In this document: piece after piece, positions 1-64,000 of the stretch
How the letters are laid out: each line of letters starts with the position of its first letter
Numbering within the stretch: the stretch's first letter is position 1
DNA from: an uncultured Candidatus Saccharibacteria bacterium
GTDB lineage: Bacteria > Patescibacteriota > Minisyncoccia > Phycocordibacterales > CSBR16-193
NCBI GenBank assembly: GCA_964559575.1
Contig: CAZLGQ010000001.1
Location: 7,067 to 71,066, forward strand
Length of the DNA: 64,000 nt
Direction of reading: 5' to 3'
Notes under the pieces: model-generated
The model's input: only the letters and a program-made list of their open reading frames with translations
What the model was told of the DNA's origin: nothing
Databases searched by the model: none
Translations under genes and position numbers: made by a program

Positions 1-653
1 AATCTACGTATGTCTTAATCGGATAAGGGTCAGGTTTAGTAAGTTTGAATTCACATCCCCAATAGATATATTTATTAAGATCAAATGGTATATATTTAAC
101 ATAATCTTCAACCTCATAAATTTCGGCATCCGGATACTGTGAATAAACCGCTGATTCTATATGTCGCCTCCATTCTTTTCTCATCCAGATAAAAAACCTT
201 ATTTCACCTTCAAAAGAAACCATTTCTAATGAAAACCAAGGTCTGGTTTTGCCATTTCTCCATTTATCTATTAACCCTCCTTCCCCTCCGGGTTGATGAA
301 AAGATTCTAATAATAACTCCATTGCTATAAGGGGTTTATTAACATTTTTTGGTATTTTTATTTCAATAACCGTTGATTCTTGGTTTAAAATAAAAGAGAC
401 CCTTTTGTAAGTTAAATAGGTGTTAATTGCCGCCATGGTAAAAACCATAGGAAAAAAGATTATTAGTATAAGAATAATGATCTTTAGTAGAAGTTCTAAA
501 TTACCGGTTGTAAATATAGTTGCCATCCATAAAAATAAAATAAGGATCAATGGAGATACCCAAATTAAAAAATAAACAACGTTCCTGATTATCTTATCAG
601 TATTATTAGGATCTTCTTTTTTATCTTTTGATTTTTCAGATGACTCCGGCATG
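1..653 (-). CDS. Partial CDS (N-terminal part only; runs off the window start): membrane-anchored hypothetical protein with a basic N-terminus followed by 2 TM helices
   Basis: ATG at 653..651 on the minus strand opens a frame with no stop down to position 1. Translation begins MPESSEKSKDKK and includes hydrophobic stretches FLIWVSPLILILFLW and IILILIIFFPMVF. This ORF is absent from the supplied track because it is truncated by the window edge. Confidence 0.4.
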
Positions 654-660
654 TCTGCCT

Positions 661-1701
661 TTATTTTACCACATGATAGTAACCATTTTCATCTCTAACA
701 AAGAAATGATCATTTTGTAAATTAACAAAGACAGTATTTTCTCTTACAAAACGTTCTTTTAAAACATTTTGAACTATTTCATCTGCGGTTAAAGGACCTT
801 TTTCTTCTAAGATCTTTTTAATAACATCTCTTACAACACCCTCAGAATAACCCCATTCCTTGAGAGCATATAACCCTCTACCAACTAAAACAAAACGAGG
901 ATCTTTTATTAGTTCATTGTGTGTGGTTGCAATGTGAGCTTTTTTATTAAAAATTTCTTCTATGGTTTTAGCTACCTCTCTAAAATGTGTAGGCTCTCCT
1001 TTTTTTCTTAATACTAAAAATGCATAGTCACGCATTCCCTTGGTGTATATATTATTTGAAGTAACTCTACCCCACTCTCCTAATGGATTTTTATCTATTT
1101 TTTTGGAAATGGATAACCATCTTCTAGCTATTTCTTCATTTTTATATTCTTCCGAAACATCTTCTAAATAGTTAAGAAACTTTTTTATTATATCAGGTTC
1201 AGATATAAGATCGTCATCTGATAAACTCTGGTAAAGTTTATTTAAAGAATTGTGTATTTTGTTTGATAGTTCCGGATCTATATGCCAACGGTGTTTAAAG
1301 TTTTCGTCTTCTTTTTCTTTATTAAAATAGTCATCTAAATATAAAAGAAAATGATAAAAGTTTTGAGTTGATTTATCTTTTGCAAGAAATTCAAGAAGAT
1401 CTGCTTCAGATACAACTTTTCCCAAGTTTTTTATAATACTATTCAGTTCATCAAATACGTGTGAGTATTTTTTGTATTCTTTAGATGATTTTATTATTGA
1501 AATAGAATTTTTTTCTATCTGACGGACACGTTCTCTAGTTATGCCATATTTTTTACCAATAGCTTCCAAGGTTTTTCTATTGGTGCTTTTTCCAAGACCG
1601 TGTCTTTCTACAATAACGTCCCTCCCCCTTTCTGATAAGGGTTGTAAAAGGTTTTTAACTACCTGTTTGGGTTTAAAAGTTACAGTAGAGATCTTAGGCA
1701 T
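661..1701 (-). CDS. Sigma-70 region 4-like HTH domain protein (N-terminal HTH, long C-terminal domain of unknown function)
   Basis: N-terminal segment HGLGKSTNRKTLEAIGKKYGITRERVRQIEKNSI resembles the sigma-70 region 4 helix-turn-helix. The remaining roughly 280 aa have no recognisable motif. Confidence 0.45.
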   Translation of the reverse strand: MPKISTVTFKPKQVVKNLLQPLSERGRDVIVERHGLGKSTNRKTLEAIGKKYGITRERVRQIEKNSISIIKSSKEYKKYSHVFDELNSIIKNLGKVVSEADLLEFLAKDKSTQNFYHFLLYLDDYFNKEKEDENFKHRWHIDPELSNKIHNSLNKLYQSLSDDDLISEPDIIKKFLNYLEDVSEEYKNEEIARRWLSISKKIDKNPLGEWGRVTSNNIYTKGMRDYAFLVLRKKGEPTHFREVAKTIEEIFNKKAHIATTHNELIKDPRFVLVGRGLYALKEWGYSEGVVRDVIKKILEEKGPLTADEIVQNVLKERFVRENTVFVNLQNDHFFVRDENGYYHVVK

Positions 1702-1820
1702 GTATTTATTATTAAATATTTATTTTAATTAATCAATCGGGATAATTATTTTAGTTAAGTTTTTCTTTTTAAATTTAAAAGAAATTTATACCATATATAA
1801 AAAAATTTTTCAAATTTAGC

Positions 1821-4800
1821 TTATATGATAATATTTATGATCCTGTTGGGAACAAAGAATACTTTTTTTATTTCTTTACCATTACACCATTTTGAAAAGA
1901 CTGGGGTTTTTTTAACCTCATCTAAAACGGTTTTTTCTTTAGAGTCTCTAGGTAGTTCTATACTACCTCTTGTTTTTCCATTTATTTGAAATATTATTTT
2001 TACATTTTCTTTTAATAGTACATCAGGGTTATATTTGGGCCAGTTTTTTTTATGAATTGAAGTTCTATTCCCAAGTGTTTCCCATATTTCTTCGGTTATA
2101 TGTGGAGCAAAAGGTGCTAAAAGAATTAAAAGATTTTCAAGATTTTCTTTTTTGATTTCTTCTTTTTCATCCATTAAATTAACCAAGATCATAAGAGAAG
2201 ATATTGCAGTATTGAAAGAAAAAGATTCAATATCTTCATTTACTTTTTTAATGGTTTTATGTAATGCGGTTTTTGTTTTTGTATCATTATTTTTATTTAA
2301 AGATACCTTTTTAGATAAATTCCAAACTTTTTCCAAAAATCTATGTGCTCCAACCGGACCATTGATATTCCAAGCTACTTCACCTTCAAAGGGTCCCATG
2401 AACATTATATATATTCTAGCCGCATCGGCTCCAAAATTCTTTATAATATCATCCGGACTTACTATATTTCCCCAACGTTTACTCATTTTTCTTCCATCCG
2501 GACCCAGTATAAGACCTTGATTTCTAAGAGCTATAAATGGTTCTTTTGTACTTACTAAATTTTCTTCGTATAAAAATTTATGCCAAAAACGTGAATATAT
2601 TAGATGCCTGGTGGCATGTTCAACACCTCCAACATAAAGATCAACCGGCATCCAGTATTTTTCCTTTTTCTGAGAAACAAATTCTTTATTATTACTAGGA
2701 TCAATAAAACGAAGATAATACCAACAGGATCCCGCCCATTGTGGCATGGTATTGGTTTCTCTTTTAGCTGAAGATCCACAGTTAGGACACTCTGTTTCAA
2801 CCCATGAAGAAATATTGGCTAAAGGGGATTCTCCGGTACCGGTAGGTTCATATGACTTAACTTCCGGAAGCTTAATTGGAAGATCTTTTTCCGGAACCGG
2901 AACTACTCCACATTTCTCACAATGAATTAAAGGTATAGGTTCACCCCAGTAACGTTGTCTGGAAAAGACCCAATCTTTTAATTTGTATGTAATTTTTTTC
3001 TTTCCTTCAACTTTCTTTCTTATCATCTCTTTTGCTTTTTCGCTTTCGATACCGGAGAGGTCTTCCGAGTTGGCTAGAACCCCACTTCCGATATAAGCAA
3101 AATCACCTTCTTTTTTTAACCATTCCATCCAGATGTCTATCTCTGCACAGGTGAGAGATTTAGCGGTCTCTTGGTTAAATTCAAGCCACTCTATATCATG
3201 TTTTTCCATTTCTACCTTTGAAATTTTCTTTCTCCTATTGCTTTTTAATTTGAAATGAACTGCAGTGGTATATGCTTTTCTGTTCTCATTTTTATGAGCT
3301 GCGTGATAATGGGCTTCCACTTGAAAAGGTGTCATCTTTTGAAATTCAAGATCAGTATAACCGGTTTCTTCTTCCACCTCTCTCTTTGCCGCTTTTACTA
3401 TATCCTCTCCTTCTTCCACTCCTCCGACTATAAATGTTCTCCAATTGAACTTTTTCCATTTTAAAAAGAGCATTTTACCGGAATCCGGATCTTCTACTAT
3501 TACATGAACAGTTTTCCTCTCCACCGTCTTTTTACCTTTTATGGGTGGAGTATATTTATCGATCCTTTTTGGATAGATGACATAATTTATTGGTAGGCCT
3601 TTTTTCGAGGCGAAATCAAAATCTCTCTCATCGTGAGCCGGAACCGCCATTATGGCCCCGGTTCCGTGGTTAGAAAGAACATAATCAGCGATCCATATAG
3701 GTATTTTTTTACCATTAACAGGATTTATTGCGTTTATTCCTTTTATTTCCACTCCTGTTTTATTTTTTTCCTCAGAAGTTCTTTGTAATTCTGTTTTTCT
3801 TTTTGTTTTATTTATATAGTTTTTAATTTCTTGTTTATTTTCTACAAAACTCCAAATTTCTTGGATCTTTTGATGCTCCGGAGCCACTACCATATAAGTA
3901 GATCCATAAAGCGTATCCGGTCTGGTAGTAAATACCGGAAGTGAGTCAGTTAAAAGTTTTTTAAGAGCCTTTTTAACCGGTAAAAGATCTTCTATGTCTT
4001 CTTTACTTCCTCCGTCTATATGTTTTCCGGTTTCTTTTGATCTATAAAGTCCTCTTAGGGGAAAATTTGGATTCAATTTTCCTTTTCTTTTAGTTGTCAG
4101 TATGACCTCTCTTTTATTTTTTTTATTTTTTATATCACCATTTGGGGTTGATAAAACCCAAACATCTTGCCAGTAAGCTTCCACTTCTCCTCCGTGTTTT
4201 TTAGCTATATTAGTATAATAACTAACCATCTTTTTACTTATCTGTTCTTTTGATAGTTTATTCTGCTCTTCTTCAGTTAAAACATTTCTTTTTACTTTTA
4301 TAGGATTATTTTTTTCACCCTTTATGTAAAAACCGGTATCTCCTGCCAGGATTGGTAAATTTGTTTTTTCTCTATAAGCCAAAGCTTTCTTTTCAGCATT
4401 TTTTAAAAGAGATACGCCTCCCTCAATAACTTCTATTTCTTTTATTCCTTTTTCCTTGGGAGTAAAAACTTTAATATCTAAACCTTCTGAGTTTAAAAGT
4501 TCCTGAACTCTTTCTTTTTTGCTTGGATTGTTACTTGCCAGAAGTATTTCTTTATATATACATACAGGAAAATCTATTTCCACACCTTGACTTTTCCCTA
4601 TCCAGTTTTTTTGAGAGTCTTTGATTGAATCCGGCCATTTATCTAAGAGATCAAGATCTTTTAAAAGGTCTTCGGCATAATCGGTTATCTTTAAAACCCA
4701 CTGTCTTACTGGCTTCTGTTCTACCTCAGAGTCACATCTCTCACAAAGACCATTTTCCAGATCTTCATTTGCTAGCCCAGTTTTACAAGACGGACACCAA

Positions 4801-5270
4801 TTTATTGGTTCGTTTGATTCAAACGCTAGACCTTTTTTAAACATCTGCAAAAATATCCACTGAGTCCATTTATAGTACTCCGGATCTGTGGTATTTATTT
4901 CACGTTTCCAGTCATAAGAAAGACCGATACTTGATAATTGTTTTTTATATCTTTCAACATTTTTTTTAACAACTTTTTTAGGATGAGTTTTATTTTTTAA
5001 AGCATATCCTTCAGCGGGTAAACCAAAAGCGTCCCATCCCATTGGGTGTAAGACATTAAAACCTTTCATCCTTAAATATCTTGAATAGGTATCTGTTGGA
5101 ACATAATTACGCAAATGACCCGCGTGAATACCTTCTCCTGAAGGATAAGGAAACATATTTAAAATGTATTTTTTTTCTTTTTTATTGCTTTCTTTGGTGT
5201 GATATAGTTTTGCTTTTTCCCACTTTTCCTGCCATTTCTTTTCTATTCTTTTATGATTATATTTCTTCAT
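1821..5270 (-). CDS. leuS: Leucyl-tRNA synthetase with two large inserted domains (ITPase/Ham1-like and Nudix)
   Basis: HIGH-type motif PYPSGEGIHAGHLRNY and KMSKS motif (RKMSKRWGN) are present. The editing-domain hallmark VFTTRPDTLYGSTYMVVAPEH and AVPAHDERDFDFA, and the C-terminal anticodon-binding region, are also present. At 1149 aa it is about 300 aa longer than canonical bacterial LeuRS. Confidence 0.9.
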   Translation of the reverse strand: MKKYNHKRIEKKWQEKWEKAKLYHTKESNKKEKKYILNMFPYPSGEGIHAGHLRNYVPTDTYSRYLRMKGFNVLHPMGWDAFGLPAEGYALKNKTHPKKVVKKNVERYKKQLSSIGLSYDWKREINTTDPEYYKWTQWIFLQMFKKGLAFESNEPINWCPSCKTGLANEDLENGLCERCDSEVEQKPVRQWVLKITDYAEDLLKDLDLLDKWPDSIKDSQKNWIGKSQGVEIDFPVCIYKEILLASNNPSKKERVQELLNSEGLDIKVFTPKEKGIKEIEVIEGGVSLLKNAEKKALAYREKTNLPILAGDTGFYIKGEKNNPIKVKRNVLTEEEQNKLSKEQISKKMVSYYTNIAKKHGGEVEAYWQDVWVLSTPNGDIKNKKNKREVILTTKRKGKLNPNFPLRGLYRSKETGKHIDGGSKEDIEDLLPVKKALKKLLTDSLPVFTTRPDTLYGSTYMVVAPEHQKIQEIWSFVENKQEIKNYINKTKRKTELQRTSEEKNKTGVEIKGINAINPVNGKKIPIWIADYVLSNHGTGAIMAVPAHDERDFDFASKKGLPINYVIYPKRIDKYTPPIKGKKTVERKTVHVIVEDPDSGKMLFLKWKKFNWRTFIVGGVEEGEDIVKAAKREVEEETGYTDLEFQKMTPFQVEAHYHAAHKNENRKAYTTAVHFKLKSNRRKKISKVEMEKHDIEWLEFNQETAKSLTCAEIDIWMEWLKKEGDFAYIGSGVLANSEDLSGIESEKAKEMIRKKVEGKKKITYKLKDWVFSRQRYWGEPIPLIHCEKCGVVPVPEKDLPIKLPEVKSYEPTGTGESPLANISSWVETECPNCGSSAKRETNTMPQWAGSCWYYLRFIDPSNNKEFVSQKKEKYWMPVDLYVGGVEHATRHLIYSRFWHKFLYEENLVSTKEPFIALRNQGLILGPDGRKMSKRWGNIVSPDDIIKNFGADAARIYIMFMGPFEGEVAWNINGPVGAHRFLEKVWNLSKKVSLNKNNDTKTKTALHKTIKKVNEDIESFSFNTAISSLMILVNLMDEKEEIKKENLENLLILLAPFAPHITEEIWETLGNRTSIHKKNWPKYNPDVLLKENVKIIFQINGKTRGSIELPRDSKEKTVLDEVKKTPVFSKWCNGKEIKKVFFVPNRIINIII

Positions 5271-5357
5271 GGATCTTAATTTTCATCAAATATCAATTTT
5301 AATATAATACATTAAAAAAGAGATTGTGACAAATTATTATAGTATTTAATAAAAACA

Positions 5358-5879
5358 TTATATCTCCCTGGAATCATAAGCCCAATGTAAAATAGCTTGA
5401 CGTTGTTTAGGTCTACATGTCAGATCCCCAAAACGACAGTTTTTACTTACTTGGGCAATATGTCTACTGATCTGTTTCCATCTTTTAATCTGTCTTTTAT
5501 CCTCTTCTAAAAGGCGTCTTCCTAAGTAATATCTACAGTACCACTGAAACCAACCTCTGGGATCATGTTTTTCATTTATCCATCCTTTTTTTCTCCAATA
5601 TGACAGAGGTTGGCTTGCATTTATCTTAAAATAATTAAGATCGGGATCATGTCTTTTGGAGCAAAGTTTGGCGTTTTTAAACCAAGATTTTGGAAACTCC
5701 TTTTTACAGTCAGTCATATATTTACCTCCAAACACCCCCATTTCAAGCATTTTTTTAGGAGAAAGATCAGGCGTAAAATCAGGATCAAAATTTTTACCTA
5801 TGGGTTCTGTTAATTTATAGGTATAACCTTTTTGCATCAGATCATTTACTTTTATTATTTTTTCTTTTTTATTGAACAT
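5358..5879 (-). CDS. Hypothetical protein (Trp/Arg-rich, conserved-looking C-terminal half)
   Basis: 173-aa ORF with native AT-rich codon usage. The only motif-like stretch is GWFQWYCRYYLGRR...DKRQIKRW, and no family was recognised. Confidence 0.35.
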   Translation of the reverse strand: MFNKKEKIIKVNDLMQKGYTYKLTEPIGKNFDPDFTPDLSPKKMLEMGVFGGKYMTDCKKEFPKSWFKNAKLCSKRHDPDLNYFKINASQPLSYWRKKGWINEKHDPRGWFQWYCRYYLGRRLLEEDKRQIKRWKQISRHIAQVSKNCRFGDLTCRPKQRQAILHWAYDSREI

Positions 5880-6318
5880 AATTTAATAGATACCAAACAA
5901 AAAGAAAAACAAAACTCCACCAAGTAGTAAAAGATACAATAAAACTGATTGTAATATACTTTTGAATTTTTCTAGGTAAAAGTTCTCCGGATCTTTTTTC
6001 TTTTTCTTTTTTTAAAAGATAGGGACTTATATAAAAAGATAAAAAAGCTCCATTAATGACAAGTATTAGAATCATAAAAAGCTGTATCACAGGGATCCAT
6101 GTTATATAATTTTGAGAATAAAAAACTACACCACCGATCAAAGTTAAAAAGGTTCCGATCCATATTAGAGGTTTGGTTACTTTATGAGTTCTGATGGTTG
6201 ATTCAGTCCAATAAGATGAATTTCTTCCTAAAAATCCATGTATATCTATAACAGTAACAGCTCCTAGAGCTATTATTAAACCGGCTATAAATATAAATAG
6301 TCCTAAAAATTCTACCAT
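5869..6318 (-). CDS. Integral membrane protein (about 4 TM helices)
   Basis: 149-aa ORF with multiple hydrophobic segments (LGLFIFIAGLIIALGAV, IWIGTFLTLIGGVVF, LFMILILVINGAFLSFY, ISFIVSFTTWWSFVFLFVWYLL). Confidence 0.4.
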   Translation of the reverse strand: MVEFLGLFIFIAGLIIALGAVTVIDIHGFLGRNSSYWTESTIRTHKVTKPLIWIGTFLTLIGGVVFYSQNYITWIPVIQLFMILILVINGAFLSFYISPYLLKKEKEKRSGELLPRKIQKYITISFIVSFTTWWSFVFLFVWYLLNYVQ

Positions 6319-6325
6319 TTATTTT

Positions 6326-6544
6326 TTATTCCTCTTCTAAATTTTTTTCAATATCACTTTTTATTTCTTCAAATTCGTTCTCTATTTCTTTTAGCCTACC
6401 CTTGCTTTCTTTGACTATTTTAGCTGCTTCTTTAACTTTTTTTAAACCCTCTTCAACATCAACTTCTTTTTGATTCTCAAACCAATCAGCTATTTCTGAA
6501 AGTTTTGATAAATTTTTATTAAGATCTATTTTTTTATTTGTCAT
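6326..6544 (-). CDS. xseB: Exodeoxyribonuclease VII small subunit
   Basis: 72-aa acidic helical protein lying immediately downstream of xseA on the same strand. Its size, composition and position are typical of XseB. Confidence 0.6.
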   Translation of the reverse strand: MTNKKIDLNKNLSKLSEIADWFENQKEVDVEEGLKKVKEAAKIVKESKGRLKEIENEFEEIKSDIEKNLEEE

Positions 6545-6548
6545 ATTT

Positions 6549-7883
6549 TTATTTTATTTTTTTAATTTTTGAAATTATATCTCCATCATAAATTTTAACA
6601 TTAATTTCTTCACCGATCTTTAATTCTTTTTTGCTTTTTATGACCCTGCCTTTTTTCATTGTTATACTATAACCTAATTTCATCTGTTTTTTAGGATCAT
6701 TGGTTTGAATAAAACGATAAATATCATTTATTTTATTTAAGGAAATATCTAGGTTATTGAAAAAACCAAGTAAACTTTTTTTATATAGATCATTTATTTT
6801 CTTTGTTTTTATTATTTCAATATTCTTAGCGAGGGATCTTTCAATAAATATTAATCTATATTTTAAGTCTTTTTTGTTTTCATATATTTTTTGATTTAAA
6901 AACTGGGTAGATAAATAAATTCTATACTCATATTCTTTATATTTTTTAAAAATAGAATTCATTACACTGTTTGCTGAATTAAAACCCTCTTCTATTTCTT
7001 TTAAGGTTTTTTTAATAACTTTTTTATATTGATCTGAAATACTTTTTTCAAGTTCTTCTATTTTTTTGTCTGCTTCGTTCCAAGATTTGCCTATAACAGA
7101 AGCAACCATTGAAGGGGTTGATTCAGATATATCTGCCGCTAAGGCGGAAAGTGGAACATCTTGATGGTGTCCAATTCCTACAATTACAGGCTTGGGAAAT
7201 GAAACGATCTCTCTTACTAATGATTTATTATCAAAACCGGCAAGTGATTGCATTGACCCCCCTCCTCTAATTAAAACTAAAACATCTATATCTTCTTTTT
7301 TAAAAGCTCTAACAGACAAAGTTAAATTTCTTCCTGATTCAGGCCCTTCAACCGGTGAATGTAATATCTTAATTTTAAAGCCTGATTTTCTTAAGTTATT
7401 ACTAAAATCATGAATAGCTTCTCCGCGTATAGAAGTAATGACACCTATTTTTTTAGGAAAATCAGGAAGGGGTCTTTTTTTATTTTCATCAAATAGACCT
7501 TCTGTTGAAAGTTTCTTTTTTAATTTATCGTAGGCTTTTTTTAACTGTCCTTCTCCAACTAATTGGAATGACTTTATATGAAAAGAGAGTTTTCCAAAAG
7601 GACCATAAAACTCGGGGTATCCCTTTGCCATTATCTCCGCGCCCACTTCAAGTTCAACACCATTTAATACATAATCACTAGCCCACATTGTACACGGTAA
7701 AATATCACCCGTTTCTTTGTCTTTTATGACCGGATAGGCATGCCCTCTTGAAGACATTTTCATTTCACTTACTTCACCGATTATATCTATTTTTAAATTT
7801 CTTATTTTTGAGTTTAAAAGAGAGATAAATTTAGAAACGGTAAATACTTCATTACTATTATTTTCAAATTCTTCAATTTCCAT
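6549..7883 (-). CDS. xseA: Exodeoxyribonuclease VII large subunit
   Basis: N-terminal OB-fold region (IIGEVSE...HAYPVIKD), conserved central motifs (GVITS..GEAIHD, LIRGGGS..LAGFD) and a long C-terminal coiled-coil tail. Confidence 0.8.
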   Translation of the reverse strand: MEIEEFENNSNEVFTVSKFISLLNSKIRNLKIDIIGEVSEMKMSSRGHAYPVIKDKETGDILPCTMWASDYVLNGVELEVGAEIMAKGYPEFYGPFGKLSFHIKSFQLVGEGQLKKAYDKLKKKLSTEGLFDENKKRPLPDFPKKIGVITSIRGEAIHDFSNNLRKSGFKIKILHSPVEGPESGRNLTLSVRAFKKEDIDVLVLIRGGGSMQSLAGFDNKSLVREIVSFPKPVIVGIGHHQDVPLSALAADISESTPSMVASVIGKSWNEADKKIEELEKSISDQYKKVIKKTLKEIEEGFNSANSVMNSIFKKYKEYEYRIYLSTQFLNQKIYENKKDLKYRLIFIERSLAKNIEIIKTKKINDLYKKSLLGFFNNLDISLNKINDIYRFIQTNDPKKQMKLGYSITMKKGRVIKSKKELKIGEEINVKIYDGDIISKIKKIK

Positions 7884-7952
7884 TTTTATTTAAAAATAAA
7901 TTTCTTGATTATTTTTATAATATAAAATTTTTAAATTAAATTGTATTGTTTT

Positions 7953-8813
7953 TTAAAAACCCTCATTAAAAGAAGAAGGATCTTCTAAAATTTCTTTTAT
8001 AACCCTCGGAAAGAAATTAAAAACATCGCTTGCTATCATTGATTCCCCAAATTTTTCGGAAGCCATGTCTCCTGCTTTACCGTTTATATAGCTTCCAAGA
8101 TAAGCCAAATCTAAAATATTAAAAGATTTTCTTGCCAAAAGTGCCCCACATACTCCTGCTAAGGTATCACCAAAACCACCTTTGGTCATAAAGGAATTTC
8201 CGGTTTTGTTTTTTAAGGTTTTTTCCCCGTTTGAAATTATATCCACCCTAGATTTTAATAGAATAGTGCTATTTAATATTTGAGCTATTTTTTTTGCTTC
8301 TTCTTCTCTACTATTTTCATTTTCAGAAGGATAGTAACCAGAAATGGATTTGAACTCATCTAAATGAGGTGTAAAAATAGCAGTTTTTTCTTTCACAATA
8401 TCAGTATCTTCAGCAATAGCTCTTATTGCTTCGGCATCTATTACCATTGGTATTTTAATTTCTTTTATTATCTCTCTAATGGCTGTAAAAGTTTCCGGAG
8501 ATCTATCTAATCCTCCGCCAATGATCAATGAATCAAAATTTTTTGATTCATTTATTACCAAAGATATATCTTTTTGAGAAAGTTCATTTTCCAAAGGTAT
8601 AGATATAATATCCGGTAAAAACAAAGAAGTATTAAAAGCTGCTCTTTTATGAGAAATAACAGTAACCAAATCAGCGCCTGTACGAAGAGCAGAAACAGCA
8701 TTAAAAATTGGAGAACCGGTATATCTTTCACTTCCGGCAATTATAAGAACTTTTCCAAAATCACCCTTGTGTGAAGAAGGTGATCTTTTAGGGTAAATAC
8801 TATTTATATCCAT
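7953..8813 (-). CDS. nnrD: ADP-dependent NAD(P)H-hydrate dehydratase (YjeF C-terminal domain family)
   Basis: HKGDFGKVLIIAGSERYTGSPIFNAVSALRTGADLVTV, GGGL and GGFGDTLAG motifs are characteristic of the YjeF_C carbohydrate-kinase fold. Confidence 0.7.
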   Translation of the reverse strand: MDINSIYPKRSPSSHKGDFGKVLIIAGSERYTGSPIFNAVSALRTGADLVTVISHKRAAFNTSLFLPDIISIPLENELSQKDISLVINESKNFDSLIIGGGLDRSPETFTAIREIIKEIKIPMVIDAEAIRAIAEDTDIVKEKTAIFTPHLDEFKSISGYYPSENENSREEEAKKIAQILNSTILLKSRVDIISNGEKTLKNKTGNSFMTKGGFGDTLAGVCGALLARKSFNILDLAYLGSYINGKAGDMASEKFGESMIASDVFNFFPRVIKEILEDPSSFNEGF

Positions 8814-8868
8814 AGTAGTATTTTAACTTCAATTTACCACTTCTCAAAATTAATTAAACTAAATATAA

Positions 8869-9975
8869 TTATATTTTAAATTCTATAACATCTCCATCTT
8901 TTACTACGTACTGTTTCCCTTCAGTTCTAATAAGTCCTTTTTCTCTGGCTTGAGCTTTTGAACCACTTGAGAGAAGTTTATCCCATTCTATGATATCGGC
9001 TTTTATAAATTTATCATGAAAATCAGAATGAATAGCTCTACCTGCTTGAGGAGCTGTAGATCCTGCTTTAATATCCCAAGCTCTGGTTTCTTTTTCACCG
9101 GTAGTAAAAAAGGTTATTAAGTTTAACATCTCATATCCTTTCTTTATTAGATCTTCTATTCCACCATTTTCTTCTCCACTTATCTCTTTTCTAAAAGCAA
9201 TTTTTTCTTCTCCATAAATTCCGGTAAGTTCTAATTCTGAAGCTGCATCTATCTCTATAATTGGTGCGTTAGGAGTATTGTACTCAATTGCAGACATTAG
9301 AGTAGGAAGTCTTTCATCTACAACATCAGTAATATTTCTATAACCTGTTTTTTTATTAAAAGCATACATCATCTTTTTACAGGTTAATAGATGAAGATCA
9401 GAAATTAATTCCTGTTCTTCTACAGAGAGGTCTTTTGATGATACGAAACGTCCTTCTTGAAGAACCGATAAAACTTTATCTAAAACCTCAGCTTCTTTTT
9501 TAATTTCAGGATCACCTTTTTTAAGATCTTTTTCCATTTTGATCTTTCTCTTATTCACAGACTGAATGTCTGCCATTATAAGTTCCAAATTAATAGTTTC
9601 TACATCCTGTCTTGGATCAACGGCACCTGATACATGTATTACATCACTGTCTTCAAAAACTCTTACTACATGAAGAATAACATCTACCTCTCTAACATTA
9701 CTTAAAAACTCATTACCTAAACCTTCTCCTTCCGAGGCGCCTTTTATTAAACCGGCTATATCAACAAACTGTGCTCCGGCCGGTATTGTTTTCTGTGAAT
9801 TAGAAAAATCACTTAAACGATTTAAACGAATATCAGGAACAGCCACTACTCCAACAGATGGATCAATAGTACAAAATGGATAATTTTCAGCCGGTACTGA
9901 TTTTTCAGTTAAAGCATTGAAAAGAGTTGATTTTCCTACATTTGGAAGCCCTACTATTCCGATTGAAAGTGACAT
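8869..9975 (-). CDS. ychF: Ribosome-binding ATPase YchF (Obg family GTPase)
   Basis: P-loop IGIVGLPNVGKSTLFNALT, AENYPFCTIDP, and a C-terminal TGS domain (GRAIHSDFHDKFIKADII). Confidence 0.85.
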   Translation of the reverse strand: MSLSIGIVGLPNVGKSTLFNALTEKSVPAENYPFCTIDPSVGVVAVPDIRLNRLSDFSNSQKTIPAGAQFVDIAGLIKGASEGEGLGNEFLSNVREVDVILHVVRVFEDSDVIHVSGAVDPRQDVETINLELIMADIQSVNKRKIKMEKDLKKGDPEIKKEAEVLDKVLSVLQEGRFVSSKDLSVEEQELISDLHLLTCKKMMYAFNKKTGYRNITDVVDERLPTLMSAIEYNTPNAPIIEIDAASELELTGIYGEEKIAFRKEISGEENGGIEDLIKKGYEMLNLITFFTTGEKETRAWDIKAGSTAPQAGRAIHSDFHDKFIKADIIEWDKLLSSGSKAQAREKGLIRTEGKQYVVKDGDVIEFKI

Positions 9976-10022
9976 ATGACCCTAAATCATATCAGTAAGA
10001 TATAATTATGCAATATTTTTAA

Positions 10023-10220
10023 TTAAATATTTCCTAATAATATTAAAACAATAATAACTATAACTGTAACCCAGATCAAAAATCCTAGACCAAATCCAAA
10101 TCCCAATTTAACAGACTCCCATACACCGAATTTCATTTTCAATTTGATATTTCTTGTGGTATTTTTTTCTTCCATATAAATTTTATATAAATTATTTCCA
10201 AAAATCTTTCCTTTTTTCAA
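10023..10220 (-). CDS. Small hydrophobic protein (possible single-pass membrane peptide)
   Basis: 65-aa ORF with C-terminal TM stretch GFLIWVTVIVIIVLILL. It overlaps the 3' end of the Nudix gene by 29 nt. Support is weak. Confidence 0.25.
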   Translation of the reverse strand: MKKGKIFGNNLYKIYMEEKNTTRNIKLKMKFGVWESVKLGFGFGLGFLIWVTVIVIIVLILLGNI

Positions 10221-10608
10221 CTATTGAAGTAACATTTAAGATCAAATTATCCGGAAGAAATCTTACGTTTATAAGATCTCTAAATAACACCCAAGAAAAA
10301 CGAATATGGTCTTCTTTACTTTTTACGATACTGTCTTTTATCTTAACTAAATAAACATCCAGGGTTTCATCTATTAATCTGTTTGTATTTTTGAACTGAT
10401 TATAAAAAGAATCAATATATTCAGTGGAAATAACGGTACTTCCTGACTCTTCTAAAAACTCTCTTTTTAAAGCTTCTTCGGAAGATTCATTCTCTTTAAC
10501 ATGCCCTCCGGGTAGAAAAAAATAACTTCCCGCTATATTTTCACATAATAGTATCTTTTCTTTTTGATAAACTATACCTCTGGCTATGTGTTCTTTAAAT
10601 CTTTTCAT
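10192..10608 (-). CDS. Nudix hydrolase
   Basis: Nudix box GGHVKENESSEEALKREFLEESG matches Gx5Ex7REUxEExGU. Confidence 0.7.
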   Translation of the reverse strand: MKRFKEHIARGIVYQKEKILLCENIAGSYFFLPGGHVKENESSEEALKREFLEESGSTVISTEYIDSFYNQFKNTNRLIDETLDVYLVKIKDSIVKSKEDHIRFSWVLFRDLINVRFLPDNLILNVTSIVEKRKDFWK

Positions 10609-10698
10609 TTAAAAAATAAGATCACAAATGAATTAACTGTTAAATTTTAACATTATTTTTAAAAAATTCTCAACTTAATAATATTATGCTATTGTAAT

Positions 10699-11955
10699 AT
10701 GGTTATGTCAAACAAAAATTACGACGTTATTGTGATTGGGGGTGGTCCCTCAGGAATGATGGCCGCAGGTAGAACCGCTGAGAGAGGTTTTAGAGTTTTA
10801 CTTTTAGAAAAAAACAAGAATTTAGGAAAAAAACTTTCATTAACCGGAGGTGGTAGATGTAACATATTAAATGCTGAAGAAAATGAAAAAGAATTAATTG
10901 AAAAATATGGAAAAAGTAAAAAATTTCTTCACTCTACTTTTTCTCAGTTTGGAATGAAAGATACTTGTAATTTTTTTGAAGAAAAAGGACTTCCGCTCGT
11001 AACAGAGGCAAGAAAAAGAGTGTTTCCAAAATCACAAAAATCATTGGATGTTATAAAAACAATGGAAGAATATATGGCCGAAAACGGAGTTGAGGTTAAA
11101 AGAGGACTGAATGTTAAAGGTTTTGAAATTAAAAAATGTCACATTGTTGGAGTTAAAACAGACTTTGGGCTTTATTATGCAAACAAGTTCATACTTTCTA
11201 CAGGTGGACTATCATATCCTAAAACCGGATCAACAGGAGAAGGTTTAAAATGGTTAAGAGATATAGGTCACACAATAAACTCACCGGAACCAAGTTTAGT
11301 ACCATTAACTGTTAAGGAGTCTTGGGTTAAAGAACTTTCCGGAGTTACTCTATCTTTTGCAAAAATAACTTTTGGGATCAATAAAACCAAAAAGGAAGGA
11401 AAGTTTAGTAAAACCGGAAAGATCCTATTCACTCACTTTGGATTATCGGGCCCTTTGATCCTAAATGCTTCAAGAGAAGTTAAAGAACTTTTAAAAAAAG
11501 GACTTGTAAAAACAGAAATAGATATGTATCCGGATACCGACATTAATGAAATCAGAAAAAATCTTCTTAATCTTTTTAACAGAAATAAAAATAAAAGTTT
11601 GAAAAATATTATAAAAGAAGTTACCCCTGAAGGTATGAGTGAAAATGTGGTTAAATTGGTCTCTTCTTCTCTTTTAGAAACCAAAGTTCATAATATAAGT
11701 AAAGAAAAAAGAGAAAACATCGCTGACATAATGAAAAGAATGCCTTTAACAGTTACCGGAACCATGGGGATGGATAGAGCAATAGCTTCTAACGGAGGTC
11801 TTGATCTTTCAGAAGTAGATACAAAAACAATGTCTTCAAAAATATATAAAAATCTTTATATCACAGGAGATATAATTGATATTGAAAGACCAAGTGGCGG
11901 TTTTTCATTACAGTGGTGTTGGACTAGTGGTTGGGTAGCCGGATCTAACACTTAA
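10699..11955 (+). CDS. NAD(P)/FAD-dependent oxidoreductase, HI0933/BaiN-like flavoprotein
   Basis: N-terminal Rossmann motif YDVIVIGGGPSGMMAAGRTAERG and GGGRCN. The 418-aa length is typical of the HI0933 family. Confidence 0.7.
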   Translation: MVMSNKNYDVIVIGGGPSGMMAAGRTAERGFRVLLLEKNKNLGKKLSLTGGGRCNILNAEENEKELIEKYGKSKKFLHSTFSQFGMKDTCNFFEEKGLPLVTEARKRVFPKSQKSLDVIKTMEEYMAENGVEVKRGLNVKGFEIKKCHIVGVKTDFGLYYANKFILSTGGLSYPKTGSTGEGLKWLRDIGHTINSPEPSLVPLTVKESWVKELSGVTLSFAKITFGINKTKKEGKFSKTGKILFTHFGLSGPLILNASREVKELLKKGLVKTEIDMYPDTDINEIRKNLLNLFNRNKNKSLKNIIKEVTPEGMSENVVKLVSSSLLETKVHNISKEKRENIADIMKRMPLTVTGTMGMDRAIASNGGLDLSEVDTKTMSSKIYKNLYITGDIIDIERPSGGFSLQWCWTSGWVAGSNT

Positions 11956-11984
11956 TTTATTAATAAAATATGTTAACATTAATT

Positions 11985-12140
11985 TAAAATAGCGTTCTGT
12001 ACAGTGAAGAGAGGTGAAAATCCTCCGCTATCGCGTAACGGTTAAAGTCCGACCCTGTGCAAAAAAAAACGCAAAACAAGGCTCGCGTAAAGCCATAAAT
12101 CTTTTTGATATTTGGCTTTTTAAAAGCCAAAATTTTATTA
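11985..12140 (+). ncRNA. Candidate cobalamin-riboswitch-like 5' leader of nrdDG, followed by an attenuator-like hairpin
   Basis: A GC-enriched leader in an AT-rich genome contains GGTGAAAATCC (the cobalamin-riboswitch GGTGnnAAnTCC core) preceded by GAAGAGA. An AAGTCCGACCCTGTGC segment resembles the B12 box (rAGYCMG...CC.GC). The hairpin TTGGCTTTTTAAAAGCCAA followed by a T-run at 12111..12140 lies just before the nrdD start. Confidence 0.35.
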
Positions 12141-12157
12141 TTAAATCAAGAAAACTT

Positions 12158-14242
12158 ATGTACTCAAAAATAAAAAAAAGAAACGGAAATGTAGTAACTT
12201 TTAATGAAGAAAAAATAACTCAAGCAATTATAAAAGCCGGAAAGGTCACTGAAGAATTCGGTCCAAAAGAGGCACATAAGTTAACAAAAAAAGTTATTGA
12301 AGTTTCAAAAGAAAAAATTAAAAATAAAATTCCAAAAGTAGAAGAGATTCAGGATGTTGTAGAGGATGTTCTTCTTAATTCAAAGTTTAAAAAAACAGCA
12401 AAAGCATATATTTTATATAGAGATCAACACAGACTCTTAAGGAATATAACAGACACTACTAATAATGGATTAGTAGATAACTATTTAGCCAAAGCCGATT
12501 GGAAAATAAAAGAAAATAGTAATATGTCCTATTCTCTTCAGGGGTTAAATAACTATATATCAAGTGAAATAAGTAAAAACTATTGGTTGGGTAAAATATA
12601 CCCTGAAAATATAAGAGAAGCCCATACAAATGGAGCTTTTCATATACATGATCTATCTATTCTTTCTGTCTACTGTGTTGGTTGGGATCTTTTAGATCTT
12701 TTAATAAATGGGTTTACGGGAGTAGAAGGAAAAGTCTCTAGCAAACCCCCTAAACATTTCAGATCAGCCTTGGGGCAAGTTACTAATTTTTTTTACACTC
12801 TCCAAGGAGAAGCTGCCGGAGCTCAAGCTTTTAGTAATTTTGATACACTCCTCGCTCCTTTTATTAGATATGATGGATTAGGTTACAAAGAAGTAAAACA
12901 AGCTATTCAAGAGTTTATTTTTAATGTAAATATACCTACACGAGTAGGATTTCAAACTCCTTTTACTAACGTAACTCTTGATTTATCGGTTCCTAAATAC
13001 TATGCAAATCAATCAATTGTAATCGGAGGTAAACCTCAAAAAGAAAAATATAAAGATTTTCAAGAAGAGATAAATATTTTTAATAAAGCATTATTAGAAG
13101 TAATGTCCGAAGGAGATGCAAATGGAAGAGTTTTTACATTTCCTATACCAACTTATAACATAACAGAAAATTTTAATTGGGATAATGAAATAAGTAAGCT
13201 TCTTTGGAAAGTAACTTCTAAATATGGACTTCCATACTTTTCAAACTTTATAAATTCCGATATGAATCCTGAAGATGCTCGTTCTATGTGTTGTCGTTTA
13301 AGGATAGATAACAGAGAACTGGAAAATAGAGGCGGAGGTCTCTTTGGTGCAAATCCTCTAACCGGTTCTATTGGTGTCGTTACTATAAATCTTCCTCGTA
13401 TAGGTTATATTTCAAAAAATAAGGAAGAATTTTTAGATAATCTTGATAATTTAATGTCAACAGCAAAAGACAGTTTGGAAATAAAAAGAAAGATTTTAGA
13501 AAGATTTACTGAAAATAATTTATACCCCTATACTAAATTTTATTTAAATAAAATAAAAGAACAGTATGGCAGTTACTGGAAAAATCATTTTTCAACTATA
13601 GGTATAGCCGGTATGAATGAAGCCGTGCAAAATCTATATGGTAAAAATATAGGAACATCTGAAGGACAGGAGTTTTCTAAAGAAGTTTTAGACTTTATGA
13701 GAAATGTGCTTGAAAAATTTCAAAAAGAAACGGGAAATAATTATAATCTAGAAGCCACCCCGGCAGAAGGAACACTTTTTAGGTTGGCTATTCTTGATAA
13801 AGAAAAATATCAAAATCCTGTATTTGCAAATGGTAAAGGTAAAGATGTAAAAACTCCTTTTTACACAAATTCAACTCATTTACCTGTTAACTTTACTGAC
13901 GATATTTTCGAAATGCTTGATCTTCAAGATGAACTCCAAACTAAATATACTGGAGGAACAGTTGCACATCTTTTTTTTGGTGAAAAGATAGAAGATGAAA
14001 ATTCAGTAAAAAATTTAATAAAAAAAATCTGTAAAGAATATCGTTTACCCTATTTTACAGTAAGCCCAACTTTTAGTGTTTGTCCTGAACATGGATATAT
14101 TTCCGGTGAAGTATATACTTGCGAAAAATGTAAAAATGAATGCGAAGTTTATTCAAGAATAGTTGGATACCTTAGACCTATAAATCAATGGAACGATGGA
14201 AAGAAATCAGAATTTGAAATAAGAAAAAACTATAAAAAATGA
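12158..14242 (+). CDS. nrdD: Anaerobic ribonucleoside-triphosphate reductase (class III RNR)
   Basis: N-terminal ATP-cone (KIKKRNGNVVTFNEEKITQAIIKAG), C-terminal Zn site (CPEHGYISGEVYTCEKCKNEC) and glycyl-radical motif RIVGYLRP. Start moved to the internal ATG at 12158, since the 48 upstream codons of the track ORF cover the structured leader. Confidence 0.85.
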   Translation: MYSKIKKRNGNVVTFNEEKITQAIIKAGKVTEEFGPKEAHKLTKKVIEVSKEKIKNKIPKVEEIQDVVEDVLLNSKFKKTAKAYILYRDQHRLLRNITDTTNNGLVDNYLAKADWKIKENSNMSYSLQGLNNYISSEISKNYWLGKIYPENIREAHTNGAFHIHDLSILSVYCVGWDLLDLLINGFTGVEGKVSSKPPKHFRSALGQVTNFFYTLQGEAAGAQAFSNFDTLLAPFIRYDGLGYKEVKQAIQEFIFNVNIPTRVGFQTPFTNVTLDLSVPKYYANQSIVIGGKPQKEKYKDFQEEINIFNKALLEVMSEGDANGRVFTFPIPTYNITENFNWDNEISKLLWKVTSKYGLPYFSNFINSDMNPEDARSMCCRLRIDNRELENRGGGLFGANPLTGSIGVVTINLPRIGYISKNKEEFLDNLDNLMSTAKDSLEIKRKILERFTENNLYPYTKFYLNKIKEQYGSYWKNHFSTIGIAGMNEAVQNLYGKNIGTSEGQEFSKEVLDFMRNVLEKFQKETGNNYNLEATPAEGTLFRLAILDKEKYQNPVFANGKGKDVKTPFYTNSTHLPVNFTDDIFEMLDLQDELQTKYTGGTVAHLFFGEKIEDENSVKNLIKKICKEYRLPYFTVSPTFSVCPEHGYISGEVYTCEKCKNECEVYSRIVGYLRPINQWNDGKKSEFEIRKNYKK

Positions 14243-14925
14243 AAATAGGAGGATTACATAAATTTTCCTTAATTAACTATCCTGAAAAAACTTCTGCCGT
14301 TATATTTACCATAGGATGTAATTTTCGTTGCAGTTACTGTCATAATTTGAAACTTGTATTTCCTAATAAATATTCTGAAGAAATTTCAATTGAAGAAATA
14401 TTAAACTTTTTAAAAAGTAGACAGAATAAACTGGATGCCGTTGTTATTAGTGGAGGAGAGCCTACAGAACATTCAGATCTGTTAAATTTCATTTCTGATA
14501 TCAAAGAATTGGGTTTTTTAATTAAGCTTGATACCAACGGAAGTAATCCAAATGTCTTACAAGAGATCATAAAAAATAACTTGATCAACTATATAGCAAT
14601 GGATATAAAAGCCCCTATTAAAAAACATCAAAAAGTAACAAGAAGTTTAATAGATTTTAAAAAAATAAAAGAAAGTATAAATATAATAATGAGATCTGAA
14701 ATAGAATACGAATTTAGAACTACAGTGGTAAAAGAATTAATTAATAGTGAGGATCTTATTTATTTAGCAAAAATGATATACGGAGCTGAAAAATACTTTT
14801 TACAAACTTTCAATTTTTCAAAATCAGATTTAGGATCCTTAAATTTTTCCTCTTATTCTAAAGAGGAAATGGAAAAAATGGCTAAAAATTTAAGGAAATA
14901 TGTTAAAGAATGTAAAGTTAGGTAA
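14239..14925 (+). CDS. nrdG: Anaerobic ribonucleoside-triphosphate reductase activating protein (radical SAM)
   Basis: CNFRCSYCHN radical-SAM CxxxCxxC motif. Overlaps the nrdD stop by 4 nt. Confidence 0.8.
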   Translation: MKIGGLHKFSLINYPEKTSAVIFTIGCNFRCSYCHNLKLVFPNKYSEEISIEEILNFLKSRQNKLDAVVISGGEPTEHSDLLNFISDIKELGFLIKLDTNGSNPNVLQEIIKNNLINYIAMDIKAPIKKHQKVTRSLIDFKKIKESINIIMRSEIEYEFRTTVVKELINSEDLIYLAKMIYGAEKYFLQTFNFSKSDLGSLNFSSYSKEEMEKMAKNLRKYVKECKVR

Positions 14926-15997
14926 TACCCACTTTCTTTTTTATTGAATTTAAAAAATGTTTATTCTTAAAATATCTTTGTAAAAGATATAAATAATAAA
15001 ATAAACTTTTACCAATAAGATCAAAAAAGGGATAACTTACATAGTATCCTCCAAATCCTTGTTTGAATTTTGAAAAACCTTGCCAGTCTCCATTTTCTTT
15101 TTTAGTCACAGCTCCAAAATTAGCTTTTGTCATTTTTAATTTTTTTGATCTTTTTATAGCCTCCCAACGTAATAGATAGGAAGATCTTAAGTTTCTACCC
15201 TCTTCTAGAACACCAGAAAAAAGAAAAGAGGCCGTTTTTTCAGATAACAAAACAAAATTAACTGCCACCGGTTTTCTTTTATAATAAGCTATAGCTAAAA
15301 AAGAACTATTTCTTTTTTCACTTTCTTCAAAAATTTTACAGTAATAACTTTTAGGGTATATGAAAAAATTATTTTTTTCAGCACTTTTTTTAATAATATT
15401 AAAAAAAGTATTGATCTTTTTAGTTGGTTTTTCAAATATTCTTATCTTTATATCATTTTTTTCAGCCTTCCTTATATTATATCTTGTTTTTGGATGCATT
15501 TCGGATAAAATCTCATCTTCTGTTTTTTTAATATCAACAAACCAAAGTAACTCGGGTTGAAAATATCCGGCGTGAGAAAAGGCTTTTCGTGGAGAATTAA
15601 AATATTTATGTATAGTATCTATATCTTTTTCAGTTAAACCTTCTTTATTATTAAAAGAAAATTGAGTTCTTGTAAAAATAGCTTTTTCTTCTTTTGTTTT
15701 TTTCTTTAAACAAAGATATAAATTAAGCATTCTATCTTTATTAAGATCACTTAAAAAAACCGGACCGTAAGGAATATAAAGTATCTTTAAACCAAAATTT
15801 ATTTTTAATATAAAAACCTGAAAAAACGCAACTGGTTTTTTATTTTCCATAAAAATAAAATGTCTGACCGGAGAGTTGTTTTTTTCTTGGATTTTGGAGT
15901 ATAAGATCTCTTGAGTAAACAAGGTTTCACTACCCTTATAAAGATCGGAATACTGATCAGCTTTCAACTCTATTAAGTTGTAAGCACTATCCTTCAT
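14918..15997 (-). CDS. FemAB-family-like protein (possible peptidoglycan interpeptide-bridge aminoacyltransferase), tentative
   Basis: 359-aa ORF whose size and sequence feel resemble the FemABX family. No diagnostic motif was confirmed. Confidence 0.3.
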   Translation of the reverse strand: MKDSAYNLIELKADQYSDLYKGSETLFTQEILYSKIQEKNNSPVRHFIFMENKKPVAFFQVFILKINFGLKILYIPYGPVFLSDLNKDRMLNLYLCLKKKTKEEKAIFTRTQFSFNNKEGLTEKDIDTIHKYFNSPRKAFSHAGYFQPELLWFVDIKKTEDEILSEMHPKTRYNIRKAEKNDIKIRIFEKPTKKINTFFNIIKKSAEKNNFFIYPKSYYCKIFEESEKRNSSFLAIAYYKRKPVAVNFVLLSEKTASFLFSGVLEEGRNLRSSYLLRWEAIKRSKKLKMTKANFGAVTKKENGDWQGFSKFKQGFGGYYVSYPFFDLIGKSLFYYLYLLQRYFKNKHFLNSIKKKVGIT

Positions 15998-16004
15998 GAA
16001 AAAA

Positions 16005-16235
16005 TTACTGTTGCATCAACTTTTGTATTTCACTTTGATGTTTACGCATCACCTCCATAGTTGCAGCCATTTCACTTTTTCCTTCTTTTGTTTTTTGCTT
16101 TACTTCATTTCCGATCTTTTCAAATAATTCAGGATTTTTTTCTATAAGATTCATTATCATTTCCTGCTGTTCTTCCGGAACACCTTTCATCTTAGTTTTT
16201 AAATATTTTTTAAGAAAATAATTTTTTATTCCCAT
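16005..16235 (-). CDS. Hypothetical small helical protein
   Basis: 76-aa ORF rich in K, E and M (GVPEEQQEMIMNLIEKNPELFEKIG). No family was recognised. Confidence 0.3.
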   Translation of the reverse strand: MGIKNYFLKKYLKTKMKGVPEEQQEMIMNLIEKNPELFEKIGNEVKQKTKEGKSEMAATMEVMRKHQSEIQKLMQQ

Positions 16236-16349
16236 ATATTTTATATTACTATCAATTATTAAAAAGTATTATAACACAAGATATTGAAAGTTATAGATTT
16301 TTAATAAAAATAATAAGTGTGTTAAAATAGCTTACATAATTTTTTAAAA

Positions 16350-17024
16350 ATGTCACAGTACGAAATAGAAATCAAAGGACTATTAGGTAAAAAGAAAAAC
16401 GTAGATGATATTGTTTCAAAAATGGAAAGTATAGATCCTAATTTTAAAAAGATCTCTCAAAACAAGCAACTCAATCATTATTTTTCAGGAAATAACATTG
16501 TTGATTTATATGAAAATGTAGAGGAGATATTATCAAACGAAGAGGCTCAAGAAATGAGAGATATAATAGAAAAAGGAAAAAACTTTTCAGTTAGAACCAG
16601 AAAGAAAAATGAAGATACCTTTTTAATTATAAAGGCTTCTGTTGATGAAGGAACAAGTGAGAATACTGTTTCCAGACTTGAGTTTGAAAAAAAGATAAAT
16701 TTTTCAATAGATGAAATTGATAATCTAATATTAAAATCCGGTTATAGTTATCAAGCAAAATGGTCAAGAAAGCGTTCTGAATATGTATATAAAGATATGA
16801 ATGTGTGCATAGATAAAAATGCCGGATATGGATATCTTATAGAGTTTGAAAAGATCATTAACGATAAAAAAAATATAGCTAACACTAAATCAAAAATAAG
16901 ATCTTCAATGAAAGAATTGGGAATTGAAGAACTCCCGCAAGATAGATTAGAGAGGATGTTTGATTATTATAATAAAAACTGGCATCAATACTACGGAACC
17001 GAAAGAACTTTTACAGTAAAGTAA
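16350..17024 (+). CDS. CYTH domain protein (CyaB/thiamine-triphosphatase-like)
   Basis: N-terminal ExExK signature MSQYEIEIKGLL typical of the CYTH triphosphate-tunnel fold. Length is 224 aa. Confidence 0.5.
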   Translation: MSQYEIEIKGLLGKKKNVDDIVSKMESIDPNFKKISQNKQLNHYFSGNNIVDLYENVEEILSNEEAQEMRDIIEKGKNFSVRTRKKNEDTFLIIKASVDEGTSENTVSRLEFEKKINFSIDEIDNLILKSGYSYQAKWSRKRSEYVYKDMNVCIDKNAGYGYLIEFEKIINDKKNIANTKSKIRSSMKELGIEELPQDRLERMFDYYNKNWHQYYGTERTFTVK

Positions 17025-17028
17025 ATTT

Positions 17029-17871
17029 TTAAACAGGAAACTGTTTAGTTAAAGTCAGTGCTCCATAAATACCACCAATAGCTCCCAGCTCAGCCTTTTT
17101 AATTTCTGGAGTAAATGGAAGTATTTCCGTCATCCTTTCTACATGATAACGTATTCTGTCTATAGGTATAGCTGGATCGCCTACCACCATAGAACCTCCA
17201 ATAACAACCGTATCTGGAGACCAAAATAAAATAGTATTATATATACCAATAGCACTTTCAAATGCCAGTCTTTCCCATGTATCAGGATCGTCTATTTCTA
17301 TTGGATCTAAACCGGTAGCTTTACTTAAAGCAGTACCGGATACATGACCTTCAAAAGTGGAGTTATAAAATGAATTATTTTCTTTAATAAAACTTTTATC
17401 AATTACATGATGTCCGGGTTCAAATCCTACGGTAGCTTTATCTATATACCCATCAACTATTCTAACTCCCCCTACTCCCGTACTTATTGTTATATAAACA
17501 CATATATTACTTCCCTTTCCTGCTCCATGATGAGCTTCTCCTAAACCAACCACATCAGCATCATTTTCAAATTTAAAAGGTGCGGAAAATTTTTCACTAA
17601 AAAAATCTGCAATAGGCTTATTAACCCATCCTTCCATATTAGGAGAATAGACTAACTGATCACGTTCTTTGTTCCAAACCCCAGTAATTCCTCCCCAAAA
17701 ACCCTCAATTTCTCCATCACCAGCTATTTCTTTTACTGTATCAGAGAAAACATTAACACCCTCTTCTGCGGTTTTAGGTGTTTTATTTATTATTGGTTTT
17801 GAAAAGTTCTCTCCATCAAAAGTCGCGCTGATACGCATTTTACTTCCACCTATATCAAATAAAAATTTCAT
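17029..17871 (-). CDS. ROK-family sugar kinase (putative glucokinase)
   Basis: N-terminal FDIGGSKMRISA (ASKHA fold), ISTGVGGVRIVDG and GHHVI ROK-like segments, and a C-terminal GAIGGIYGA. Confidence 0.5.
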   Translation of the reverse strand: MKFLFDIGGSKMRISATFDGENFSKPIINKTPKTAEEGVNVFSDTVKEIAGDGEIEGFWGGITGVWNKERDQLVYSPNMEGWVNKPIADFFSEKFSAPFKFENDADVVGLGEAHHGAGKGSNICVYITISTGVGGVRIVDGYIDKATVGFEPGHHVIDKSFIKENNSFYNSTFEGHVSGTALSKATGLDPIEIDDPDTWERLAFESAIGIYNTILFWSPDTVVIGGSMVVGDPAIPIDRIRYHVERMTEILPFTPEIKKAELGAIGGIYGALTLTKQFPV

Positions 17872-17874
17872 GAT

Positions 17875-18846
17875 CTATTTTATTATTTTTTTAAATTTTT
17901 CAACCACAGGAACATTGTCACAATCGGTTTCATAATGTGATACAGCCAATTCAAAAGCTAGCCAATCTACAGTAAGTAAACTTCTAAATATTTTTTCAGT
18001 TTTATTTTCTCCTTCCAATTCAAAAAGCAAAGTTTTAATACCACGTTCTTCATATATATTTTTAGTGGTTTCCATACGTTTTCTTATTCTGGGATTATCA
18101 TCAATATCCATAAGAAAAATTACAATCATAAAAGAACTTAAACTTTTAGTACTTTCTATTACACCAAACCCTTCCATTTCATTATGATTTAACTCAGGGA
18201 AAACATTATAAAAAGCCGGGATCTTGGTGGTTTCATTAAATTTGATCTTCCAATTATAAGGTATGACTTTATTAGACAAAGATGAATAAATAATTGGAAC
18301 ATAATTTACAAGATCTTTTACTGTTTCTTGTATCTTTAAACGTTCTTTTTTAGGGTCTAATTTAAAAGACATTTCTTTTAGATCTTCAACAGATACAGCA
18401 TCTCCTAAAATAGTAGCCAAAGAAAGAGTAAGATATCCTATTGCATTTCTTGGTTGTATACCGGTATCAGGAATTTGAATCATAGGACTTTCTGTTTCTT
18501 CAGCCAAATCCTTTAACTTACCTCCCGTTGTTATAACGGCTGTATTTAAACCTCTTTCTTTTATAGTTTTAAATGAATCAATAGTTTCTTCAGTATTTCC
18601 TGAATAAGAAACAAAAACAAACAAAGTTCTTTCTTTAGAAGACGTAAAAACTTCAGGTATACCGTAACCTCTATGTATAAAAATTGGTAATGATGGATTA
18701 ATAGCTTTTAAAACCCCTCCACAAAAATGAGATCCCCCCATTCCAACCAAAACGATTTTTTCATAGTTGGTACACAAATTTTCTTTTTTTATTATTTTCG
18801 GTTCAAAATTAAATTGATCCGGCAAACCAAGAATTGAATCCTCCAT
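17875..18846 (-). CDS. Bifunctional phosphoglucose/phosphomannose isomerase-like SIS-domain protein
   Basis: SIS motif VLVGMGGSHFCGGVLKAI. The roughly 320-aa size is typical of archaeal/bacterial PGI/PMI. Confidence 0.5.
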   Translation of the reverse strand: MEDSILGLPDQFNFEPKIIKKENLCTNYEKIVLVGMGGSHFCGGVLKAINPSLPIFIHRGYGIPEVFTSSKERTLFVFVSYSGNTEETIDSFKTIKERGLNTAVITTGGKLKDLAEETESPMIQIPDTGIQPRNAIGYLTLSLATILGDAVSVEDLKEMSFKLDPKKERLKIQETVKDLVNYVPIIYSSLSNKVIPYNWKIKFNETTKIPAFYNVFPELNHNEMEGFGVIESTKSLSSFMIVIFLMDIDDNPRIRKRMETTKNIYEERGIKTLLFELEGENKTEKIFRSLLTVDWLAFELAVSHYETDCDNVPVVEKFKKIIK

Positions 18847-18931
18847 TTTTTAAAAATTAATTTAATATAAATTCATTATAACTTAAAAATTATTTTTTCC
18901 TGTGTACATCTAATGTTTTAAATTTAAATAA

Positions 18932-19657
18932 TTATGAATGTTTTTTTATAAAAGGTGCAAAATATATAACATGCTCTAAAACTGACTTAACAGAAGCACG
19001 TTGATCGTTATTCATTTTTTTAATTAACGGAAGATAATGTATAAAGTCCTTAACCTTAGGATCACTGGTTATACCTAACCCTTCTTTAGATTTATACTCA
19101 TAAATTTCTTTTTCCAAACTATCTAAAAATATTTGAGATCTTGATCTATCGGATTCTTCTATTATCTCTTTTAACATATTATTTCTATCAGGTATATTTG
19201 AAGATAAAAACTCACTAATAGAAATATCGCAATCCGCATCACTATTTAAAATGGAGATAAAAAATCTGGAGATCAAAGTTGGAAGTAGGATCTTTTGAGA
19301 TGGAATAACTATAATAAAATTAGTGTTTGGAGGATTGTTTTCAAATATTTTAAGTAAAGCATTTTGAGACTCTATGGTTATCATATAAGATTCCAATATA
19401 AAGATCTTTTGATTTTCTTTAACCGAATTAACACTTGCCCAATCTCGTAAAAAAAGAGCATCTTTTATTTCAAAAGAACTTTTGGAATAATGTAGAAAAT
19501 CAGGATTTCCATCAAAAGAAACTTTCCATGTTTTTTTTATAACCTCACGTATAGTCTCTGCTTCTTTTTTGGGGTTCTCAGTTACAAAACAGTAAGCATG
19601 ATGATCTCTGTTATTTAAAACATTTTCAATACTTTCTTTTTTAATTGAAAGACTCAT
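18932..19657 (-). CDS. DNA polymerase III delta'-like clamp-loader subunit (P-loop absent)
   Basis: KIFILESYMITIESQNALLKIFENNPPNTNFIIVIPSQKILLPTLISR aligns with the delta' sensor region (NALLKTLEEPP...TI.SR). No Walker A motif is present. Confidence 0.45.
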   Translation of the reverse strand: MSLSIKKESIENVLNNRDHHAYCFVTENPKKEAETIREVIKKTWKVSFDGNPDFLHYSKSSFEIKDALFLRDWASVNSVKENQKIFILESYMITIESQNALLKIFENNPPNTNFIIVIPSQKILLPTLISRFFISILNSDADCDISISEFLSSNIPDRNNMLKEIIEESDRSRSQIFLDSLEKEIYEYKSKEGLGITSDPKVKDFIHYLPLIKKMNNDQRASVKSVLEHVIYFAPFIKKHS

Positions 19658-19678
19658 TTCAATAACAAGTTTGAAATA

Positions 19679-20704
19679 TTAATTTTTTGATGTAATGCTT
19701 TTTTTATAAACATCAAGATGTTCCAATGCTATACCTGTTCCTCTGGCAACACAGTACATAGGCTCTTTAGCTAAACGAGCCTTTACTCCTGTTCTTCTAT
19801 GAACCAATTCCGTCAAATTTCTTAATTGAGAAGTTCCTCCGGTCATAACTATTCCTTGATCTATAATATCTGAAGAAAGTTCAGGAGGGGTTTCTTGAAG
19901 CACCTCCTTTATAGCACGTATCATTTCATAAAGATCTTTTGTTATAGCATTTAATATTTCACTACTTTCAATTTCAATAGATCTTGGAAGACCTGAAACA
20001 AAATCTCTTCCTTTTATGACCATTTTTAAATCCTCTTCTAATGGAATAGCTGACACAACTTTTATTTTTATGTCCTCTGCGGTTTTATCACCAATACCTA
20101 AATTAAAATTTTTCTTAATATAATCAGTAATAGATTGATCAAGTTTATTACCTCCATATTTTACAGAAGTAGATGAAACAATACCGCCTAAAGAAATAAC
20201 AGCCACATCTGTAGTACCGCCACCAATATCAACTATCATATGTCCGGTTGGTTCATGAATAGGAATGCCGGCTCCAATAGCTGAAAGTATAGGCTCTTTA
20301 ACTACATAAGCGTTTTTAGCCCCCGCTCTAACCGTAGCTTCTATAACAGCTCGTCGTTCGGTTGAAGTTACACCGGCAGGAACTGAAACTAAAACATCCG
20401 GTTTTATAAGATTAAATTTACCTAGAGACTTATCTAAGTAATATCTAAGCATTGCTTCAGTAACACGATAATCTGCAATGACCCCATCTTTCATTGGCCT
20501 GTAAGCTACTATTGCTTCAGGTGTTTTACCAACCATTTTTTTAGCCTCAGCTCCAATAGCAAGTATTTTATTATCACCCTCTGAAACGGCAACAACCGAG
20601 GGTTCATTTAAAATAATACCTTTTTTAGGTACATAAACCAGTATATTGGCTGTTCCCAGATCTATACCTATCTTTTTGGAAAAAATACTCATATTAATTT
20701 TCAA
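19679..20704 (-). CDS. mreB: Rod shape-determining protein MreB
   Basis: IGIDLGTANILVY, EPSVVA and DIGGGTTDVAVIS actin-fold motifs. Confidence 0.85.
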   Translation of the reverse strand: MKINMSIFSKKIGIDLGTANILVYVPKKGIILNEPSVVAVSEGDNKILAIGAEAKKMVGKTPEAIVAYRPMKDGVIADYRVTEAMLRYYLDKSLGKFNLIKPDVLVSVPAGVTSTERRAVIEATVRAGAKNAYVVKEPILSAIGAGIPIHEPTGHMIVDIGGGTTDVAVISLGGIVSSTSVKYGGNKLDQSITDYIKKNFNLGIGDKTAEDIKIKVVSAIPLEEDLKMVIKGRDFVSGLPRSIEIESSEILNAITKDLYEMIRAIKEVLQETPPELSSDIIDQGIVMTGGTSQLRNLTELVHRRTGVKARLAKEPMYCVARGTGIALEHLDVYKKSITSKN

Positions 20705-20801
20705 GAAATTATATTATATATTAAAAACCATAAAAAAACCAAATCCTAAAATAAAAATAATCCACAGTATTATTAAATAATATAGCGTATATGATATAAT
20801 T

Positions 20802-22337
20802 ATGCTTAATATGAATAAAAAAGAAAATAATAATGACCTCAATAAAATAGGTTTAACCATCCAAAAATTCAGAGAAAAAAATAACTTAACTCAAAAGGAT
20901 CTAGCAAATAAACTTGAAACCACTCAAAGTGCAGTTGCTAGAATGGAAAGTGGTGATCAAAACATAAGTGCTTCTACTCTTTCTAAAATAAATCAGGCTT
21001 TAGAAATAAATCTTTTTCATATCAATTCCGAATCTCTTACTGTAAAAATAAAAGGAGGAAAAAAATTAAAAGGATCAATTGAAACAAAAACATCAAAAAA
21101 CGGAGCGGTTGGTTTAATGTGTGCCTCAATTTTAAACAAAGGAAAAACCACACTAAAAAACACTCCACGTATTGAAGAAGTTTTTAGAATAGCTGAAGTT
21201 TTAGAAAGCATTGGTTTTAACATTACTTGGAAAAATTCTGACATGACCATAAGCCCTCCTGAAAAAATAAAAATTGATTCAATAAATAAAGAAGCGGCTC
21301 AAAAAACAAGGAGTATAATAATGTTTTTAGGTCCTTTGATCCATAAACTACCTTCTTTCCAATTACCAACTATAGGAGGTTGTAGACTTGGAAAAAGAAA
21401 TACCAGTCCTCATTTTTTTGCGCTAGAAAGTTTAGGAGTATCTTTTAAAAAAGGAAATTGGCAATATAAACCTTCTTCTTCCTTAAAACCCAAAACAGTT
21501 ATACTTTATGAATCCGGAGACACGGTAACTGAAAACGCTATTATGGCCGCCGCAGGCATTCCTACAACTACCACTATAAAATTTGCCTCAGCAAATTACC
21601 AAGTACAGGAAATGTGCTTTTTCTTAAAAAAATTAGGAGTAAAAATAGAAGGAATAGGTACTACTACATTAAAAGTAACAGGCTTAAGTGAAATAAATAA
21701 AAATATTTCATATAATTTAAGTGAGGATCCAATAGAATCAATGTTCTTTTTAGCTACTGCAATAGTAACTAATTCATCAATAACAATAAAACGTTGCCCA
21801 ATAGATTTTTTAGAACTTGAACTTCTCAAATTAAAAAAAATGGGCTTTAAATACAAAAAAAGTGATGTTTATTTTTCAGAAAATCAAGAAACAAAATTAG
21901 TTGATATAACAACCTATCAATCTAAAATGAAAGCCGGAAGAGATACAAAAATAGAACCAAGACCTTATCCCGGTTTAAATATTGATAACCTGCCTTTTTT
22001 TGCAATTATCGCAACTCAAACAGAAGGACAGATCTTAATACACGACTGGGTTTATGAAGAAAGAGCAATATATTATAAAGAACTGGATAAACTTGGAGCT
22101 AAAACTATATTAGCAGATCCTCATCGTATATATATTTCAGGTAAAACTCCTCTTATAGCAAATGAAGTTATCTGCCCTCCGGCACTTAGACCGGCTGCCA
22201 TAATACTAATTGGAATGTTAGCGGCAGATGGTGTATCTGTTTTAAGAAATATATACAGTATAAACAGAGGATATGAAAGTATAATAGAAAGATTAAATGA
22301 TCTAGGGGCTTCTATTGAATTTGAATCAAATATTTAA
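20802..22337 (+). CDS. murA: UDP-N-acetylglucosamine 1-carboxyvinyltransferase with an N-terminal XRE-type HTH domain (fusion)
   Basis: Residues about 15-70 (LTQKDLANKLETTQSAVARMESGDQNISASTLSKINQAL) form an XRE/Cro-type HTH. The remainder aligns end-to-end with MurA (IKGGKKLKGSIETKTSKNGAVGLMCASIL, active-site loop GGCRLGKRNTSPH, C-terminal INRGYESIIERLNDLGASIE). Confidence 0.75.
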   Translation: MLNMNKKENNNDLNKIGLTIQKFREKNNLTQKDLANKLETTQSAVARMESGDQNISASTLSKINQALEINLFHINSESLTVKIKGGKKLKGSIETKTSKNGAVGLMCASILNKGKTTLKNTPRIEEVFRIAEVLESIGFNITWKNSDMTISPPEKIKIDSINKEAAQKTRSIIMFLGPLIHKLPSFQLPTIGGCRLGKRNTSPHFFALESLGVSFKKGNWQYKPSSSLKPKTVILYESGDTVTENAIMAAAGIPTTTTIKFASANYQVQEMCFFLKKLGVKIEGIGTTTLKVTGLSEINKNISYNLSEDPIESMFFLATAIVTNSSITIKRCPIDFLELELLKLKKMGFKYKKSDVYFSENQETKLVDITTYQSKMKAGRDTKIEPRPYPGLNIDNLPFFAIIATQTEGQILIHDWVYEERAIYYKELDKLGAKTILADPHRIYISGKTPLIANEVICPPALRPAAIILIGMLAADGVSVLRNIYSINRGYESIIERLNDLGASIEFESNI

Positions 22338-22387
22338 TTCTCTTACATATTTAATAGAAAAAATTAAAATGTTAAACTTTAACCACT

Positions 22388-24271
22388 ATGGATCTTATTA
22401 CAGTTACACCACTGGTTCAAACCGCTTCCAAGGAGTGTCTTAGTTATTTTACTGATCAAAAAATAAAAGAAAACTCAATTGTTTCCGTAAATATAAGAAA
22501 TAAAGAAGTTCCAGCTTTGGTTTTAAAAAAAGAATCAGTTGAAAAAGTTAAATCCCGTATAAAAAGTAGCAATTTTGGCTTTAAAAAAATCAATTCCGTA
22601 TTAACAGAAAACATCTATTCAAATAGTGTATTGGAAGCCGCTAAAGAAACCTCTGATTTTTATTCCGCTTCTATTGGAGGTGTATTAAAAGCTATTACCC
22701 CAAAAATATTACTAACAGAACCGGTAAAAATCAAAAAAGAAAAAGAAAATAAACATAGAGAGATAAAACCGGAAAAAATGGTTTTACAGATCTCTCGTGA
22801 TGAAAGGATTCTTTTTTATAAACAACACACAAGAGGGGTTTTAGCTAAGGAAGGATCTGTGTTCATCTGTGCTCCAACCAAAAAAGACGTGGAGTTTCTT
22901 TCAGATAATTTAAAAAAAGGTATTGAACACGCTACTTTTACTTTTCACGGAGATATGTCTAATAAAGAGATCAAAGAAACCTGGGAAAAAGCTTTAACAA
23001 AAAAACCTAAATTAATAATATCCACAGGTCTTTTCTTATCAATATTTAATAACTCTTTTGAATCACTTATTTTAGAAAGAGAATCTTCAGAACTATACTA
23101 CACCAACAAAAGACCTCATTTTGATATATCCTTTCTATCTTACTCACTGGCCAAAAAAAGTGGGGTTAAATTTATTACTTCCGATACTTTACTTTCAGTA
23201 AAGACATATAAAAAATATAGAGATAATCAGTTTACCGAAGCAACTCCTTTGCAAAAAAAATACAGAGAAGGAGGAAAGGTTTCTATTATTGATATGACTA
23301 AAATAGAAGAAAAAAACAACCCTTATATGCCTTCTTTGTGTTCATTTTCCATAAAAAAATTAGCTTCCAATTCTTTAAGGTCTTTTATTTATACAGCCAG
23401 AAGAGGACTTTCTCCAACAACTATATGCAGTGATTGTGGATTTACTTTTTCGTGTCCAAAATGTTATTCACCGTTAGTTCTTCATGAAGGAAACAAAAAA
23501 AGAAATTTCATCTGTCACACTTGTACTTACCATGAAGAACCTAAGGACTACTGCCCTAAATGTGACTCTTGGAGATTAACACAGTTGGGAATAGGAAGTG
23601 AAAAAGTATCAAAAAATATTCAAAAGATATTTCCTAAAAAAAATATCATTCGTATGGATTCTGATAATGCCAATACCGTAAAAAAACAAGAAAAACTTTG
23701 GCAAGAATTTAAAGAAAAACCAAACTCTATTTTAATTGGTACCAATATGGCAATAAATTATATTAGATCTGATATGGTAGATATAGAAAATATAATAGTA
23801 GCATCAACAGATTCACTTCTTACTTATCCAAACTATTCTGCAAGTGAGCGTGTATTCAGAACACTTACCGAACTTTCATTAATAGCTAAAAAAGAACTAG
23901 TTATACAAACAAGATTGCCTGAGCAAAATTTATTAACTTATGTTAAAAATAAAGAAAATATAAGTTTTTTTGAAAAAGAGTTGGAAACAAGAGAAAAACT
24001 CTCTTACCCTCCTTTTTCAATACCAATAACCGTTACCTTTTCCGGTAAAAGTTATAAAATAGAAGAAAAAGAAAATTATCTAAATAAAAAATTTAATTTC
24101 TTTAACCCTTATTTCATTCCTTCTATTTCCGAAAAAAGGCAAGGTCTTATAACAAATAAAATGTTAATAAAGATACCAAAAAACATTTGGCCAAACAGAA
24201 AAGTTACAGAAAGCTTGAAATCTTTATCGCCAGAGTATAAAGTTGCAATTGATCCGCCAAACATTATTTAA
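22388..24271 (+). CDS. priA: Primosomal protein N' (PriA)-like, helicase motifs apparently degenerate
   Basis: PriA-type Cys-rich zinc region CSDCGFTFSCPKCYSPLVLHEGNKKRNFICHTCTYHEEPKDYCPKCDS matches PriA (C..CG...CP.C...L..H....L.CH.C......CP.C.S). No clear Walker A GKT was seen. Confidence 0.6.
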   Translation: MDLITVTPLVQTASKECLSYFTDQKIKENSIVSVNIRNKEVPALVLKKESVEKVKSRIKSSNFGFKKINSVLTENIYSNSVLEAAKETSDFYSASIGGVLKAITPKILLTEPVKIKKEKENKHREIKPEKMVLQISRDERILFYKQHTRGVLAKEGSVFICAPTKKDVEFLSDNLKKGIEHATFTFHGDMSNKEIKETWEKALTKKPKLIISTGLFLSIFNNSFESLILERESSELYYTNKRPHFDISFLSYSLAKKSGVKFITSDTLLSVKTYKKYRDNQFTEATPLQKKYREGGKVSIIDMTKIEEKNNPYMPSLCSFSIKKLASNSLRSFIYTARRGLSPTTICSDCGFTFSCPKCYSPLVLHEGNKKRNFICHTCTYHEEPKDYCPKCDSWRLTQLGIGSEKVSKNIQKIFPKKNIIRMDSDNANTVKKQEKLWQEFKEKPNSILIGTNMAINYIRSDMVDIENIIVASTDSLLTYPNYSASERVFRTLTELSLIAKKELVIQTRLPEQNLLTYVKNKENISFFEKELETREKLSYPPFSIPITVTFSGKSYKIEEKENYLNKKFNFFNPYFIPSISEKRQGLITNKMLIKIPKNIWPNRKVTESLKSLSPEYKVAIDPPNII

Positions 24272-24277
24272 ATAAAA

Positions 24278-24790
24278 ATGAGTAAAATAATTCAAATAGG
24301 TAACGAAATTCTTCGTAAAAAAGCAAAGGAAATAAAGAAAGAAGAATTTTCTTTAGATAATTTAGATAACTTAATAAAAGAAATGAAAGAAACCCTTAAT
24401 AAAGAAGAGGACGGCTTTGCTCTCGCTGCACCTCAAATAGGAGAATCCGTAAGGATATTTATTATTTCAGGCAAACTTTTTCAACATTTAAAAGGTACTG
24501 ATGAACCTCAATCTGATAAAATATATATAAACCCTAAAATACTAAAAACATCCAAAGAAACAGAACTAATGGAAGAAGGTTGTTTAAGTATCCGTAATTG
24601 GTACGGAAAAGTTAAAAGATATAAAAAAATAAAAATAGAAGCTTTTGATCAAGATGGTAAAAAGTTCCAAGAAGGAGCCAGTGGAATCTTATCTCAAGCT
24701 TTCCAACACGAAATAGATCATTTGGATGGAATTCTTTTTACTGATATTGCTACTGAATTAGAAAAAATAGAACCTCCCCAAAAAAAATAA
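24278..24790 (+). CDS. def: Peptide deformylase
   Basis: EGCLS and QHEIDHLDG metal-binding motifs. Confidence 0.85.
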   Translation: MSKIIQIGNEILRKKAKEIKKEEFSLDNLDNLIKEMKETLNKEEDGFALAAPQIGESVRIFIISGKLFQHLKGTDEPQSDKIYINPKILKTSKETELMEEGCLSIRNWYGKVKRYKKIKIEAFDQDGKKFQEGASGILSQAFQHEIDHLDGILFTDIATELEKIEPPQKK

Positions 24791-24800
24791 TCCCAATAAT

Positions 24801-25685
24801 ATGAATAAAGATCTTAAAAACTTTGCATTTTTTGGAACTTCAGAATTTTCAGTTGAAGTTTTGAAAAAATTAAAAGAACTCAATTTTATTCCATCTCTTA
24901 TAGTAACTACACCGGATAGACCTTCCGGACGAGGACAGAAAATAACACCATCTCCGGTTAAAAAATGGGCGGAAGAAAATTCTGTATCTATTTTTCAACC
25001 AAATGGTTTTAAAGATAAAAAAAATATAGAACAGTTAAAAGAATCAATTCCTTCAAAAAACACGGAATGGGATCTTTTTGTTATTGCTTCTTATGGATAT
25101 ATTTTACCTGCCTCAGTTATATATATGCCAAAGTTTAAAAGCTTAAATATTCACCCTTCACTTTTACCAAAACTAAGAGGTCCTTCTCCAATTCAAGAAG
25201 CTATTCTTAAAGAAGAAAAAACAGGAGTAACAATAATGAAAATGGACAAAAAGATGGATCACGGTCCAATTCTTAAACAGGAAAAATTACAATATGAAAA
25301 TTGGCCTCCTGATTACACGACACTTGAAAAAGATCTTGCCAATAAAGGTGCCACTCTTTTGACTAAAACCATACCTCTTTGGATAAATGGAGAAATCAAA
25401 GAAATCCCTCAAGATGAAAAAAGGGCGACTTTTACATCTATTATTAAAAAAGAAGATGCTTTTCTGGATTTTGAAAATGAAAATCCAGAAATTCTTTATC
25501 GTAAAATAAAAGCTTATAAAGAAAAACCAAAAGCATATTTCTTTTACGAAACACCTAAAAAAGGAAAAATACGAGTTATAGTAACTGAAGCAACATTTAA
25601 AAAAGGTAAACTAAAAATAGAAAAAGTTATCCCTGAAGGTAGAAAAGAAATAAATTATCAAGAATTTTTACAACAGTTAAAATAA
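24801..25685 (+). CDS. fmt: Methionyl-tRNA formyltransferase
   Basis: N-terminal FFGTSEFSVEVL and catalytic HPSLLPKLRGPSPIQ. Located immediately downstream of def, the classic def-fmt arrangement. Confidence 0.85.
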   Translation: MNKDLKNFAFFGTSEFSVEVLKKLKELNFIPSLIVTTPDRPSGRGQKITPSPVKKWAEENSVSIFQPNGFKDKKNIEQLKESIPSKNTEWDLFVIASYGYILPASVIYMPKFKSLNIHPSLLPKLRGPSPIQEAILKEEKTGVTIMKMDKKMDHGPILKQEKLQYENWPPDYTTLEKDLANKGATLLTKTIPLWINGEIKEIPQDEKRATFTSIIKKEDAFLDFENENPEILYRKIKAYKEKPKAYFFYETPKKGKIRVIVTEATFKKGKLKIEKVIPEGRKEINYQEFLQQLK

Positions 25686-25707
25686 TAAAATTTATTTAAA
25701 AAGAATT

Positions 25708-26097
25708 TTATTCGTTATTCTCTTGCAAGGGATCTCTTAGCTTCTCTTTGATTTTTAATGATTCCCTGCGAGAAGTATCTCTCTTTTTCTCCTGATGGCT
25801 TTTTACTACTCTGACAATTTCATCTTTCATCTCATCTATTGCTGCATACAGATCACTTTGTTCAGCTTCAACATAGTGAACCTCACCAGCAATATCCAGA
25901 TCTATTGTTGCAACAAAAATATCACCTGTTATTTGATCCCTAACTTCTTTACCTAACTCTACTTGAGCAAAAATTCCGGCATCATCACTAGCATTAATAA
26001 CCTTTTCAAGAGAGTTTAATTTCTTTCTAACATAACTCTCCATAGCTTCTGTTAAATCTACATTTCTTCCTTTTATATTAATATTTATTTTATCCAT
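25708..26097 (-). CDS. hpf: Ribosome hibernation promoting factor / RaiA family
   Basis: INIKGRNVDLTEAMESYVRKKLNSLEK is a typical HPF/YfiA N-terminus. Length is 129 aa. Confidence 0.75.
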   Translation of the reverse strand: MDKININIKGRNVDLTEAMESYVRKKLNSLEKVINASDDAGIFAQVELGKEVRDQITGDIFVATIDLDIAGEVHYVEAEQSDLYAAIDEMKDEIVRVVKSHQEKKRDTSRRESLKIKEKLRDPLQENNE

Positions 26098-26116
26098 ATT
26101 TAATTATTATATTAAA

Positions 26117-26368
26117 TTAATTTTCAATAATAAATCTTTTAGAAAAACTTTTTCCACCCTTAACTAATTTAACCGAATTGAAAGGAACTTTTGCTATATT
26201 GGAAACAATTTCCCTTAAACGACGATTAGCTTTACCATTTTTTGCCGGATCCTTAACTGATATTTCATACTGATCATCTTTTAATTTTTTAACACTTTCC
26301 TTATTTGATCCCGTATTAACTTTTATATTAAAAGTTTTCATACAAAAAAGCTGATTAAATCCTTTCAT
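26117..26368 (-). CDS. YggU/DUF167 family protein
   Basis: 83 aa containing KDPAKNGKANRRLREIVSNIAKVPFNSVKLVKGGKSFSKR, which matches the UPF0235 pattern. Confidence 0.5.
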   Translation of the reverse strand: MKGFNQLFCMKTFNIKVNTGSNKESVKKLKDDQYEISVKDPAKNGKANRRLREIVSNIAKVPFNSVKLVKGGKSFSKRFIIEN

Positions 26369-26831
26369 ACAAAGCTACAAGCTCTGCATAATCAAGTACG
26401 GAACCATTCATAAATTTTTCTAACTCAGTTTTAGAAACACCTTCGGGAAGATCAATAAAAGAATCTAATGCATAAAACTTAAAAAAGTAACGATGTTTAC
26501 TATCAGGTGGACAAGGTCCTGTATACCCTAAACCACCCGAAGAATTCCTACCCTTTGTACCATTAGGTTCAATCCCCTCTTCCACTTTAAAAAATAAAGA
26601 TTCATTTGTATTAAAACGAATATTAAAAACAATCCAATGATCAAATACTTCTATTTCTTTGGTTTCTTTTACAAAATCAGGAATATCAGGATCATCCATG
26701 ATCAAAACAAGACTTTTGGTTCCATTAGGAATATCACTTAATTCTAAAGAAGGATTTATATTTTCTCCGTCACAGGTATACTTTGAAGGAATTAAATCTT
26801 TTTCCTTAAAATCTGGACTAAAAATTTTCAT
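26355..26831 (-). CDS. YbhB/YbcL-type phosphatidylethanolamine-binding protein (PEBP) family
   Basis: YTCDGENINPSLEL, HWIVFNI, GYTGPCPP and HRYFFKFYALD motifs. Confidence 0.7.
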   Translation of the reverse strand: MKIFSPDFKEKDLIPSKYTCDGENINPSLELSDIPNGTKSLVLIMDDPDIPDFVKETKEIEVFDHWIVFNIRFNTNESLFFKVEEGIEPNGTKGRNSSGGLGYTGPCPPDSKHRYFFKFYALDSFIDLPEGVSKTELEKFMNGSVLDYAELVALYERI

Positions 26832-26923
26832 AAAATAATTATATCACAAAACATGATCTTTCAAAAAATAAAATATTGCCTAGTCAACAAAATCTGATAT
26901 AATACTCTCATTAACAAAAAAAT

Positions 26924-26997
26924 TCTGGGGTAGCTCAATGGTAGAGCTCTCGACTGTTAATCGAGTGGTTGTGGGTTCGAATCCCACCCCCAGAGCC
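26924..26997 (+). tRNA. tRNA-Asn (anticodon GTT)
   Basis: Cloverleaf with acceptor stem TCTGGGG/CCCCAGA, D-arm GCTCAATGGTAGAGC, anticodon stem-loop CTCGA-CTGTTAA-TCGAG (GTT) and T-arm GTGGGTTCGAATCCCAC. A discriminator G and CC follow. The 3' A of CCA is not encoded. Confidence 0.85.
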
Positions 26998-27205
26998 GAC
27001 TAGGATCATTTTTGCAATTTAATAGTGCATTAAATAGGGATAGTATTGAGAACCCTAGCTTATTTTGATTTAGAATTAAATTCGAAAGTAAGAAGCTCAA
27101 AATTTGCTTTTTTACTCTGGTTTCGAACTCATAAACAGTTCCTTAGCTCTCTGTACTAATGTCAATACAGCATTGGCAGTTATCTTTATTTGCTATACTT
27201 ATATT

Positions 27206-27745
27206 ATGAAAAAACTTATATTTTTTGGAGACAGTCTATTAGCGAGAATTAACCCTGATATGATAAAAAAAATTGAGGAGAGTATCGGTAGTATTATTAT
27301 CGATAATCATGCAGTGGGAGGATCAACGACAAATGATGCACTGGAAATAATTGAGTCTGTTTCAAAATTGAAAGCTGACTATGTAGTAATATCTTTAGGG
27401 ACAAATGACATACTTAAAGACAATCTGTCCTGTCCTGAATATCTAGAAAACATGATAAAAATAATTTCTGAATTTTCCGAATCAAAAGTGTTCGTGTGGT
27501 TAACTCCTCCCGCCAACGACATAAACGACCCCGAAGGAACAAAAGAGTTTAATGAAAAGATTGGCCAATATTTCGATGGTCTAAAAAATATATGTAAAGA
27601 TTATAACTTTAACTTTATAGACACTTTTTCAGTCTACAAAGATGCGGTTATGCTTGATAATAAATATCACGAAGAAGATGGTATTCATTTAAGTGTTGAC
27701 GGATATAAACTATTTACTGGTTCATTAGTAAAAACTTTTAAATAA
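27206..27745 (+). CDS. SGNH/GDSL-family hydrolase
   Basis: FFGDSLLA (block I GDS) and ISLGTNDI (block III) motifs. Start moved to the internal ATG at 27206 (MKKLIFFGDSL), since the upstream part of the track ORF is a non-conserved hydrophobic extension. Confidence 0.6.
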   Translation: MKKLIFFGDSLLARINPDMIKKIEESIGSIIIDNHAVGGSTTNDALEIIESVSKLKADYVVISLGTNDILKDNLSCPEYLENMIKIISEFSESKVFVWLTPPANDINDPEGTKEFNEKIGQYFDGLKNICKDYNFNFIDTFSVYKDAVMLDNKYHEEDGIHLSVDGYKLFTGSLVKTFK

Positions 27746-27749
27746 GAGG

Positions 27750-28080
27750 TAGGTTTTGTATTACAACTCCTAGTGAAGAGAGTGAATTTATTTACTATTG
27801 TCAGGATTCGAAAGGTACAGCGATGTTTTTCCGGCAGGAAAAACCGCGAACCAAGGTCGTGAAAATTCAAAAGCGACGGCCTTTGAATTATTCTTAACCG
27901 AATCCTGCCGCTGGAGCAAAAGTCAGTTTAACCCCAATGCGCTAGCGTTGGGGTTTTACTGATCTTTCGCTGAGGTGAAATTTAAAAGACGGAGGCGGTA
28001 TACAAGACGAGCGTAGCGAGGGCCTGTCTAAGAGCTCGGGGTCGCGCTAACACTTAGCCGAAATAAGGAAATTCAATTAT
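27750..28080 (+). ncRNA. GC-rich, highly structured intergenic region: candidate stable ncRNA(s) of unassigned family
   Basis: A roughly 330-bp stretch at about 50% GC sits in a roughly 30% GC genome and has no convincing ORF. It contains a long-range pairing CAGGATTCG (27811..27819) with CGAATCCTG (27899..27907), internal hairpins TTTTTCC-GGCA-GGAAAAA and AATTCAAAAG/CTTTGAATT, and a terminator-like hairpin AACCCCAA-TGCGCTAGCG-TTGGGGTT plus T-run at about 27931..27960. A second GC-rich structured part occupies 27960..28075. Confidence 0.3.
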
Positions 28081-28120
28081 AACCCTTATCATATGTGATA
28101 TTATGTATTAAATTCATATT

Positions 28121-29011
28121 TTGATTAAAAATAAAAAAGCTATGAAAGTATTAATATCTAATACTAAAAAAGTTGAAGAGATCAAAAAGGAAATGCAAAG
28201 ATCTGGACCGGATAAGATCCACGTTCTTTCCGATTTTGATAGAACCCTAACCTACGGAACGACCAACGGAATAAAAACCCCCTCTATTATTTCCATGCTC
28301 AGGGATGGAAAACACTTAACAGATGATTATGCGGACAAAGCTCATTCTTTATTTAATAAATATCATCCACTTGAATCTGATTTGAACATTCCTTTAAGAG
28401 AAAGAAAAGAATTAATGCAAGAATGGTGGAAAAACCATCATGATCTATTGATTAAATCGGGTCTTAGCAAAAACGATCTTGAAGATACTGTTAAAAATGG
28501 ACATGTTAAATTCAGAGAAGGCGTTCCCGAATTTGTTGATCTTTTATATAACAAAAAGATCCCTTTGGTTATTATGTCAGCATGCGGTTGTGGAGAAGCA
28601 GTAAAAATGTTTTTTCAAAAGATCAAAAAAGATCATTCAAATATATTTTATATTATCAATAAATATCATTGGGATAAAAACGGAAAAGCTCTTTCTGCGA
28701 AAGAACCGATAATTCATGCTTTAAATAAAGATGAGACGGTGTTGGAGAATTTCCCGAATGTATATAAACATATAAAAGAAAGAAAAAAAGTTATTCTACT
28801 GGGAGATAGTATTGGAGATATTGATATGATCAAAGGATTTCGTTACGAGAAACTTTTAAAGATCGGGTTTTTAAACAGTGGTTATGAAAGATTAAGAGAA
28901 AAATATTTAGACAGTTTTGATATAGTTTTAGAGGGAGACAAGGATTTTTATTTCATAAATAAGCTCTTTAAAGAAATAATTTTAAAAAAAAATTTTAAAA
29001 TCTATAAATAA
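28121..29011 (+). CDS. HAD-superfamily pyrimidine 5'-nucleotidase (UMPH-1/NT5C3-like)
   Basis: HVLSDFDRTLT (HAD motif I, D-x-D-x-T) in the characteristic NT5C3 context, GDSIGDIDM (motif IV-like), and about 296 aa. Confidence 0.5.
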   Translation: MIKNKKAMKVLISNTKKVEEIKKEMQRSGPDKIHVLSDFDRTLTYGTTNGIKTPSIISMLRDGKHLTDDYADKAHSLFNKYHPLESDLNIPLRERKELMQEWWKNHHDLLIKSGLSKNDLEDTVKNGHVKFREGVPEFVDLLYNKKIPLVIMSACGCGEAVKMFFQKIKKDHSNIFYIINKYHWDKNGKALSAKEPIIHALNKDETVLENFPNVYKHIKERKKVILLGDSIGDIDMIKGFRYEKLLKIGFLNSGYERLREKYLDSFDIVLEGDKDFYFINKLFKEIILKKNFKIYK

Positions 29012-29016
29012 ATTTT

Positions 29017-29455
29017 ATGAAAATATATTTTGCAGGATCAATAAGAGGAGGAAGAGAAGATAGAGAAAAATATTTTAAAATAATAGAATACCTTAAAAAA
29101 CACGGTGAGGTTCTCTCCGAACATATAGGGTCTGAAAACATAGACCACAAAGGAGAAAAGCTCTCTTCAGAAGAAATATTTAACAGGGATGTAGAATGGA
29201 TAAAAAAAGCCGATGTGATCATCGCAGAAGTCTCCACACCCTCTTTAGGTGTTGGCTACGAAATATGCTTTGCAGAAGAATTGAATAAAAAAAATACTCT
29301 GTCTTTTTCAAGAGAACGACAATAAAAAGTTATCTGCGATGATAAGTGGAAATAAAAATATTAAAGTTAAATATTATAAAAATACTAAGGATATTTTTAT
29401 AACACTAAACAAATTTTTATCAAATTTAAATCATAAAAACAGTTCAGACACTTAA
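29017..29455 (+). pseudogene. 2'-deoxynucleoside 5'-phosphate N-hydrolase (DNPH1/Rcl-like), interrupted by a +1 frameshift in an A8 homopolymer
   Basis: Frame 1 (29017..29325) gives MKIYFAGSIRGGREDREKYF...VIIAEVSTPSLGVGYEICFAEELNKK, a strong match to the DNPH1/Rcl signature YFCGSIRGGRED...VVAEVTQPSLGVGYE. It stops early after the A8 run (29287..29294). The next frame continues KILCLFQENDNKKLSAMISG..., matching the DNPH1 continuation KPILCLFRPQSGRVLSAMIRG, and runs to a TAA at 29453..29455. Confidence 0.6.
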
Positions 29456-29545
29456 GTTTTTAAAAACAAAAATAACTTTTCAAACCATAATAATTTTGTT
29501 TATAAAAGTGATATACTTAATATATAAAACTATATAATTTTAATA

Positions 29546-30619
29546 ATGTATAACCGTATAGTAATAAAAGTTGGTACCAAGGTACTCTCCAATGATTTTA
29601 ATAGGCTTGATCTCACCGTTTTAAAACATTTAGTTAAACAGATCAACTTAATAAAAAATAAAGGAACCGAAGTTGTTTTGGTTACATCAGGTGCTGTAGG
29701 AGCCGGTAGAGATTTAATAAACCTTAAAGATATTGAAAAAATAGCAGAAAAACAGATCCTTTCCTCTATAGGTCAGGTTAAATTAATGAATTTTTATTCA
29801 AAATATTTTGCAGAGTATGATCAATTATGTGCTCAAGTATTGGCTACCAAAGAAGACTTTAGAGATAGAAAACATTACTTTAATATGAGAACCTGTTTTA
29901 ATAATCTATTAAAAAGTGGTGTCATTCCGGTAGTAAATGAAAATGATGTTATAGCTACTACAGAACTTCTCTTTACCGATAACGATGAATTAGCAGGTCT
30001 TGTAGCATCCTTACTAAACGCTGATGCAGTAATAATTCTTACAAGTGTTGAAGGTTTTCTAACAGGTGACCCTGAAGATCCCAATTCTAAAATCATTTCT
30101 GAAATTGATTTTAATAAAATTAAAAATATTGAAAAATTTATTTCTAACGAAAAAACTACCTTGGGACGTGGAGGTATGCTTACTAAATTTAATATAGCAA
30201 AAAAACTAACCATTCAGGGTATTACCGTCTTATTTGCTAACGGTAAAAGAAAAAATGTTTTAACTGACATATTTAATAATAAAAAGATCGGAACCAAATT
30301 TACTACTTCAAAAAAATCATCTTCTATCAAAAGACGTCTTGCTTACTCGGAAGGATTAACCAAAGGAATGGTTAAAATAGACAAACAGGCTGTAAACCTT
30401 TTACGTTCTAAAGAAAACATCATCAGCTTATTGCCTATAGGGGTAATAGATATTCATGGTGATTTTTATAAAGGTGATATTATTGAAATCGTAAGTGAAA
30501 AAAAAGAAAAAATAGGTTTTGGGATAACTCAGTACGATTCTCAAAAAGCCAAAGATCTAATAAAAACTAAAAATAAAAAACCGATCATTCATTATAACTA
30601 TATGTTCATTAATATTTAG
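29546..30619 (+). CDS. proB: Glutamate 5-kinase with C-terminal PUA domain
   Basis: IVIKVGTKVLS, VLVTSGAVGAG and NENDV amino-acid-kinase motifs, plus a C-terminal PUA-like region (MVKIDKQAVNLL...GDIIEIVSEK). Confidence 0.85.
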   Translation: MYNRIVIKVGTKVLSNDFNRLDLTVLKHLVKQINLIKNKGTEVVLVTSGAVGAGRDLINLKDIEKIAEKQILSSIGQVKLMNFYSKYFAEYDQLCAQVLATKEDFRDRKHYFNMRTCFNNLLKSGVIPVVNENDVIATTELLFTDNDELAGLVASLLNADAVIILTSVEGFLTGDPEDPNSKIISEIDFNKIKNIEKFISNEKTTLGRGGMLTKFNIAKKLTIQGITVLFANGKRKNVLTDIFNNKKIGTKFTTSKKSSSIKRRLAYSEGLTKGMVKIDKQAVNLLRSKENIISLLPIGVIDIHGDFYKGDIIEIVSEKKEKIGFGITQYDSQKAKDLIKTKNKKPIIHYNYMFINI

Positions 30620-30660
30620 AATATATCTAAATATTAAATTAATTTTATTTAAAAAATTAA

Positions 30661-30682
30661 AGGGGAGTTTAAAACCTCCCCT
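30661..30682 (-). terminator. Rho-independent terminator hairpin (acts mainly on the minus strand for the Zn-ribbon gene pair)
   Basis: AGGGGAG-TTTAAAAC-CTCCCCT perfect 7-bp GC-rich stem. On the minus strand it is followed by a T-rich run, and it lies about 29 nt downstream of the stop of the 30711..30974 ORF. Confidence 0.45.
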
Positions 30683-30710
30683 TTATGATCGTTCCGATCG
30701 ACATAACTAA

Positions 30711-30974
30711 TCAGTCCCTCCAAGGAGAGTCCTTTTCTAAGGCCTCCTTTTGGCGCTTTGCTTGCTCATTCAAGCACAAAGCACAACTGATTTTCACGTC
30801 TATTGGAACGCGTTGGTCGTCGGTTGCCCCGAGGACAACTCCACACTTCTCGCATTTCAAAGTGCGTTTTTGCCCGTTCAGGCAATCAGAACAAATGACC
30901 GAGATGTTTTCTGGTACTCGCTCATCTGCTGTGGCGGCGAAAATACCGTCGCAGCTAATGCATACCAAAATCAC
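30711..30974 (-). CDS. Small double zinc-ribbon protein (internally duplicated CxxC...CxxC module), in a GC-rich island
   Basis: GTG start preceded by AGGAGG. Two homologous modules (ADERVPENISVICSDCLNGQKR and TDDQRVPIDVKISCALCLNEQAKR) each carry a CxxC-x17-CxxC spacing. Their nucleotide differences are mostly synonymous, which indicates purifying selection. Codon usage is GC-rich and unlike the host. Confidence 0.45.
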   Translation of the reverse strand: MILVCISCDGIFAATADERVPENISVICSDCLNGQKRTLKCEKCGVVLGATDDQRVPIDVKISCALCLNEQAKRQKEALEKDSPWRD

Positions 30975-31028
30975 CTTAAACCCCTCCTAGGTTATAGACA
31001 ACGACCCTAAAGCCGAGGTCTATCTGGG

Positions 31029-31217
31029 TTAGTAGCGTCCTCCTACGACACTATCCATTTGAGACACGCAATGGTGCCCCTTTTCATCCTGATTCAGTGC
31101 AAACACCACCTTCACAGAGGTACCTTGCAACTGACGGCATTTGTGGCAGACTATGATCTTAACGACCCAATAGTCACGTGAATCATAAACCCTGCCACAC
31201 TGAGCGCATCTAACCAT
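31029..31217 (-). CDS. Small zinc-ribbon protein (CxxC...CxxC), in a GC-rich island
   Basis: 62 aa: MVRCAQCGRVYDSRDYWVVKIIVCHKCRQLQG.... An SD-like GGATAAGG lies upstream. Codon usage is GC-rich. The gene sits directly upstream of and on the same strand as the 30711..30974 ORF. Confidence 0.4.
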   Translation of the reverse strand: MVRCAQCGRVYDSRDYWVVKIIVCHKCRQLQGTSVKVVFALNQDEKGHHCVSQMDSVVGGRY

Positions 31218-31396
31218 AACCTTATCCTTTCCTGGTTATCAAGGAACAACACGAGGGAAACATTCCCCCCGATCAGTTAAACAATTAATCTAACCAATCG
31301 GGGAAAATGATTTCCTCAACTAAAATTTTTGCCATTAAACCAGATTTAATAACAAATGTAAATACTAACGACTATATTAATAATAATATAGAAAAA

Positions 31397-32083
31397 TTAA
31401 AAATATTTATTTATAAAATCTTCAGCCTTTTTTAAATCAATTGGAGTAGTTATTTGTAACCAAAAACGACTAAATACCGGAGTAATCGTTTTTTTGTTTG
31501 CCAATTGAAGAAGAGTTTGAGGTAACCCCCACTCTTCTTTACCACTTAACTTTTGCTGAGTACAAGAAAATATTTGATCAGTCATAGAATAAAGTCCGGT
31601 ATTTAAATAACCGGTAACACCACCATGATCATTACCTTCTTTTATTTCTTTTATTCGATTAAATTCATCAAAAACTACTTTTCCACCAGAGTATAAATTA
31701 TTAACTTTAGATATCCCAATAGAAAAAGAATGTTCTGTACAAGACCTTATATCAGAAGGATGATAAATATCATCACCCATCATAACTAAAAAATGTTCAT
31801 TTAAAATATCCTTAGCTTGCCACAATGCATCAGCAGTACCTAAAAAATCAGACTGTTCTACATAACGCAATGGTATACCTTTATAAACTTTCCCTAAATA
31901 TTGATAAATATCAGACTTTCTGTAACCAACTACTAAAATTACTTCTTTTATTTTTTCCGGTAAAAAGTCTAATTTATACTCTAACAACGTTTTATTTTTG
32001 ATCTTTAAAAGTGGTTTAGGAGTTAACTCAGTATGATTTCCCATTCTAATTCCTCTACCAGCTGCTAGAATAACTACTTGCAT
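31397..32083 (-). CDS. Sugar-phosphate nucleotidyltransferase (NTP_transferase family)
   Basis: MQVVILAAGRGIRMG...TPKPLL is the canonical G-x-G-x-R nucleotidyltransferase N-terminus, so the start was moved to that Met (32083). The track ORF has 8 extra N-terminal codons. Confidence 0.6.
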   Translation of the reverse strand: MQVVILAAGRGIRMGNHTELTPKPLLKIKNKTLLEYKLDFLPEKIKEVILVVGYRKSDIYQYLGKVYKGIPLRYVEQSDFLGTADALWQAKDILNEHFLVMMGDDIYHPSDIRSCTEHSFSIGISKVNNLYSGGKVVFDEFNRIKEIKEGNDHGGVTGYLNTGLYSMTDQIFSCTQQKLSGKEEWGLPQTLLQLANKKTITPVFSRFWLQITTPIDLKKAEDFINKYF

Positions 32084-32163
32084 AAATAATAAGTAAAATA
32101 ATATCACAATATTTTTTTAAAAAAAATATTGTGATAATATTACTTTGTAATATTTAAATAAAA

Positions 32164-32814
32164 ATGAAACTTATACCGGATAAAGAAATAATTAAAATAC
32201 CTATAAAAGATAACAAAGAAAAACTTGTTCATGTTAGAAAATACGTTCCAAATATAGTTATCAGACCAGGTTTATATATAAAAAAAGAAGGAAATAGTAC
32301 CTGCAAAAAAGCCTGTTTAATAAGAGAAAGTGTTGGAAAACGTTTAAAGGTAGCTCAAGATTTACTACCTAAAGAATACAGGTTAATGCTTAGATGTGGA
32401 TACAGACCCATATCACTACAAAAAAAACACTATATAGAAGAACGTAATCGCTTAAAAAAGAAAAATCCATCCTGGAGTAAAGAAAAACTAAACACAGAAA
32501 TGGATATGCGTATTGCTCCATTGTATATAGTACCTCCGCACCCTACAGGTAGCGCAGTTGATATAACCATAATTGATAATAAATACCACCAACTTGATAT
32601 GGGTACTAAATTAGGAGAATTTAACAAAGAAAAAACATTTACTTATTCCAAAAATATTTCTAACCTAGCAAAAGAAAATAGAAAACTTTTAATAAATGTT
32701 ATGGAAAAAGCAGGTTTTGTTAATTATCCAACCGAATGGTGGCATTGGTCGTATGGAGATAGATACTGGGCTGCCGTAAAAAAAGAAAAAATTTCTATAT
32801 ACGATAAGATATAA
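32164..32814 (+). CDS. D-alanyl-D-alanine dipeptidase (M15 family, VanX/DdpX-like)
   Basis: Zn-binding motifs PHPTGSAVDITIID (SxHxxGxAxD) and PTEWWHWSYGD (ExxH). Confidence 0.7.
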   Translation: MKLIPDKEIIKIPIKDNKEKLVHVRKYVPNIVIRPGLYIKKEGNSTCKKACLIRESVGKRLKVAQDLLPKEYRLMLRCGYRPISLQKKHYIEERNRLKKKNPSWSKEKLNTEMDMRIAPLYIVPPHPTGSAVDITIIDNKYHQLDMGTKLGEFNKEKTFTYSKNISNLAKENRKLLINVMEKAGFVNYPTEWWHWSYGDRYWAAVKKEKISIYDKI

Positions 32815-32873
32815 CAAAAGAGCGTCCTAGCTTTTAACTAAAACGCTCCTTTAGCCTTTTTAGGGCTTTTGAG

Positions 32874-34118
32874 TCAAACAAAGTCGAGTCTTTTCCGTAC
32901 CTCTTTGACAACCGCTTTCGCTTCTTCTCGAGAATTGATGGACAGTCCGGTAACATCAATGCCACCGTGATAGAGCACACCGGGATTGGTTATGACCGCA
33001 AAAGGTTCTTGAGTCGATGGAACCAAAATCTCTTTCAGTTCACCAAACAGCTCTTTAAACCCTAAGCTTTTCCCGGTTGAAATGTGTTCATGCCAAAAGT
33101 GGTAACCGAAAGATCCGGGGTTACGGATCTTCGCCAATCGTTTTGACATCTCATAGATAAAAACTATTGCGCCTTTCCTGGGATTGAAATCAGTCCAGTA
33201 GACGTTTCCAGTTTCATCTATAAGAATATCACAACAGAAATAACCTTTGGCACCGGATCTCTGAAGATAAGGAACAAGTTTGGTTTCCAGATCTGTTCTG
33301 ATCCTACTCTCTATCTCTCTGGTAAGCCTAGTTGGAAAGGCTGTACCGGAATAAGACAGATTAGTGGATAGTTGATCAAAGATACCTATATCCAAAAACT
33401 TCCCATCTTCAGTGATCTCCCAATGAACACAGACTTCATCAACGATCTTGACCATCTGCTCTACGATGAAGGGGCTGCACATCCCTTCAACTGTTGGCAT
33501 TTTTGCCACAAGATCTTCATAAGATGAGATCTGATGCAATCCACCCAGATCTACACCACCCGTACCTCTTGAGGATTTCAGAAGAAAACCATTTCCATTC
33601 TTACCTGTAAGGAATGACTTGGTTACCTTGAGAAGTTCTTCCGGATCCTTACCACCCACCCAAGGGGCGGTTTTTAATCCCAGTTCTTCACAAAGCAACT
33701 TAAAGTTATACTTACAGGCAAAAGGAATGGATACCTCAAAGTTACAGTAAGGAGGAATCCCCAGAATTGAAGAAAGATAACGTTCACTTTCTTCTATCCA
33801 GAAAAACTCCAATCGGGCAGATCGACCATTAATGGACCCCAGAATCTCATCCTGAACTTCTTGCTTGGAGATTACCAAATCGGCTAAAGTAAGATCTCTA
33901 TCAAACGGACCAGCTACGATCATTCTCGGTAATGTAAAACCGAGATCCTGCCAATAGGCAAGATAATCAGAATCGATCGGTTTGGTAGTGACCACTACAT
34001 GACCATCTCCAACTTGGCACAGTCCGCCACGTTGATCAAAATCTTGCTCCATCTCAATACCTCGAAAGAGACTATTGCTCTGAGTCTCGATCATAACACG
34101 AGTTTTTTCGCCTTTCAT
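32874..34118 (-). CDS. ATP-grasp family ligase (substrate unknown), GC-rich and compositionally foreign
   Basis: C-terminal ATP-grasp core LLKSSRGTGGVDL, FIVEQMVKIVDEVCVHWEI and YFCCDILIDETGNVYWTDFNPRKG (the D-x-N catalytic loop). Local GC is about 45% against about 30% in neighbouring genes. Confidence 0.6.
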   Translation of the reverse strand: MKGEKTRVMIETQSNSLFRGIEMEQDFDQRGGLCQVGDGHVVVTTKPIDSDYLAYWQDLGFTLPRMIVAGPFDRDLTLADLVISKQEVQDEILGSINGRSARLEFFWIEESERYLSSILGIPPYCNFEVSIPFACKYNFKLLCEELGLKTAPWVGGKDPEELLKVTKSFLTGKNGNGFLLKSSRGTGGVDLGGLHQISSYEDLVAKMPTVEGMCSPFIVEQMVKIVDEVCVHWEITEDGKFLDIGIFDQLSTNLSYSGTAFPTRLTREIESRIRTDLETKLVPYLQRSGAKGYFCCDILIDETGNVYWTDFNPRKGAIVFIYEMSKRLAKIRNPGSFGYHFWHEHISTGKSLGFKELFGELKEILVPSTQEPFAVITNPGVLYHGGIDVTGLSINSREEAKAVVKEVRKRLDFV

Positions 34119-34174
34119 GTCTATCCTCCTCTTTCTTCAATGTTTGACCTGAAAAGAACAACAACGGCCTTATT

Positions 34175-34223
34175 CCAAGACCGTAGATATACATAAGTTA
34201 TTTATATGTATCTACGATCTTGG
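34175..34223. promoter_or_regulatory. Long near-perfect palindrome (about 20-bp arms) between the native M20 gene and the GC-rich ATP-grasp gene
   Basis: CCAAGACCGTAGATATACATA-agttattt-ATATGTATCTACGATCTTGG. It lies 57 nt upstream of the ATP-grasp start codon and has no T-run, so it is more operator-like than terminator-like. Confidence 0.3.
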
Positions 34224-34278
34224 ATATTGACATTTTATAAATATTATTTCTTAAACATACAAACTTTATTTAATTAAG

Positions 34279-35370
34279 TCAATAACCTTTATTGGTATCA
34301 AAATTCAAAAGATCAATTAATGACTCATATAAAAAATAAACAGAATCCATATCAACCCATTCTTCATTTTGATGCGCACCTCCTCCATCAGGTCTCCAAA
34401 GTACTGCAGGAATTCCGTGTTCTGTAAAAAAAACAGCATCACTGGTTCCATTTTCATGTTTAAAGATCATTTTTTTTCTTAATTTCTTTTGTAAAACCTT
34501 TTTCAATACCTGAAGCCATAATTCATTTTCATTAGTAAAAAATAGATCATTTTCTGAAACAACTTCCACCTCTCCTTTTTTCCCTACAAACTTATTCAAT
34601 TCTTTTTTAATATTCTTAAGATCCTCATTTTTAGTAAAACGTATATCAAAATAACCTTCAGCATATTCTGGTATCTGATTTAAACTATTATCAGTAGAAA
34701 CCTTGGTTAAAACCACACTGGTCTTCCATTGATCTTTAAAAGTAGGTCCGGGGAACATTTCAGAAAGTTTATTTTGTAAGACCAATAACTTAGGAATTGG
34801 ATTTTCTCCTTTCCAAACTTGAGAAGAATGACAACTCTTACCCGGTAAAGTAACCTTAAACTGAATAAAACCTTTCTGTTTATTAACTATTTGATTTCCT
34901 CCACCACCATCTGCAATAAAAGCAAAATCAGCATGGTAACCTTTATCTTTTAATAAAGCATAAGTTCCATATCCACTTTTCTCTTCATCGGAAGTAATCA
35001 AAATTGCTATTTCTTTTTTCCCTCCCCTTTTTTTATATTCAGTTGCTGCATATAGACAAGCCACTAAGCCGGCTTTCATATCATAAGCACCACGACCATA
35101 AAGTTTTCCGGCTTGTTCTTTAGGCTTGAATAATTCTTCAGATCCTTTTACAACATCAATGTGTCCGGAGAAAATTATATCTACCTTTTTTTTATTTGTA
35201 GTTGAAAAGACCAAAGCCGGATGACCTTTTAAATTATACTTAGAGATCTTAAAGACACCTTTAAATTTTTTTTCTAAGAGATCCAAGCATTCTTTTTGTT
35301 TTTCTATATTCTCTTCTGTTGATCTTATTGAAATAAGCTTTTTAGATAGATCTAATATTTGTTTTTTCAT
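34279..35370 (-). CDS. M20-family metallopeptidase (DapE/ArgE-like), native AT-rich composition
   Basis: SGHIDVV and GRGAYDMKAG (M20 metal-binding/catalytic motifs), FIADGGGG, and 363 aa. Confidence 0.7.
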   Translation of the reverse strand: MKKQILDLSKKLISIRSTEENIEKQKECLDLLEKKFKGVFKISKYNLKGHPALVFSTTNKKKVDIIFSGHIDVVKGSEELFKPKEQAGKLYGRGAYDMKAGLVACLYAATEYKKRGGKKEIAILITSDEEKSGYGTYALLKDKGYHADFAFIADGGGGNQIVNKQKGFIQFKVTLPGKSCHSSQVWKGENPIPKLLVLQNKLSEMFPGPTFKDQWKTSVVLTKVSTDNSLNQIPEYAEGYFDIRFTKNEDLKNIKKELNKFVGKKGEVEVVSENDLFFTNENELWLQVLKKVLQKKLRKKMIFKHENGTSDAVFFTEHGIPAVLWRPDGGGAHQNEEWVDMDSVYFLYESLIDLLNFDTNKGY

Positions 35371-35395
35371 AATTTATTTACATAAAAACTAAAAA

Positions 35396-35422
35396 TAAAA
35401 CGACCTCTTGAGGTCGTTTTAA
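35396..35422. terminator. Bidirectional intrinsic terminator
   Basis: AAAA-CGACCTC-TTG-GAGGTCG-TTTT: a perfect 7-bp GC-rich stem flanked by an A-run and a T-run. Confidence 0.5.
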
Positions 35423-35577
35423 TATTTTATTTATTCTTGATTTTATATTATTTAGAATAAACACCATTAAACAACCTCAAAAGTCTTGAAGTTACGACGG
35501 TCGTTTCTACGAACAGTATTTATTCTATTTAACATATAATAAAATTTAATAAAAAAAATTAAAAAAGTCAATAAAAA

Positions 35578-35610
35578 AGGGGTACCGGCAACTAACGTCA
35601 CCGATACCCC
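35578..35610 (-). terminator. Intrinsic terminator of the GC-rich ArgE-like/ArgA-like operon (minus strand)
   Basis: GGGGTACCGG-caactaacgtca-CCGATACCCC hairpin lies immediately after the stop at 35618. It is followed on the minus strand by TTTTTTATT. Confidence 0.45.
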
Positions 35611-35617
35611 AATGGAC

Positions 35618-36613
35618 TTACAGTTCCTTCACCCAAACTTCTTTAGAACCTTGGTTCAAATCAAACATTCGTTCTTTTTTGAAACCAAAGTTTAAAAAGT
35701 CAGGCAAAATACCCACTAAGGGCGGTGCTTGTTCAGCACAAAGGTACAACTGCTTTTTCCGGAGTTTCATGGACTTATTGACCGCATACTTGATCAATGG
35801 AGTCAAAACCTCCGAAACGGCTAACTCAGAAGAGTAGCCAAGGTAACTCATTTTCATCTTCCCGTTGACTTCAGGGTTTAGCATCAGAGCTCCATAGGGA
35901 TATCCGTCAATTGCGAAAACGACGAATTTATCGATATTCTCAGCAATGAATGACTCAAAAACACAGCCATTTAGCAAAGACTTGAGAATCCGAGTGACTT
36001 CCGGAATATCAGACCTCGTTGCAGATCGAACCTTCTTATATGAAGATCCGGCTCTGTAGATCATTGTTCCGGAACCTTTCCCTGTTAGAAACTCTTCCAA
36101 AAAAGCTTCCCTGCGACAGATGTTGGTAAAGTGAACACGAGAGATTCCTATGTCACAAAAACCAACCGCATACTCAAGACACGTCCTCATCAAGCCATTG
36201 ACTACATTCTCTTCCTCTAGAAGTTCTTGTGCTTCCATATCCGTCATTTCACTAACAAGCTTCCCCTTATTGAAGATGCCGTCAGTATTACAGAGAAAGA
36301 AGAACTTGGAAGCTTTGAGAACCTCCACCAAGGTAAAGAGATCTTTCTCTTCAACTACTTCGTGGTACTTCACTCCACGTTCCTGAAGCGTATTTTCCAA
36401 AAAAGGAATATCCACGCTGTTACAAAGAAAATGGAGATCGACCCCTAAGCTATCAAGAAGATGAATGTCTTCAATAATAGCTTCAAAGTTTGATTCCTTC
36501 TTCCTTGGAAAAGCACTGCAGACAAGAACACGCTTCCCATTCCAACGGATCAGGCTACTCAACATCTCTCTGGTAGGACGTCCATCCATGACCATTTCCT
36601 CCTCACTTTCCAC
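35618..36613 (-). CDS. Amino-acid N-acetyltransferase-like protein: amino-acid-kinase fold plus C-terminal GNAT (short ArgA/NAGS-like architecture), GC-rich
   Basis: TDGIFNKGKLVSEMTDMEAQELLEE...VNGLMRTCLEYAVGFCDIGISRVHFTN...LTGKGSGTMI matches the C-terminal half of the AAK fold (TDVdGV...GGM.pKl.aa..A...Gv..v.I..g...GT.I). The C-terminal roughly 120 aa (LGYSSELAVSE...) resembles GNAT. GC is about 45%. Confidence 0.45.
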   Translation of the reverse strand: MESEEEMVMDGRPTREMLSSLIRWNGKRVLVCSAFPRKKESNFEAIIEDIHLLDSLGVDLHFLCNSVDIPFLENTLQERGVKYHEVVEEKDLFTLVEVLKASKFFFLCNTDGIFNKGKLVSEMTDMEAQELLEEENVVNGLMRTCLEYAVGFCDIGISRVHFTNICRREAFLEEFLTGKGSGTMIYRAGSSYKKVRSATRSDIPEVTRILKSLLNGCVFESFIAENIDKFVVFAIDGYPYGALMLNPEVNGKMKMSYLGYSSELAVSEVLTPLIKYAVNKSMKLRKKQLYLCAEQAPPLVGILPDFLNFGFKKERMFDLNQGSKEVWVKEL

Positions 36614-37739
36614 ACATGTCTTGTATCAAACGGACATATTGTGAAACAACTTTGTCCGAAAAATACTTTTCATGCATGAATTCATTCGGTTTATGAGCCT
36701 GTTGAATGGATCCGGGTCCGTATATCACTGATTCAATACCGGCGGAGTTAAAAACACCCCCTTCAGTATTAAAAGAAGTTGACGCCGATGTCTTACCGGA
36801 TACCTTTTCAACGCTCTTAACAAGCGACGATCCAGTGTCCGTTTCCATCGGAGGAGTTGGAGTTCTTCCAAAACTCACCTTAACTTCCAAACCGTCATCG
36901 ATACCCTCGTTAACGGAAATGAAGTCAGAAAAAGCTCGAAAGACATCATCAACATCCTGACCTGGGATTGGTCTGATATCAAGCTCAATACGACAGTAGT
37001 CCGCTATGATGTTCTTAGCGGAGTTATCTCCGGTCGTAACGACACCAACATTGAGAGTTGGATAAGTCGGGTCAAACCGAGGATCAGAAATGACCTCTAG
37101 ATGCCTCTTGAAGTCATTTATCTTCCGAAGAACCAAAGGGAGAGCTGTTTGCACAACGTTCAATCCCTCATTGGGACGCGAACTGTGTACACGCTTACCC
37201 TTAAGTTCCACCTTGACATACATATACCCCTTGTGGAGAATGTACGACTCAAGCTCGGTAGGCTCTCCGATCAGAACCGTATCTGCGAATTTTCCTCTGT
37301 CGTTGATGAGCTTCTTAGCACCAACACAACCAACCTCTTCATCACTCGTAAAAACAAGTCCGAAAGGCTTTTTGAGTTTGTGCTCTTGGATGTATGAAGC
37401 GGCCTTCATGGCTACTGCCAGAAAACCTTTCATGTCGCAAACCCCTCTGCCGAAGTACTTATTCCCCTTCTTGGTAAGAAAAAGAGGATCAGTACTCCAA
37501 TTCCTGATATCGTAAGGAACGGTATCCATATGTCCTGACAAGGCGAAGTGAGTATCATGACCGCCCTTCTTGGCGATCATGTTTACCTTCTTTACGCCCT
37601 TTTGGATATAAGGGTACTGTTCAATAACGAAACCTTCGTCTTCCAAAAACTCACTGATGAAATCAGCGATGCTTCCGGTTTCCTTATTACTTACAGTGTC
37701 AAAGGAAATGAGTTTCTCAGCGATCTCGATCGTCTCCAT
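36603..37739 (-). CDS. M20-family deacylase (acetylornithine deacetylase ArgE / DapE-like), GC-rich
   Basis: LSGHMDTVPYD and GRGVCDMKGFLAVAM motifs. Start moved to Met24 (METIEIAEKLISFDTVS), which has a strong GGAGAGGA SD. Overlaps the downstream AAK-GNAT gene by 11 nt. Confidence 0.7.
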   Translation of the reverse strand: METIEIAEKLISFDTVSNKETGSIADFISEFLEDEGFVIEQYPYIQKGVKKVNMIAKKGGHDTHFALSGHMDTVPYDIRNWSTDPLFLTKKGNKYFGRGVCDMKGFLAVAMKAASYIQEHKLKKPFGLVFTSDEEVGCVGAKKLINDRGKFADTVLIGEPTELESYILHKGYMYVKVELKGKRVHSSRPNEGLNVVQTALPLVLRKINDFKRHLEVISDPRFDPTYPTLNVGVVTTGDNSAKNIIADYCRIELDIRPIPGQDVDDVFRAFSDFISVNEGIDDGLEVKVSFGRTPTPPMETDTGSSLVKSVEKVSGKTSASTSFNTEGGVFNSAGIESVIYGPGSIQQAHKPNEFMHEKYFSDKVVSQYVRLIQDMCGK

Positions 37740-37856
37740 GGCTATCCTCTCCTCTACTCTCGGGCCAGAATTTTTATTTGACAAAGAACTAACTATAAGT
37801 CCAATCAAAAAAATACCACTTTATAGAAAAAAAAGTCAAAACAATTTTACTAAAAA

Positions 37857-38585
37857 TTACTTTAAATAAGCTTTTATTAAAACCTCTTCTCCAGCAATTG
37901 AAATAGTATCAAATAAAGATAATGGAGAAATATCTTCTTTTTTTATAGCAATAGGTAACTCGGTACAACCAAGAACCACAGCTTCTGCTCCTTCAGAAAC
38001 CATTCTATCTATTATTTTTTTTAACAAGATAACCTCCTTCTCTCCATTAGAACCAGACATTACGGTTAATATTATATTATTTATTATCTCTTGCTCTTTA
38101 TCTGTAGATAAAACAGGTTCAATTCCTTTACTTATCGCCATATTTTCATACAGCTTTAAATTTTTAGTACTTTCAGAATTTAATATTGCCACTTTTTTAA
38201 AACCTTCATTCAAAACCTGATCAATGGTTTTTTCAATTAAATTAACTATAGGAACATTAATTGAATTTTGCATATCTTCATAAAAATAATAAACAGTATT
38301 ACAAGCAATTACTATAAAATCACTACCGGCATTTTCCAATTTTTTTAAACCTTCTATAAGTTGTTTTTTAACCAGATCTTTATCAACAAAACCGGTTTCA
38401 TCAAAACCTTTTAATGGTAAATTATATATAAGAATCGGTGGATAATCACTGTCCTGTTGAGCACCATAAACATCTTGCGCTATCTTAACTATTCTTTGAT
38501 AAATACAGACACTTGCCTCGGGACCAATACCACCTAAAACACCTAAAGTCTTACCATTAACTTTATACTCAAACTTTTTGGACAT
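37857..38585 (-). CDS. Asp/Glu racemase family protein (putative aspartate racemase)
   Basis: GVLGGIGPEAS near the N-terminus and VVLGCTELP near the C-terminus (the two catalytic-Cys regions of the Asp/Glu/hydantoin racemase fold). Length is 242 aa. Confidence 0.65.
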   Translation of the reverse strand: MSKKFEYKVNGKTLGVLGGIGPEASVCIYQRIVKIAQDVYGAQQDSDYPPILIYNLPLKGFDETGFVDKDLVKKQLIEGLKKLENAGSDFIVIACNTVYYFYEDMQNSINVPIVNLIEKTIDQVLNEGFKKVAILNSESTKNLKLYENMAISKGIEPVLSTDKEQEIINNIILTVMSGSNGEKEVILLKKIIDRMVSEGAEAVVLGCTELPIAIKKEDISPLSLFDTISIAGEEVLIKAYLK

Positions 38586-38616
38586 ATTATATATAAAAAA
38601 TATTTAATATTAAAAA

Positions 38617-38826
38617 CTACTCCTCATTTAATTTTCTATCCCCTATAAGTTCATCTAAAACCTTTCTCTGAACCTCTCTACACTCATCACAAATAGTGCA
38701 ATGAGTAAAAACAGCATTCCTTTCAAAGGGAGTTAGTTCTCTTTCTCTTTCTTTTTCTATTAATCTTAAAACTTCTTCACAAGAAAGGTTGCCCCAAGGT
38801 CCTTTTTTATTTTTATTTTTTTCCAT
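38617..38826 (-). CDS. Small zinc-finger protein with anti-sigma-factor-like HX3CX2C motif
   Basis: 69 aa containing FTHCTICDEC (H-x3-C-x2-C). Confidence 0.3.
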   Translation of the reverse strand: MEKNKNKKGPWGNLSCEEVLRLIEKERERELTPFERNAVFTHCTICDECREVQRKVLDELIGDRKLNEE

Positions 38827-38858
38827 AAATAATATATAACAGATAATAATTTAAAATA

Positions 38859-40085
38859 CTAATTTTGATCATCTTCTTGTTCTACAAAAACATACATAGT
38901 TCCCAGATCTTTTTTTCTTCCCATAAAAGTACTTATTTCCTGAATATCACTTGCTATTTTTTTTGTATTTTTATCAATATTTTTTTTATTTAAAACATCT
39001 TCCTCACTAACACCTCCAAAAGTAAAAGATCTTTCCGAAACTGGTTCACAACTAAAAATAATCGCAGAAGAATTTTTCCCCGTAACGCTTTCTGTATTAT
39101 TTAAATGTATTTCTGTATCTTCCACTACTTTACTATCCAAACCTTCAAAATCCTCTCCATCAAATGGAAGATCTTTTAACAGATCATTTAACTTTAAACC
39201 ACTATCATCAACTTCTTTATAAGTGTCTTTAAGTTTATGTCTTGTTTTTACCTGAATACCATAAACAGAAGATTCTAAATTAGAGCCGAATTCCACAAGA
39301 TCATTTAAGGAAAAATCTTTATAAAAAAACTCTTCTATTTCTTCTTTTTTTTCTTCATTAGTATCTGGATCAATAGAAATTAGATCAATTTCATTTTCCG
39401 CATCCATTCTAGGCGGAGGAAAATAAGCTTTTTTTCCCATTGATTCAATGTGACTATATGCATCAGCAAGACTTACAACTCCTCGTTTAAATGATTCATA
39501 ATCTTCTTCCGAACCAAAAGCTCTCCTACCATAAGAATCAAGTTTTCCTTCAATGTTTTCTAAGTTATCAAAATGTCTTAGATAATACTGAGCCATAAAC
39601 TGTTGTAAAGCTGCATTTTCAGTATTTCGTTTAAGTGAATCAATACTCTTTTTCTTTTCTAGGCCCTTTCTATTTGCATAAAAAGATAAAAGAGTATGAC
39701 CTTCAAAAAATTTAGCTGTTTTTTGAGATTCTTCTATAATAGTTTCTTTCTCCTCTTCTGATAAATAACTTGCAAAATCCAGCATCTCAACTAAAGTTTT
39801 ATGAAGAGATATATAATCAAGAGCTGATCTTCTGGCAAAAAGGTCCACCATTCTTAGTCTCTCATGAGAACTAACAGACTCTAAAGAATCATCAAAAGCA
39901 CGCTTAGTTACTGTTTCCATTTCATTAAAACGAGTTTTTATTTCTTTTACTATATCTTCAGCTTTCGGCTCTTTTTCCAAAAGTGTTAAAAATCTATCAA
40001 TAGATTCATCTTCAAAAAAATTATCTTCAACAGATTCTTTATTATTTATTTCTTTTTTAGAAAACTGCTTTTCAAATGATTCCAT
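38859..40085 (-). CDS. Hypothetical protein (acidic, helical)
   Basis: 408-aa ORF with native composition. No family was recognised. Confidence 0.35.
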   Translation of the reverse strand: MESFEKQFSKKEINNKESVEDNFFEDESIDRFLTLLEKEPKAEDIVKEIKTRFNEMETVTKRAFDDSLESVSSHERLRMVDLFARRSALDYISLHKTLVEMLDFASYLSEEEKETIIEESQKTAKFFEGHTLLSFYANRKGLEKKKSIDSLKRNTENAALQQFMAQYYLRHFDNLENIEGKLDSYGRRAFGSEEDYESFKRGVVSLADAYSHIESMGKKAYFPPPRMDAENEIDLISIDPDTNEEKKEEIEEFFYKDFSLNDLVEFGSNLESSVYGIQVKTRHKLKDTYKEVDDSGLKLNDLLKDLPFDGEDFEGLDSKVVEDTEIHLNNTESVTGKNSSAIIFSCEPVSERSFTFGGVSEEDVLNKKNIDKNTKKIASDIQEISTFMGRKKDLGTMYVFVEQEDDQN

Positions 40086-40153
40086 AGATGTAAGTATAAC
40101 AAAAAACAGCCCTTATTAAAGTAAGAGCTGTTTTATTTTAAATAAATATTATT

Positions 40154-40813
40154 TTACTCTTCATCCTCACCATTTTCTTCTTCCTTTTCTCCATTTTCCT
40201 CCTCTTCTTCTTCACTTTCTACAACTCCACCACTTACACAAGTAGCGTGTTCTATTTTTCCTCTCGTCTTAGGTCCCACCTGACCATAACCGGTCTCTCT
40301 AGGAGATCCACCAGAAACTATATCCTCAGAAGCTTGATAACTCTGAACTGCTTCTTCGGTAACAGAACCAAAATATCCGGTTATTTCAGGATATTCAAAA
40401 AAACCTTTTTCTTTTAGATAAGTTTGTAACTCTTCAACATCTTCTCCGGAATCTCCATGTCTCAATACACGAGTTATACGAAGACAGGCCATAACCTGTT
40501 TAGCTCTATCACTGGCAGCTTCAGGAAGTTCAGGTTTTTCTGTTCTTGACCTTTTTTCTTTATCATCATCCTCAGACTCTTCTTTATCTGACTCTTCCTC
40601 AGTAGATGTATCATTTTTACCCTCAAGAGTATTTCTAACTGTTTCTATAGTATCTTCATCTACATCAAAAGATACCAAAAGATCCACCACCGACTCAATT
40701 TGATCTTCAGTTAAACCTGACTCTTCTTTATCTACTTCTTCTTCAGCAGAAACACCAACTGCCATAATAGCAAATACCATTATGGAGACACTAAAAAATC
40801 TTAATTTATTCAT
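40154..40813 (-). CDS. Secreted highly acidic protein with a peptidoglycan-binding (PG_binding_1-like) domain
   Basis: N-terminal signal-peptide-like MNKLRFFSVSIMVFAIMAVGVSA, poly-E/D tracts, and DVEELQTYLKEKGFF...GYFGSVTEEAVQSYQ, which resembles the PG-binding domain 1 repeat. Confidence 0.5.
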   Translation of the reverse strand: MNKLRFFSVSIMVFAIMAVGVSAEEEVDKEESGLTEDQIESVVDLLVSFDVDEDTIETVRNTLEGKNDTSTEEESDKEESEDDDKEKRSRTEKPELPEAASDRAKQVMACLRITRVLRHGDSGEDVEELQTYLKEKGFFEYPEITGYFGSVTEEAVQSYQASEDIVSGGSPRETGYGQVGPKTRGKIEHATCVSGGVVESEEEEEENGEKEEENGEDEE

Positions 40814-40975
40814 AATAATTAATAACTTTTTAAACTTATAATATTACTTATAATAAACCTAAAATAAATAAAAAAAAAATCAAAATATCCACAATTAATA
40901 AATTAATGCTTATTAAACCTTATTTAAAAGACGTATAAAAATTAAAATAATATAAATAAAAACTTTTATTTATAT

Positions 40976-42412
40976 TTAAAAAACAATATCCCAATCTGTT
41001 GATTTAGGCGTATCTTGAATAGATATACCTTTAGATATAAGTTCTTCTTTTACACCATCAGCACTTTTATAGTCTTTTTTATCTTTAAAAGAATTTCTGA
41101 TCTTTATCTTTTCCTCAACATAAGAAGGATCCACACCTCTATCTTGAAGAACTTTATTTTTTACATTAGAAACGTAAACCGACGGATCCTCATTGAATAA
41201 TCGAAATACTGATGATATTTCTTCAAAAGTTTTAAAAAAGAACGAAACTATAATCTCCTTCTGTTCAATAGAATAACTATTTGAATAAATGACCTTATTT
41301 AATTCTTTAAAAACTTCATTTACTTCTGAAAGCGCTTTTGGTGTATTAAAATTATCATTCATTGAATTACAAAATTTACTTTCAAAATTCAAAAAAACAT
41401 CCGGTACTCCTTCTTCTTTTAAAATCTTTTTACTTTTTAAATCGGATGCTTTAAGAAGAGTACTATAAAAATAATAAACCCTTTTTCTGGCATTTAAAAA
41501 TATTTCTTCAGAAAAATCTATACTTGACCCATAACCATGAGTTAAAATCACATAACGTACCTCATCTGTAAAATATTTTTTTAATATATCCTTTACAGTC
41601 AAAAAATTACCTAAGCTCTTGCTCATTTTAGTTCCCTCGTACGTAACCATACCATTATGAAGCCAGTAATTAACAAACCTTTTTTCTTCAAAAGCTTCAC
41701 TTTGAGTAATTTCATTTTCATGATGTGGAAATATTAGATCAATACCTCCTCCGTGAATATCTATCTGATCTCCAAGATATTTTTTTATCATTGCCGAACA
41801 CTCAATATGCCAACCAGGTCTCCCTTTAGACCAAGGAGATTCCCAATAAGGTTCCCCTTCTTTATGGGGCTTCCATAAAACAAAATCATTTTTTTCTTTT
41901 TTATTTAAAGATTCTTCTGTATTTACAAGATCTTCTTTTTTTCTGTTAGATAGTTTGCCGTACTCTGGAAATTTACTAATATCAAAAAAAACTTCACCTT
42001 CTACAACATAAGCATAACCTTTATCTATTAATCCTTGAATAAATTTAACAATATCATCCATACACTCAGTAACTTTGGGTTGGTATGTTGCATCTTTTAC
42101 TTTTAAATATTTAAGATCTTTTAAACTTTCTTTAATATAATACTCACTTATCTCATTACTCTTTTTTCCATCTCTGTTGGCTCTATCAATTATTTTGTCA
42201 TCAACATCTGTAAAATTTCTTACATACCAAACCTTATATCCCAAATACTCAAAATAGGCCCTTATTACATCATAAACAATAGCCTGCTTTGCATGACCAA
42301 TATGCATTTCATCATAAGGAGTAATTCCACATGAATACATCTTAATTTCCTTTTTAATTATAGGTTTAAAATCTTCTTTTTTTCTGGTAAGTGAATTATA
42401 TACTTTTATCAT
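40976..42412 (-). CDS. cysS: Cysteinyl-tRNA synthetase
   Basis: MYSCGITPYDEMHIGHA (HIGH), KMSKSLGN (KMSKS) and Zn-binding Cys residues. Confidence 0.9.
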   Translation of the reverse strand: MIKVYNSLTRKKEDFKPIIKKEIKMYSCGITPYDEMHIGHAKQAIVYDVIRAYFEYLGYKVWYVRNFTDVDDKIIDRANRDGKKSNEISEYYIKESLKDLKYLKVKDATYQPKVTECMDDIVKFIQGLIDKGYAYVVEGEVFFDISKFPEYGKLSNRKKEDLVNTEESLNKKEKNDFVLWKPHKEGEPYWESPWSKGRPGWHIECSAMIKKYLGDQIDIHGGGIDLIFPHHENEITQSEAFEEKRFVNYWLHNGMVTYEGTKMSKSLGNFLTVKDILKKYFTDEVRYVILTHGYGSSIDFSEEIFLNARKRVYYFYSTLLKASDLKSKKILKEEGVPDVFLNFESKFCNSMNDNFNTPKALSEVNEVFKELNKVIYSNSYSIEQKEIIVSFFFKTFEEISSVFRLFNEDPSVYVSNVKNKVLQDRGVDPSYVEEKIKIRNSFKDKKDYKSADGVKEELISKGISIQDTPKSTDWDIVF

Positions 42413-42553
42413 ATTAATATTTTACAACATTTTCTTTTATTACTCTATGATATTTTTTAAAAAATCCATACTACCCTTCTTTTAAAACCACAAAAATTAA
42501 CGGTTATTCGTAATAAATGTTAAATTAAAATCAATAAAATTAATTAAGTACCT

Positions 42554-43183
42554 ATGAGATATCAAATTATTACCTTAATTTCAATTACCTTTATTGTAAT
42601 CGGAGGTCTGTTTTTCATTCAAAATATTGATACCAGATATTTATCTGAACACCAAAAAGACATTAACTTAAGTAGCGTTGAAAAAGAAATAAAAAAACTA
42701 CCTCATAAATTAAATATTGAAAATAGAACAGTTGTTTTTGATAACCATACAGTAACCCCCACATCCAGAAAAGATTATAAAAAATTACCCTACAAAAAAG
42801 AAAGTAGTGATCAAAATGAATTTATAGAATCAAAAATTAAATTTAAAGAAAATGAAAGTCCAATAAAATTCATCGAAAGGTTTGTTAAAAAAAACATGCC
42901 TCCAAAAGAAAAGTTGGAAAAGCATGTTAAAAGAATGTATAAACAAGATGTTTCTTTTTACAAAATAAAAAAAGACAAAACTGATCTTTACTCTGGAAAA
43001 GAAGGGCTTTTTGCCCAAGTTAGAATGATGGGATTTCCGGATAAAAATATAGGAGGTAAAGAAAATAGATTTGATTTTATTAAAACAGAAAAAGGTTGGA
43101 CACTGGTTTGGCAAGGAAAAAGAATATTCTGTCGAAGACCTAATGAGCATTTTTGGCAGCCTTCTAATAAAAAATGTCCTTAG
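42554..43183 (+). CDS. Membrane-anchored protein, paralog of 55707..56366 (shared C-terminal FCRRPxxxFWQPxxKxCP motif)
   Basis: N-terminal TM helix. The C-terminus ENRFDFIKTEKGWTLVWQGKRIFCRRPNEHFWQPSNKKCP aligns with the other copy. Confidence 0.4.
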   Translation: MRYQIITLISITFIVIGGLFFIQNIDTRYLSEHQKDINLSSVEKEIKKLPHKLNIENRTVVFDNHTVTPTSRKDYKKLPYKKESSDQNEFIESKIKFKENESPIKFIERFVKKNMPPKEKLEKHVKRMYKQDVSFYKIKKDKTDLYSGKEGLFAQVRMMGFPDKNIGGKENRFDFIKTEKGWTLVWQGKRIFCRRPNEHFWQPSNKKCP

Positions 43184-43199
43184 TTATATAAAAACTATC

Positions 43200-44216
43200 T
43201 CAATTTACACCAAGAAGACTCTCAACTTTATTTATCGTATCACGAGCTTGAGATGATGCTTTTTCTTCACCTGAACTTAAAACCTCTTTTACTTTTTTAT
43301 CATCTATCTTTTTTCTTCTTTCTTGAAACTGATTAACAAAAGAGATCACAGCTTTAGAAACTGATCTTTTAAAATCAACCATTACCTTTTCTCCCTTTTC
43401 ATGCCTTTTTAAAATTTCTTCTATTTCCCTTGAAGCTTCTGCTGAAATGATCTTAGTAAGAAAAGCTAAACTATCTATCTTTTCTGACCTCTCTCCCGGA
43501 TTGGCGGTCTCGGCTCTTTTTATTTTTTTCTCTATAGTTGCTTCACTATCGGTAAGAAATATAGCATCTTCCGGATAACTTTTTGACATCTTACCTTCAC
43601 CTCTTAAGGCAAGAATATTAACCGGTTCAGCACGATTCAAACACTCAGGTACCACAAACACATCTCCATATTTAGAATTAAAATCTTTAGCTAATTCTCT
43701 TGCTACTTCAACATGTGAAAATTGATCTTTTCCAACCGGAACTAATTTTGCTCTTTGAAGCAAAATATCAGCAGCCATCATAATAGGATAACCGGCAAGT
43801 AAAGCACTTGCCTGTTCAGGATTTTGACCCCTTTTTAATTTATCTTTCAGTGTAGGTACCCTGATAAGACGAGAAATAGTAATATGTCTTTCAAGATATA
43901 ACTTTAAAAGGGCTACTTCATAACGAAGAGCTTTTTGATCAAAAATAGTTACACTATCCGGATCTAGCCCTAAGGCTAAATAATCCTTAACTATAGCATT
44001 TACATTAGACATCACTTCCGAAGGCTCCTTATCGGTAAGACCGTGCATAGTTGCAACAAAAACAAAAGTTGGGTTTTTCTTCTTTTGTAACTCTAAAAAA
44101 GGAATTACTGATCCTACAAAATTAGCAATAGTTAAATTACCGGAAGGTCTTATTCCGGTAATTATCAACCCTTCTTCATCAGTTGATTCTTTTTGTTTAT
44201 ATGTATTCATGATCAT
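43200..44216 (-). CDS. trpS: Tryptophanyl-tRNA synthetase
   Basis: ITGIRPSGNLTIANFVG (class I N-terminal motif region) and GKMSKS. Length is 338 aa. Confidence 0.85.
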   Translation of the reverse strand: MIMNTYKQKESTDEEGLIITGIRPSGNLTIANFVGSVIPFLELQKKKNPTFVFVATMHGLTDKEPSEVMSNVNAIVKDYLALGLDPDSVTIFDQKALRYEVALLKLYLERHITISRLIRVPTLKDKLKRGQNPEQASALLAGYPIMMAADILLQRAKLVPVGKDQFSHVEVARELAKDFNSKYGDVFVVPECLNRAEPVNILALRGEGKMSKSYPEDAIFLTDSEATIEKKIKRAETANPGERSEKIDSLAFLTKIISAEASREIEEILKRHEKGEKVMVDFKRSVSKAVISFVNQFQERRKKIDDKKVKEVLSSGEEKASSQARDTINKVESLLGVN

Positions 44217-44271
44217 TAAATTATATCAATTAAATAGTAGTAAATAAATATTATCTATTTAAATTTAAAGT

Positions 44272-45480
44272 TTAGTTATATAAATTCCTCTTTTTCATTT
44301 TATAAACCTCTACATTTTTAAAAACTTCAAAGGGGAACTTTATCCCGACTTCATGTCCTTTTTTGGCGCTTTTAACTTCTTTATTTTCTATTTCCATACG
44401 AGAAACCTTTACCTTCTCTACTCCTATTCTGTCATCAATAATAAAAATCTCTTCTCCTATCTTTAATTTATCGGATAGTCTTATAGAAGCTGTTTTAGCT
44501 TTTGGATAAACGTGAACAACTCTACCTAATAAACTTTTATAATAATCAGACATAGAATTTTCAACCTCAGAAAAATCACTCGGTGTGGGTTTACCTAAAT
44601 AAAAACCGGAAGAAAATCCTTTATTATAAACCAACTGCAATTCCTTCATTAACTCAATAACTCTTTCTTTACTTATTTTATTATCAAGAGCTTCTCTGTA
44701 AACTCTTATTACAGTATCAACATATAACGGATCTCTGTTTCTTCCTTCTATTTTAAAAGCTTTTACTCCGGCTTTTTTTAATTTATCAATAAAGGGTAAG
44801 GTGCACAGATCTTTAGCTGACATAACTTTATTATTCTCTAAATTAAGTTCATGTCCATATCTTTCATCTATGACCTTATAAGATCTTCTGCAAGGATGGA
44901 AACACTCACCTCTATTACCTGATCTGTTATGTAAAAATTGACTAATAAAGCATCTACCGGAAACCGAAACACACATGGCACCATGAATAAAAACCTCAAT
45001 TTCCAAACCTTCAACTTTTGATATTTCTTTTATCTGATCAATATTAAGTTCTCTGGCTAAAACTATTCTTTTAGCACCATGTTTTTTATAAAACTCAGCC
45101 GTTTCTTTATTAGCAACAGAAGCTTGGGTTGATATAAAAAAAGGAACTTTATACTTTTTACATAAATTAATTACTGCAAAATCCCAACATATGACCGCAT
45201 CAACCTCTCCCGCTACTTTTTTCACTATAGATTCAAGCTTCTTTAATTCTTTATCATAAACAATAGTATTTAAAACCAAATATATTTTAGGTTTTCTTGG
45301 ATAAGAATCGCATATCTCTCTTATCTTTTTTATATCCGAAACACTAAAATTCTTCTTACCAGCTCTCATGGTAAAATCCTCAACACCAAAATAAACAGCA
45401 TCGGCACCAGCCCTGCATGCTGTAATAAGAGAAGTAAAACTCCCTACAGGAGCCATCAATTCATAATTCTCTTTATTCAT
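44272..45480 (-). CDS. Peptidase U32 family protein (collagenase-like / RlhA-type)
   Basis: N-terminal ELMAPVGSFTSLITACRAGADAVYFG and further U32 core regions. Length is 402 aa. Confidence 0.7.
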   Translation of the reverse strand: MNKENYELMAPVGSFTSLITACRAGADAVYFGVEDFTMRAGKKNFSVSDIKKIREICDSYPRKPKIYLVLNTIVYDKELKKLESIVKKVAGEVDAVICWDFAVINLCKKYKVPFFISTQASVANKETAEFYKKHGAKRIVLARELNIDQIKEISKVEGLEIEVFIHGAMCVSVSGRCFISQFLHNRSGNRGECFHPCRRSYKVIDERYGHELNLENNKVMSAKDLCTLPFIDKLKKAGVKAFKIEGRNRDPLYVDTVIRVYREALDNKISKERVIELMKELQLVYNKGFSSGFYLGKPTPSDFSEVENSMSDYYKSLLGRVVHVYPKAKTASIRLSDKLKIGEEIFIIDDRIGVEKVKVSRMEIENKEVKSAKKGHEVGIKFPFEVFKNVEVYKMKKRNLYN

Positions 45481-45560
45481 ATATAAATAATATTACACAG
45501 ACAAAACAATAATTCAAAAAAAATTAGAAATATACTTCCACTACAACTCAAACATCTATA

Positions 45561-46403
45561 TTAATCTCTAAGACGCTGTCCGGACAAACCAACAAACTCA
45601 TAACCCCTCTCTTTTAATACTTTAACTCCTTCTTTTACTCCTTCAACTATATCACTCTCCGGATGATTCATATGTATTAAAATTATTGACCCCGGCCCGG
45701 CTCTACTGAACTCTTTCTTTATCTGTTCCTTACTAAAAGTAGCACCGGCATCTCCTGCTATATTAAATCCTGCTACATAAAGCCCCAACTCCTTTGCAAT
45801 ACCTGTACATACCTCATCATAATATGCGGTTCCTGAACGATAAAACTTAGGTCTTCTTCCAGTTATTTTTTCTATCTTTAAACTATTGTCCTCTATCTCT
45901 TCGATCACTTCTTTCACAGACTTCGTACCTTTAGCTCCGTAAGCATACTCACCGTTTACCGAGCACGGCTTATGATTTAATCCGTGGTTCTCAATAGTAA
46001 AAAGATCATTTTCAGATAATTCCTCCGTCACTTCAGGAAACTTATCAAGCCAAAGACCGGAAGCAAATATAGTAGCGGGAATCCCTTCTTCCATTAAATA
46101 TTTAAGAAGATCTTCATCATATTTTTTTTCACACGCATCTAATGTAAGAGCGATCTTTTTTTCTTCCGTATCTAGTCTGTTGTACACTCCACTTACTTTT
46201 TCTCCCCATTCCTTCGGTTTTATTCCTTGAAATTTACTCTCTAAATCACCCAATACATCATCTTTTTCTTCTAAAGCAGATTCAACACTATCCTCTTTAT
46301 CAATAACCACAACCTCCTTATTGGTTTCTCTCATAAAAAGAAAAAAACCAACGATAAAAACCCCGACCAAAACAACAATGATCAATGGTCTTGTATTTAG
46401 CAT
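45561..46403 (-). CDS. Polysaccharide deacetylase family protein (membrane-anchored)
   Basis: N-terminal TM, TLDACEK, NHGLNH and SIILIHMNH His-containing motifs. Confidence 0.5.
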   Translation of the reverse strand: MLNTRPLIIVVLVGVFIVGFFLFMRETNKEVVVIDKEDSVESALEEKDDVLGDLESKFQGIKPKEWGEKVSGVYNRLDTEEKKIALTLDACEKKYDEDLLKYLMEEGIPATIFASGLWLDKFPEVTEELSENDLFTIENHGLNHKPCSVNGEYAYGAKGTKSVKEVIEEIEDNSLKIEKITGRRPKFYRSGTAYYDEVCTGIAKELGLYVAGFNIAGDAGATFSKEQIKKEFSRAGPGSIILIHMNHPESDIVEGVKEGVKVLKERGYEFVGLSGQRLRD

Positions 46404-46413
46404 ATTCTAAATA

Positions 46414-46959
46414 TTATTCCATAATAAAGACGGCCGCCGCTACAGTTGTAGTCCAAAGACCATTCTTATTAACCTTTGCTGACTTAGTTATATTTTTAGT
46501 CTCAAAGATATGACCCGAAGCCTTGTAAACCTGCTCTCTTTCTTTCCAAGCTATATCAGGATCAAAATCAATTCCAAGAGTTGTTGCTAACATTGTAGCT
46601 GCAAGATCCTCCGCATACTCCCCAGCCTCATTTTCTTTTTCCCCAAATGAATGATGCTCCGAAAGATATCCATACCTACTTTCCTCTTTAGGTATAGCTA
46701 AACCAACAGAAGATGCCATTAAACGATCTGGTTCATTACTCTCAGATCTAGACATGACACAGAAAGTCACCTCTCCCGGATGAAGATACTTCACTCCCTC
46801 ATTTTTAGAAATTATCTTACAACCCGGAGGGAATATTGAAGATACGCAGACTAAATTACACTTTTCTATCTTCGCTCCTCTTAAAGCTAACTCAAAGCTA
46901 GCTAACTTATCTTTATGTACACCTACTCCTTTTGTTAAAAAAACTTTTTTGGGAACCAT
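46414..46959 (-). CDS. pdaD: Pyruvoyl-dependent arginine decarboxylase (PdaD-like)
   Basis: [47 protein letters not shown] matches the PdaD pattern, including the SS self-cleavage site (VSSI). Length is 181 aa. Confidence 0.55.
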
Positions 46960-47028
46960 TTTTTTGACAATTTATTTTTTAAATTACTTTTAACAATCTA
47001 TCCTTATTTTTTTAATTATACAACTAAG

Positions 47029-47499
47029 CTATTTATTCACATTATTTTTAATCATTTGTGCAAACTCTTTAACATTTTCCAGGTCTTTCTCATTAGGCCT
47101 TCCTTTATTTATACCTCCTATAATTTTTAAAATACTGTAATTATCATAACCTAAACAGTTAAAATCCCCTATTATTTCAAATTTCTTTTCTTCCAAGATC
47201 TTTCTAAATTTATCATGAGAACGGTTAAAAATATTATTTCCTTTCATACCACTTGTAGAAAAAAAGAAAACTTTTTTACCCTTCATTATCGGTAAACTAC
47301 TAACCAAATCTAATAACCCTTTATGAAAATTAGTTAAATATATACCGGAACCAAATCCCACTACATCAGGCATCTCTATTTCTTTCTTATCTATTTCAAA
47401 TAATTTAAATATATCTGCTTCCAAAATAGAACCGATCTCCTTAGCTATCTTTTCTGTATTACCGTAATACATTGAAGCATAAATAATAGTTATTTTCAT
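47029..47499 (-). CDS. Flavodoxin-like fold protein
   Basis: MKITIIYASMYYGNTEKIAKEI (flavodoxin-like N-terminus). Length is 156 aa. Confidence 0.5.
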   Translation of the reverse strand: MKITIIYASMYYGNTEKIAKEIGSILEADIFKLFEIDKKEIEMPDVVGFGSGIYLTNFHKGLLDLVSSLPIMKGKKVFFFSTSGMKGNNIFNRSHDKFRKILEEKKFEIIGDFNCLGYDNYSILKIIGGINKGRPNEKDLENVKEFAQMIKNNVNK

Positions 47500-47586
47500 A
47501 TTAAATTTGATTTTATTTATTTTGATTTTATTCTATTTTAACATTCTTTAAAAAAGATCCACTATTTCTAAACCTTATTTTTTTAA

Positions 47587-48039
47587 TTAGATCTTCTTTT
47601 TCCAAATTATTCCGGGATACCCATCATCTGGTTCAATGATAGTATCGTATTTAATAAATTTTAATTTCTCATAAAATCTCCAAGAACTATTATGAGTTTC
47701 CGGACTGTAACATAATATTTCTGTAAAATTTGATTTTTTTGCTTCTTCAATTACCTTCTGTACTAAAAGATACCCAATACCTCTTTTTCTATATTTAGAA
47801 GCTATAATATAAAGTTCAACCGGTTTATCTGTTTCGATATAATTACTAAGATAATTAAATATTTTTCTAAAACCGGAAATACCCACAATTTCATCTTTTT
47901 CTTGGGCTACATAAAAATTACAATAGTATGAATCCAACTCTTTTATTAACTCATCTAAAAAATCTTCGTCATTCCAATATAAAGTAAAAATATTTTTTAC
48001 TTCACTTTTATCTTTTTTATCATATTTTCTTATTTCCAT
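47587..48039 (-). CDS. GNAT family N-acetyltransferase
   Basis: RKRGIGYLLVQKVIEEAKK (acetyl-CoA binding motif A). Length is 150 aa. Confidence 0.65.
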   Translation of the reverse strand: MEIRKYDKKDKSEVKNIFTLYWNDEDFLDELIKELDSYYCNFYVAQEKDEIVGISGFRKIFNYLSNYIETDKPVELYIIASKYRKRGIGYLLVQKVIEEAKKSNFTEILCYSPETHNSSWRFYEKLKFIKYDTIIEPDDGYPGIIWKKKI

Positions 48040-48149
48040 AATTACTGATCATAATAACCTTTATTAAAAAATTTAAAAAACAAAACGCTGCTGACCTTAA
48101 AGATCAAACAGCGTTTAGAACCTCACCAAAGAACACTTTCGCAGTCTTG

Positions 48150-48560
48150 TCACTTAAATCCTCCCAATAATTCTTGATGCTCTTCATCCTTTTGACAGAT
48201 CAGACGAAGACCTGAATGATTCAGTCTGGAAAGACCCCAAGAGATTCGATCAGAACTCAATGACAGAACACCATCTACAGAATAAACCTCTCTAACATAA
48301 AGTTTTGGAGGTCTTCCCTTTAAGCAAGCTGATGTTCCGGTAACGATATACATATCGTCATTTCCATCAAGTAAAAGATCTCCTCTGGTTAGATCTGCCC
48401 AGTCATCAAAAACCAAACCTTCGATCAGATCTTTTCTGGTTCTAGGATCCATGGTCCATGATTGGTCATAATAGATAAAACTTACAAAAAGAATTACCAT
48501 TAAAACCAAAAAAATTCCACGGACCATAATCTCTGCAACCTTTTTCTGGATCATGACCAA
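48150..48560 (-). CDS. Hypothetical protein with N-terminal TM anchor (moderately GC-enriched)
   Basis: 136-aa ORF with TM segment GIFLVLMVILFVSFIYY. No family was recognised. Confidence 0.35.
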   Translation of the reverse strand: MVMIQKKVAEIMVRGIFLVLMVILFVSFIYYDQSWTMDPRTRKDLIEGLVFDDWADLTRGDLLLDGNDDMYIVTGTSACLKGRPPKLYVREVYSVDGVLSLSSDRISWGLSRLNHSGLRLICQKDEEHQELLGGFK

Positions 48561-48705
48561 TCCTCCTTTTTACAAAAACCGGTTCACTAAATCCACTTTG
48601 ACCAACCTGACTGCTATTTCTCTATTTTAATAACACAAATTCTAATTTTAGTCAAAATTAGAATTATTTTAAACCCCAAAAAATCTATATTTTAAGAAAT
48701 TTTTA

Positions 48706-48889
48706 TTTTGGGGAAGTCTGACTTCCCCAAAAACTTACCACTCTACCACTCTTATCTTAATTCCAAAAAATCCTGTTCTGGGGAAGTCTGACTTCCCCAG
48801 AACCCTACTACTTAAATATAAAGTCGCTAAATCATTAGAATTGATTAAAAAAAAACTTGGGGAAGTCTGACTTCCCCAAGTTTTTTTTA
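48706..48889. repeat. Tandem array of three palindromic hairpin repeats (core GGGGAAGTCTGACTTCCCC) with copy-specific compensatory stem extensions
   Basis: Copies lie at 48706..48732, 48775..48803 and 48855..48881, spaced 70-79 bp apart. The extended stems differ but stay complementary (TTTTGGGGAAG/CTTCCCCAAAA, GTTCTGGGGAAG/CTTCCCCAGAAC, AACTTGGGGAAG/CTTCCCCAAGTT). Partially similar AT-rich units lie between them. A 12-bp-arm palindrome AATTCTAATTTT-agtc-AAAATTAGAATT sits at 48640..48667. Confidence 0.5.
48855..48889. terminator. Bidirectional intrinsic terminator (third copy of the hairpin repeat)
   Basis: A8-AACTTGGGGAAG-TCTGA-CTTCCCCAAGTT-T8. It lies 30 nt downstream of the stop of the 48919..49641 minus-strand gene. 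Confidence 0.55.
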
Positions 48890-48918
48890 TTGAACAAGAG
48901 ATCTTTTTATTTTTTTTA

Positions 48919-49641
48919 TTATTTTTGATGACCTACCGGCATTATATAAACAGGTACTTCATCTTGTGATAACTGTAATAGATCATGTACTTTATCATCA
49001 TCAAAAGCTCCAACTGCCACCGTACCTAATCCTAAACTCTCAGACTGTAAATAAATATTTTGAGCAACATGACCTACTTCTATATGAACATAGCGCTCTC
49101 CTCTTTTACCATAACGCTCAGTTGTTCTCTCATACACAGCAGTTAAAATTAAATTTATTGGAGCTTCTGCAATAAATGTTTGATTCAAAGCTACTTGACT
49201 TAATTTTTCACTAATATCTTCATCAGAAATTCTTTTAATACTATGACTATCAGGTTTATATTTATAAACTCCAGAAAGTAAATCATCAGTTTCTTCTCTT
49301 ACTGTTATATAAACTGTTAAAGGATAAGTAGCTCCAGCTGATGGTGCTGAACGATAACCACCATCATCTGTTATACCTTGAGCAGACCATAAAACCTGTC
49401 CTAATTTATCCAAGTCAACCGGTTTGTCCAAATAGTTTCTTATACTTCGTCTGGATTCAATAGCTTCTTCAATTGACATCTGTCCTTCTTTTTGTGTTTC
49501 CGGTAATTTAATGATCTGATTTAAATCACTTTTATCATTGGTCATGGAATCTAAATTATTATTTAATAAAATATAACTGACTAAAAAAATCAGCAAACCG
49601 ATCACTAAAAATGCTAAAAGATATTTTCGTTGGAATACCAT
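48919..49641 (-). CDS. Nitroreductase-family protein (SagB-type dehydrogenase-like) with N-terminal TM anchor
   Basis: RRSIRNYLDKPVDLDKLGQVLWSAQGIT...RSAPSAGATYPLTVYITV and EVGHVAQNIYLQSESLGLGT fit the nitroreductase fold. Confidence 0.6.
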   Translation of the reverse strand: MVFQRKYLLAFLVIGLLIFLVSYILLNNNLDSMTNDKSDLNQIIKLPETQKEGQMSIEEAIESRRSIRNYLDKPVDLDKLGQVLWSAQGITDDGGYRSAPSAGATYPLTVYITVREETDDLLSGVYKYKPDSHSIKRISDEDISEKLSQVALNQTFIAEAPINLILTAVYERTTERYGKRGERYVHIEVGHVAQNIYLQSESLGLGTVAVGAFDDDKVHDLLQLSQDEVPVYIMPVGHQK

Positions 49642-49719
49642 GAATATATTTTAACTAATAAACCTTCGGTATGACAAATATCATTAAAGTACAATAGCTA
49701 TTATGCTTTTAAAAACTAA

Positions 49720-50763
49720 TTAGAGTTTATGCTTATTTAATTCAGTTAAAACTTCAGAAAGAGGAACTGTGGCCAAACAACAGTACTTATCGGCAGCACC
49801 ATAATAGATAAATAAAGTGTTTTTTAATATAAAAGCACCAGTTGGAAAAACAACATTTTCCACATCTCCTTTTTTCTCATACCATTCTTCAGGTTCTAAA
49901 ATATCATAAGGTAACTGAGCTATTAACTTAGAAGGATCATTTAAATCCAACAGAGCCATTTTAGCAGTATAAGCTCTTTGACGTTTTTTTCCATTAAGAG
50001 TTTTATCTTCAACATGATGATATATCAATAACCAACCGGCCTCAGTTTTGATAGGGGGAGCACCAGCACCAATTCTATGATCATGCTCGTGGGTAGGTTT
50101 TAATACCAACTGATGATCGTTCCAATTTAATAGATCATCAGAATATGAAATCCAAATACTAGGAAGTTTCGGTAATTCTTTAACAGTTCCCGGCATCGGA
50201 ATATCTATTTCAGAAGATAAGGGATTTTCAAACCATCTCTGACACCATCGTTGAGGTCTATGTAAAAGAACAAATCTACCATTTATCTTTTCAGGAAAAA
50301 GTACAGCATTTTTATCATCTACCCTAGAAAGTGATATCGGTCCAAGTCTATCAAAATGTCGTAAATCTTTACTAACCGCCAAACCAACGGAAGCTTCAAG
50401 TGGGACCTCACGAAAAATAACCGGTGACCCATCTTGTAAAATACGTTCTGAAATAGCAGTATAAGTTAAATAAAAACTATCTTCTATTTTGGTTAATCTA
50501 GGATCCTCCACTGCCCATCTTTCAAAATCTGCACCCGGCTCAAATACAGGTTTATCAGATTCTCTCTGAAAATTTACCCCGTCAGAACTACTGGCTAAAC
50601 CCAAACGAGATATATAATACTTATACTCACCAATTGCTCTGTAGAGCAAATAACACTTATTATTATGCCAAACAGCAGCAGGATTAAAAACTGATTGATC
50701 TTCCCAATCATTATCAGCACTAGCTTCTAAAATTGGGTTGCTGGGATTTCGTTTCAAAAACAT
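49720..50763 (-). CDS. Glycosidase-like beta-propeller protein (GH130/DUF377-like), tentative
   Basis: PSNPILEASADNDWEDQSVFNPAAVWHNNKCYLLYRAIG and later YGAADKY-type segments resemble GH130 phosphorylases. Assignment is by pattern memory only. Confidence 0.4.
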   Translation of the reverse strand: MFLKRNPSNPILEASADNDWEDQSVFNPAAVWHNNKCYLLYRAIGEYKYYISRLGLASSSDGVNFQRESDKPVFEPGADFERWAVEDPRLTKIEDSFYLTYTAISERILQDGSPVIFREVPLEASVGLAVSKDLRHFDRLGPISLSRVDDKNAVLFPEKINGRFVLLHRPQRWCQRWFENPLSSEIDIPMPGTVKELPKLPSIWISYSDDLLNWNDHQLVLKPTHEHDHRIGAGAPPIKTEAGWLLIYHHVEDKTLNGKKRQRAYTAKMALLDLNDPSKLIAQLPYDILEPEEWYEKKGDVENVVFPTGAFILKNTLFIYYGAADKYCCLATVPLSEVLTELNKHKL

Positions 50764-50832
50764 GACATACTTAACTAACCTGAAATAATTATTATTAAAT
50801 ATTTTTAAATTATATAAAAAAACTATTATTTT

Positions 50833-52494
50833 TTAAATATCTTTAACCATATAAGTTCCTTCTAAATTGTAACCTAATTTGTTTTTGTAATATTCTCTAA
50901 CTCCAACTCCTGAAATAACAGCCATCTTTTTATAACCAGCTTTTTTAGCAATACTCTCAGCTTCATTCATAAGACGTATTCCTAATCCCATATGTTGACT
51001 TTGGTCACCTCTCTCTTTAATTCCCACCAACTGACCATAGGTATGAAGTTCACGAATAATAGAAGCTCCTTTTAGAACCTCCAAATTTCCTGAAAAATTA
51101 TCAGTAATATTTTTATTTGGTAATCTTAATCTACAAAAAGCCGCACATTTATTTTTAGTTTTATGTTCAAAACTTAAAAAAATCTCTTTACCGGTTAAAG
51201 TTTTATACTCTAAACATCTTAACTCATAATCATTAAGAAGTATCTTTTCATTTCTTATTTCACGACAACGTATACACTCACAGTGCCAACTGTTCTTTTT
51301 TTGATCCTGTTCAATAAACTGCCTAAGATTAGATATCTTACTACCAGCTACAATATATTCTGTAGGAATATCTCTAATTACCCTTATAATACGTACATAC
51401 TTTGGTACCTTTTTTTTAACATTACGTAAAACATAAATCAGATCATCATCATTATAGGGTATAAAATCTCCTTTTTTCCAAATTAAATATAAAGGACTGT
51501 TTTTTAAAACTACACAAGGATATATTTTTAACATATCTGGTTGATACTCCTTACCATTAAAAAGGTCACTAAACATCTTAATATCCATTTCCGGTGTACT
51601 AAGAGGTAAATTAGGCATCATATGATAAACCACCTTAAAACCGGCATTTTTCATAAGTTCAGTTACTTCAATTACATTTTTTATATCAATATTACGCCTG
51701 TTGTAAGTTAAGACCTTTTCATTGAGGTGTTGAACACCTATTTCTATTTTAGTTACTCCTAGCCAACGTAACCGATTAATTTCTTCTTCATTAATAAAAT
51801 CCGGTCTAGTTTCTATAGATAAACCAATGATCCTAGAATCTGCTGTTTCGTTTTCCACTTGTAATTCTTCCAAGGTTTTTTTTCTATTTTTACCTTTATT
51901 TTCTTTTCCAAATTCATTTGCCGCTCTAAATATTTCAGAAATAAACTCTTCCTGATAATCTTTATCATAAAAACTCCAAGTTCCACCTATAACAATAACT
52001 TCTAATTTATCTATCGGATGACCGTTAGCTACCAACGCTCTCATTCTATTTTTTACCTGAGTATATGGACTAAAGTTATTTGCCAAAGCCCTAGCTGCGG
52101 CCGGTTCCTTAGATAAATAACTCTTGGGCATTTTCTTTTCATCCGGACAGTAAATACATTCTCCCGGACACTGATAAGGTTTTGTAAGAAGTGAAACAAC
52201 TGCCACTCCGGAATTACTTCTAACTTTCATCTTTCTTAATACCTGTTCAACCTCTTTGAGTGGTTTTTGTTCTCCTTTTTCTACCAAACTCTTGTAAAAA
52301 GCAAGAATCTCTGCATTTGTAGGCATTCTATTTTCACTAATAGCTTTCTGTCCCACATGCTCCAAATCAGGTCCGTAATCCTTAGCACACTGTTTTCTAA
52401 TAACAAGAAAATCCTTCCGGTGTTTTTTATCACTCATTATTAAACATTTAAGTTTTTCTAATTTTTCTTCTGTTGTAATATCATTAAATAACAT
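50833..52494 (-). CDS. Elp3-like radical-SAM / GNAT protein (tRNA U34 modification enzyme family)
   Basis: Radical-SAM cluster motif in Elp3 context (LLTKPYQCPGECIYCP) and a C-terminal GNAT domain (HMGLGIRLMNEAESIAKKAG). Length is 553 aa. Confidence 0.65.
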   Translation of the reverse strand: MLFNDITTEEKLEKLKCLIMSDKKHRKDFLVIRKQCAKDYGPDLEHVGQKAISENRMPTNAEILAFYKSLVEKGEQKPLKEVEQVLRKMKVRSNSGVAVVSLLTKPYQCPGECIYCPDEKKMPKSYLSKEPAAARALANNFSPYTQVKNRMRALVANGHPIDKLEVIVIGGTWSFYDKDYQEEFISEIFRAANEFGKENKGKNRKKTLEELQVENETADSRIIGLSIETRPDFINEEEINRLRWLGVTKIEIGVQHLNEKVLTYNRRNIDIKNVIEVTELMKNAGFKVVYHMMPNLPLSTPEMDIKMFSDLFNGKEYQPDMLKIYPCVVLKNSPLYLIWKKGDFIPYNDDDLIYVLRNVKKKVPKYVRIIRVIRDIPTEYIVAGSKISNLRQFIEQDQKKNSWHCECIRCREIRNEKILLNDYELRCLEYKTLTGKEIFLSFEHKTKNKCAAFCRLRLPNKNITDNFSGNLEVLKGASIIRELHTYGQLVGIKERGDQSQHMGLGIRLMNEAESIAKKAGYKKMAVISGVGVREYYKNKLGYNLEGTYMVKDI

Positions 52495-52534
52495 AGTTAA
52501 AACAGTATTTAGAATTCTATGATAGTATGATTAT

Positions 52535-53233
52535 GTGAAAAAAGAAACCTCTCAAAAACTTCTTAAATTATCACAAAAAGAATACGATCAATATGCATCG
52601 GAATTTTCTACTTCACGTAAATTTTTTTGGTCTGAACTGGAATTTATTAAAAAGTACGTTAAAAAAAATGACAAAGTACTTGATATTGGTTGTGGTAATG
52701 GTCGTCTTTCCGACATATTAATAGATAAAAACATCCAATATACCGGAATAGACTTTTCGAAAGAATTAATTAATATTGCTAAAAAAGAAAGAAAAAATAA
52801 CGGTAACTTCATCCAAGCTAATGCTTTATCACTTCCTTTTAAAGATAACTCTTTTGATGTGATATTTTCCATAGCCGTACTTCATCATATACCATCAAAA
52901 GAAAACCGTTTACTTTTTATCTCAGAAGTAAATCGAGTATTGAAACCCGAAGGAATTTTTATAGTCACTACCTGGAATACTCTAAACTGGAAATTTGCTA
53001 AAAAACATTTAATATATTTTTTAAAAAAAATATTCGGTTACTCAAAACTAGATTTTGGTGACATAATTCTTACTTTTGGAAAAAACAAAAGAAAACGTTA
53101 CATACATTCATTAACCAAAAAAGAACTTAAAAAAATAATTACAAAAAACAATTTTGTTGACATCTCTATTAAAAAAATAAAGAGAAAAAGCGGGCATTCT
53201 AATTTTATCTCAATTTCAAAAAAAACCCACTAA
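52535..53233 (+). CDS. Class I SAM-dependent methyltransferase
   Basis: VLDIGCGNGRLS (motif I) and DVIFSIAVLHH (motif II/III region). Confidence 0.7.
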   Translation: MKKETSQKLLKLSQKEYDQYASEFSTSRKFFWSELEFIKKYVKKNDKVLDIGCGNGRLSDILIDKNIQYTGIDFSKELINIAKKERKNNGNFIQANALSLPFKDNSFDVIFSIAVLHHIPSKENRLLFISEVNRVLKPEGIFIVTTWNTLNWKFAKKHLIYFLKKIFGYSKLDFGDIILTFGKNKRKRYIHSLTKKELKKIITKNNFVDISIKKIKRKSGHSNFISISKKTH

Positions 53234-53385
53234 TAAAACTTAAATTTGCTAATATTTAAATCTTATTAACAATAAGAAAATAGATTTAATTTTTAAAAAG
53301 AACCATAATAGTTATCAACAAACTATATTTTGCTTACTTTAAAAGTTAAATATAAAATAAAGTACTTATTACTCTAAAAAATAAT

Positions 53386-53706
53386 ATGAGCAAAAAATTT
53401 ACCAAAGAAGAAAAAGAAAAAATAGAAGAGGAAGAACGTCTCCGTTTTGAAACCCGTTCAAAATTAGAGGAATCAAAGTCAGATAATGAATTCTCCTTTT
53501 TAACCACGTTACTTTTATGTTTATTTTTAGGTCCATTGGGTGCACATCGTTTTTATGTTGGTAAAACCATAACCGGTACTACCATTATGGTTTTAAGTCT
53601 TACTTTTTTTGGACTACTGGTCTCTATTCCTTGGACCTTATTAGATCTTATCTTGATAATCTCTCAAAGATTTTCTGATCACAAAGGAAGATTTGTTAAA
53701 AGATAA
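53386..53706 (+). CDS. TM2 domain-containing membrane protein
   Basis: GPLGAHRFYVGKTITGTTIMVLS matches the GxxGxHRFYxG TM2 hallmark between two TM helices. Confidence 0.55.
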   Translation: MSKKFTKEEKEKIEEEERLRFETRSKLEESKSDNEFSFLTTLLLCLFLGPLGAHRFYVGKTITGTTIMVLSLTFFGLLVSIPWTLLDLILIISQRFSDHKGRFVKR

Positions 53707-53745
53707 AAACATTTCTTAAATTTTAAGATCTGGTATTTTAATACA

Positions 53746-54117
53746 TTAATCCAAACTATAATTTGGATTAATTCTAATGGCATAGATACCATGTTTTTTT
53801 ATTCTTTTTTCATATTCATTATTCTCAATACTATGATAACTTTTTATACCACCTTCTATATCTAAACCGCTGGATAAAACATTTTCAACACCTTCATTTT
53901 CTAACATCACTCTAACATCAGGATATTTAATAACCGAATCTACTAAACAGTTCATTTTCTTACCTGTAACTGTATTAATAAAAGTTATCACATCTCCATG
54001 TTTCATCTTTTGATATCTATCATCATTTTTATCTTTAGGCGTTCGACCTTCTATCTTTTTAGTACCAATTTTAATGGCTTGAAACGGTCGATCGTTTAAT
54101 TTAAGTTCGTAATTCAT
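53746..54117 (-). CDS. ASCH/PUA-like domain protein, tentative
   Basis: YELKLNDRPFQAIKIGTKKIEGRT resembles the ASCH N-terminus (..f..i..G.KtiE.R). Length is 123 aa. Confidence 0.4.
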   Translation of the reverse strand: MNYELKLNDRPFQAIKIGTKKIEGRTPKDKNDDRYQKMKHGDVITFINTVTGKKMNCLVDSVIKYPDVRVMLENEGVENVLSSGLDIEGGIKSYHSIENNEYEKRIKKHGIYAIRINPNYSLD

Positions 54118-54232
54118 TTTAAATTAATTATTAAAAATTTAGAGTAATTAACTTGGGTTGTTTTTAAATACATAACTGTTATTATATTAATAACAGTTAA
54201 TCTAGTAAAATTTTAAAAAATAAAATTTATAT

Positions 54233-55465
54233 ATGAAAAAAAATACTATTATTTTGATCATTTTAGTGATGATAATTATTTTATTATCTTTTTTCATTAC
54301 CAATCACCTAGAAGACTCTACTAAAGAACCGGTTGAATTAAAAGATCCTGAAGAATTAAAAGAACTTTCTTACTCAGCTAAAGATTTCTCTTTCGATATT
54401 TTTTCCAGCTTAGCTGAAAACGAAGAAAATATCTTCATCTCCCCATACAGTATTCACACTGCTCTAACAATGGCCTACCGAGGTGCCGGATCAGAAACCG
54501 CCGAGGAAATGGCCGAGGTTTTGGGACTTAGCAATATGCAACTCAAAGCTCTGATGGATAGCTCTTTGGGCTTAAAGCAGTACCTGGAACACTTCTCGGA
54601 GCAAAACGAAGTAGCTATAGCCAACGCTTTATTTTTAAGAAACGACATCCCTTTCCGTAACTCTTACAAAACTGACGCTAAAAAATACTTTGAAGGCGAG
54701 ATCGATTCTTTACCGGATGCCGGTGAACCGGTAAATGATTGGGTTTTTAAAAATACTCAAGAAAAAATAGATCAGATCATTGATCCCGGACCTATAGACC
54801 CGAATGTTATTGCCTATTTAGTTAATGCCATCTACTTTAAAGGCATTTGGGCTGAAGAGTTCGATCAAGATCTAACTGAAAATAGACCATTTTACGGTAC
54901 CGGTGGTGAAGTAGAAATTGAAATGATGGAAAACGAATCAGACTATCGGTTTGCAGTCTCTGAAAACTTGAAATCACTAACCATAAAATACCAAGACGGT
55001 GACTATCTAATGCACGTCTTTATGCCTACCGACGAACAACCTCTCTCTGAACTCTATCAAAATTTAGACAGAGAAACCTTTGAATCAATGAAACCCACTA
55101 ACCAAGAAAATATAACTTTGCGGTTCCCTAAATTTACTCTAGAAGATGAGCTGGGACTGGTAGAGACCTTGGAAGCAATGGGTATAAAAACCGCTTTTAA
55201 CGAGAACCTAGCAGACTTTTCCGAAATGGTCGACCTGGAAGAACTTGGATTTAACGTCTTCATCTCCGATGTACTTCATGCTTCATTCATAGAAGTAGAC
55301 GAAAAGGGTACCGAAGTGGCTGCCGCCACCGCGGTTGAAATGAAAATGGAATCAGCACCAATGCCAGGTTCGGTAGTAGAATTTAATAAACCATTCCTTT
55401 TTATAATAGAAGAACCGAAAACCGAAACCATTCTTTTTATGGGACATTTGGTTGATCCTAATTAA
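54233..55465 (+). CDS. Serpin (serine protease inhibitor) with N-terminal membrane anchor/signal
   Basis: C-terminal serpin signature FNKPFLFIIEEPKTETILFMGHLVDP. The reactive-centre-loop hinge region (GTEVAAATAVEMKMESAP) is typical of inhibitory serpins. An N-terminal hydrophobic helix is present. Confidence 0.75.
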   Translation: MKKNTIILIILVMIIILLSFFITNHLEDSTKEPVELKDPEELKELSYSAKDFSFDIFSSLAENEENIFISPYSIHTALTMAYRGAGSETAEEMAEVLGLSNMQLKALMDSSLGLKQYLEHFSEQNEVAIANALFLRNDIPFRNSYKTDAKKYFEGEIDSLPDAGEPVNDWVFKNTQEKIDQIIDPGPIDPNVIAYLVNAIYFKGIWAEEFDQDLTENRPFYGTGGEVEIEMMENESDYRFAVSENLKSLTIKYQDGDYLMHVFMPTDEQPLSELYQNLDRETFESMKPTNQENITLRFPKFTLEDELGLVETLEAMGIKTAFNENLADFSEMVDLEELGFNVFISDVLHASFIEVDEKGTEVAAATAVEMKMESAPMPGSVVEFNKPFLFIIEEPKTETILFMGHLVDPN

Positions 55466-55706
55466 AGTTATTCTAAAAATAACTTTACTCTAGAAATTCT
55501 TCAGCTTTATTAAAAAGATAACCGATTCTACTTTGGTGTGTTTTTAATCCCTCACCTCACAGCTTATAGAACAGGACTCTATAAACTCCATTTCTAAAAA
55601 TATTTCACAAATACTAATCTCCACTACATCTACCTATGACTTTTTAACAACTTTACTGTTATTATCTTTTTTTGAGACAAAATCTAATTAAACATCAACA
55701 GATCCA

Positions 55707-56366
55707 TTACGGACATAACTTATCTGCCGGCTGCCAAAACTCCTGATCCGGACGTCTACAAAAATTTCTTTCACCAACCCAAACCAATATCCAATTATCA
55801 TTTTCTGAAACTATAAAATCATATCTCTTTTCATTACCGCCTATTGAATCATCTGGAAAATTCATTGAACGAATATAGACAGAAATACCTTCTTTTGCAG
55901 ACTCTGCATCGGGGTGATCTTTAATTGGATACTCAACTACCACATCTTCACTTAATAAATGTAGCGATACAAAATACTGAAACATCGTCTCAGAATATGC
56001 ATCAAGTTCACTTTGAGGAGGCACTTGATCTTCCAATATACTTTTTACAAAATCTATAGGACTTTCTCCTTGATGAATTTCAGTATCCAACTCCACAAGT
56101 CTAGTTTCTTCTCCAACCTCTATCTCGTATGGAAGTTGAGCATACTTTTCACGAGATTTTTTCTCTATAGATTCACGATCTAACACTACCCCACGATCTC
56201 TTACTGTTATTTCATAAGGTAATCTATTAAGTTCCTCTTTTACTACGGTTAAATCAAAATCATTATCTAAATCAGCATGATCTTTTGAAACACCAATTCC
56301 AAAAATTCCAATAATAACCAATACTATTAACACAATAAATGTTCCTATAATAATTTTAGTATTCAT
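55707..56366 (-). CDS. Membrane-anchored protein, paralog of 42554..43183
   Basis: N-terminal TM. The C-terminus NEKRYDFIVSENDNWILVWVGERNFCRRPDQEFWQPADKLCP aligns with the other copy. Confidence 0.4.
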   Translation of the reverse strand: MNTKIIIGTFIVLIVLVIIGIFGIGVSKDHADLDNDFDLTVVKEELNRLPYEITVRDRGVVLDRESIEKKSREKYAQLPYEIEVGEETRLVELDTEIHQGESPIDFVKSILEDQVPPQSELDAYSETMFQYFVSLHLLSEDVVVEYPIKDHPDAESAKEGISVYIRSMNFPDDSIGGNEKRYDFIVSENDNWILVWVGERNFCRRPDQEFWQPADKLCP

Positions 56367-56469
56367 ATCATAAATATATTTACTTAATAATTGATAAAAA
56401 AGATATTTTATTACCTTTTTATTAAAAACCTAAAAGAAACTATTATGTAATACCCTAATTATAATAAAT

Positions 56470-57063
56470 TTATTTTAATTTTCTCATTTTTTCTAAAAGA
56501 TACTCATACTCTTTTATTAAAGGATGTTCCCAAGTTTCTTTAAGCATTTTCAAAACTTCATCTTCAAACCAAATTTTATCTTTCTTACCACGATTAAATA
56601 TCTTCCATATTTCCGCCCCCTCCTTATTATATGAAACTAATAAACTTTCAAGGTTATGGATCTTATCTGCAACACAAACCGCCTTAGCTTCTATTGAACC
56701 ATTACGTACTGTTTTAACATATTTATTTTTCTTCTCTTTCCAAGATAAAGAATCATCATTAGAAACAGACCTAACAATATTTACAACCTCGGAATTCAGT
56801 TCTTTTTCCAAATCTTCTTCCGGAAAATCTGTATCTTCCAAAACATCATGTACCAAAGCTGCTGCAATTGTATTATCGGAAAAATCAAACCTAACCAATT
56901 TAAAAGCAACCATAAAAGGATGTACAATATAAGGTGAATTGTCTCCTTTCCTTTTATGATCCCTATGAGCAATTACAGCTATTCTTGCTGCTTTTTCTAT
57001 AACTTCACTTTCATATAAATCTGCAAGCATTTTTTTATTATAACAAATTTTAAATATTTTCAT
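56470..57063 (-). CDS. HD-domain metal-dependent phosphohydrolase
   Basis: HRDHKRKGDNSPYIVHPFMVA and AALVHDVLEDT (the H...HD...D motif set). Confidence 0.6.
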   Translation of the reverse strand: MKIFKICYNKKMLADLYESEVIEKAARIAVIAHRDHKRKGDNSPYIVHPFMVAFKLVRFDFSDNTIAAALVHDVLEDTDFPEEDLEKELNSEVVNIVRSVSNDDSLSWKEKKNKYVKTVRNGSIEAKAVCVADKIHNLESLLVSYNKEGAEIWKIFNRGKKDKIWFEDEVLKMLKETWEHPLIKEYEYLLEKMRKLK

Positions 57064-57153
57064 TAAAAATCAAAAGTTTTTTAATACCAACAAAAAACTT
57101 TATATTTTAACCTAAAATATAGATGATATTCCAAATAATTTTTATAAATAAAA

Positions 57154-57183
57154 AAACCCGGCATCCATAACAGAACACCGGGC
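57154..57183 (-). terminator. Intrinsic terminator after the 57190..57501 gene
   Basis: Minus-strand hairpin CCCGGTGTTCTGTTATGGATGCCGGG followed by T7. It lies immediately downstream of the stop at 57190. Confidence 0.45.
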
Positions 57184-57189
57184 AGAAGA

Positions 57190-57501
57190 TCACGTTACAA
57201 CTTGAGATTGGTAAAGTAGGTCTATCACCTCTTGCGGATCGAAAAATTCGGTTTCCATTACTACGTAAAAACCATCAACCCATGATGATTTCCAGTAGCT
57301 TCCCAGAGATAATCGAATATCTTTCTCAATAGCGAAAGACTCTAATAAGATCGGAAACCTTATTCTGACTTGATTCGTTGTACAATCGAAGTTAAAGACA
57401 TCAATCGGAACCTGCCACCGGTTAGGTATTTGGACCGACCAATGTTCTGATAGAGAAACAGACCCCTTACTAACTCCGACTGCCAGTAACTTTGCCTCCA
57501 T
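57190..57501 (-). CDS. Hypothetical small protein (GC-enriched), with its own promoter and strong RBS
   Basis: 103-aa ORF preceded by AAAGGAGA 8 nt upstream of the ATG. No family was recognised. The overlapping 57360..57575 ORF was judged spurious. Confidence 0.35.
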   Translation of the reverse strand: MEAKLLAVGVSKGSVSLSEHWSVQIPNRWQVPIDVFNFDCTTNQVRIRFPILLESFAIEKDIRLSLGSYWKSSWVDGFYVVMETEFFDPQEVIDLLYQSQVVT

Positions 57502-57583
57502 TTTAATTTTTTCTCCTTTTGTTGTTGTGATCTCTTTAGATTACCGAAAAAATATTTCTCGGCTATTTTGTGCATCTCTTTAA

Positions 57584-57612
57584 AATATATATGAATATGA
57601 TTTTTATGTCAA
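57584..57612 (-). promoter_or_regulatory. Candidate sigma-70-type promoter for the 57190..57501 gene
   Basis: Minus strand TTGACA (57612..57607), a 17-nt spacer, then TATATT (57589..57584). It sits in the 125-nt gap downstream of the ABC ATPase gene. Confidence 0.3.
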
Positions 57613-57626
57613 AAAAAGTTAAATTA

Positions 57627-58310
57627 CTAATCAATAGCCAAAACAGTTCCATCATCAATCTTAATTATCCGATCAGCATAACTAAGTTGATTTTTTTCAT
57701 GAGTAGCTAAAACAATAGTGATCCCTCTTTGATTCATCTCTGATATCAGCTCAATTATCTCTTCAGATCGCTTAGAATCAAGATTAGCGGTCGGTTCATC
57801 AGCAAAAAGAATTTTGGGCTGATTAGCTACTGCACGAGCAATAGAAACCCTTTGACTTTCACCTCCGGAAAGCTGAGAAGGTAAGTTATTTAACTGTTTA
57901 TCTAACCCGATCTGAGTCAAGATATCTATTGATTCAGTTTTTATCTTACTCCAATCTGATCTTCTTTCCATGAGTGGTAACATAACATTTTCCAAAGCAG
58001 TTAACTCTGGTAATAACGCATAACTTTGAAAAACAAAACCAAAATTATTCAATCGGCACTTAGCATCTTTTTTATCAGAAAAAGCCCCGGTATCACAGTT
58101 TTGAAAAACCACTCTACCTTCAGTCGGTCGATCCAATAAACTGAGAATATAAAGTAAAGTACTTTTACCTGAACCTGAAGGACCGGTTATGGCCAAAAAC
58201 TCACCTTCTTTAATTTGCAAGTTAACCTGCTTTAAAACCGATGTCTCCTTGGAACCATTAGTATAAATTTTAGATATATTTTCAGCTGTTAAAATTATTT
58301 TTTTACTCAT
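57627..58310 (-). CDS. ABC transporter ATP-binding protein (MacB/LolD-like)
   Basis: Walker A GPSGSGKSTLL, signature LSGGESQRVSIARA and Walker B ILFADEPT. Confidence 0.85.
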   Translation of the reverse strand: MSKKIILTAENISKIYTNGSKETSVLKQVNLQIKEGEFLAITGPSGSGKSTLLYILSLLDRPTEGRVVFQNCDTGAFSDKKDAKCRLNNFGFVFQSYALLPELTALENVMLPLMERRSDWSKIKTESIDILTQIGLDKQLNNLPSQLSGGESQRVSIARAVANQPKILFADEPTANLDSKRSEEIIELISEMNQRGITIVLATHEKNQLSYADRIIKIDDGTVLAID

Positions 58311-59548
58311 CTTCCTAAAATTGAATCTATTGTATTCCTTTTAGTAACTAAATAAGCCGGAATATATCCCGCTATTAAACTGGAAACTAAAAGAATAACT
58401 ATACGACCTATAGTACCAAACCAAGAAACTTTCAAAATTCCATCACTAAAAGGAAAATCAATTGGATTATCAGCAAAATAGGGTACCAAACCAAGATAGA
58501 TGATAAATAATCCGATCATAACGGCTATAACTGTATAAAAAGCTGATTGTAGAACATAAGAACACTTAATTGTTCCACTATCCAGACCTATTCCTTTTAA
58601 TATACCTATATATCTCTCACGTAATATTGCATTAATAAAAAAAACTATAAATAAAGTAACTGAAGCGACCATTAAACCAATAACTCCAATAAATGATCCT
58701 AATAAACTAAAAGTACTGGAAAGATCATCAAAAAACTGACCCTGACTCTCTTCCCAAGTTTCAACCTGAGCCTCAAAACGATCATTCCATTGATCTAAAT
58801 ACTGTTGAACTAAAAATATTGATGCAGGTTGAACCTTCAGAGAGATTTCATTAGATTCTCGCAAAGTAGTACCTGTAAAAAAACTAAACTCTCGCTTATC
58901 CATAAAAACTCTGTTGTTAATTTCAGAGATCTTAGCCTCCAATATACCACCCACTATATACTCCTTAGATTTATCACCGATAGTTAATTTTAACCGACTA
59001 CCCACTTCAACTTCCTTTAAAGTTTGATCCCCAATAGCTGACTGATACTGATCTAATAATCCACTTCCAATTAAAATCTCTCTACGAGACATATCCCTAT
59101 CTGAATATCTACCTTCTACTAAAAAATCTGAAAGACCAGTTACTTGGTCTTCGTTTAACATATCAATGCCAACTAGTTGAGCATTAATAACATTGCCTTT
59201 GACATTACTTCGTTGTGGTTCTCTAAGATCTTTTTCCAATCGTACATTAGATACTCTCCGGACAGTATAAAATAACACCTCGGGTTGCTCTCTGATCCTG
59301 TCAACCAGTTCATTAGTCCTGATGATGTTTATTTTACCTTCAGCAGGAGTAATGATAATATCACCGGAATAACCATCTCTAAGTTCTTGACTAGCCCCAG
59401 CTACTAAACCATCTAAAATCCCACTGACAAATACCAGATTTAAAAAAGTAGCTGTCATTATAAAAATTATCAAAAAATTAACCCAACCATTTGAATTTTT
59501 GATCTGTCTAGAGGCTAAAAATATACCGATTTTAAATCGTCTAATCAT
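58307..59548 (-). CDS. ABC transporter permease (FtsX/MacB-type)
   Basis: N-terminal TM, a large extracytoplasmic domain, then three C-terminal TM helices typical of the FtsX fold. The stop overlaps the ATPase start by 4 nt. Confidence 0.7.
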   Translation of the reverse strand: MIRRFKIGIFLASRQIKNSNGWVNFLIIFIMTATFLNLVFVSGILDGLVAGASQELRDGYSGDIIITPAEGKINIIRTNELVDRIREQPEVLFYTVRRVSNVRLEKDLREPQRSNVKGNVINAQLVGIDMLNEDQVTGLSDFLVEGRYSDRDMSRREILIGSGLLDQYQSAIGDQTLKEVEVGSRLKLTIGDKSKEYIVGGILEAKISEINNRVFMDKREFSFFTGTTLRESNEISLKVQPASIFLVQQYLDQWNDRFEAQVETWEESQGQFFDDLSSTFSLLGSFIGVIGLMVASVTLFIVFFINAILRERYIGILKGIGLDSGTIKCSYVLQSAFYTVIAVMIGLFIIYLGLVPYFADNPIDFPFSDGILKVSWFGTIGRIVILLVSSLIAGYIPAYLVTKRNTIDSILGR

Positions 59549-59874
59549 AAAAGTAATTGAACTTTATTTTACCTTAATACAAAAAGATAACCAACAGTTT
59601 AAAAAAGATGATCAAAAAATTATAAGTTCAATTAAATTATTGATATAAGATATTAATAAAATAAAAGAAAGTGCTCCAACGGAAATTGGAATGGCTTTTA
59701 TAGTTAATGAGAAAAAATAGAATTAGATGTAAGATATGAAGGGTTTGTATTTTAAGGCAACAAAATCATTCATACTTCAAGCAAAACCGGTAAAGTCCAA
59801 GAAAAATATCTTTTAAATTTTGTAAAAACAGTGACTATTCAAAAGTTCTTTTTTTAAGATCGTTAATTAAAAAA

Positions 59875-61083
59875 TTATAAAGAAACTTTAAACCACTGTC
59901 TTTTACCTACTTTTAAAATTACACCATCTTTAGGGATACTAACTTTAAGATCTTTATCCGCCAAAACCTCTCCATCTAACTTTACAGCACCCTGACCTAT
60001 CAATCGATTTATCTCACTATTACTAATACTTTCCCCCAAACATTCCTTTAAAATATCAAAAAGAGTAATATTTTCTTTTTCAACCTTAACTTCAGGTAGA
60101 TCTTCATCAACTACATTCTTTTTTTGAACCAACTCTATAAATTTTTCTTTAGCTTTTTTAGCCTCCTTTTCTCCATGAAATATCTTTGTAACCTCAAATG
60201 CAGCTTTCATTTTAGCATCACGAGGACTATCAGATTTTAATATCTCATCTATCTCTTCTAAAGTTATTCTGGTGTTATTTATTAATATGATCTCTGTCAT
60301 TTCATCCGATTGTTTCATTACACCTCCAAACATGTCAAAAGGAGTAGAATTCAGAAAAACACCGGTGCCCTTACTTTTTGACATTAACTCTCCAGTTTTA
60401 GGGTTTTCCATTAAATTAACGGTAACAACAAACTTTTCCTTTCCCTTAATTTTATTCAAAAGAGTTCTCCCTACCAATGCATTAAAAGTTTGATCGGTAC
60501 CACATAATTCTACATCAACATCTAAATAAACGCTGTCATATCCTTGCATTAAAGGATACATAAATTCATGAAGATGAATGGGTTTTTCTTCTTTCATCCT
60601 CCTTACAAACATATCTCTCTCCAACATATGTTGAACGGTTACTTTAGAAGCCAAATTGACCACATCTTCCATGGTAAGTGTTGATAGCCAATCAGCATTA
60701 AAAACTATTCTGGGAGGATTATTTTTGTCATCAAAGTTCATAAGTGGTTTAATTTGCTTAAACCACTCTTTAACATTTTCCCTAACCTCATCTCCGGAAA
60801 GTTGTTTTCTAGCACTCATTCTATCACTCGGATCTCCAATACGAGCTGTAAAATCACCAAAAAGCAATATTACTTCGTGTCCTAAAGATCTAAATTCCTC
60901 AAGAAGCATAAAGTTCTTTGCGTGAGACAGATGAAGTGCTGTTGATGTAGGATCAGCTCCTATGTACATCTTCATAGGCTCTGTACTTAAAAGTCGTTCT
61001 CTAAAAAATTCTTTGTCGGGGATTACGTTAGTTATAATTCCTCTATTTAATATATCATCTACTTTCTTTTTTCTTTTTTCCAT
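59875..61083 (-). CDS. tyrS: Tyrosyl-tRNA synthetase
   Basis: HLSH (HIGH-class) motif region ALHLSHAKNF, KMSKS-like LMSKSKGT and a C-terminal S4 domain (LIGQGAVKLDGEVLAD). Confidence 0.85.
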   Translation of the reverse strand: MEKRKKKVDDILNRGIITNVIPDKEFFRERLLSTEPMKMYIGADPTSTALHLSHAKNFMLLEEFRSLGHEVILLFGDFTARIGDPSDRMSARKQLSGDEVRENVKEWFKQIKPLMNFDDKNNPPRIVFNADWLSTLTMEDVVNLASKVTVQHMLERDMFVRRMKEEKPIHLHEFMYPLMQGYDSVYLDVDVELCGTDQTFNALVGRTLLNKIKGKEKFVVTVNLMENPKTGELMSKSKGTGVFLNSTPFDMFGGVMKQSDEMTEIILINNTRITLEEIDEILKSDSPRDAKMKAAFEVTKIFHGEKEAKKAKEKFIELVQKKNVVDEDLPEVKVEKENITLFDILKECLGESISNSEINRLIGQGAVKLDGEVLADKDLKVSIPKDGVILKVGKRQWFKVSL

Positions 61084-61116
61084 AAAAATAATTTAACAGA
61101 TAAATCTTTAACTCTA

Positions 61117-61602
61117 TTAATAATGTATTAAAAAAACATAAACATCAAGTTCACCACTCATCATTTCAACTTCACGACCTCTACCTTCCGGAACAAAGTA
61201 TTTACTTATTCCCATATCTATTGAATAACCATCTATAAAGGGTGACCTTTCTCCAACTGTAGCCCTTAAAAAAAACTGATCTTTAGGTATATCTAAAGAA
61301 ATTTTAGATAATGAAGCAATATTTTTTTGATCTCTTTCCAAAACAAGATATAAATCATCTCCGGTTTCAAGATCATTTTCAATAATAAAATCTTGTAATT
61401 TTGAATTATTTTCTATTTTGTAAGACAGAATTACATAATCACCACGCAAAAAATCCCTAGGATCAACTGGTTGAGTTTCTAAAAAAACTTCTTCACCGGA
61501 AAATAAAGTATACTCGTTTAAAAATATCAATATTCCGAAAAAAATTAATAAAAATCCTAAAAAAATCCAAAGTACTTTTTTATTTATCTTTTTATTTTCC
61601 AT
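61117..61602 (-). CDS. GDYXXLXY-domain protein (membrane-anchored)
   Basis: RDFLRGDYVILSYKIEN contains the GDYxxLxY signature. An N-terminal TM is present. Confidence 0.6.
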   Translation of the reverse strand: MENKKINKKVLWIFLGFLLIFFGILIFLNEYTLFSGEEVFLETQPVDPRDFLRGDYVILSYKIENNSKLQDFIIENDLETGDDLYLVLERDQKNIASLSKISLDIPKDQFFLRATVGERSPFIDGYSIDMGISKYFVPEGRGREVEMMSGELDVYVFLIHY

Positions 61603-61610
61603 ATTTATTA

Positions 61611-62663
61611 TTAATTTCCACTATCAGATTCAACATCCAAAGACTCTTTATAAGAAACTAAAGAGCTATTTTCTTTTTTATATTTAATTAACTTAATATA
61701 ACCCCAAACCATTGCTATTAATATGATCCCAAAACTTAAGAAAAATATACCTGTTTGCATATAATCCCAAAACCAAGCAAAATATCTAGCAACAATATAC
61801 ATCCCTAACCAAAAAAAGGTTGTATGGTGAAGTGAAACCATATAATTTTTATTGGTATACCACATAACAAAAAAGACCGCCCCCAAAAAAAGAATGTTTT
61901 GAATCACTTCAGCTCCCACTATTTCACCCAAAAGAAACAGATCTTCCCTTAAACCAAGAGTTCCAATAAATAAAAAGAGAAATAAAAGCTTAAGTGAAAT
62001 AACTGAAACAGTACTTAAAACAACATTATATAACATCTTTCCAAAAAGTATTTTATTAATCATCCAACTAAACAGTAAAACCATTAACGGAAGTAAATGA
62101 AAAACCTGGATCATAACCCTGGTTTTTTCTCTCCAATCCCAAACACTTGATTCCTGTATAAAATAGAAAACTGATAAATAAAAAAGTACTACTGATATAG
62201 CAGACAAAGCTTTAAATTTAAAAATAAAAGTAAGAGGTAGAGAAAGAAAAAACCATAAAATAAGTAAACTTCCAAAAGAACTATCAATATTATACAACTG
62301 CCCATAAAGACCTATTGAAGCACCTATTAACAAACTACCCAATACAATAAAAGAATTTCCTATTTTAGAATAAATAGGTTTAACGTAACTTAAATAATAA
62401 CCGGCACTAATAGATAAAACCGGCATTGAAAGTATCATAAATAACTTAAAACTTTTAGGAAAATAATACCAATTGGCAGAAATTATGAGGATGATACCTA
62501 AACCTATAAATATAGCCCCTATAATTGCAAGGATTCTGAAAAAACTTTCTGTTGTTGTTTTACTTTGAACCTCATTAAGTATAGCTACCTTTTGCGAAGG
62601 GGTTATTATTTCCTTTTCAACCCAACGATCTGTGTACTTCTTTAATTTTTTCCTAAAAAGCAT
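61611..62663 (-). CDS. Polytopic membrane protein (DUF2157-like), partner of the GDYXXLXY protein
   Basis: 350 aa with about 10 TM helices, immediately upstream of and co-oriented with the GDYXXLXY gene. This is a known conserved gene pair. Confidence 0.5.
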   Translation of the reverse strand: MLFRKKLKKYTDRWVEKEIITPSQKVAILNEVQSKTTTESFFRILAIIGAIFIGLGIILIISANWYYFPKSFKLFMILSMPVLSISAGYYLSYVKPIYSKIGNSFIVLGSLLIGASIGLYGQLYNIDSSFGSLLILWFFLSLPLTFIFKFKALSAISVVLFYLSVFYFIQESSVWDWREKTRVMIQVFHLLPLMVLLFSWMINKILFGKMLYNVVLSTVSVISLKLLFLFLFIGTLGLREDLFLLGEIVGAEVIQNILFLGAVFFVMWYTNKNYMVSLHHTTFFWLGMYIVARYFAWFWDYMQTGIFFLSFGIILIAMVWGYIKLIKYKKENSSLVSYKESLDVESDSGN

Positions 62664-62781
62664 AATAGTATACTAGAGTTTGTAAAATCTAAATTTTTAA
62701 TTAAAATAAATTTAAGCATATTTTAATAAAAAATTTCTTTACTTTTTATTAAAATACACTACTTATATATTATACAAAAAT

Positions 62782-63333
62782 ATGAAAAATAACATAGAAA
62801 TAGAATTACGTTCAGTATTCAATAAAAAGAAATACAATGAGATAAAAAAATTCTTAAAAGAAAAAGCAAAGGATCTTGGAGCTGATAACAAAGATGTGTA
62901 TTTCTTTATAATGCCAGACAAACTTTCAAAAGTAGTTAACAATATATCAAAAGGAGACGCCAAAATCGTCACCAAACTCAACAAGATCGGACAAGGAGAC
63001 TTATTTAAAGAGATCGAAGTTACTATTAATAAAAAAGATTTCGAGAAAGCAGTGAAGTTATTCAAATCACTTGATCTAACCAACAACGTCATGCATTCTT
63101 TCCAACAACGCCATAACTATCTATATAAAGAGGTTGAATTAGCACTCAAATACAGTGAAGTTTGGGGTTATCACCTTGAAATGGAAATAGTTATTAATGG
63201 TCTAAAAAAAGAAAAAGAAGCCAAAAAAAAGCTGTGTTCTGTAGCCAAAGAATTAAATGTTCAAATAATGACAGACGAAGAACTAACAAAATTTACTCAA
63301 AAAGCAGAAAGAAAATACAAACAAAAAAATTAA
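62782..63333 (+). CDS. CYTH-like domain protein, tentative
   Basis: N-terminal MKNNIEIELRSVF (ExExR variant of the ExExK CYTH signature). Length is 183 aa. Confidence 0.4.
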   Translation: MKNNIEIELRSVFNKKKYNEIKKFLKEKAKDLGADNKDVYFFIMPDKLSKVVNNISKGDAKIVTKLNKIGQGDLFKEIEVTINKKDFEKAVKLFKSLDLTNNVMHSFQQRHNYLYKEVELALKYSEVWGYHLEMEIVINGLKKEKEAKKKLCSVAKELNVQIMTDEELTKFTQKAERKYKQKN

Positions 63334-64000
63334 TTTCCTGCCAACTGCCCACATGCACTTTCAATATCAGCGCCAAAACTATGCCTTCTGGTTACTTTAA
63401 CCCCTTTCCTTTCCAAAAATTCCTTAAACTCCTCTATTCTCTTTACTGAAGACTGTTTAAACGAACCGGTTGGGTTATATGATATTAAATTTACTACATA
63501 GAGTCGGTCTTTCATTATTTCTGCTAACTCTTTAGCATGTACACCGGAATCATTCACTCCTTCCAATAACATATATTCAAACATTACTTGCCTATTTGTT
63601 TTCTTGGTATATTGAATAACCGCTTCCATTAAACTTTCTATAGGATATTTACGATTTATAGGCATCAACTTAGAGCGTGTTTTATTGTCCGGTGCATGAA
63701 GTGAAATAGCTAAATTAACCTGAAGACCTTCTTTGCTTAACTTTTCTATTCCTTCAACCACTCCTGCAGTTGAAATAGAAAAATTCCTGGCACCCAAACC
63801 AAACCCCTCTTCATCATTTAATATTCTTATAACACTGATCACATTATCATAATTCAAAAAAGGTTCTCCCATTCCCATAAAAACAATGTTAGTAACTCTC
63901 TCCTTTTTTTTCTTTAAAAGCCGAGCAAACAACAGAACCTGTATGATCATCTCCCAAGAAGAAAGGTTCCTTTTAAATCCCATCATACCGGTTGCACAAA
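63330..64000 (-). CDS. rlmN: 23S rRNA (adenine2503-C2)-methyltransferase RlmN (radical SAM), partial; N-terminus lies beyond the window end
   Basis: MGMGEPFLNYDNVISVIRIL, FSISTAGVVEGIEKL and the upstream in-frame ...CATGMMGFKRNL (end of the CxxxCxxC radical-SAM motif) all match RlmN. The frame stays open to position 64000. Confidence 0.75.
   Translation of the reverse strand, partial: CATGMMGFKRNLSSWEMIIQVLLFARLLKKKKERVTNIVFMGMGEPFLNYDNVISVIRILNDEEGFGLGARNFSISTAGVVEGIEKLSKEGLQVNLAISLHAPDNKTRSKLMPINRKYPIESLMEAVIQYTKKTNRQVMFEYMLLEGVNDSGVHAKELAEIMKDRLYVVNLISYNPTGSFKQSSVKRIEEFKEFLERKGVKVTRRHSFGADIESACGQLAGN

Follow-up and report, generated by a model that had tools for sequence, protein, structure and literature searches.

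Ham1-like and Nudix domains embedded in the editing domain of a patescibacterial leucyl-tRNA synthetase

The editing domains of aminoacyl-tRNA synthetases are textbook modules and are highly constrained. Some synthetases do carry unrelated enzymes: the NCBIfam entry NF040702 ([quoted passage not shown]) combines a class Ia synthetase with an unrelated small-molecule enzyme domain, and NCBI curators treat this architecture as distinct. Similarly, in RNase PH-Ham1 fusions, a Ham1-family domain is joined to an RNA/tRNA-processing enzyme. The leucyl-tRNA synthetase (LeuRS) described here is unlike either of these. Both the host and the cargo differ from those of NF040702, and the two additional domains are inserted in internal loops of the editing domain. 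The RNase PH-Ham1 fusions are end-to-end, whereas our LeuRS has an internal insertion of a divergent Ham1-like subfamily. (Our profile for this subfamily did recover one protein with Ham1 and RNase_PH_C, P0201, but with a far lower score, 90 bits.)

The LeuRS host and its insertion sites

We analyzed a window of 64,000 nucleotides from an uncultured Candidatus Saccharibacteria bacterium, one of the Patescibacteria with tiny genomes. Positions 1821..5270 on the minus strand, which is also the strand of every feature below, are an uninterrupted reading frame, leuS, that encodes a LeuRS of 1149 aa with two embedded domains. As a preliminary description of this DNA had pointed out, canonical bacterial LeuRS have about 820-870 aa, which fits the solved structures (822-880 aa). 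The protein is identical to P0001, from an NCBI MAG (71-kb contig), and it scores 1000 bits against the equivalog model for bacterial-type LeuRS (TIGR00396, leuS_bact; cut-off 548.4).

Except for the inserts, the protein aligns end-to-end with LeuRS from Thermus thermophilus and from E. coli. The catalytic core, the ZN1 region, the CP1 core, the anticodon-binding domain, and the C-terminal domain are collinear with those of canonical LeuRS (1H3N, 4AQ7), and the HIGH, KMSKS-type, TTRPDT, and AVPAHD(E/Q)RD motifs are present. In the alignment to T. thermophilus LeuRS, aa 1-236 pair with residues 1-236, the CP1 core with 243-362, aa 723-923 with 374-579, and aa 928-1149 with 637-876; residues 580-636 have no counterpart. 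The N-terminal catalytic body (aa 1-238; 4557..5270), assigned from this alignment and from Pfam's tRNA-synt_1 (aa 12-226), includes the first CP1 strand (GVEIDF), and its HIGH motif is HAGH (aa 49-52; 5115..5126), aligned to HMGH. The core of the CP1 editing domain (aa 442-567; 3570..3947) matches PF13603 with 186.8 bits. By alignment, it contains TTRPDT (aa 448-453; 3912..3929) and PAHDERD (aa 544-550; 3621..3641); TTRPDT and the longer AVPAHDERD (aa 542-550) are identical or near-identical in T. thermophilus LeuRS. Among homologs, the CP1 core has a constant length of 96 aa between anchors. The C-terminal body (aa 722-1149; 1824..3107), assigned from Pfam's Anticodon_1 and the same alignment, comprises the remainder of the catalytic domain, KMSKR (aa 928-932; 2475..2489, aligned to VMSKS), and the anticodon-binding and C-terminal domains.

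There are two differences from canonical LeuRS. The leucine-specific domain is absent, with four residues, PDGR (aa 924-927; 2490..2501), in its place. (For Mycoplasma mobile LeuRS, a comparable tetrapeptide is reported at the position of this domain; PMC3643597.) And about 203 aa and 154 aa have been added in two loops of CP1: residues 237-242 of the T. thermophilus structure (1H3N) are replaced by insert 1 (aa 239-441; 3948..4556) and residues 363-373 by insert 2 (aa 568-721; 3108..3569). We set these boundaries by alignment with orthologs in which the site is empty (P0004-P0009 for insert 1), and they agree with those given in the preliminary description to within a few residues. Judging from these motifs and domains, the ORF is likely a genuine and functional bacterial-type LeuRS of a Patescibacteria MAG. 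Since both the synthetic and the editing site appear undamaged, we predict that charging of tRNA-Leu and proofreading persist.

Family membership and functional residues of the inserts

Insert 1 is a complete Ham1/ITPase-fold domain, as seen from Pfam, AF2, Foldseek, and the empty-site orthologs. The match to Ham1p_like (PF01725) that had been anticipated was found at aa 242-336, with 30.6 bits in the whole protein and 35.4 bits for the insert alone (GA 22.5). This match spans only positions 1-92 of the profile, but the fold matches at full length: the AF2 model (pLDDT 88.7, pTM 0.82) gave Foldseek matches to Ham1/RdgB/ITPA structures (E 1e-11, TMt up to 0.81), including full-length matches to 4bnq, 1v7r, and 1k7k. 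The whole fold is thus shared with RdgB, Ham1, and ITPA (PF01725; 1K7K, 4BNQ, 2CAR), although in our protein it sits inside another protein. Free-standing homologs of about 200 aa match insert 1 at 41-45% across 90% of its length.

The residues of insert 1 that bind phosphate or metal are conserved (S246, N248, K251, E283, K295, and D311). As in RdgB/Ham1/ITPA, we find (S/T)-x-N-x-x-K, the metal-binding glutamate, N-A-x-x-K, and the second aspartate of the DD motif. The phosphate-binding motif, S-N-N-P-S-K (aa 246-251; 4518..4535), is the equivalent of T-G-N-x-G-K in RdgB; among 30 embedded Ham1-like copies, its asparagine is present in 29 and its lysine in all. In the DD region (A-G-D-T-G-F, aa 309-314; 4329..4346), the first aspartate is replaced by glycine, at a position that varies across the subfamily, while the second (D311) is invariant in the embedded copies (30/30). 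Overall, the N, K, E, K, D, R, and P invariants are as conserved in embedded copies (n=30) as in close free-standing ones (n=17). The motifs for recognizing the base and ribose and the acidic pair, which we compared to reference sequences for RdgB and ITPA, are not found in insert 1: it has FPLRGLY for FG(Y/W)DP and LPV for the C-terminal SHR, and GD for the acidic pair (D/E)D. The first two replacements, as FP(L/I/V)RxLY and xP(V/I), run through the whole subfamily, including the free-standing genes, and the subfamily also adds a helical segment and a K-V-K-R-N-A motif. Insert 1 falls below the equivalog cut-offs for RdgB/HAM1 (TIGR00042, 21.7 vs 145.35), XTP/dITP diphosphatase (NF011397, 34.6 vs 234), and NF011399 (46 vs 267).

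By sequence, we assign insert 1 to a distinct Patescibacterial Ham1-like subfamily, which this analysis defines. The preliminary description had likened insert 1 to RdgB/Ham1 ITPases; the family and the fold hold up (PF01725, Foldseek), but a specificity for ITP or dITP is doubtful. ITPase is not supported as the function, because the equivalog models fail and FGxDP and SHR, the motifs specific to ITP, are missing from the subfamily. Since the phosphate- and metal-binding residues are kept and the hypoxanthine/xanthine-recognition motifs are lost, the domain is probably a nucleotide pyrophosphatase whose specificity differs from that of ITPases. A caveat is that, with glycine as the first residue of DD and no base-recognition motifs, it could be a binding module instead of an enzyme.

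Insert 2 is a Nudix hydrolase domain. The expected PF00293 match (NUDIX) lies at aa 585-701, with 45.2 bits in the whole protein and 49.0 bits for the insert alone (GA 21.1). The AF2 model (pLDDT 91.5) has the alpha/beta/alpha Nudix fold, and its structural matches are Nudix hydrolases. For both inserts, then, structure prediction bears out the idea that they are autonomous domains. The Nudix box, GGVEEGEDIVKAAKREVEEETGY (aa 616-638; 3357..3425), is a perfect fit to Gx5Ex7REUxEExGU, and both its position and its pattern had been described correctly. Across 99 homologous inserts, E7, R15, E16, and G22 of the box are invariant, and E19 and E20 are present in 97 and 98. The alignment of these inserts also gave the X-loop and family motif, Y-H-A-A-H-K-N-E-N-R (aa 655-664; 3279..3308). 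Here, the residue at +17 after the box is aromatic (Y in 72/99, F in 25/99) and is followed by H-K-x-x-N-R (H 90/99, K 98/99, N 99/99, R 97/99). Within the X-loop concept, an aromatic residue at +17 is tied to ApnA hydrolases (PMC5389931).

The Nudix fold, the perfect box, and the X-loop aromatic at about +17 are shared with RppH/NudH and Ap(n)A hydrolases (4S2W, 4MPO, 4IJX, 3I7U, 1VC8) and with an uncharacterized Nudix protein from E. faecalis (2AZW). Unlike these proteins, insert 2 lies within CP1, and it has its own conserved H-K-x-x-N-R motif as well as a PPxxGKKxVER extension at the N terminus; the identity is just 15-24%, and insert 2 misses every NCBIfam equivalog cut-off. Because the catalytic box is essentially invariant, the domain is most likely an active pyrophosphohydrolase. 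Given the modeled fold and the aromatic X-loop, we lean towards the RppH/dinucleoside-polyphosphate hydrolase group. However, the Nudix box is dead (REIEKNTGY) in P0002, the ortholog nearest to our protein, and another homolog (P0073) has REVRSE, so Nudix catalysis is dispensable in at least some lineages.

Relatives of the inserts in LeuRS and elsewhere

The same two-insert architecture is found in P0002, from Logan (77% identity), and in P0003/P0124, from two NCBI MAGs (71% identity; loci L014 and L015); JGI and ENA data add relatives that have it at about 50% identity. A search for homologs with the same insertion points had been proposed, and the junctions are the same in at least four independent assemblies. 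The architecture had also been put forward as undescribed. We too found no published description, but it is not rare: among the 120 closest LeuRS clusters, having the Nudix insert is the rule, and 112 of them have a strict Nudix box. The embedding habit is apparently widespread yet undescribed.

From this distribution, the Nudix insert looks old and clade-wide in these LeuRS. The Ham1-like insert is sporadic and is one among several alternative cargos. In other LeuRS, site 1 contains Ser_hydrolase, DUF559, or a second Nudix domain, and site 2 contains HAD or Nudix with Ser_hydrolase; in relatives, a third site holds one or two more Nudix domains, and a LeuRS may have up to four or five embedded domains. 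Ham1-like domains occur at three positions in LeuRS: site 1, site 2 (P0159), and the C-terminal region (P0156). They are also embedded in AlaRS, where guanylate kinase and Ser_hydrolase accompany them, and in TopA, where Nudix does.

At E<=1e-30, the Ham1-like subfamily comprises 44 cluster representatives; at E<=1e-10, it comprises 423. In four of eight contexts, the closest free-standing relatives of insert 1 are encoded immediately upstream of leuS: they are 9-677 bp away on the same strand in L004, L008, and L011 and, independently, precede the leuS in L007. In L007, from a DPANN-like archaeon, the leuS is of the archaeal type. In the broader free-standing family, none of the 23 genes that could be assessed in species-representative genomes lies close to leuS. 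Free-standing Ham1-like genes are also found in hydrolase operons (NTPase_I-T / His_Phos / Ham1-like / HAD / CYTH and HAD-Ham1-like).

Possible roles of the embedded domains

It is exceedingly improbable that the inserts reflect a chimera of assembly or binning, or inteins or mobile-element remnants that were removed or are decaying. The GC3 is somewhat uneven (0.18 for insert 1, 0.33 for insert 2, 0.22-0.27 for the body), and DUF559, a Vsr-like endonuclease, is at site 1 of one relative. But the frame is uninterrupted, the junctions are identical in the independent assemblies (67-77% identity, with many more at about 50%), and the inserts are under purifying selection; identity to P0002/P0003 is 74/68% for the Ham1-like insert, 72/72% for the Nudix insert, and 74/72% for the CP1 core. 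A Pfam search found no Hint/intein domain in the leuS protein (the same search does find an intein in P0154, as Intein_splicing and LAGLIDADG), and we found no direct or inverted repeats flanking the junctions. The recurrence of the architecture in independent assemblies (identities of 77%, 71%, and about 50%) led us to reject an assembly chimera, and artefact as a whole is effectively refuted. We also think it unlikely that the folds were co-opted for structural roles, for sensing nucleotides, or for binding RNA or protein, in which case they would influence tRNA binding or adjust LeuRS to nucleotide levels. Non-catalytic Nudix folds do exist (mitoribosomal L46, CFIm25, and NrtR), but the retention of E7, R15, E16, E19, and E20 in 97-99 of 99 site-2 Nudix domains is hard to explain without catalysis. 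Also, the metal and phosphate invariants of the Ham1-like domain are as frequent as in the free-standing genes, which presumably encode enzymes, and the pace at which the inserts evolve does not exceed that of the CP1 core.

A tentative possibility, to which we give a modest chance, is that the inserts act on by-products of LeuRS, such as Ap4A/Ap(n)N formed from Leu-AMP and NTP, or non-cognate aminoacyl-adenylates released in pre-transfer editing. This would add a cis-acting layer of "adenylate sanitation" beside the CP1 editing site. Both Ham1-like and Nudix domains cleave NMP-X anhydride bonds, cellular Ap4A comes mainly from aminoacyl-tRNA synthetases, and the aminoacyl-adenylates made by LysRS are hydrolyzed by HIT-family Hint. 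CP1 houses both inserts, and Nudix stays at one loop, with an invariant catalytic box, across nearly the whole clade. Its fold neighbors include RppH and several Ap4A/Ap6A hydrolases, and the +17 aromatic fits (PMC5389931). However, P0002 tolerates a dead box, and the same domains are inserted in AlaRS and in TopA, which produces no adenylate; an adenylate-specific role would not fit the DUF559, HAD, Ser_hydrolase, or guanylate kinase cargo either. The evidence from gene order cuts both ways: the closest free-standing Ham1-like genes precede leuS, and L007 is an independent case, but L004, L008, and L011 are syntenic and so may represent a single event, and the broader family lies away from leuS. 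That LeuRS hosts Ham1-like domains at three positions also favors coupling.

Two wider readings, which we judge jointly, are speculative and doubtful. The Ham1-like and Nudix domains, perhaps with Ser_hydrolase and HAD, may form a hitherto unrecognized proofreading and sanitation layer of LeuRS that acts in cis or in trans; side products that arise from adenylates (non-cognate aminoacyl-AMP, Ap(n)N) would be destroyed at the editing domain, and the partnership would be old, kept as a gene fusion in CPR bacteria and as the Ham1-like/leuS pair, including that of the DPANN-like archaeon. More broadly, Patescibacteria may systematically embed enzymes of nucleotide metabolism (Nudix, Ham1-like, HAD, Ser_hydrolase, and guanylate kinase) in loops of essential proteins (LeuRS, AlaRS, and TopA), which would be an as yet undescribed route to genome compaction and co-expression.

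The explanation we favor, and consider reasonably probable, is that two independently folding hydrolases are tethered in surface loops of CP1 in a functional LeuRS, as part of a lineage-wide habit. Both domains would be enzymes of nucleotide housekeeping or salvage, and tethering would fix a 1:1 stoichiometry with an essential and constitutively expressed protein. The Ham1-like domain would be a later, patchy cargo, derived from a free-standing gene family of about 205 aa, and LeuRS would be one instance of a lineage that inserts small hydrolases and kinases into loops of essential proteins. The architecture, folds, motif conservation, distribution, and gene neighborhoods are observed; from them, we infer the catalytic activities, the substrates, and the reason for tethering. 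The presence of the same domains in AlaRS and TopA argues for generic tethering. Mechanistic coupling of the inserts to aminoacylation, which the preliminary description had proposed for sanitation or Ap4A hydrolysis, is possible but speculative, and the data do not require direct catalytic cross-talk. In view of the free-standing relatives adjacent to leuS, a specific link to LeuRS may exist: pure hitch-hiking does not explain why Ham1-like genes precede leuS in four of the eight contexts, including one with an archaeal-type leuS, or the three Ham1-like positions in LeuRS.

Loops of CP1 thus tolerate, and retain for long periods, one to several complete foreign enzymes, which amounts to a natural domain-insertion experiment, and the insertion sites are ready-made permissive positions at which LeuRS could be engineered. 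Were by-products of LeuRS the substrates of the embedded enzymes, this would be a new form of translational quality control or of control over an alarmone (Ap4A); should the enzymes be no more than tethered housekeepers, Patescibacteria would be packing functions of nucleotide salvage and sanitation into essential proteins. Metabolic reconstructions would then be affected, because an annotation of "leucine--tRNA ligase" alone makes the embedded activities invisible. The opposite error also occurs: the NCBI name of the ortholog P0003 is "non-canonical purine NTP pyrophosphatase", which masks an essential leuS.

Two hydrolase folds within the LeuRS editing domain

The leuS gene of the window is a continuous open reading frame of 1149 amino acids (1821..5270, minus strand), and its product is a LeuRS of the bacterial type (1000 bits against TIGR00396, whose cut-off is 548). 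We aligned it over its whole length with T. thermophilus LeuRS (1H3N, whose numbering is marked Tt). Four blocks match: Tt 1-236 with query 1-236, Tt 243-362 with 444-565, Tt 374-579 with 723-923, and Tt 637-876 with 928-1149. The HAGH, KMSKR, TTRPDT, and AVPAHDERD motifs are all found in this alignment, and the synthetase is intact. The loops Tt 237-242 and Tt 363-373 are expanded to about 207 and about 157 residues. Both loops lie within the CP1 editing domain (about Tt 224-417), and two autonomous hydrolase folds occupy them. With boundaries set by orthologs whose sites are empty, insert 1 is residues 239-441 (nt 3948..4556, minus strand) and insert 2 is residues 568-721 (nt 3108..3569, minus strand). 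In place of the leucine-specific domain (Tt 580-636), directly before KMSKR, this LeuRS has just PDGR (residues 924-927, nt 2490..2501, minus strand). It resembles the LeuRS of Mycoplasma mobile, in which, as PMC3643597 describes, a comparable tetrapeptide substitutes for this domain.

Pfam assigns both inserts to the families that the preliminary description had predicted. Insert 2 alone matches NUDIX at 49.0 bits (GA 21.1), with its Nudix box at nt 3357..3425, exactly where it had been placed. Insert 1 matches Ham1p_like at 35.4 bits (GA 22.5), over the N-terminal half of the profile only. In isolation, insert 1 gives a confident structural model (AlphaFold2; pLDDT 88.7, pTM 0.82). In Foldseek searches, this model superposes over its full length on S. 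aureus Ham1, P. horikoshii PH1917, E. coli RdgB, and human ITPA (E 1e-11 to 1e-7, TM up to 0.81), with Maf proteins as lower-ranked matches. Because of the Pfam assignments and this confident model with its full-length superposition, we conclude that both inserts are complete, autonomous folds.

An artefact is essentially excluded. An identical protein (P0001) is on a 71-kb contig from NCBI. A search for homologs that share the insertion points, as the preliminary description had proposed, recovered the same two-insert architecture at 77% identity in P0002 (from Logan), at 71% in P0003 and P0124 (from two different NCBI MAGs; loci L014 and L015), and at about 50% in P0014, P0015, P0022, and P0099 (from JGI, ENA, and NCBI). 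These identical junctions in independent assemblies rule out an assembly chimera. An intein or mobile element is ruled out as well: Pfam finds no Hint/intein domain in the window's LeuRS, we looked for repeats at the insert junctions of its leuS and found none, and GC3 varies only modestly (0.18 in insert 1, 0.33 in insert 2, and 0.22-0.27 in the body).

Relative to P0002, identity is 86% in the N-terminal body, 74% in insert 1, 74% in the CP1 core, 72% in insert 2, and 80% in the C-terminal body; relative to P0003, the corresponding values are 80%, 68%, 72%, 72%, and 70%. The inserts are therefore constrained as much as the editing core, which indicates that purifying selection acts on both.

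Conservation of the Nudix and Ham1-like inserts

We surveyed the Nudix insert in the 120 best LeuRS clusters, whose sources name them Patescibacteria, Paceibacterota, or Parcubacteria. A strict Nudix box is present in 112 of the 120, and the spacing from PAHD to DWxxSRQR is about 217 aa in nearly all. (Two of the proteins, P0056 and P0057, are free of inserts, with a spacing of 80-98 aa.) Among 99 aligned inserts from site 2 (the Nudix loop), E7, R15, E16, and G22 of the box are invariant (99/99), while E19 and E20 are found in 97 and 98. The residue at +17 is aromatic in 97 (Tyr in 72 and Phe in 25), and a family-specific H-K-x-x-N-R motif after it is kept in 90-99 of the 99. Judging from this pattern, the Nudix insert is ancient, with a conserved catalytic motif; it is clade-wide, and it looks catalytic. 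The closest ortholog, P0002, has REIEKNTGY as its box, with the catalytic EE changed to KN, yet its Nudix domain is otherwise 72% identical to the window's. The box of another LeuRS, P0073, is REVRSE. Therefore, Nudix catalysis is not indispensable everywhere. (The box of P0002 is a natural 'dead' variant and would be a useful control.)

The window also has a second, stand-alone Nudix gene about 5 kb from leuS (138 aa; 10192..10608, minus strand; PF00293, 42.8 bits). It is distant from the LeuRS insert (36% identity over 53 aa; 26.9 bits against the insert profile), so this genome has at least two Nudix enzymes. Neither this gene nor the Nudix genes near an archaeal Ham1-like/leuS pair (locus L007) are of the LeuRS-insert type, as they have only generic similarity in the Nudix box.

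Insert 1 had been aligned with RdgB/Ham1 ITP pyrophosphatases, and ITPase as a label for its function is doubtful. It fails the RdgB/XTP-dITP diphosphatase equivalog models by a wide margin and it lacks FGxDP and SHR, which rules out a canonical ITPase. Searches with single sequences gave three free-standing proteins of about 200 aa that match all of insert 1 (41-45% identity), and one free-standing protein for the Nudix insert alone; neither search returned the LeuRS hosts themselves. An exhaustive profile search of 1.84 billion representatives was required to reveal the Ham1-like family. It counts 44 members when the threshold is E<=1e-30 and 423 when it is E<=1e-10, some of them free-standing genes (205-215 aa) and others copies inside proteins of 1000-1600 aa.

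In an alignment with RdgB and ITPA (both reference sequences were entered by hand), the subfamily retains (S/T)-x-N-x-x-K, the metal-binding Glu, N-A-x-x-K, and the second Asp of 'DD', and it has FP(L/I/V)RxLY in place of FG(Y/W)DP and xP(V/I) in place of SHR. The first acidic position of 'DD' varies (it is Gly in the window's insert 1), and the subfamily has two additions, K-V-K-R-N-A as a motif and a helical segment. The invariants N, K, E, K, D, R, and P are conserved equally well in embedded copies (n=30) and in close free-standing ones (n=17). Overall, insert 1 is a Ham1-fold enzyme but not demonstrably an ITPase; the residues it shares with the family suggest that it is probably still a nucleotide pyrophosphatase.

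The Ham1-like insert is recent and patchy in its distribution, with its metal- and phosphate-binding site retained. The LeuRS bodies of P0004-P0009, which lack it, are 78-80% and 68-73% identical to the window's, and P0003, which has it, is equally close. Its gain or loss is therefore recent relative to the Nudix insert. To distinguish a single old insertion from several local moves, we compared the divergence of the LeuRS body with that of the Ham1-like domain. The two do not correlate (rho -0.06), but the range of identities is too narrow for this to be informative. Free and embedded copies interleave in a neighbor-joining tree, which is only suggestive as the tree is without bootstrap support.

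Other cargo, other hosts, and gene neighbourhoods

The LeuRS sites are insertion hotspots. In relatives, the cargo of site 1 (the Ham1-like loop) can be a Ser_hydrolase whose GHSLGG elbow is intact (P0018 and P0033, among others), DUF559 (P0053), or a second Nudix domain with a degenerate box (P0021). At site 2, it can be HAD (P0113) or a Nudix domain together with Ser_hydrolase (P0026). Many related LeuRS have additional Nudix domains, singly or in pairs, at a third site between '...DYA.RLL.DLD' and 'LLDWPESIKE' (P0010-P0013, P0017-P0019, P0024, P0032, P0050, P0071, P0118, and P0200); one of these domains has a degenerate box (E to Q, R to A/V). Two strict Nudix boxes occur in 11 of the 120 LeuRS proteins. 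Some LeuRS have HAD or Ser_hydrolase in the C-terminal half, past the DWxxSRQR anchor, and the Ham1-like domain can lie after CP1 (P0159) or in the C-terminal region (P0156). The 1610-aa LeuRS P0200 stacks two Nudix domains, a Ham1-like domain, and HAD.

Hosts other than LeuRS also exist. An AlaRS (P0218, 1287 aa) has embedded Ham1-like, guanylate kinase, and Ser_hydrolase domains, and a TopA (P0154, 1621 aa) has the order Toprim - NUDIX - Ham1-like - Topoisom_bac, along with a true LAGLIDADG intein. (The window's own CysRS has no insert.) P0128 is a free protein with just the Ham1-like and Ser_hydrolase domains. The same cargo repertoire is found in other essential proteins and in small-hydrolase operons, such as NTPase_I-T / His_Phos_1 / Ham1-like / HAD / CYTH (locus L003) and HAD-Ham1-like (L009). 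These organisms appear to make a general habit of placing whole enzymes inside essential proteins.

We then sampled eight contexts of the free-standing Ham1-like genes that are closest to the embedded copies. Four of these genes directly precede leuS, in the same orientation. The gap is 677 bp at L004 (where leuS has Ser_hydrolase at site 1), 9 bp at L008 (Ser_hydrolase and Nudix), 89 bp at L011 (an 817-aa LeuRS with no insert), and 22 bp at L007, where the LeuRS is of archaeal type (TIGR00395, 832 bits). L007 (6001..9373 of contig JACPXY010000004.1, GCA_016196285.1) is on a contig with archaeal gene content (S17e, eIF-1A, tRNA-intron endonuclease), and its Ham1-like gene clusters with bacterial LeuRS inserts in the unsupported tree. 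This grouping hints at a transfer between domains of life that preserved the link to leuS. The window's synteny (YchF ... leuS, then a Sigma70_r4/HARE-HTH gene) is common to L004, L008, and L011, so a single ancestral arrangement may underlie all three. Directly upstream of leuS, the window has two overlapping ORFs (5358..6318, minus strand; 173 and 149 aa), neither with a Pfam match; the 149-aa one is hydrophobic and membrane-like. At L008 and L011, the free-standing Ham1-like gene fills this position. The remaining four contexts differ. Two are the hydrolase operons of L003 and L009 given above. At L013 (5001..6194), a Sua5/YciO/YrdC-family gene follows the Ham1-like gene by 15 bp. (Enzymes of this family produce threonylcarbamoyl-AMP, another adenylate intermediate.) At L012, all of the neighbours lack Pfam hits.

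Across species-representative genomes, a contig search with an alignment-based query gave matches and a single-sequence query gave none. The matches were in 28 genomes, nearly all titled as Patescibacteria lineages, and four copies lay inside LeuRS. Of the free-standing genes, 23 could be assessed and none of these was near leuS, and among the 24 free-standing genes, nothing in the neighbourhood recurred except an adjacent Nudix gene (3 loci). Given 4/8 contexts near leuS among the closest genes versus 0/23 here, the LeuRS link is real but limited to the sub-clade that holds the embedded copies.

Interpretation, annotation, and other genes

We lean towards the view that both inserts are active nucleotide pyrophosphatases, which would be tethered to an essential LeuRS and made in 1:1 stoichiometry with it, and that the window's LeuRS is one case of a tendency, across the lineage, to pack enzymes of nucleotide housekeeping and salvage into essential genes. 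The main rival supposes that the domains work specifically with LeuRS and would clear Ap(n)N or non-cognate adenylates. We consider this rather unlikely: the leuS-adjacent gene pairs (the archaeal one included) and the several insertion sites in LeuRS support it, but the AlaRS and TopA hosts and the heterogeneous cargo weaken it. That catalytic residues are near-invariant makes a non-catalytic role for the inserts improbable, although such a role would suit the dead box of P0002 and the degenerate extra Nudix copies.

The LeuRS architecture was proposed to be undescribed, and our full-text literature search agrees: it turned up no account of a LeuRS with Nudix or Ham1 domains, nor of the insertion habit in CPR/Patescibacteria. 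Synthetases are nowhere mentioned in a long survey of the Nudix clan (PMC5389931). Aminoacyl-tRNA synthetases with accessory domains are already known, for instance IleRS with a GNAT domain (NCBIfam NF040702), and there is a real chance that the broader insertion phenomenon deserves its own description. The sequences are abundant in public databases, labelled simply as leucine--tRNA ligase. NCBI names the 1149-aa LeuRS orthologs P0003 and P0124 (MGM0482479.1 and MGM0629291.1) 'non-canonical purine NTP pyrophosphatase', which would make their genomes seem to lack leuS.

Near leuS, the window also encodes an NAD(P)H-hydrate dehydratase, which is a metabolite-repair enzyme (7953..8813, minus strand), and an anaerobic ribonucleotide reductase NrdD with an ATP-cone, plus its activase (12014..14925, plus strand). 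These genes fit an anaerobic lifestyle centred on nucleotide salvage and repair. Three large ORFs match no Pfam family at E<=1e-5 (22388..24271, plus strand, 627 aa; 32874..34118, minus strand, 414 aa; and 38859..40085, minus strand, 408 aa). A 511-aa protein is an unusual fusion of an N-terminal HTH_3 domain with an EPSP_synthase-fold enzyme of the MurA/AroA type (20802..22337, plus strand), and this small-genome bacterium has a full-length serpin (54233..55465, plus strand; PF00079, 329.8 bits).

Follow-up and report, generated by a model that had tools for sequence, protein, structure and literature searches.

A probable compact class-II cobalamin riboswitch with a terminator platform upstream of nrdDG in an uncultured bacterium

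The leader of the nrdDG operon at positions 11992–12142 (+ strand) of the 64,000-nt stretch of DNA analysed here (the window) is very probably a class-II cobalamin riboswitch (Cbl-II, Rfam clan CL00101) that serves nrdDG as a transcriptional OFF switch. This reading is supported by the match of the aptamer to a curated family, by covariation of the helices and of the loops L5 and L13, by a three-way competition between the P13 hairpin, an antiterminator and a terminator, and by a family regulon of the B12 type. Judged from its sequence, the leader would bind cobalamin, and repression in the presence of cobalamin is the most likely direction of regulation. A preliminary description of the same DNA had suggested that the leader is a divergent cobalamin riboswitch whose platform is a terminator, a reading which the full-length match to RF01689 (E = 7.2e-05 window-wide) supports; what it had not seen are P13, the hairpin that takes part in the kissing loop, and the antiterminator, the parts that link the aptamer to the terminator.

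The gene downstream of the leader, nrdD (12158–14242, +), encodes a class III anaerobic ribonucleoside-triphosphate reductase of 694 aa with an N-terminal ATP-cone (Pfam NRDD 674 bits, ATP-cone 75 bits; NCBIfam NF006126 1059.6 bits) and is followed by nrdG (14239–14925, +) for the radical-SAM activating enzyme (TIGR02495 NrdG2, 220.5 bits), the start of which overlaps the nrdD stop by 4 nt; these matches confirm the two genes as initially named. The start codon of nrdD is the ATG at 12158, and a long mechanical open reading frame from GTG 12014 that crosses the aptamer is an artefact, as the N-termini of relatives align to the methionine at 12158. The intergenic leader comprises 202 nt (11956–12157) and not the approximately 170 nt first estimated, but is G+C-enriched as had been noted, with 0.45 at 12000–12099 versus 0.31 for the whole window. 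The operon is flanked upstream by a gene for an HI0933-like flavoprotein of the aminoacetone-oxidase family (10699–11955, +) and downstream by a convergent gene for a FemAB-family peptidyltransferase (14918–15997, −), which overlaps the end of nrdG by 8 nt; neither is kept beside nrdDG in relatives. A promoter scan upstream of P1 gave nothing convincing. A perfect palindrome of 10 bp, ATGTTAACAT (11970–11979), is located where the promoter is presumed, approximately 12 nt before P1; it is unlike an NrdR box and may have an operator or promoter function or be a chance occurrence in AT-rich DNA.

In the Rfam search that the preliminary description had suggested, the AdoCbl-II model RF01689 aligns over its full length (model positions 1–81) to 11994–12065 with 36.2 bits, equivalent to E = 3.9e-07 for the leader alone and E = 7.2e-05 for both strands of the whole window and 4227 families. 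The match is significant, though 0.3 bits short of the curated gathering score of 36.5 bits. A standard Rfam scan of the window at gathering thresholds returns the tRNA only (26924–26995, +, 75.7 bits), the sole match in the window above a gathering score; this silence does not equal absence, as a permissive scan shows the near-threshold match. In the RF01689 alignment the outer helix contains mismatches and the 7-nt J1/3 (model positions 7–13) is deleted, and it is this deletion together with an A-run displacing the 3′ strand of P1 that keeps the score below the threshold. Within the window RF01689 outscores RF01482, the own score of which was not displayed, and a permissive scan with all families found no second cobalamin-clan match in the 64 kb. 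Matches of the leader to mir-4679, SNORA13, Histone3 and U7 (E = 2–9, some on the minus strand) concern eukaryotic families and were dismissed as noise driven by the terminator hairpin. Elsewhere in the window, a weak and probably fortuitous match to the sraA sRNA family lies at 30602–30693 (+; 35.5 bits, E = 0.094, the gathering score being 56).

In the predicted aptamer fold, P3 to P6 meet in a four-way junction, with P1 as the closing helix. The single-sequence fold forms P1 from GCGTT (11992–11996, +) and AACGC (12068–12072, +), and inspection combined with a heuristic helix search indicates that this helix covaries, with AAACGG/CCGTTT, GCGG/CCGC, AGCGA/TCGCT and GAAGCGA/TCGCTTT in relatives. 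On the 5′ side only 1–2 nt separate P1 from P3 in the window, and among 69 distinct members scored, 55 likewise have a J1/3 of 0–2 nt; the 3′ strands of P3 and P1 are separated by a 7-nt A-run (12061–12067, +), where close relatives have a hairpin of 13–17 nt. P3, taken from the cmscan alignment, pairs GTACAG (11999–12004) with CTGTGC (12055–12060, both +) and may gain a seventh pair between T11998 and A12061; five of its six pairs change on both sides among 65 distinct sequences, and RNAalifold recovers the helix from a plain MAFFT alignment. The joining segment J3/4, TGAAGA (12005–12010, +), is the counterpart of the GGGAAA/UGGAAG core element; GTGAAG at this site is invariant in the four closest leaders and aligns to J3/4 of both the RF01689 and the RF01482 model. 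The purine-rich GAAGAGA, which had been placed in the position of the AGGGAA element, is indeed present at 12006–12012 but belongs in part to J3/4 (UGAAGA) and in part to the 5′ strand of P4.

P4 (GAGG/CCTC, 12011–12014 and 12022–12025, +) encloses the 7-nt loop L4, TGAAAAT, and is paired in 100% of the sequences, with compensatory changes in three of its four pairs, for example CCAG/CTGG, AGGG/CCCT and CCGG/CCGG. P5 (TA/TA, 12029–12030 and 12036–12037, +) carries the loop L5, TCGCG (12031–12035), the aptamer half of the kissing loop, and its inner pair alternates between A-T and G-C (10 A-U versus 54 G-C). P6 (CGG/CCG, 12039–12041 and 12049–12051, +), aligned to P6 of the model, has a 7-nt loop L6, TTAAAGT, and is without the P7–P11 extension; it is invariant in all 65 distinct sequences and hence uninformative for covariation. 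The B12-box region (12045–12060, +) comprises the 3′ part of L6, the 3′ strand of P6, J6/3 (ACC, 12052–12054, +) and the 3′ strand of P3, and the B12-box-like segment AAGTCCGACCCTGTGC, recognized early on at these positions, aligns to the RF01689 consensus AaAGUCcGAGcGCCaC.

The core GGTGAAAATCC quoted in the preliminary description is found at 12013–12023, corresponding to the P4/L4 region. The 12-nt core consensus as written there, GGTGnnAAnTCC, has 0 literal matches, and it is an 11-nt form, GGTGNNAANCC, that does match. With three occurrences in the window versus 0.7 expected, GGTGNNAANCC alone is not diagnostic; a composite core pattern has one match in the window versus none in 100 shuffles.

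A scan of species-representative genomes for NrdD yielded 80 loci, the closest of which stem from a Gottesmanbacteria MAG (L001, 74%), a Chloroflexi MAG (L002, 76%) and a Berkelbacteria MAG (L003, 73%). These three and two Anaerolineae (L006 and L009) possess an alignable leader just upstream of nrdD, at a distance of 57–70 nt; the other 75 of the 80 NrdD loci, mostly from Syntrophales, are without one. As nrdG follows nrdD in all five loci, with upstream genes unrelated to those of the window and no flavoprotein among them, the leader belongs to nrdDG. In a Saccharibacteria nrdD locus (L004) the riboswitch is absent and an AT-rich palindromic stretch, ACATACTATATATAGTAT, which presumably resembles an NrdR box, is located upstream of nrdD at about 2915–2935; this suggests that nrdD is controlled differently there.

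A covariance model built from four leaders detects exactly one copy in the window, with 119 bits. A metagenome scan used the pattern that had no match in the 100 window shuffles; it fixes junction nucleotides only, among them AAGTCCGA of the B12-box region, whereas the stems and the two candidate kissing loops may vary. The scan retrieved 79 fragments with 80 copies, all of which were confirmed by the covariance model (E ≤ 4e-8). On 65 distinct sequences, 97.2% of the cells are paired versus 80.7% in column shuffles and 30–56% with partners slid by 1–3 columns, percentages that are somewhat inflated by an alignment fitted to its own model. Fourteen pairs have changed on both sides (covariation score 0.374 versus 0.111), and P3, P4, P5 and P13 all covary. 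From a plain, unfitted MAFFT alignment of 18 full leaders, RNAalifold recovers P3, P4, P6 and the terminator. It also pairs the GUGAAG of J3/4 with the region of L5 and shifts P13, two proposals that were rejected as the columns concerned are all invariant and give no support, while the model-aligned P5 and P13 covary.

When 19 relatives were searched with Rfam, 15 matches passed RF01689 (37.4–48.1 bits) and L003 passed RF01482 (51.9 versus 50); L001, L100 and L159 had no cobalamin-clan match at the gathering threshold. The copy in the window thus belongs to a curated family, with a score slightly under its threshold. The preliminary description had named as grounds against its proposal a lack of Rfam significance and a lack of conservation in orthologous leaders, neither of which was found, as the element is kept with compensatory changes before nrdDG in L001, L002, L003, L006 and L009 and in the 80 metagenome copies.

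These data also bear on the view that there is no riboswitch at all, in which the hairpin at 12111–12131 would serve to terminate the flavoprotein gene upstream, with motifs that arose by chance in a G+C-richer spacer. Such a view can draw on the threefold occurrence of GGTGNNAANCC versus 0.7 expected and on the formally sub-threshold Rfam score, but is extremely improbable in light of the whole-window E-value of 7.2e-05, the lack of composite-pattern matches in 100 shuffles, the compensatory changes in leaders of loci that have no flavoprotein gene, and the position of the hairpin 156 nt past the flavoprotein stop codon.

The riboswitch reading extends beyond the aptamer. The hairpin P13 (GGCT/AGCC, 12080–12094, +), located 8 nt after P1, presents the loop L13, CGCGTAA (12084–12090), as the expression-platform half of the kissing loop, and all four P13 pairs display compensatory changes. 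The CGCG of L13 (12084–12087) is complementary to UCGCG in L5 (12031–12035), and in 66 distinct leaders five L5 types each come with a complementary L13 type: UCGCG with CGCG in 47 of 49 distinct leaders, UCGUG with CACG in L101, UUGCG with CGCAA in L089, UGCCG with CG(A)GCA in 8 of 8 (a loop type present in 0 of the 49 leaders of the main type), and UCCCG with CG(N)GGA, the motif being present in 4 of 4 and in 2 of 4 under a strict hairpin definition. A kissing loop between L5 and L13 is common to all classes of cobalamin riboswitches (PMC7367189).

Downstream of P13, a terminator scan identifies an intrinsic terminator at 12111–12142 (+), consisting of a 9-bp stem (12111–12131), TTTGGCTTT-TTA-AAAGCCAAA, with three G-C pairs, and the T-rich tail ATTTTATTATT. 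The tail reads ATTTTATTA, and its U-tract is interrupted (AUUUUAUUAUU) and weaker than the UUUUUU of relatives. The hairpin was originally delimited as TTGGCTTTT-TA-AAAGCCAA (12112–12130) followed by the T-run ATTTTATTATT; both are there, but not directly before the start codon, as the stem ends 27 nt and the T-rich tail 16 nt before the ATG. A helix ACTTGGC...GCCAAGT with its T-run is kept in 18 aligned leaders. The segment AAAGCCA (12089–12095), the 3′ strand of P13, has a second possible partner in the 5′ strand of the terminator, where TGGCTTT (12113–12119) can pair with it to form an antiterminator (12089–12119, +) that encloses a small hairpin ATC/GAT. Folding the leader by minimum free energy yields the antiterminator. 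For a nascent RNA that extends as far as the terminator loop, this state has −9.8 kcal/mol versus −4.9 kcal/mol with P13 forced, and is favoured by 4.9 kcal/mol; in the full platform it has −16.8 versus −13.8 kcal/mol for P13 plus terminator, and is favoured by 3.0 kcal/mol. A terminator follows P13 in 41 of 67 distinct leaders, approximately 35 of which show 5–9 antiterminator pairs in the nascent fold; these counts are approximate, because the automatic finders for P13, terminator and P1 are heuristic and misassign some distant members (e.g. L101 and L137). In several leaders the antiterminator also takes up L13 nucleotides, as in L002, where GCGUCAAG pairs with CUUGGCGC, so that kissing loop and antitermination compete directly.

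On this basis, the nascent RNA would, without ligand, form the antiterminator between AAAGCCA (12089–12095) and UGGCUUU (12113–12119), and transcription would read through into nrdD. Read-through would be the default unless P13 gains a few kcal/mol, which a ligand-stabilised kissing loop would supply. With cobalamin bound, L5 (UCGCG) would kiss L13 (CGCG) of P13 (12080–12094) and the closed P13 would withhold its own 3′ strand from the antiterminator, upon which the freed UUUGGCUUU would pair with AAAGCCAAA and the resulting terminator with its U-tract would end transcription 16–27 nt before the start codon.

The same aptamer might alternatively exert translational control, with a sequestrator of the ribosome-binding site in place of the terminator. 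This mode does exist in the family, as members upstream of TonB-receptor-type genes carry GGAGG or GGA in the 3′ strand of P13, 5–9 nt before the ATG (L082, L109, L143, L110 and L089); they represent this switch in a translational form. The P13 of the window has its end 63 nt away from the ATG, and the pre-ATG region AAATCAAGAAAACTT, without a clear Shine-Dalgarno sequence, is unpaired in every predicted state; the distance of P13 and the unpaired state of this region make translational control unlikely here, and the stem-loop with its T-run is conserved in nrdD-type leaders but absent from the translational members. In contrast to those members, in which P13 itself hides the ribosome-binding site, the transcriptional switch proposed for the window has as its platform a terminator operated via an antiterminator, that is, a stem-loop and U-tract mutually exclusive with an antiterminator, albeit with an interrupted U-tract.

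With respect to classification, the leader possesses the core of clan CL00101, namely the P3–P6 junction with conserved J3/4, L4, L6 and the B12 box in J6/3 (as seen in the RF01689 alignment, the covariation and RNAalifold), a kissing loop between L5 and L13, and downstream genes that are cobalamin-related or code for B12-independent isozymes; the RF01689 gathering score is missed, with 36.2 versus 36.5. It conforms to the definition of Cbl-II by the lack of a P2 arm and of a long P7–P11 extension, P6 being a 3-bp stem with a 7-nt loop (PMC7367189). RF01689, formerly named AdoCbl-variant, covers Cbl-IIa riboswitches, env8 among them (PDB 4FRN/4FRG, cited in PMC7367189). With RF01689/Cbl-IIa the leader shares the four-way junction P3–P6, the 7-nt loops L4 and L6, a P6 with a simple loop and no P7–P11, the missing P2 arm, the B12 box, and an L5 that kisses L13 of a downstream hairpin. 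Yet the 7-nt J1/3 bulge, which in Cbl-IIa forms a T-loop beside the ligand, is missing in the window, such that of the features of the HyCbl/MeCbl-selective Cbl-IIa the P6 loop is present and the J1/3 T-loop absent. Like RF01482 (AdoCbl, a Cbl-IIb-like model), the leader has a nearly continuous P1–P3 helix, a corresponding J3/4 (UGGAAGU in the model, UGAAGA in the window) and a P13 hairpin, which in the model is included with a loop starting (U)CG; the 15-nt P6 extension of the model has no counterpart (0 nt in L003). Of the features of the AdoCbl-selective Cbl-IIb, the short J1/3 is thus present and the P6 hairpin extension absent, yet L003 passes RF01482. As the subclass is ambiguous, with a Cbl-IIa-like P6 and a Cbl-IIb-like J1/3, the form sensed may be AdoCbl or MeCbl/HyCbl.

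Small peripheral changes have been reported to shift cobalamin selectivity (PMC7367189), and with a periphery that fits neither curated subclass, lacking both the J1/3 T-loop of Cbl-IIa and the short P6 hairpin extension of Cbl-IIb/RF01482, the leader might be considered a cobalamin-like fold with a changed ligand or a variant that senses some corrinoid outside the usual coenzyme forms. This is very unlikely, though, given the conserved core junctions and B12 box and a sub-family regulon that is typically B12 (BtuB-like receptors, CbiZ and B12-independent reductases). A cobalamin-sensing leader would also be compatible with the more far-reaching but rather doubtful proposal that the nrdD-associated leaders of CPR bacteria and Chloroflexi constitute a distinct minimal class-II sub-type with a corrinoid selectivity unlike that of Cbl-IIa and Cbl-IIb. 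Such a sub-type may be marked by the lack of the J1/3 T-loop and of the P6 extension, by an L13-coupled terminator, and by a hairpin or A-run that is facultative and separates the 3′ strand of P3 from that of P1; its selectivity would, if the sub-type holds true, for example be promiscuous or tuned to scavenged corrinoids. On this proposal, and if the host has a reduced genome unable to make B12, the cell would also monitor external corrinoid to choose between reductases.

The genes downstream of the 80 metagenome copies include approximately 28 nrdD genes, approximately 19 class I operons (with nrdA, nrdB or ATP-cone-NrdB first), seven TonB-dependent receptors (BtuB-like) and four DUF4430 proteins, besides CbiZ, an ECF S-component, DUF4198 and some unknowns, which is the set expected for cobalamin control. 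Several of the fragments show arrangements of their own. On one 3.5-kb fragment (L108), tandem class-II copies (3254–3373 and 1879–1997, both −) precede a SAM-methyltransferase-like gene and a class I nrdA, respectively. On L123, a long classical RF00174 riboswitch (5178–5362, +, 79.1 bits) is positioned divergently, back-to-back with the class-II copy (4933–5043, −) that precedes an ATP-cone-NrdB gene, which places two riboswitch classes in one intergenic neighbourhood. There, as on L120, L133, L136 and L117, the first gene encodes an NrdB with an N-terminal ATP-cone (420–437 aa) and is followed by a divergent NrdA-like barrel with 22–25% identity to the NrdA of L102. A 428-aa protein without a Pfam match at 1e-5 is encoded by the first gene on L112 (13067–14350, −) and also on L094 and L139, where the riboswitch carries the variant kissing loop UGCCG/CGAGCA; the gene is a candidate for an uncharacterised B12-related function. 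On L142 and L147 the first genes after the riboswitch are unannotated.

Comparative genomics by Vitreschak, Rodionov and colleagues reportedly placed cobalamin riboswitches before B12-independent ribonucleotide reductase operons already in 2003. In Propionibacterium acnes, nrdDG and nrdAB are each preceded by an annotated cobalamin riboswitch, nrdJ is also present as the B12-dependent alternative, and RNA-seq shows premature termination before nrdAB (PMC3848588). The window would resemble P. acnes in the repression of a B12-independent isozyme by B12, but differs from it in the compact class-II aptamer, in that an nrdJ partner was not found within the available 64 kb, and in the host lineage, as the closest NrdD proteins are from CPR bacteria and Chloroflexi; these NrdD relatives, the one source for the assignment, suggest a CPR/Chloroflexi-like host. 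A limited literature search found no published cobalamin riboswitch in CPR bacteria.

Physiologically, the B12-independent, oxygen-sensitive reductase would be made only when corrinoid is scarce, from which a B12-dependent reductase (NrdJ) or some equivalent route is to be expected elsewhere in the genome. No B12-dependent reductase, NrdJ/NrdA barrel (by tblastn) or corrinoid transporter was found in the 64-kb window, nor was an NrdJ/NrdA barrel found by tblastn in the nrdD loci of the five relatives; with no NrdJ, transporter or second cobalamin element found in the 64 kb, the physiological logic is not closed within the window.

The leader in the window leaves the current understanding of cobalamin riboswitches unchanged; it is a riboswitch of a known kind, the novelty of which is limited to its membership in the family, its minimal periphery and its probable host lineage. 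A gathering-threshold scan nevertheless loses a real riboswitch by 0.3 bits, and loses L001, L100 and L159 too, which suggests an under-calling of compact class-II switches in uncultured lineages rich in AT. Natural compensatory L5–L13 variants are available within the family, in which a single aptamer is joined to either of two platforms, termination or sequestration of the ribosome-binding site. The organism itself apparently responds to corrinoids by turning off its B12-independent anaerobic reductase, which predicts a corrinoid uptake route and a B12-dependent reductase elsewhere in the genome.

Follow-up and report, generated by a model that had tools for sequence, protein, structure and literature searches.

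The window, as the whole 64-kb stretch of DNA analysed here is called, contains an open reading frame with zero internal stops that encodes in one chain an N-terminal Cro/C1-type helix-turn-helix (HTH) domain and a complete UDP-GlcNAc enolpyruvyl transferase (MurA) domain (Table 1). The first-pass annotation had described this fusion, together with divergent mreB and holB-like neighbours, and both genes were found on the opposite strand; the intergenic region that they share with the fusion gene (20705..20801) was also placed correctly and contains a putative operator. The two sequence strings quoted in that annotation are present in the protein, LTQKDLANKLETTQSAVARMESGDQNISASTLSKINQAL at residues 29–67 and GGCRLGKRNTSPH at residues 192–204. 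Translation probably begins at the in-frame ATG 20811, giving a protein of 508 residues, because the ATG at 20802 is placed only 1 nt past the -10 hexamer, and the mRNA of the fusion from ATG 20811 is probably leaderless or near-leaderless. The AlphaFold model of the fusion protein (pLDDT 86.5) consists of two confident, independent domains, with the connecting residues 73–76 below a pLDDT of 50. The helices of the HTH domain span residues 2–26, 31–38, 42–49 and 57–67 in this model.

Table 1. Features of the HTH-MurA locus, in positions of the window.
Feature	Position	Strand	Details
DNA polymerase III delta'-like gene	18932..19657	-	Neighbour gene
mreB, candidate co-regulated gene	19679..20704	-	Pfam MreB_Mbl, E=8e-133; divergent
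18-bp near-palindromic putative operator TATAGCGTATATGATATA	20781..20798	.	Family consensus TATAKCATATATGMTATA
Extended -10 element TGaTATAAT	20792..20800	+	TATAAT at 20795-20800; read from sequence
HTH-MurA fusion ORF	20802..22337	+	511 aa from ATG 20802; ATG 20811 is the probable true start
Cro/C1 (XRE, HTH_3) DNA-binding domain	20844..21017	+	aa 15-72; Pfam HTH_3, AlphaFold helices
Recognition helix TTQSAVARME	20919..20948	+	aa 40-49; family motif [TS][TS]QSA[VI][AN]R[IM]E.G.QN
Short flexible linker	21018..21035	+	aa 73-78; pLDDT <50 at residues 73-76
MurA (UDP-GlcNAc enolpyruvyl transferase) domain	21036..22322	+	aa 79-507; PRK09369, Foldseek, residues
Catalytic Cys loop GGCRLGKRNTSPH	21375..21413	+	Cys194 at 21381-21383; aligned to E. 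coli MurA

An XRE regulator and a murA that are in reality separate genes could have been joined by a sequencing or assembly error, a reading favoured only by the general experience that a MAG fusion may be artefactual and to which we assign a negligible probability. In 80/80 independent loci, near-complete contigs of up to ~1 Mb among them, tblastn gives one in-frame alignment that spans the HTH and MurA and extends to the MurA C-terminus or, where the locus is truncated, to the end of the contig. The fusion is also present in isolate genomes of Streptomyces, Nonomuraea and Janibacter, and no alternative start codon was found near the MurA N-terminus in the window ORF. Since all 80 loci align in frame from one domain into the other, the frameshift or two-gene arrangement that the first-pass annotation had proposed to look for, and likewise a chimera, is excluded; the fusion is real and ancient. 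It occurs in at least 575 GTDB species-level genomes (Patescibacteria and some Actinobacteria) and in many cultured Streptomyces and Nonomuraea, with fusion-length representatives down to ~30% identity, and both the HTH and the EPSP_synthase domain were seen in 120/120 homologs among the matches listed. The suggested survey of MurA orthologs in CPR genomes identifies the fusion as the common form of MurA across Patescibacteria. The earlier description of the fusion as unusual holds relative to model organisms, but not for Patescibacteria, nor for Actinobacteria, where it is a widespread paralog.

The N-terminal domain matches Pfam HTH_3 at residues 20–71 (E=1.1e-13; 51.4 bits vs a cutoff of 23), in agreement with the first-pass assignment, and HTH_31 and HTH_26 also exceed their cutoffs when the isolated domain is searched. 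Its nearest solved relatives in the PDB are DNA-binding controller proteins and HipB (E=6e-5 to 1e-3), the closest by sequence being C.BclI, C.Esp1396I, C.AhdI, HipB and the 434 repressor. Small XRE/Cro-C1 autoregulators of this kind act as dimers on palindromic operators overlapping promoters and autoregulate; they differ from HTH-MurA in being stand-alone or toxin-paired proteins of ~70–100 residues, whereas the latter carries an enzyme of ~430 residues. The helix motif TTQSAVARMESG is a close counterpart of TTQQSIEQLENG in the 434 repressor. Residues T40, Q42, S43, A46, R47, E49, G51 and N54 show no variation among 60 homologs, and pairwise identity among homologs is 64% for the HTH vs 74% for the MurA part. 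As judged from these alignments, the HTH is under strong constraint, with a nearly invariant recognition helix.

The remainder of the chain corresponds to a complete MurA, as the first-pass annotation had stated. Pfam EPSP_synthase covers residues 84–498 (E=8e-37) and the MurA subfamily model PRK09369 (NCBIfam) residues 81–507 (308.4 bits vs a cutoff of 297); the strict equivalog TIGR01072 gives 303.3 bits, below its cutoff of 392.7, and for this reason we infer, rather than assign, the substrate of the domain. Sequence comparison with solved structures gives only MurA among the best matches (5ujs, E=2e-47), and a Foldseek search with the AlphaFold model places MurA structures (E=4e-38, target-normalised TM 0.84–0.93) ahead of NikO and AroA, the model being predicted to adopt the two-domain enolpyruvyl-transferase fold. 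The equivalents of E. coli K22, N23, R91, C115, R120, D305, R331, R371 and R397 are all kept in the window protein and in the enzyme-type fusions, and these catalytic and substrate-binding positions are likewise invariant in 60 close homologs; the equivalent of D369 is P or A and is not conserved, the alignment being uncertain at that position. The Cys loop aligns with the E. coli loop PGGCTIGARPVDLH, which holds C115 and R120, and the pLDDT is low at residues 193–197, as expected for this mobile loop. Canonical MurA (E. coli, E. cloacae and B. subtilis MurAA) has the same fold and catalytic residues, at ~25–33% identity, but is devoid of a DNA-binding domain, and the fused clade is a separate branch that scores below the TIGR01072 equivalog cutoff. 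The regulation known for the canonical enzymes is post-translational, through UDP-MurNAc feedback, ClpCP/ReoM-dependent proteolysis in Firmicutes and partner proteins.

The catalytic residues and the DNA-binding domain thus share one polypeptide, for which enzymatic competence is predicted. That the MurA-like domain serves here as a non-catalytic ligand sensor, with MurA supplied by another gene, is very unlikely. Such a role would be in line with the score below the strict murA equivalog cutoff and with deep-branching relatives that have lost the catalytic loop, in L083 beside a canonical murA. In the window protein, however, all nine equivalents are kept, the MurA part is better conserved than the HTH, and no second murA was found within the 64 kb, nor a murB or murC. 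Relatives lacking C115, R120, R91 or K22 (P0130, P0132, P0140, P0141, P0144, P0199 and P0245 are degenerate relatives of this type) still carry the HTH and the palindrome, which favours the regulatory reading given below. The gene of one of them diverges from a murA-murB pair of the canonical, separate form, and a Mur ligase gene follows that of this relative.

A closer look at the intergenic region places an imperfect palindrome (half-sites TATAGCGTA and TATATCATA) 12 nt upstream of ATG 20811, its 3' half forming the extended -10 element. The site scores 24.4 bits with the position weight matrix (PWM) and is the sole one of at least 15 bits in the window; none of 100 Markov-simulated windows reached 20 bits (maximum 17.8). 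It emerged only on comparing the upstream regions of 80 loci. A palindrome search of the single sequence (20690–20830) returned only a trivial AT palindrome at 20709–20726 and missed the true site, and a simple sigma-70 promoter scan gave nothing useful, the -10 element escaping it because of the lack of a -35 hexamer match. At 10 bits or more the window holds three PWM hits vs 0.38 expected, a marginal excess. The two extra hits are weak, one (11857) lying inside a coding region and the other (28085) preceding a pyrimidine 5'-nucleotidase gene by 19 nt, and a wider regulon in the window is not claimed.

Comparison across related genomes, recommended in the first-pass annotation to see whether the shared intergenic region contains a conserved palindromic operator, was strongly positive, a homolog of the palindrome being placed just upstream of the fusion gene in 77/81 loci. 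The sequence CATATATG occurs in 46/80 upstream regions vs 0.6 under the null, and the 18-mer with up to two mismatches in 62/81 vs 0.2% of windows drawn at random from these loci. The information content is symmetric across the palindrome, with C6 and G13 at 97–98%, and a T at motif position 20 (72% conserved) completes TATAnT on the murA strand. In 45 of the 78 loci the fusion ATG follows the palindrome by 8–12 nt. A rigid test for TATAnT on the plus strand at motif positions 15–20 fails in the murB-divergent clade; the single example inspected from it (L030) suggests a hexamer shifted by 2 nt and an mRNA with a leader. The palindrome persists in actinobacterial genomes of 69–72% GC and was present in 5/5 further actinobacterial HTH loci; at those of Streptomyces, Nonomuraea and Marinactinospora it is the one PWM hit in 9.5 kb (26–30 bits) and ends 11–12 nt before the ATG. 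It is also present in Janibacter and in 3/3 loci with a degenerate enzyme that still carry the HTH, and was absent upstream of three close MurA relatives without the HTH (0/3). The palindrome is symmetric, specific to this promoter and co-occurs with the HTH.

These features make the 18-bp motif, specific to the upstream region of the gene, a candidate cognate site for a Cro/C1 domain, and its symmetric profile, including C6 and G13 outside the -10 consensus, points to a dimeric binder. We infer that the HTH is what binds the palindrome and that the effect on murA is repression. The palindrome includes the -10 hexamer, so that some of its conservation could stem from promoter function, and it might be regarded altogether as a promoter core or as the site of another regulator, with a different role for the fused HTH. 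Other regulators are indeed on record for Streptomyces murA2, whose product is probably the actinobacterial ortholog (see below): the gene is controlled by BldM-WhiI (PMC4125116), is under SigB control (PMC8346170) and has a predicted DmdR1 site (PMC12161575). Nevertheless we consider this quite unlikely, in view of the symmetry that extends to C6/G13, the co-occurrence with the HTH in all the groups of loci given above and the conservation of the palindrome across phyla having few other regulators in common. The palindrome also covaries with the recognition helix, xT-Q pairing with operator G5 in 27/29 cases and xS-Q in 0/46. By parsimony this covariation (residue before Q vs operator position 5) comprises only ~4–5 evolutionary changes, and it was downgraded from strong proof on that count.

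The divergent neighbour of the fusion is mreB in ~29/80 loci, murB in ~21/80 and neither in the rest, and where one of these genes adjoins, the palindrome is always placed in the divergent region beside it. In two loci with murB divergent from the fusion (L046 and L060) second copies lie directly upstream of murC, and in 16/21 murB-divergent loci the palindrome gives TATAnT on the murB strand. The sites are therefore found at promoters of one pathway: that of the fusion gene itself, the region shared with mreB or murB, and the murC copies. The divergent mreB or murB is probably also regulated. It is even conceivable, from this placement, from the hexamer on the murB strand and from the murC copies, that the operator-bound HTH is mainly an activator or dual regulator of the divergent mreB or murB, and of murC, instead of an autorepressor. 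We regard this as unlikely, since a site that overlaps the -10 hexamer and the region where transcription starts is classically one of repression, not of activation, and many loci without a divergent cell-wall gene, including those of Actinobacteria, keep the distance from palindrome to ATG.

The first-pass annotation had also raised the possibility that the HTH tethers the enzyme near mreB. RodZ offers a precedent, with an XRE-like HTH linked to cell-wall morphogenesis and mreB nearby; its cytoplasmic HTH, which precedes a transmembrane segment and an extracytoplasmic domain, binds MreB, so that an HTH of this class can bind a protein. A HTH that binds MreB and not DNA, recruiting MurA to the MreB cytoskeleton, would suit the loci with a divergent mreB, that of the window among them. 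It is nonetheless highly improbable, and the suggestion is not supported. The RodZ-type model HTH_25 reaches only 13.7 bits on this domain (cutoff 24.6), far from the HTH_3 score, and RodZ is absent from the 55 PDB chains that match it at E<=1, headed by controller proteins and HipB. In HTH-MurA, unlike RodZ, only ~7 residues separate the HTH from the MurA domain, which extends to the C-terminus, with no membrane segment. The association with mreB is inconsistent as well: the gene is not nearby in ~50/80 loci and is absent from the actinobacterial loci (8–9.5 kb examined). A tether would leave unexplained both the symmetric DNA palindrome co-occurring with the HTH and the retention of the two by catalytically dead relatives.

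The reading that we favour, and consider likely, is that of a bifunctional enzyme-repressor (a "trigger enzyme") that autoregulates murA, a role suggested in the first-pass annotation and now supported by the conserved palindrome on the gene's own promoter. In this scenario the HTH, held on its short flexible linker, would bind the palindrome, presumably as a dimer, and the occupied site, built into the -10 region of a leaderless-type promoter, would block RNA polymerase. The level of MurA protein would feed back in this way on transcription of murA, because the palindrome sits within the -10 region. The neighbouring cell-wall gene, mreB here and murB in other lineages, would be affected too, since the palindrome lies in the divergent intergenic region, and in some genomes a second palindrome adjoins murC on its upstream side. 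MurA enzymes are usually described as monomers, whereas the palindrome implies a dimer. Most speculatively, the ligand state of the MurA domain (UDP-GlcNAc, PEP or the feedback ligand UDP-MurNAc) may modulate DNA binding. A feedback ligand is plausible because solved MurA structures with bound UDP-MurNAc and with the PEP adduct exist, and both are among the Foldseek matches. The protein might then be a sensor of peptidoglycan precursors, in which the ligand state, with the enzyme domain open or closed, sets the spacing or dimerisation of the two tethered HTH domains and hence the occupancy of the palindromes at murA, murB, mreB and murC, a proposal that we put forward as tentative.

Several known systems share parts of this logic. 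BirA, the E. coli biotin ligase and bio repressor, likewise combines an N-terminal HTH-type domain and an enzyme in one chain; it binds a palindromic operator in the divergent promoter region of its pathway, and biotinyl-AMP controls its dimerisation and DNA binding. BirA differs in its winged-helix, not Cro/C1, domain, in the fold and pathway of the enzyme and in not acting on its own promoter, and ligand control is demonstrated for BirA but only hypothesised for HTH-MurA. PutA and NadR are likewise metabolic enzymes fused to a DNA-binding domain, and each regulates genes of its own pathway. PutA exerts autoregulation from the divergent put intergenic region, but its DNA-binding domain is of the ribbon-helix-helix type and its switch is membrane association; NadR is a three-domain protein, and neither protein belongs to cell-wall synthesis. 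The Nudix-related NrtR, the ROK repressors and B. subtilis PurR are enzyme-derived transcription factors of different fold, and the degenerate relatives of HTH-MurA look like the end-point of the same trajectory, with the enzyme fold kept as a sensor.

The family contains, next to one another, enzymes that stand alone, fusions of an enzyme with a predicted repressor domain, and catalytically dead regulators with a separate enzyme beside them, a range of forms consistent with a path from metabolic enzyme to transcription factor. Its distribution over CPR and Actinobacteria raises the question whether genes have passed between Saccharibacteria-type epibionts and the Actinobacteria that host them. 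The same palindrome geometry is seen at the actinobacterial fusion loci. In Streptomyces a fusion of 509 residues is widespread, placed ~3.7 kb from aconitase in L084, and SCO5998 adjoins the aconitase gene SCO5999 (PMC12161575); the actinobacterial ortholog is thus probably MurA2 (candidate SCO5998 / vnz_28735). The murA2 papers found treat MurA2 solely as a second MurA enzyme and as a target of BldM-WhiI, SigB or DmdR1, and mention neither an HTH nor self-regulation (PMC4125116, PMC11005364, PMC8346170, PMC12161575). Our full-text literature searches turned up neither a description of the HTH-MurA fusion or its operator nor a family of regulators derived from MurA.

The locus offers a concrete and experimentally accessible candidate circuit in Patescibacteria/CPR, where few regulatory circuits are characterised, and the same architecture and palindrome occur in the genetically tractable Streptomyces, probably as the sporulation-regulated paralog MurA2. 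MurA, the enzyme with which bacterial cell-wall synthesis begins, is the target of fosfomycin, and an autoregulatory loop on it could bear on drug response. If the sensor reading is true, the fusion would let a single protein act as homeostat of the initial steps in cell-wall synthesis, in minimal-genome Patescibacteria and, via MurA2, in sporulating Actinobacteria, and some lineages would have lost catalysis and kept a MurA-derived transcription factor beside a canonical murA.

The Cro/C1-type HTH that a first-pass annotation had read at the N-terminus of the fusion protein, and had proposed for profile comparison, is matched by Pfam HTH_3 at residues 20–71 (E=1.1e-13, 51.4 bits, cutoff 23). 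The remainder matches MurA, as had been claimed: EPSP_synthase spans residues 84–498 and the NCBIfam MurA model PRK09369 covers residues 81–507 (308 bits, cutoff 297), the score against the strict murA equivalog (303) stays below its cutoff of 392.7, and the solved structures closest by sequence are all MurA. The enzyme part is a distinct MurA branch. Both peptides cited in that annotation were found, at residues 29–67 and 192–204, together with the two neighbouring genes that it had named.

Features of the window bearing on the HTH-MurA fusion gene
Feature	Position	Strand	Evidence or remark
mreB	19679..20704	-	MreB_Mbl, E=8e-133
DNA polymerase III delta'-like gene			neighbour of the fusion gene beside mreB
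Operator copy, TATAGCGTATATGATATA	20781-20798		24.4 bits (PWM)
Extended -10 element, TGaTATAAT	20792-20800	murA strand	read in the window sequence
HTH-MurA fusion ORF	20802..22337	+	511 aa, one ORF without interruption
Weak operator-like site, CTTATCATATGTGATATT	28085-28102		10.9 bits
Pyrimidine 5'-nucleotidase (UMPH-1) gene	28121-29011		Pfam, E=6e-64

In the AlphaFold model (pLDDT 86.5, pTM 0.81) the HTH helices are formed by residues 2–26, 31–38, 42–49 and 57–67. The linker (residues 73–76) falls below pLDDT 50 and is followed by a confident MurA fold, in which the Cys loop (193–197) is the sole other internal low-confidence segment, as expected of a mobile loop. Foldseek ranked MurA structures, with TM values of up to 0.93, above NikO and AroA; the MurA matches include entries 3swd, 3su9 and 8d84, which we take to be UDP-MurNAc/PEP-adduct complexes. 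Alignment with an E. coli MurA reference (419 residues, with the key positions as expected) revealed that the window protein, like every enzyme-type fusion, keeps K22, N23, R91, C115, R120, D305, R331, R371 and R397, and these nine catalytic or substrate positions are invariant over 60 homologs. With the catalytic residues intact the MurA part is probably active, and it is unlikely that in the source organism the protein serves as a regulator only. Mean pairwise identity is 64% for the HTH and 74% for MurA, which suggests that the HTH is under nearly as much constraint as the enzyme part; the recognition helix and the following turn, [TS][TS]QSA[VI]AR[IM]E.G.QN, are almost invariant. The nearest solved relatives of the HTH are DNA-binding autoregulators (restriction-modification controller proteins and HipB) and MBF1.

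The possibility that separate genes had been joined by error can be excluded: for each of the 80 retained loci tblastn gave a single in-frame alignment that runs from the HTH into MurA and extends to the MurA C-terminus, or to the contig end where the locus was truncated, and no start codon lies near the MurA N-terminus in the fusion ORF. The frameshift that the first-pass annotation had considered was thus looked for, and the frame was uninterrupted. Nor is the fusion rare, as its description there as unusual had implied. The 120 listed homologs range in identity from 84% to 62%, and every one has both domains in a chain of about 500 aa; some come from near-complete contigs as long as ~1 Mb, and their source names indicate Patescibacteria/Parcubacteria. 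When GTDB was scanned with one genome for each species, the HTH and the MurA N-terminus were encoded in at least 575 genomes; the matches listed include Nomura-, Kaiser-, Zambryski-, Taylor-, Lipton- and Uhrbacteria, Saccharimonadia (among them Nanogingivalaceae), one record labelled Peribacteria and two Janibacter records. Many loci titled 'uncultured Candidatus Saccharibacteria bacterium' (TPA co-assembly bins) show a Paceibacteria-type mreB-holB-priA-def synteny, so such titles may be generic and unfit for taxonomy.

Fusion and operator also occur in high-GC Actinobacteria (Janibacter hoylei PVAS-1, locus L064, 3989-5539; loci L039 and L084–L088). The Janibacter loci, with 66–69% GC and, in J. 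hoylei, uvrA-like and dxs genes on either side, are true actinobacterial chromosome. Searching with an actinobacterial representative retrieved a 509-aa fusion from Streptomyces, Nonomuraea, Streptacidiphilus, Actinacidiphila, Marinactinospora and others (86–96% identity), named in RefSeq either "helix-turn-helix domain-containing protein" or MurA. The Janibacter, Streptomyces, Nonomuraea and Marinactinospora fusions are ~49–53% identical to the CPR protein, and an exhaustive search of 50%-identity representatives found fusion-length members down to ~30% identity. Two further proteins are different MurA fusions, with the MurA-like domain at the C-terminus (P0256, 1204 aa, residues 755–1197) or at the N-terminus (P0269, 1155 aa, residues 9–427).

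A single-sequence repeat search of the window intergenic region found no meaningful repeat; an 18-bp palindrome was seen when the upstream regions were aligned by eye. The palindromic word CATATATG is present in 46 of 80 upstream regions (0.6 expected from shuffled sequence), the clade forms TATAGCATATATGCTATA and TATATCATATATGATATA are each perfect palindromes, and the Janibacter form is CTATCTCATATATGGGTTA. Counting the best site within 220 bp upstream, 25, 27 and 10 of the 81 regions differ from the consensus TATAKCATATATGMTATA at 0, 1 and 2 positions, respectively, so that the conserved palindromic operator which had been proposed for a check is present with at most two mismatches in 62; such a site is present in just 0.2% of 220-bp windows drawn at random from these loci. 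The information profile is symmetric at each position, the C6/G13 pair being conserved at 97–98%. The runner-up sites in the 64-kb window score 11.7 and 10.9 bits, and the maximum over 100 Markov-simulated windows was 17.8 bits. PWM matches of at least 10 bits number 3 in the window against 0.38 by chance. The weaker runner-up lies 19 nt upstream of the UMPH-1 gene and is just a marginal candidate for a second target, since it is without the outer TATA, elsewhere ~98% conserved.

The palindrome merges with the promoter. With a T at motif position 20 (72% conserved) the murA strand gains a full TATAnT hexamer, and the first downstream in-frame ATG follows the palindrome by 8–12 nt in 45 of 78 loci. 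With this spacing transcription would be expected to start at or adjoining the start codon, and the mRNA to be leaderless or nearly so. The window's ATG at 20802 is placed only 1 nt beyond the TATAAT hexamer, and an in-frame ATG at 20811 stands 12 nt beyond the palindrome, matching the family-wide spacing; the latter is probably the true start. A protein on the palindrome would cover both the -10 hexamer and the transcription start, the classic geometry for repression by occlusion. Across the loci the divergent neighbour is mreB in ~29 and murB in ~21. A minus-strand TATAnT hexamer arises from the left end of the palindrome in 16 of the 21 murB-divergent loci (for example L030, L073 and L079). 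In L030, the one example inspected closely, the palindrome widens to ~22 bp (ATTATATCATATATGATATAAT), so that TATAAT boxes stand back to back on the two strands. With hexamers on both strands, a single bound dimer could control both divergent promoters.

The presence of the site tracks that of the HTH. In Streptomyces, Nonomuraea and Marinactinospora loci (69–72% GC) the AT-rich palindromes AATCTCATATTTGAGATA, CATCTCATATGTGAGATA and TATCTCATATTTGAGATA (26–30 bits) are the sole PWM match in 9.5 kb, share the palindrome-to-ATG geometry and end 11–12 nt 5' of the fusion ATG in every case. Upstream of three close but HTH-less MurA relatives (P0123, P0131 and P0135) no operator was found, the best scores being negative, nor any hidden in-frame HTH. 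A tRNA-like sequence (L089, ~2925-3010) lies directly upstream of P0123, apparently overlapping its called start, which is probably annotated too far upstream. Of 29 proteins with a recognition helix of the xT-Q type, 27 have a G in the operator at position 5, against 0 of 46 with the xS-Q type; on a tree from the MurA domain alone this amounts to ~4–5 changes, including a nested co-reversal in L009/L044. This covariation is supportive of a link between HTH and site, if not decisive. That the palindrome is the site of another factor, or mere promoter core, is disfavoured by its symmetry, by a presence and absence that follow the HTH and by the covariation with the recognition helix. Tethering near mreB, as the first-pass annotation had suggested, would have the HTH bind MreB in the manner of RodZ. 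This is likewise disfavoured: HTH_25 scores 13.7 bits (cutoff 24.6), RodZ is not among the PDB matches of the HTH, mreB is not adjacent in most loci, and the palindrome would be left without a role. The autoregulation proposed there is backed by strong comparative evidence, with an operator at the gene's own promoter that tracks the HTH.

The architecture is conserved, and the operator is specific to this promoter, overlaps its -10 element and co-occurs with the HTH; the best-supported reading of these comparative data is that the fusion protein acts as a bifunctional enzyme-repressor. The HTH would be the binder of the palindrome and the protein would dimerise, its Cro/C1 domains, presumably two per operator, occupying the palindrome inside the gene's own -10 region; the predicted effect on the promoter is repression, and occupancy would result in negative autoregulation. 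Divergent mreB or murB would probably be co-regulated, and murC too where a second site is present. A second strong operator copy is placed directly upstream of murC in L046 (1899-1916) and L060 (2084-2101), where murC (TIGR01082, 410 and 386 bits) and the murB divergent from the fusion gene (PRK00046, 330 and 341 bits) are well matched. In L046 a weak homolog of VanX-like D-Ala-D-Ala dipeptidases is encoded between these genes. On going from the open to the closed form MurA changes greatly in shape, and its UDP-MurNAc/PEP-adduct complexes are tight; from this one may speculate that its ligand state sets DNA binding.

Seven deep-branching relatives (P0130, P0132, P0140, P0141, P0144, P0199 and P0245) have lost C115, R120, R91 and often K22 and retain the HTH motif; the operator is kept in the three loci examined. 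In L083 (2714-8001) murB comes after a canonical stand-alone murA (…PGGCVLGARSISAH…), both genes being divergent from that of the degenerate P0140, which has a Mur ligase gene behind it, and the 84-bp gap contains the operator with a TATACT hexamer 7 nt 5' of the regulator ATG. The arrangement suggests that subfunctionalisation has set enzyme and MurA-derived regulator apart in two genes. In L081 (4685-7554) a pair of operator sites scoring 21.1 and 13.8 bits stands ahead of NUDIX and NTP_transferase genes in an apparent operon closed by the degenerate HTH-MurA-like gene P0144, so the predicted regulon may include nucleotide-sugar metabolism.

The closest functional analogues of the fusion are the "trigger enzymes" BirA, PutA and NadR, and small XRE autoregulators are nearest to its HTH by sequence. 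The Streptomyces fusion is probably MurA2: SCO5998 adjoins aconitase SCO5999 (PMC12161575), and the fusion gene in L084 lies ~3.7 kb from aconitase. A gas-vesicle (gvp) cluster is located between the two genes in L084–L086 (799-3739), from one Streptomyces species. murA2 is a target of BldM-WhiI (PMC4125116, PMC11005364) and SigB (PMC8346170) and a predicted target of DmdR1 (PMC12161575); these four papers treat it purely as a second MurA enzyme and regulator target, with no mention of an HTH. The fusion itself is not new, its architecture being visible in public annotation. No description of its function or of its operator was found in the full-text literature searched, where the operator, the autoregulatory circuit and the degenerate regulator offshoots appear undescribed. 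In view of its spread over CPR and Actinobacteria one may ask whether the gene was transferred between Saccharibacteria-type epibionts and their actinobacterial hosts. A MurA that doubles as an XRE-type autoregulator, following trigger-enzyme logic, is supported by the sequence comparisons; such a circuit would be directly testable in Streptomyces and would probably surprise a cell-wall specialist.

Follow-up and report, generated by a model that had tools for sequence, protein, structure and literature searches.

The GC-rich spacer between a GDSL hydrolase gene and a UMPH-1 5'-nucleotidase gene in the window (the whole stretch of 64,000 nucleotides analysed here) is best read as an orphaned, partly eroded tandem pair of structured units at 27767-28078, an orphan relic or remnant. 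It appears somewhat probable that this pair stems from a multi-copy family of RNAs that trail tRNA genes in Parcubacteria-type Patescibacteria, and that such RNAs are passengers transcribed together with the tRNA. The architecture of the family, and possibly its ancestry, matches that of the RtT RNA encoded in the tyrT operon of E. coli.

The spacer and its two units

The spacer (27746-28141) is non-coding, as stated in the initial annotation, which had singled out about 330 nt of it as GC-rich; its GC content rises to 0.47 at positions 27800-28099, compared with 0.25-0.35 (about 0.30) in the flanking sequence. On the plus strand the segment 27746-28120 folds at -125.2 kcal/mol, against -92.6 +/- 4.9 kcal/mol for shuffled sequences (z = -6.69, with none of 100 shuffles folding as well), while the folding z-score of the minus strand is -5.1. 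Every helix and element previously listed was found in the sequence, though some details had to be amended. The 9-bp long-range pair exists, with CGAATCCTG at 27899-27907, but its partner CAGGATTCG lies at 27802-27810 and not at 27811-27819; the two hairpins that it encloses occupy 27826-27843 (TTTTTCC/GGAAAAA) and 27864-27889 (AATTCAAAAG/CCTTTGAATT). The terminator-like hairpin is present at 27930-27955, but its T run consists of just four T, below the criterion of at least five, and a simple terminator scan left it unflagged, whereas its equivalents in two other loci (L054 and L061) were flagged. The helices, which had been described as looking mutually exclusive, are instead nested in a single multi-branch fold.

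Two observations had been named as arguing against a structured RNA. The first was an empty Rfam search combined with a lack of conservation: the search with Rfam 15 over the whole 64-kb window indeed returned tRNA-Asn only, with nothing meaningful in the spacer region at E <= 10, but conservation and covariation of the element are strong, as described below. The second was a conserved small ORF across the region, and none is conserved there; the 54-aa ORF located at 27798-27962 is missing from the nearest relative and matches nothing in Pfam. The proposal of a structured RNA element is thus upheld by folding far beyond that of shuffled sequences, by covariation among homologues and by conservation above that of synonymous sites. 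The features of the region are listed in Table 1.

Table 1. Array units, neighbouring genes and the nearby tRNA gene, with positions in the window
Feature	Positions	Strand	Remarks
tRNA-Asn(GTT)	26924-26997	+	Rfam 75.7 bits, over 26924-26995; also called by ARAGORN
GDSL hydrolase gene	27206-27745		
Unit 1, complete	27767-27916	+	MFE structure of 27764-27920 gives exactly this fold
Unit 1, outer acceptor-like helix	27767-27773 with 27911-27916	+	
Unit 1, small extra hairpin	27781-27796	+	
Unit 1, P1 5' arm	27802-27810	+	CAGGATTCG; family-wide, inverted tRNA T loop and 3' side of the T stem
Unit 1, P2	27814-27852	+	GGU..ACC and GCG..CGC, cap TTTTTCC-GGCA-GGAAAAA; from the alignment to model R1
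Unit 1, P3	27855-27898	+	GGUCGUGA ... UUAACC; apical hairpin AATTCAAAAG-CGACGG-CCTTTGAATT
Unit 1, P1 3' arm and tail like a tRNA 3' end	27899-27918	+	CGAATCCTG CCG CTGGA G CA
Inter-unit hairpin	27919-27967	+	AAAGTCAGT ... AACCCCAATGCG CTAG CGTTGGGGTT TT ACTGATCTTT
Unit 2, decayed P1 5' arm	27968-27986	+	CGCTGAGGTGAAATTTAAA; intact form CACTGGAGTGGGATTCGAA in L067 and L008
Unit 2, P2 core	27988-28037	+	Contains the 19-mer GGCGGTATACAAGACGAGC (27994-28012)
Unit 2, start of P3	28038-28078	+	GGGGTCGCG, then AACACTTAG, then eroded sequence
UMPH-1 5'-nucleotidase gene	28142-29011		Same orientation as the array

Unit 1 is complete, and the segment 27764-27920 that contains it has a minimum free energy of -49.8 kcal/mol (z = -4.07). 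Its closing helix P1 is of the GGAUUCG/CGAAUCC type, with arms that correspond to a T loop and T stem, and in its P2 the GGA/GA internal loop conserved in the family is replaced by ACA/GA, a change that may be compared with the divergent member at 7532-7644 of locus L068. The tail of the unit resembles the T loop, T stem, acceptor strand and G discriminator of a tRNA, as in tRNA-Asn, and no tRNA matching this tail (CGAATCCTGCCGCTGGAGCA) occurs within the 64 kb. The unit starts 22 nt past the stop codon of the GDSL gene and has no adjacent tRNA, as tRNA-Asn ends 770 nt upstream of the outer helix and the GDSL gene intervenes. That tRNA-Asn is the probable ancestral partner of the array, now split off by the GDSL gene. 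In a Campbellbacteria MAG (L067), a hairpin and a unit homologous to window positions 27919-28040 come immediately after a nearly identical tRNA-Asn, and the inter-unit hairpin of the window is homologous to the terminator-like hairpin right after tRNA-Asn in that MAG. The intact P1 5' arm found in L067 and L008, CACTGGAGTGGGATTCGAA, is the antisense of the 3' end of tRNA-Asn.

Unit 2 is more eroded. The best duplex of its P1 arm with any downstream partner reaches -7.1 kcal/mol, compared with -15 to -37 kcal/mol in intact units; the 5' strand and the apical hairpin of P2 are intact, while the 3' strand CTGTCTAAGAGCTC is off the consensus pairing. The distal part of P3 and the 3' arm of P1, both kept in the related locus L006, are missing according to pairwise alignments and alignments to a covariance model, R1, that was built from 21 canonical units. 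Unit 2 therefore lacks the P1 closing helix, its arm having decayed and its 3' partner being gone. Both units are matched by R1, unit 1 with 47.5 bits (27799-27910, E 3e-12) and unit 2 with 38.5 bits (27973-28078, E 3e-9), and they stand 62 nt apart, as do units in arrays elsewhere. Intact canonical units score 100-137 bits as against 38-48 bits for those of the window, and the copies in the window, being eroded and low-scoring, may thus be relics.

The spacer is 100% identical in five contigs with an identical UMPH-1 protein, which makes these copies uninformative. In the nearest different genome (the L006-L008 group, in which one strain carries an extra tandem copy) UMPH-1 is 82% identical and a homologous element lies upstream of the same gene, while the gene upstream of the element differs between the window and L006. 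Over the best-conserved stretch, the hairpin and unit-2 core, identity between the window and L006 is about 88% (counted by eye on the alignment), compared with 66.5% at third codon positions of UMPH-1; this identity above the synonymous level could reflect selection or gene conversion from other copies. The two-unit array in L006 is bracketed by direct repeats, GAGCCACTGACAT[C/A]AATCGCCCGA, at about 5445 and about 5868, the first being the 5' arm of a long hairpin and the second a shortened copy at the end of the array.

A family of elements downstream of tRNA genes

The 19-mer GGCGGTATACAAGACGAGC in the core of unit 2 has exact matches in 56 GTDB genome stretches, all labelled Patescibacteria and often with several matches per genome; the hosts include Nomura-, Campbell-, Kaiser-, Taylor- and Yonathbacteria, Paceibacteria and others, and the viral contigs of IMG/VR contain no match. 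Loci anchored on this 19-mer share a fixed layout, in which a tRNA gene of any kind is followed by an A-tract, a GC hairpin and a T-tract and then by the unit. The latter begins with the 3' end of the tRNA in inverted form, which covers acceptor strand, T stem and T loop and ends in ...GGGATTCGAA, proceeds through the conserved core AAGACGGAGGCGGTATACAAGACGAGCGAAGCGAGTGCTTGTCGCCGAGTCGGGGTCGCGA and a variable hairpin, and closes with GTGACC and the tRNA 3' end repeated in direct orientation from about C56. The inverted copy, which forms the 5' arm of P1, is complementary to the tRNA 3' end without a mismatch over up to 20 nt, and in most units it can form a duplex of -15 to -37 kcal/mol with the downstream copy as well. 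At least one unit lies downstream, on the same strand, of 53 of the 101 tRNA genes (16 amino-acid types) in the sampled loci, a fraction that is biased upward because these loci were chosen for having a unit. The distance from tRNA to unit peaks sharply at 52-55 nt, and successive units of an array are about 60 nt apart; tandem arrays occur in the window (two units) and in L006, L008, L018, L031, L052 and L071. The hairpins in the tRNA trailers score as terminator-like and promoter-like sites are found ahead of the tRNAs, while scans of L054 and L061 detected no promoter-like site between hairpin and unit.

Clustering of ORFs of at least 90 aa from the 8-kb loci yielded, as recurring neighbours, only housekeeping genes at varied positions and a spurious ORF, and no transposase or integrase recurs near the units in these loci. 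The spurious ORF, of about 110 aa, overlaps the conserved unit on the opposite strand at 3172-3507 of L033 and in four other loci, and could be miscalled as a conserved hypothetical protein. The units, which account for many GC-rich intergenic islands in Patescibacteria genomes, may thus mislead gene callers.

Several individual loci deserve mention. In L042, a trailer unit at 3338-3460 lies behind a group I intron at 2944-3212 (RF00028, 67.6 bits); the arrangement probably marks a tRNA split by the intron, missed by ARAGORN, that bears an element as well (compare PMC13011429). A paper on group I introns in tRNAs of Patescibacteria concerns a feature different from the element. At about 1060-1140 of L049, the 5' two-thirds of a tRNA-Ala-like gene are joined at the T loop (GGGGGTTCGAG|TTAGGACTCGAAAGACGG) directly to a unit, and no matching 3' end was found for this fused gene, an arrangement indicative of recombination at T loops. 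In L017 (3974-4061), L051 and L058 a tRNA-Ser is predicted by ARAGORN that has the anticodon ACT, and the one in L017 comes directly after a unit that itself follows tRNA-Ser(GCT). A T-box-like match of 66.4 bits, short of the gathering score of 93, was found at 584-765 of L041, a Patescibacteria MAG.

Fold, covariation and decay of the arms

RNAalifold predicts for the 21 canonical units a three-way junction of P1, P2 and P3, which in some family members becomes four-way. P1 pairs the inverted and the direct copy of the 3' end of the unit's own tRNA, from the T loop outward, and encloses P2, which is conserved in sequence and has G.A-rich internal loops, and the covarying P3. Searches with R1 retrieve 79 units in 58 Patescibacteria loci, many without the exact 19-mer. 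In an alignment of 43 units, which was itself fitted to R1, 93% of the cells at paired positions can pair versus 33-45% in slid controls, all 34 pairs change on both sides, and the covariation score is 0.514 as opposed to at most 0.095 in controls; the middle pair of P2a, for instance, is seen as A-U, G-C, C-G and U-A. The excess of G.U over A.C pairs (95 versus 24) favours the tRNA-sense strand as the one that folds. Within P2, an alternative pairing proposed by RNAalifold (GACGAGC/GCUUGUC) is less well supported than ACAAG/CUUGU combined with ACGAGC-GAA-GCGAGU. In four P2 variants the tandem G.A pairs are replaced by Watson-Crick pairs (GCUCG), and the minimum free energy structure of L064 agrees with the preferred pairing.

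The two parts of P1 have fared differently. The inner 8-13 bp are nearly always paired, while in the outer part, which derives from the acceptor, the two arms decay to about the same degree, with 45 changes confined to the antisense arm versus about 50 in the copy by our own tally, and mimicry of a full tRNA acceptor arm is hence not maintained. For the same reason a mimic of an aminoacylatable minihelix is disfavoured. Units seem to be born with perfect arms from the local tRNA, of which later only the closing helix is kept. As judged by eye, a few nucleotides from the trailer of the gene itself are often part of the downstream copies, and CCA is not systematic; the duplicated segment does not stop at the tRNA end but runs on into the trailer, in L019 even across the hairpin. 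The lack of systematic CCA together with the trailer nucleotides points to duplication at the DNA level, and the idea of a retro-copy of mature tRNA was rejected on the grounds that such nucleotides are included and that CCA is not systematic where the gene lacks it.

The favoured reading of the family as tRNA-trailing passenger RNAs can be extended into a tentative scheme. New units would arise by duplication at the tRNA 3' end, and arrays would grow and shrink by recombination between the repeated tRNA ends. A unit would be transcribed by read-through from the tRNA promoter, an assumption that places transcription beyond the terminator-like hairpin, would fold on the tRNA-sense strand and might then be freed by tRNA-processing nucleases, whereupon the conserved inner part of P1 together with P2 and P3 could bind a putative factor. 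If the family is real and functional, it would be one of the commonest classes of structured RNA in a vast, poorly understood bacterial radiation, and it bears on the evolution of tRNA gene flanks.

Possible kinship with RtT RNA and alternative explanations

RtT RNA (RF00391; rttR, the 178-bp repeats of the E. coli tyrT-tyrV operon) resembles the family in lying downstream of a tRNA, on the same strand and in tandem. An RtT unit starts with GGGGAAGGAU, the antisense of the 3' side of tRNA-Tyr, and ends with AAUCCUUCCCCCACCACCA, the 3' end of tRNA-Tyr from the T loop; the two pair with each other and close a multi-branch fold, as P1 does in the family. Both also have in common the 13-mer CGAGCGAAGCGAG (in the main unit type, at the same offset from P1) and a GA-GC-loop-GC-GA hairpin, and a GAGAAG junction is found in RtT and in some family units. 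The copy number of RtT is variable as well: across 4738 E. coli genomes it lies between 1 and 10. There are differences, too: RtT follows tRNA-Tyr genes (one E. coli locus was examined), whereas in Patescibacteria the family is found behind at least 16 types of tRNA; the spacer in E. coli RtT is not a terminator hairpin and the copy includes CCA; and P2 and P3 of the family differ from RtT in topology and have a much more conserved core. E. coli RtT units score 133-137 bits with RF00391 (gathering threshold 45 bits), while this model has no match in the window, either at the gathering threshold or at E <= 10, nor in canonical units, and R1 gives E. coli RtT about 4 bits; as neither covariance model detects the other family, homology can only be inferred. 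A common substring of at least 11 nt between RtT and the family core arose in 6 of 2000 shuffles, and the z-scores of local alignments vary between -0.3 and 4.8 according to the pair aligned. Taken together, the shared architecture and short motifs argue weakly for kinship. In papers citing Bosl and Kersten (1991), RtT RNA is described as freed by processing of the tyrT transcript and as a possible modulator of the stringent response. The design shared with the family, and the linkage of the latter to tRNAs of all kinds, offer a way to approach by comparison the role of RtT, unclear since 1991.

Rfam searches that covered the window, 18 loci containing canonical units, a single canonical unit and six additional loci retrieved only tRNAs, one group I intron and noise, and no description of the element was found in Rfam 15 or, by sequence strings and keywords, in the searchable literature. 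Other known systems offer partial parallels. Integrative elements use tRNA 3' ends as att sites of tyrosine recombinases, and cis-mobilisable elements accrete there in tandem. As in the family, direct repeats of the tRNA 3' end from or near the T loop flank the insert, the tRNA is regenerated and tandem arrays form; unlike such elements, the family has inserts of about 170-200 bp with no integrase found nearby, adds an inverted copy of the tRNA end, and shows the same core at many different tRNAs together with covariation of the RNA type. Signals for tRNA-like processing also occur at RNA ends, as in the mascRNA of MALAT1 and in viral tRNA-like structures. A helix that copies the acceptor and T arm could similarly recruit tRNA-processing enzymes and define or stabilise RNA ends, but in the family the T loop is paired throughout, and the part from the acceptor is not preserved. 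Miniature repeats such as REP/BIME, Correia and ERIC are short, multi-copy, structured and intergenic, and are often co-transcribed; they have element-specific inverted ends and no dependence on tRNAs, in contrast to the family, whose ends are copied from the local tRNA.

The strongest competitor of the passenger RNA reading, although itself rather unlikely, is that the units are non-autonomous mobile DNA, comparable to MITEs or cis-mobilisable elements, which inserts into tRNA genes, at their T loop or 3' end, by means of an enzyme encoded elsewhere; the fold would then belong to a single-stranded DNA or transposition intermediate or be incidental, and the copies in the window would be dead relics. 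The multi-copy nature of the units and their flanking direct repeats would be expected of such DNA, as would tandem accretion, the co-existence of fresh-looking copies with perfect 20-nt arms and old copies with decayed arms, orphan copies such as those of the window, the fusion of a tRNA fragment to a unit at the T loop in L049 and the failure to find a link to any host gene. What it leaves unexplained is that the arms differ with each tRNA and so cannot be the constant, element-specific inverted repeats of a mobile element, that covariation with many G.U pairs favours one strand, and that the core is nearly invariant across deep lineages, with even an orphan copy conserved above synonymous sites. 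The constant terminal inverted repeats, short target duplication and nearby cognate transposase by which MITEs and IS elements are recognised were not found at the loci examined. The lack both of a recurring transposase or integrase nearby and of matches among viral contigs of IMG/VR likewise speaks against mobile DNA, and the latter also led to the rejection of a viral origin.

A bolder interpretation, to which only a modest chance can be assigned, would make the unit on many tRNA genes either a tRNA-specific RNA partner homologous to RtT, for example one that senses or controls the state of tRNA 3' ends or takes part in starvation signalling, or an RNA-mediated, self-propagating copier of tRNA ends. 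Were either version true, RtT would be the lone enterobacterial member of an ancient and widespread class.

It is improbable that the units act as tRNA-specific antisense or guide RNAs, whose 5' arm would pair with the 3' half of the cognate tRNA or with its gene and so direct a factor bound to P2 and P3 there for surveillance, modification or regulation. The complementarity of the arm to the tRNA 3' end over up to 20 nt, next to a conserved scaffold, invites this idea, and where tRNA and copy differ within the inner 16 positions, there are 37 cases in which the arm matches the tRNA and 9 in which it matches the copy (own tally). Against it, the downstream copy and the outer half of the arm decay at about equal rates, and the part that is maintained, from T loop and T stem, is alike in all tRNAs and would therefore confer little specificity; moreover the arm is sequestered in P1, and no associated protein was found in the 8-kb loci.

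The immediate neighbourhood in the window might suggest a cis-regulatory leader or riboswitch for UMPH-1, which follows the element in the same orientation here and in the nearest relative L006, or a terminator structure in the 3' UTR of the GDSL gene, given the 22 nt between the GDSL stop codon and unit 1 and the hairpin at 27930-27955 with its short U run. Either is very unlikely, as the family is tied to tRNA genes and has varied neighbours in both orientations, the upstream gene is different in L006, and there is no Rfam riboswitch match. The spacer accompanies UMPH-1 only in the 82%-identical relative (L006-L008), whereas in homologues of about 62% identity the gene abuts the preceding gene without a spacer, and the element is thus not a general riboswitch for UMPH-1; at the level of the family the leader reading is largely refuted.

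A housekeeping RNA, to which a GC-rich structured island in an AT-rich genome might point, can be practically dismissed, since neither RNase P RNA, tmRNA, SRP RNA nor 6S RNA has an Rfam match even at E <= 10 and the units occur in many copies per genome with tRNA-specific arms. The motif GGAUUCGA recalls the 5' region of tmRNA; ARAGORN found no tmRNA in the window, Rfam was likewise negative and there is no plausible tag frame. The families suggested in the initial annotation, namely these four RNAs and a nucleotidase riboswitch, are therefore rejected on the negative results of Rfam 15 and ARAGORN and on the linkage to tRNAs.

Two further features of the window lie outside the array. A second GC-rich island (30700-31250, GC 0.48-0.50) carries two small Cys-rich ORFs on the minus strand, one of 87 aa with four CxxC motifs (30711-30974) and one of 62 aa (31029-31217); neither has a Pfam match, and they are annotated as genes in just one of the identical assemblies. 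UMPH-1 adjoins a nucleoside 2-deoxyribosyltransferase-like gene, with which it forms a nucleotide-salvage pair (28142-29325), and UMPH-1 homologues of about 60% identity are common to Patescibacteria and DPANN archaeal MAGs.
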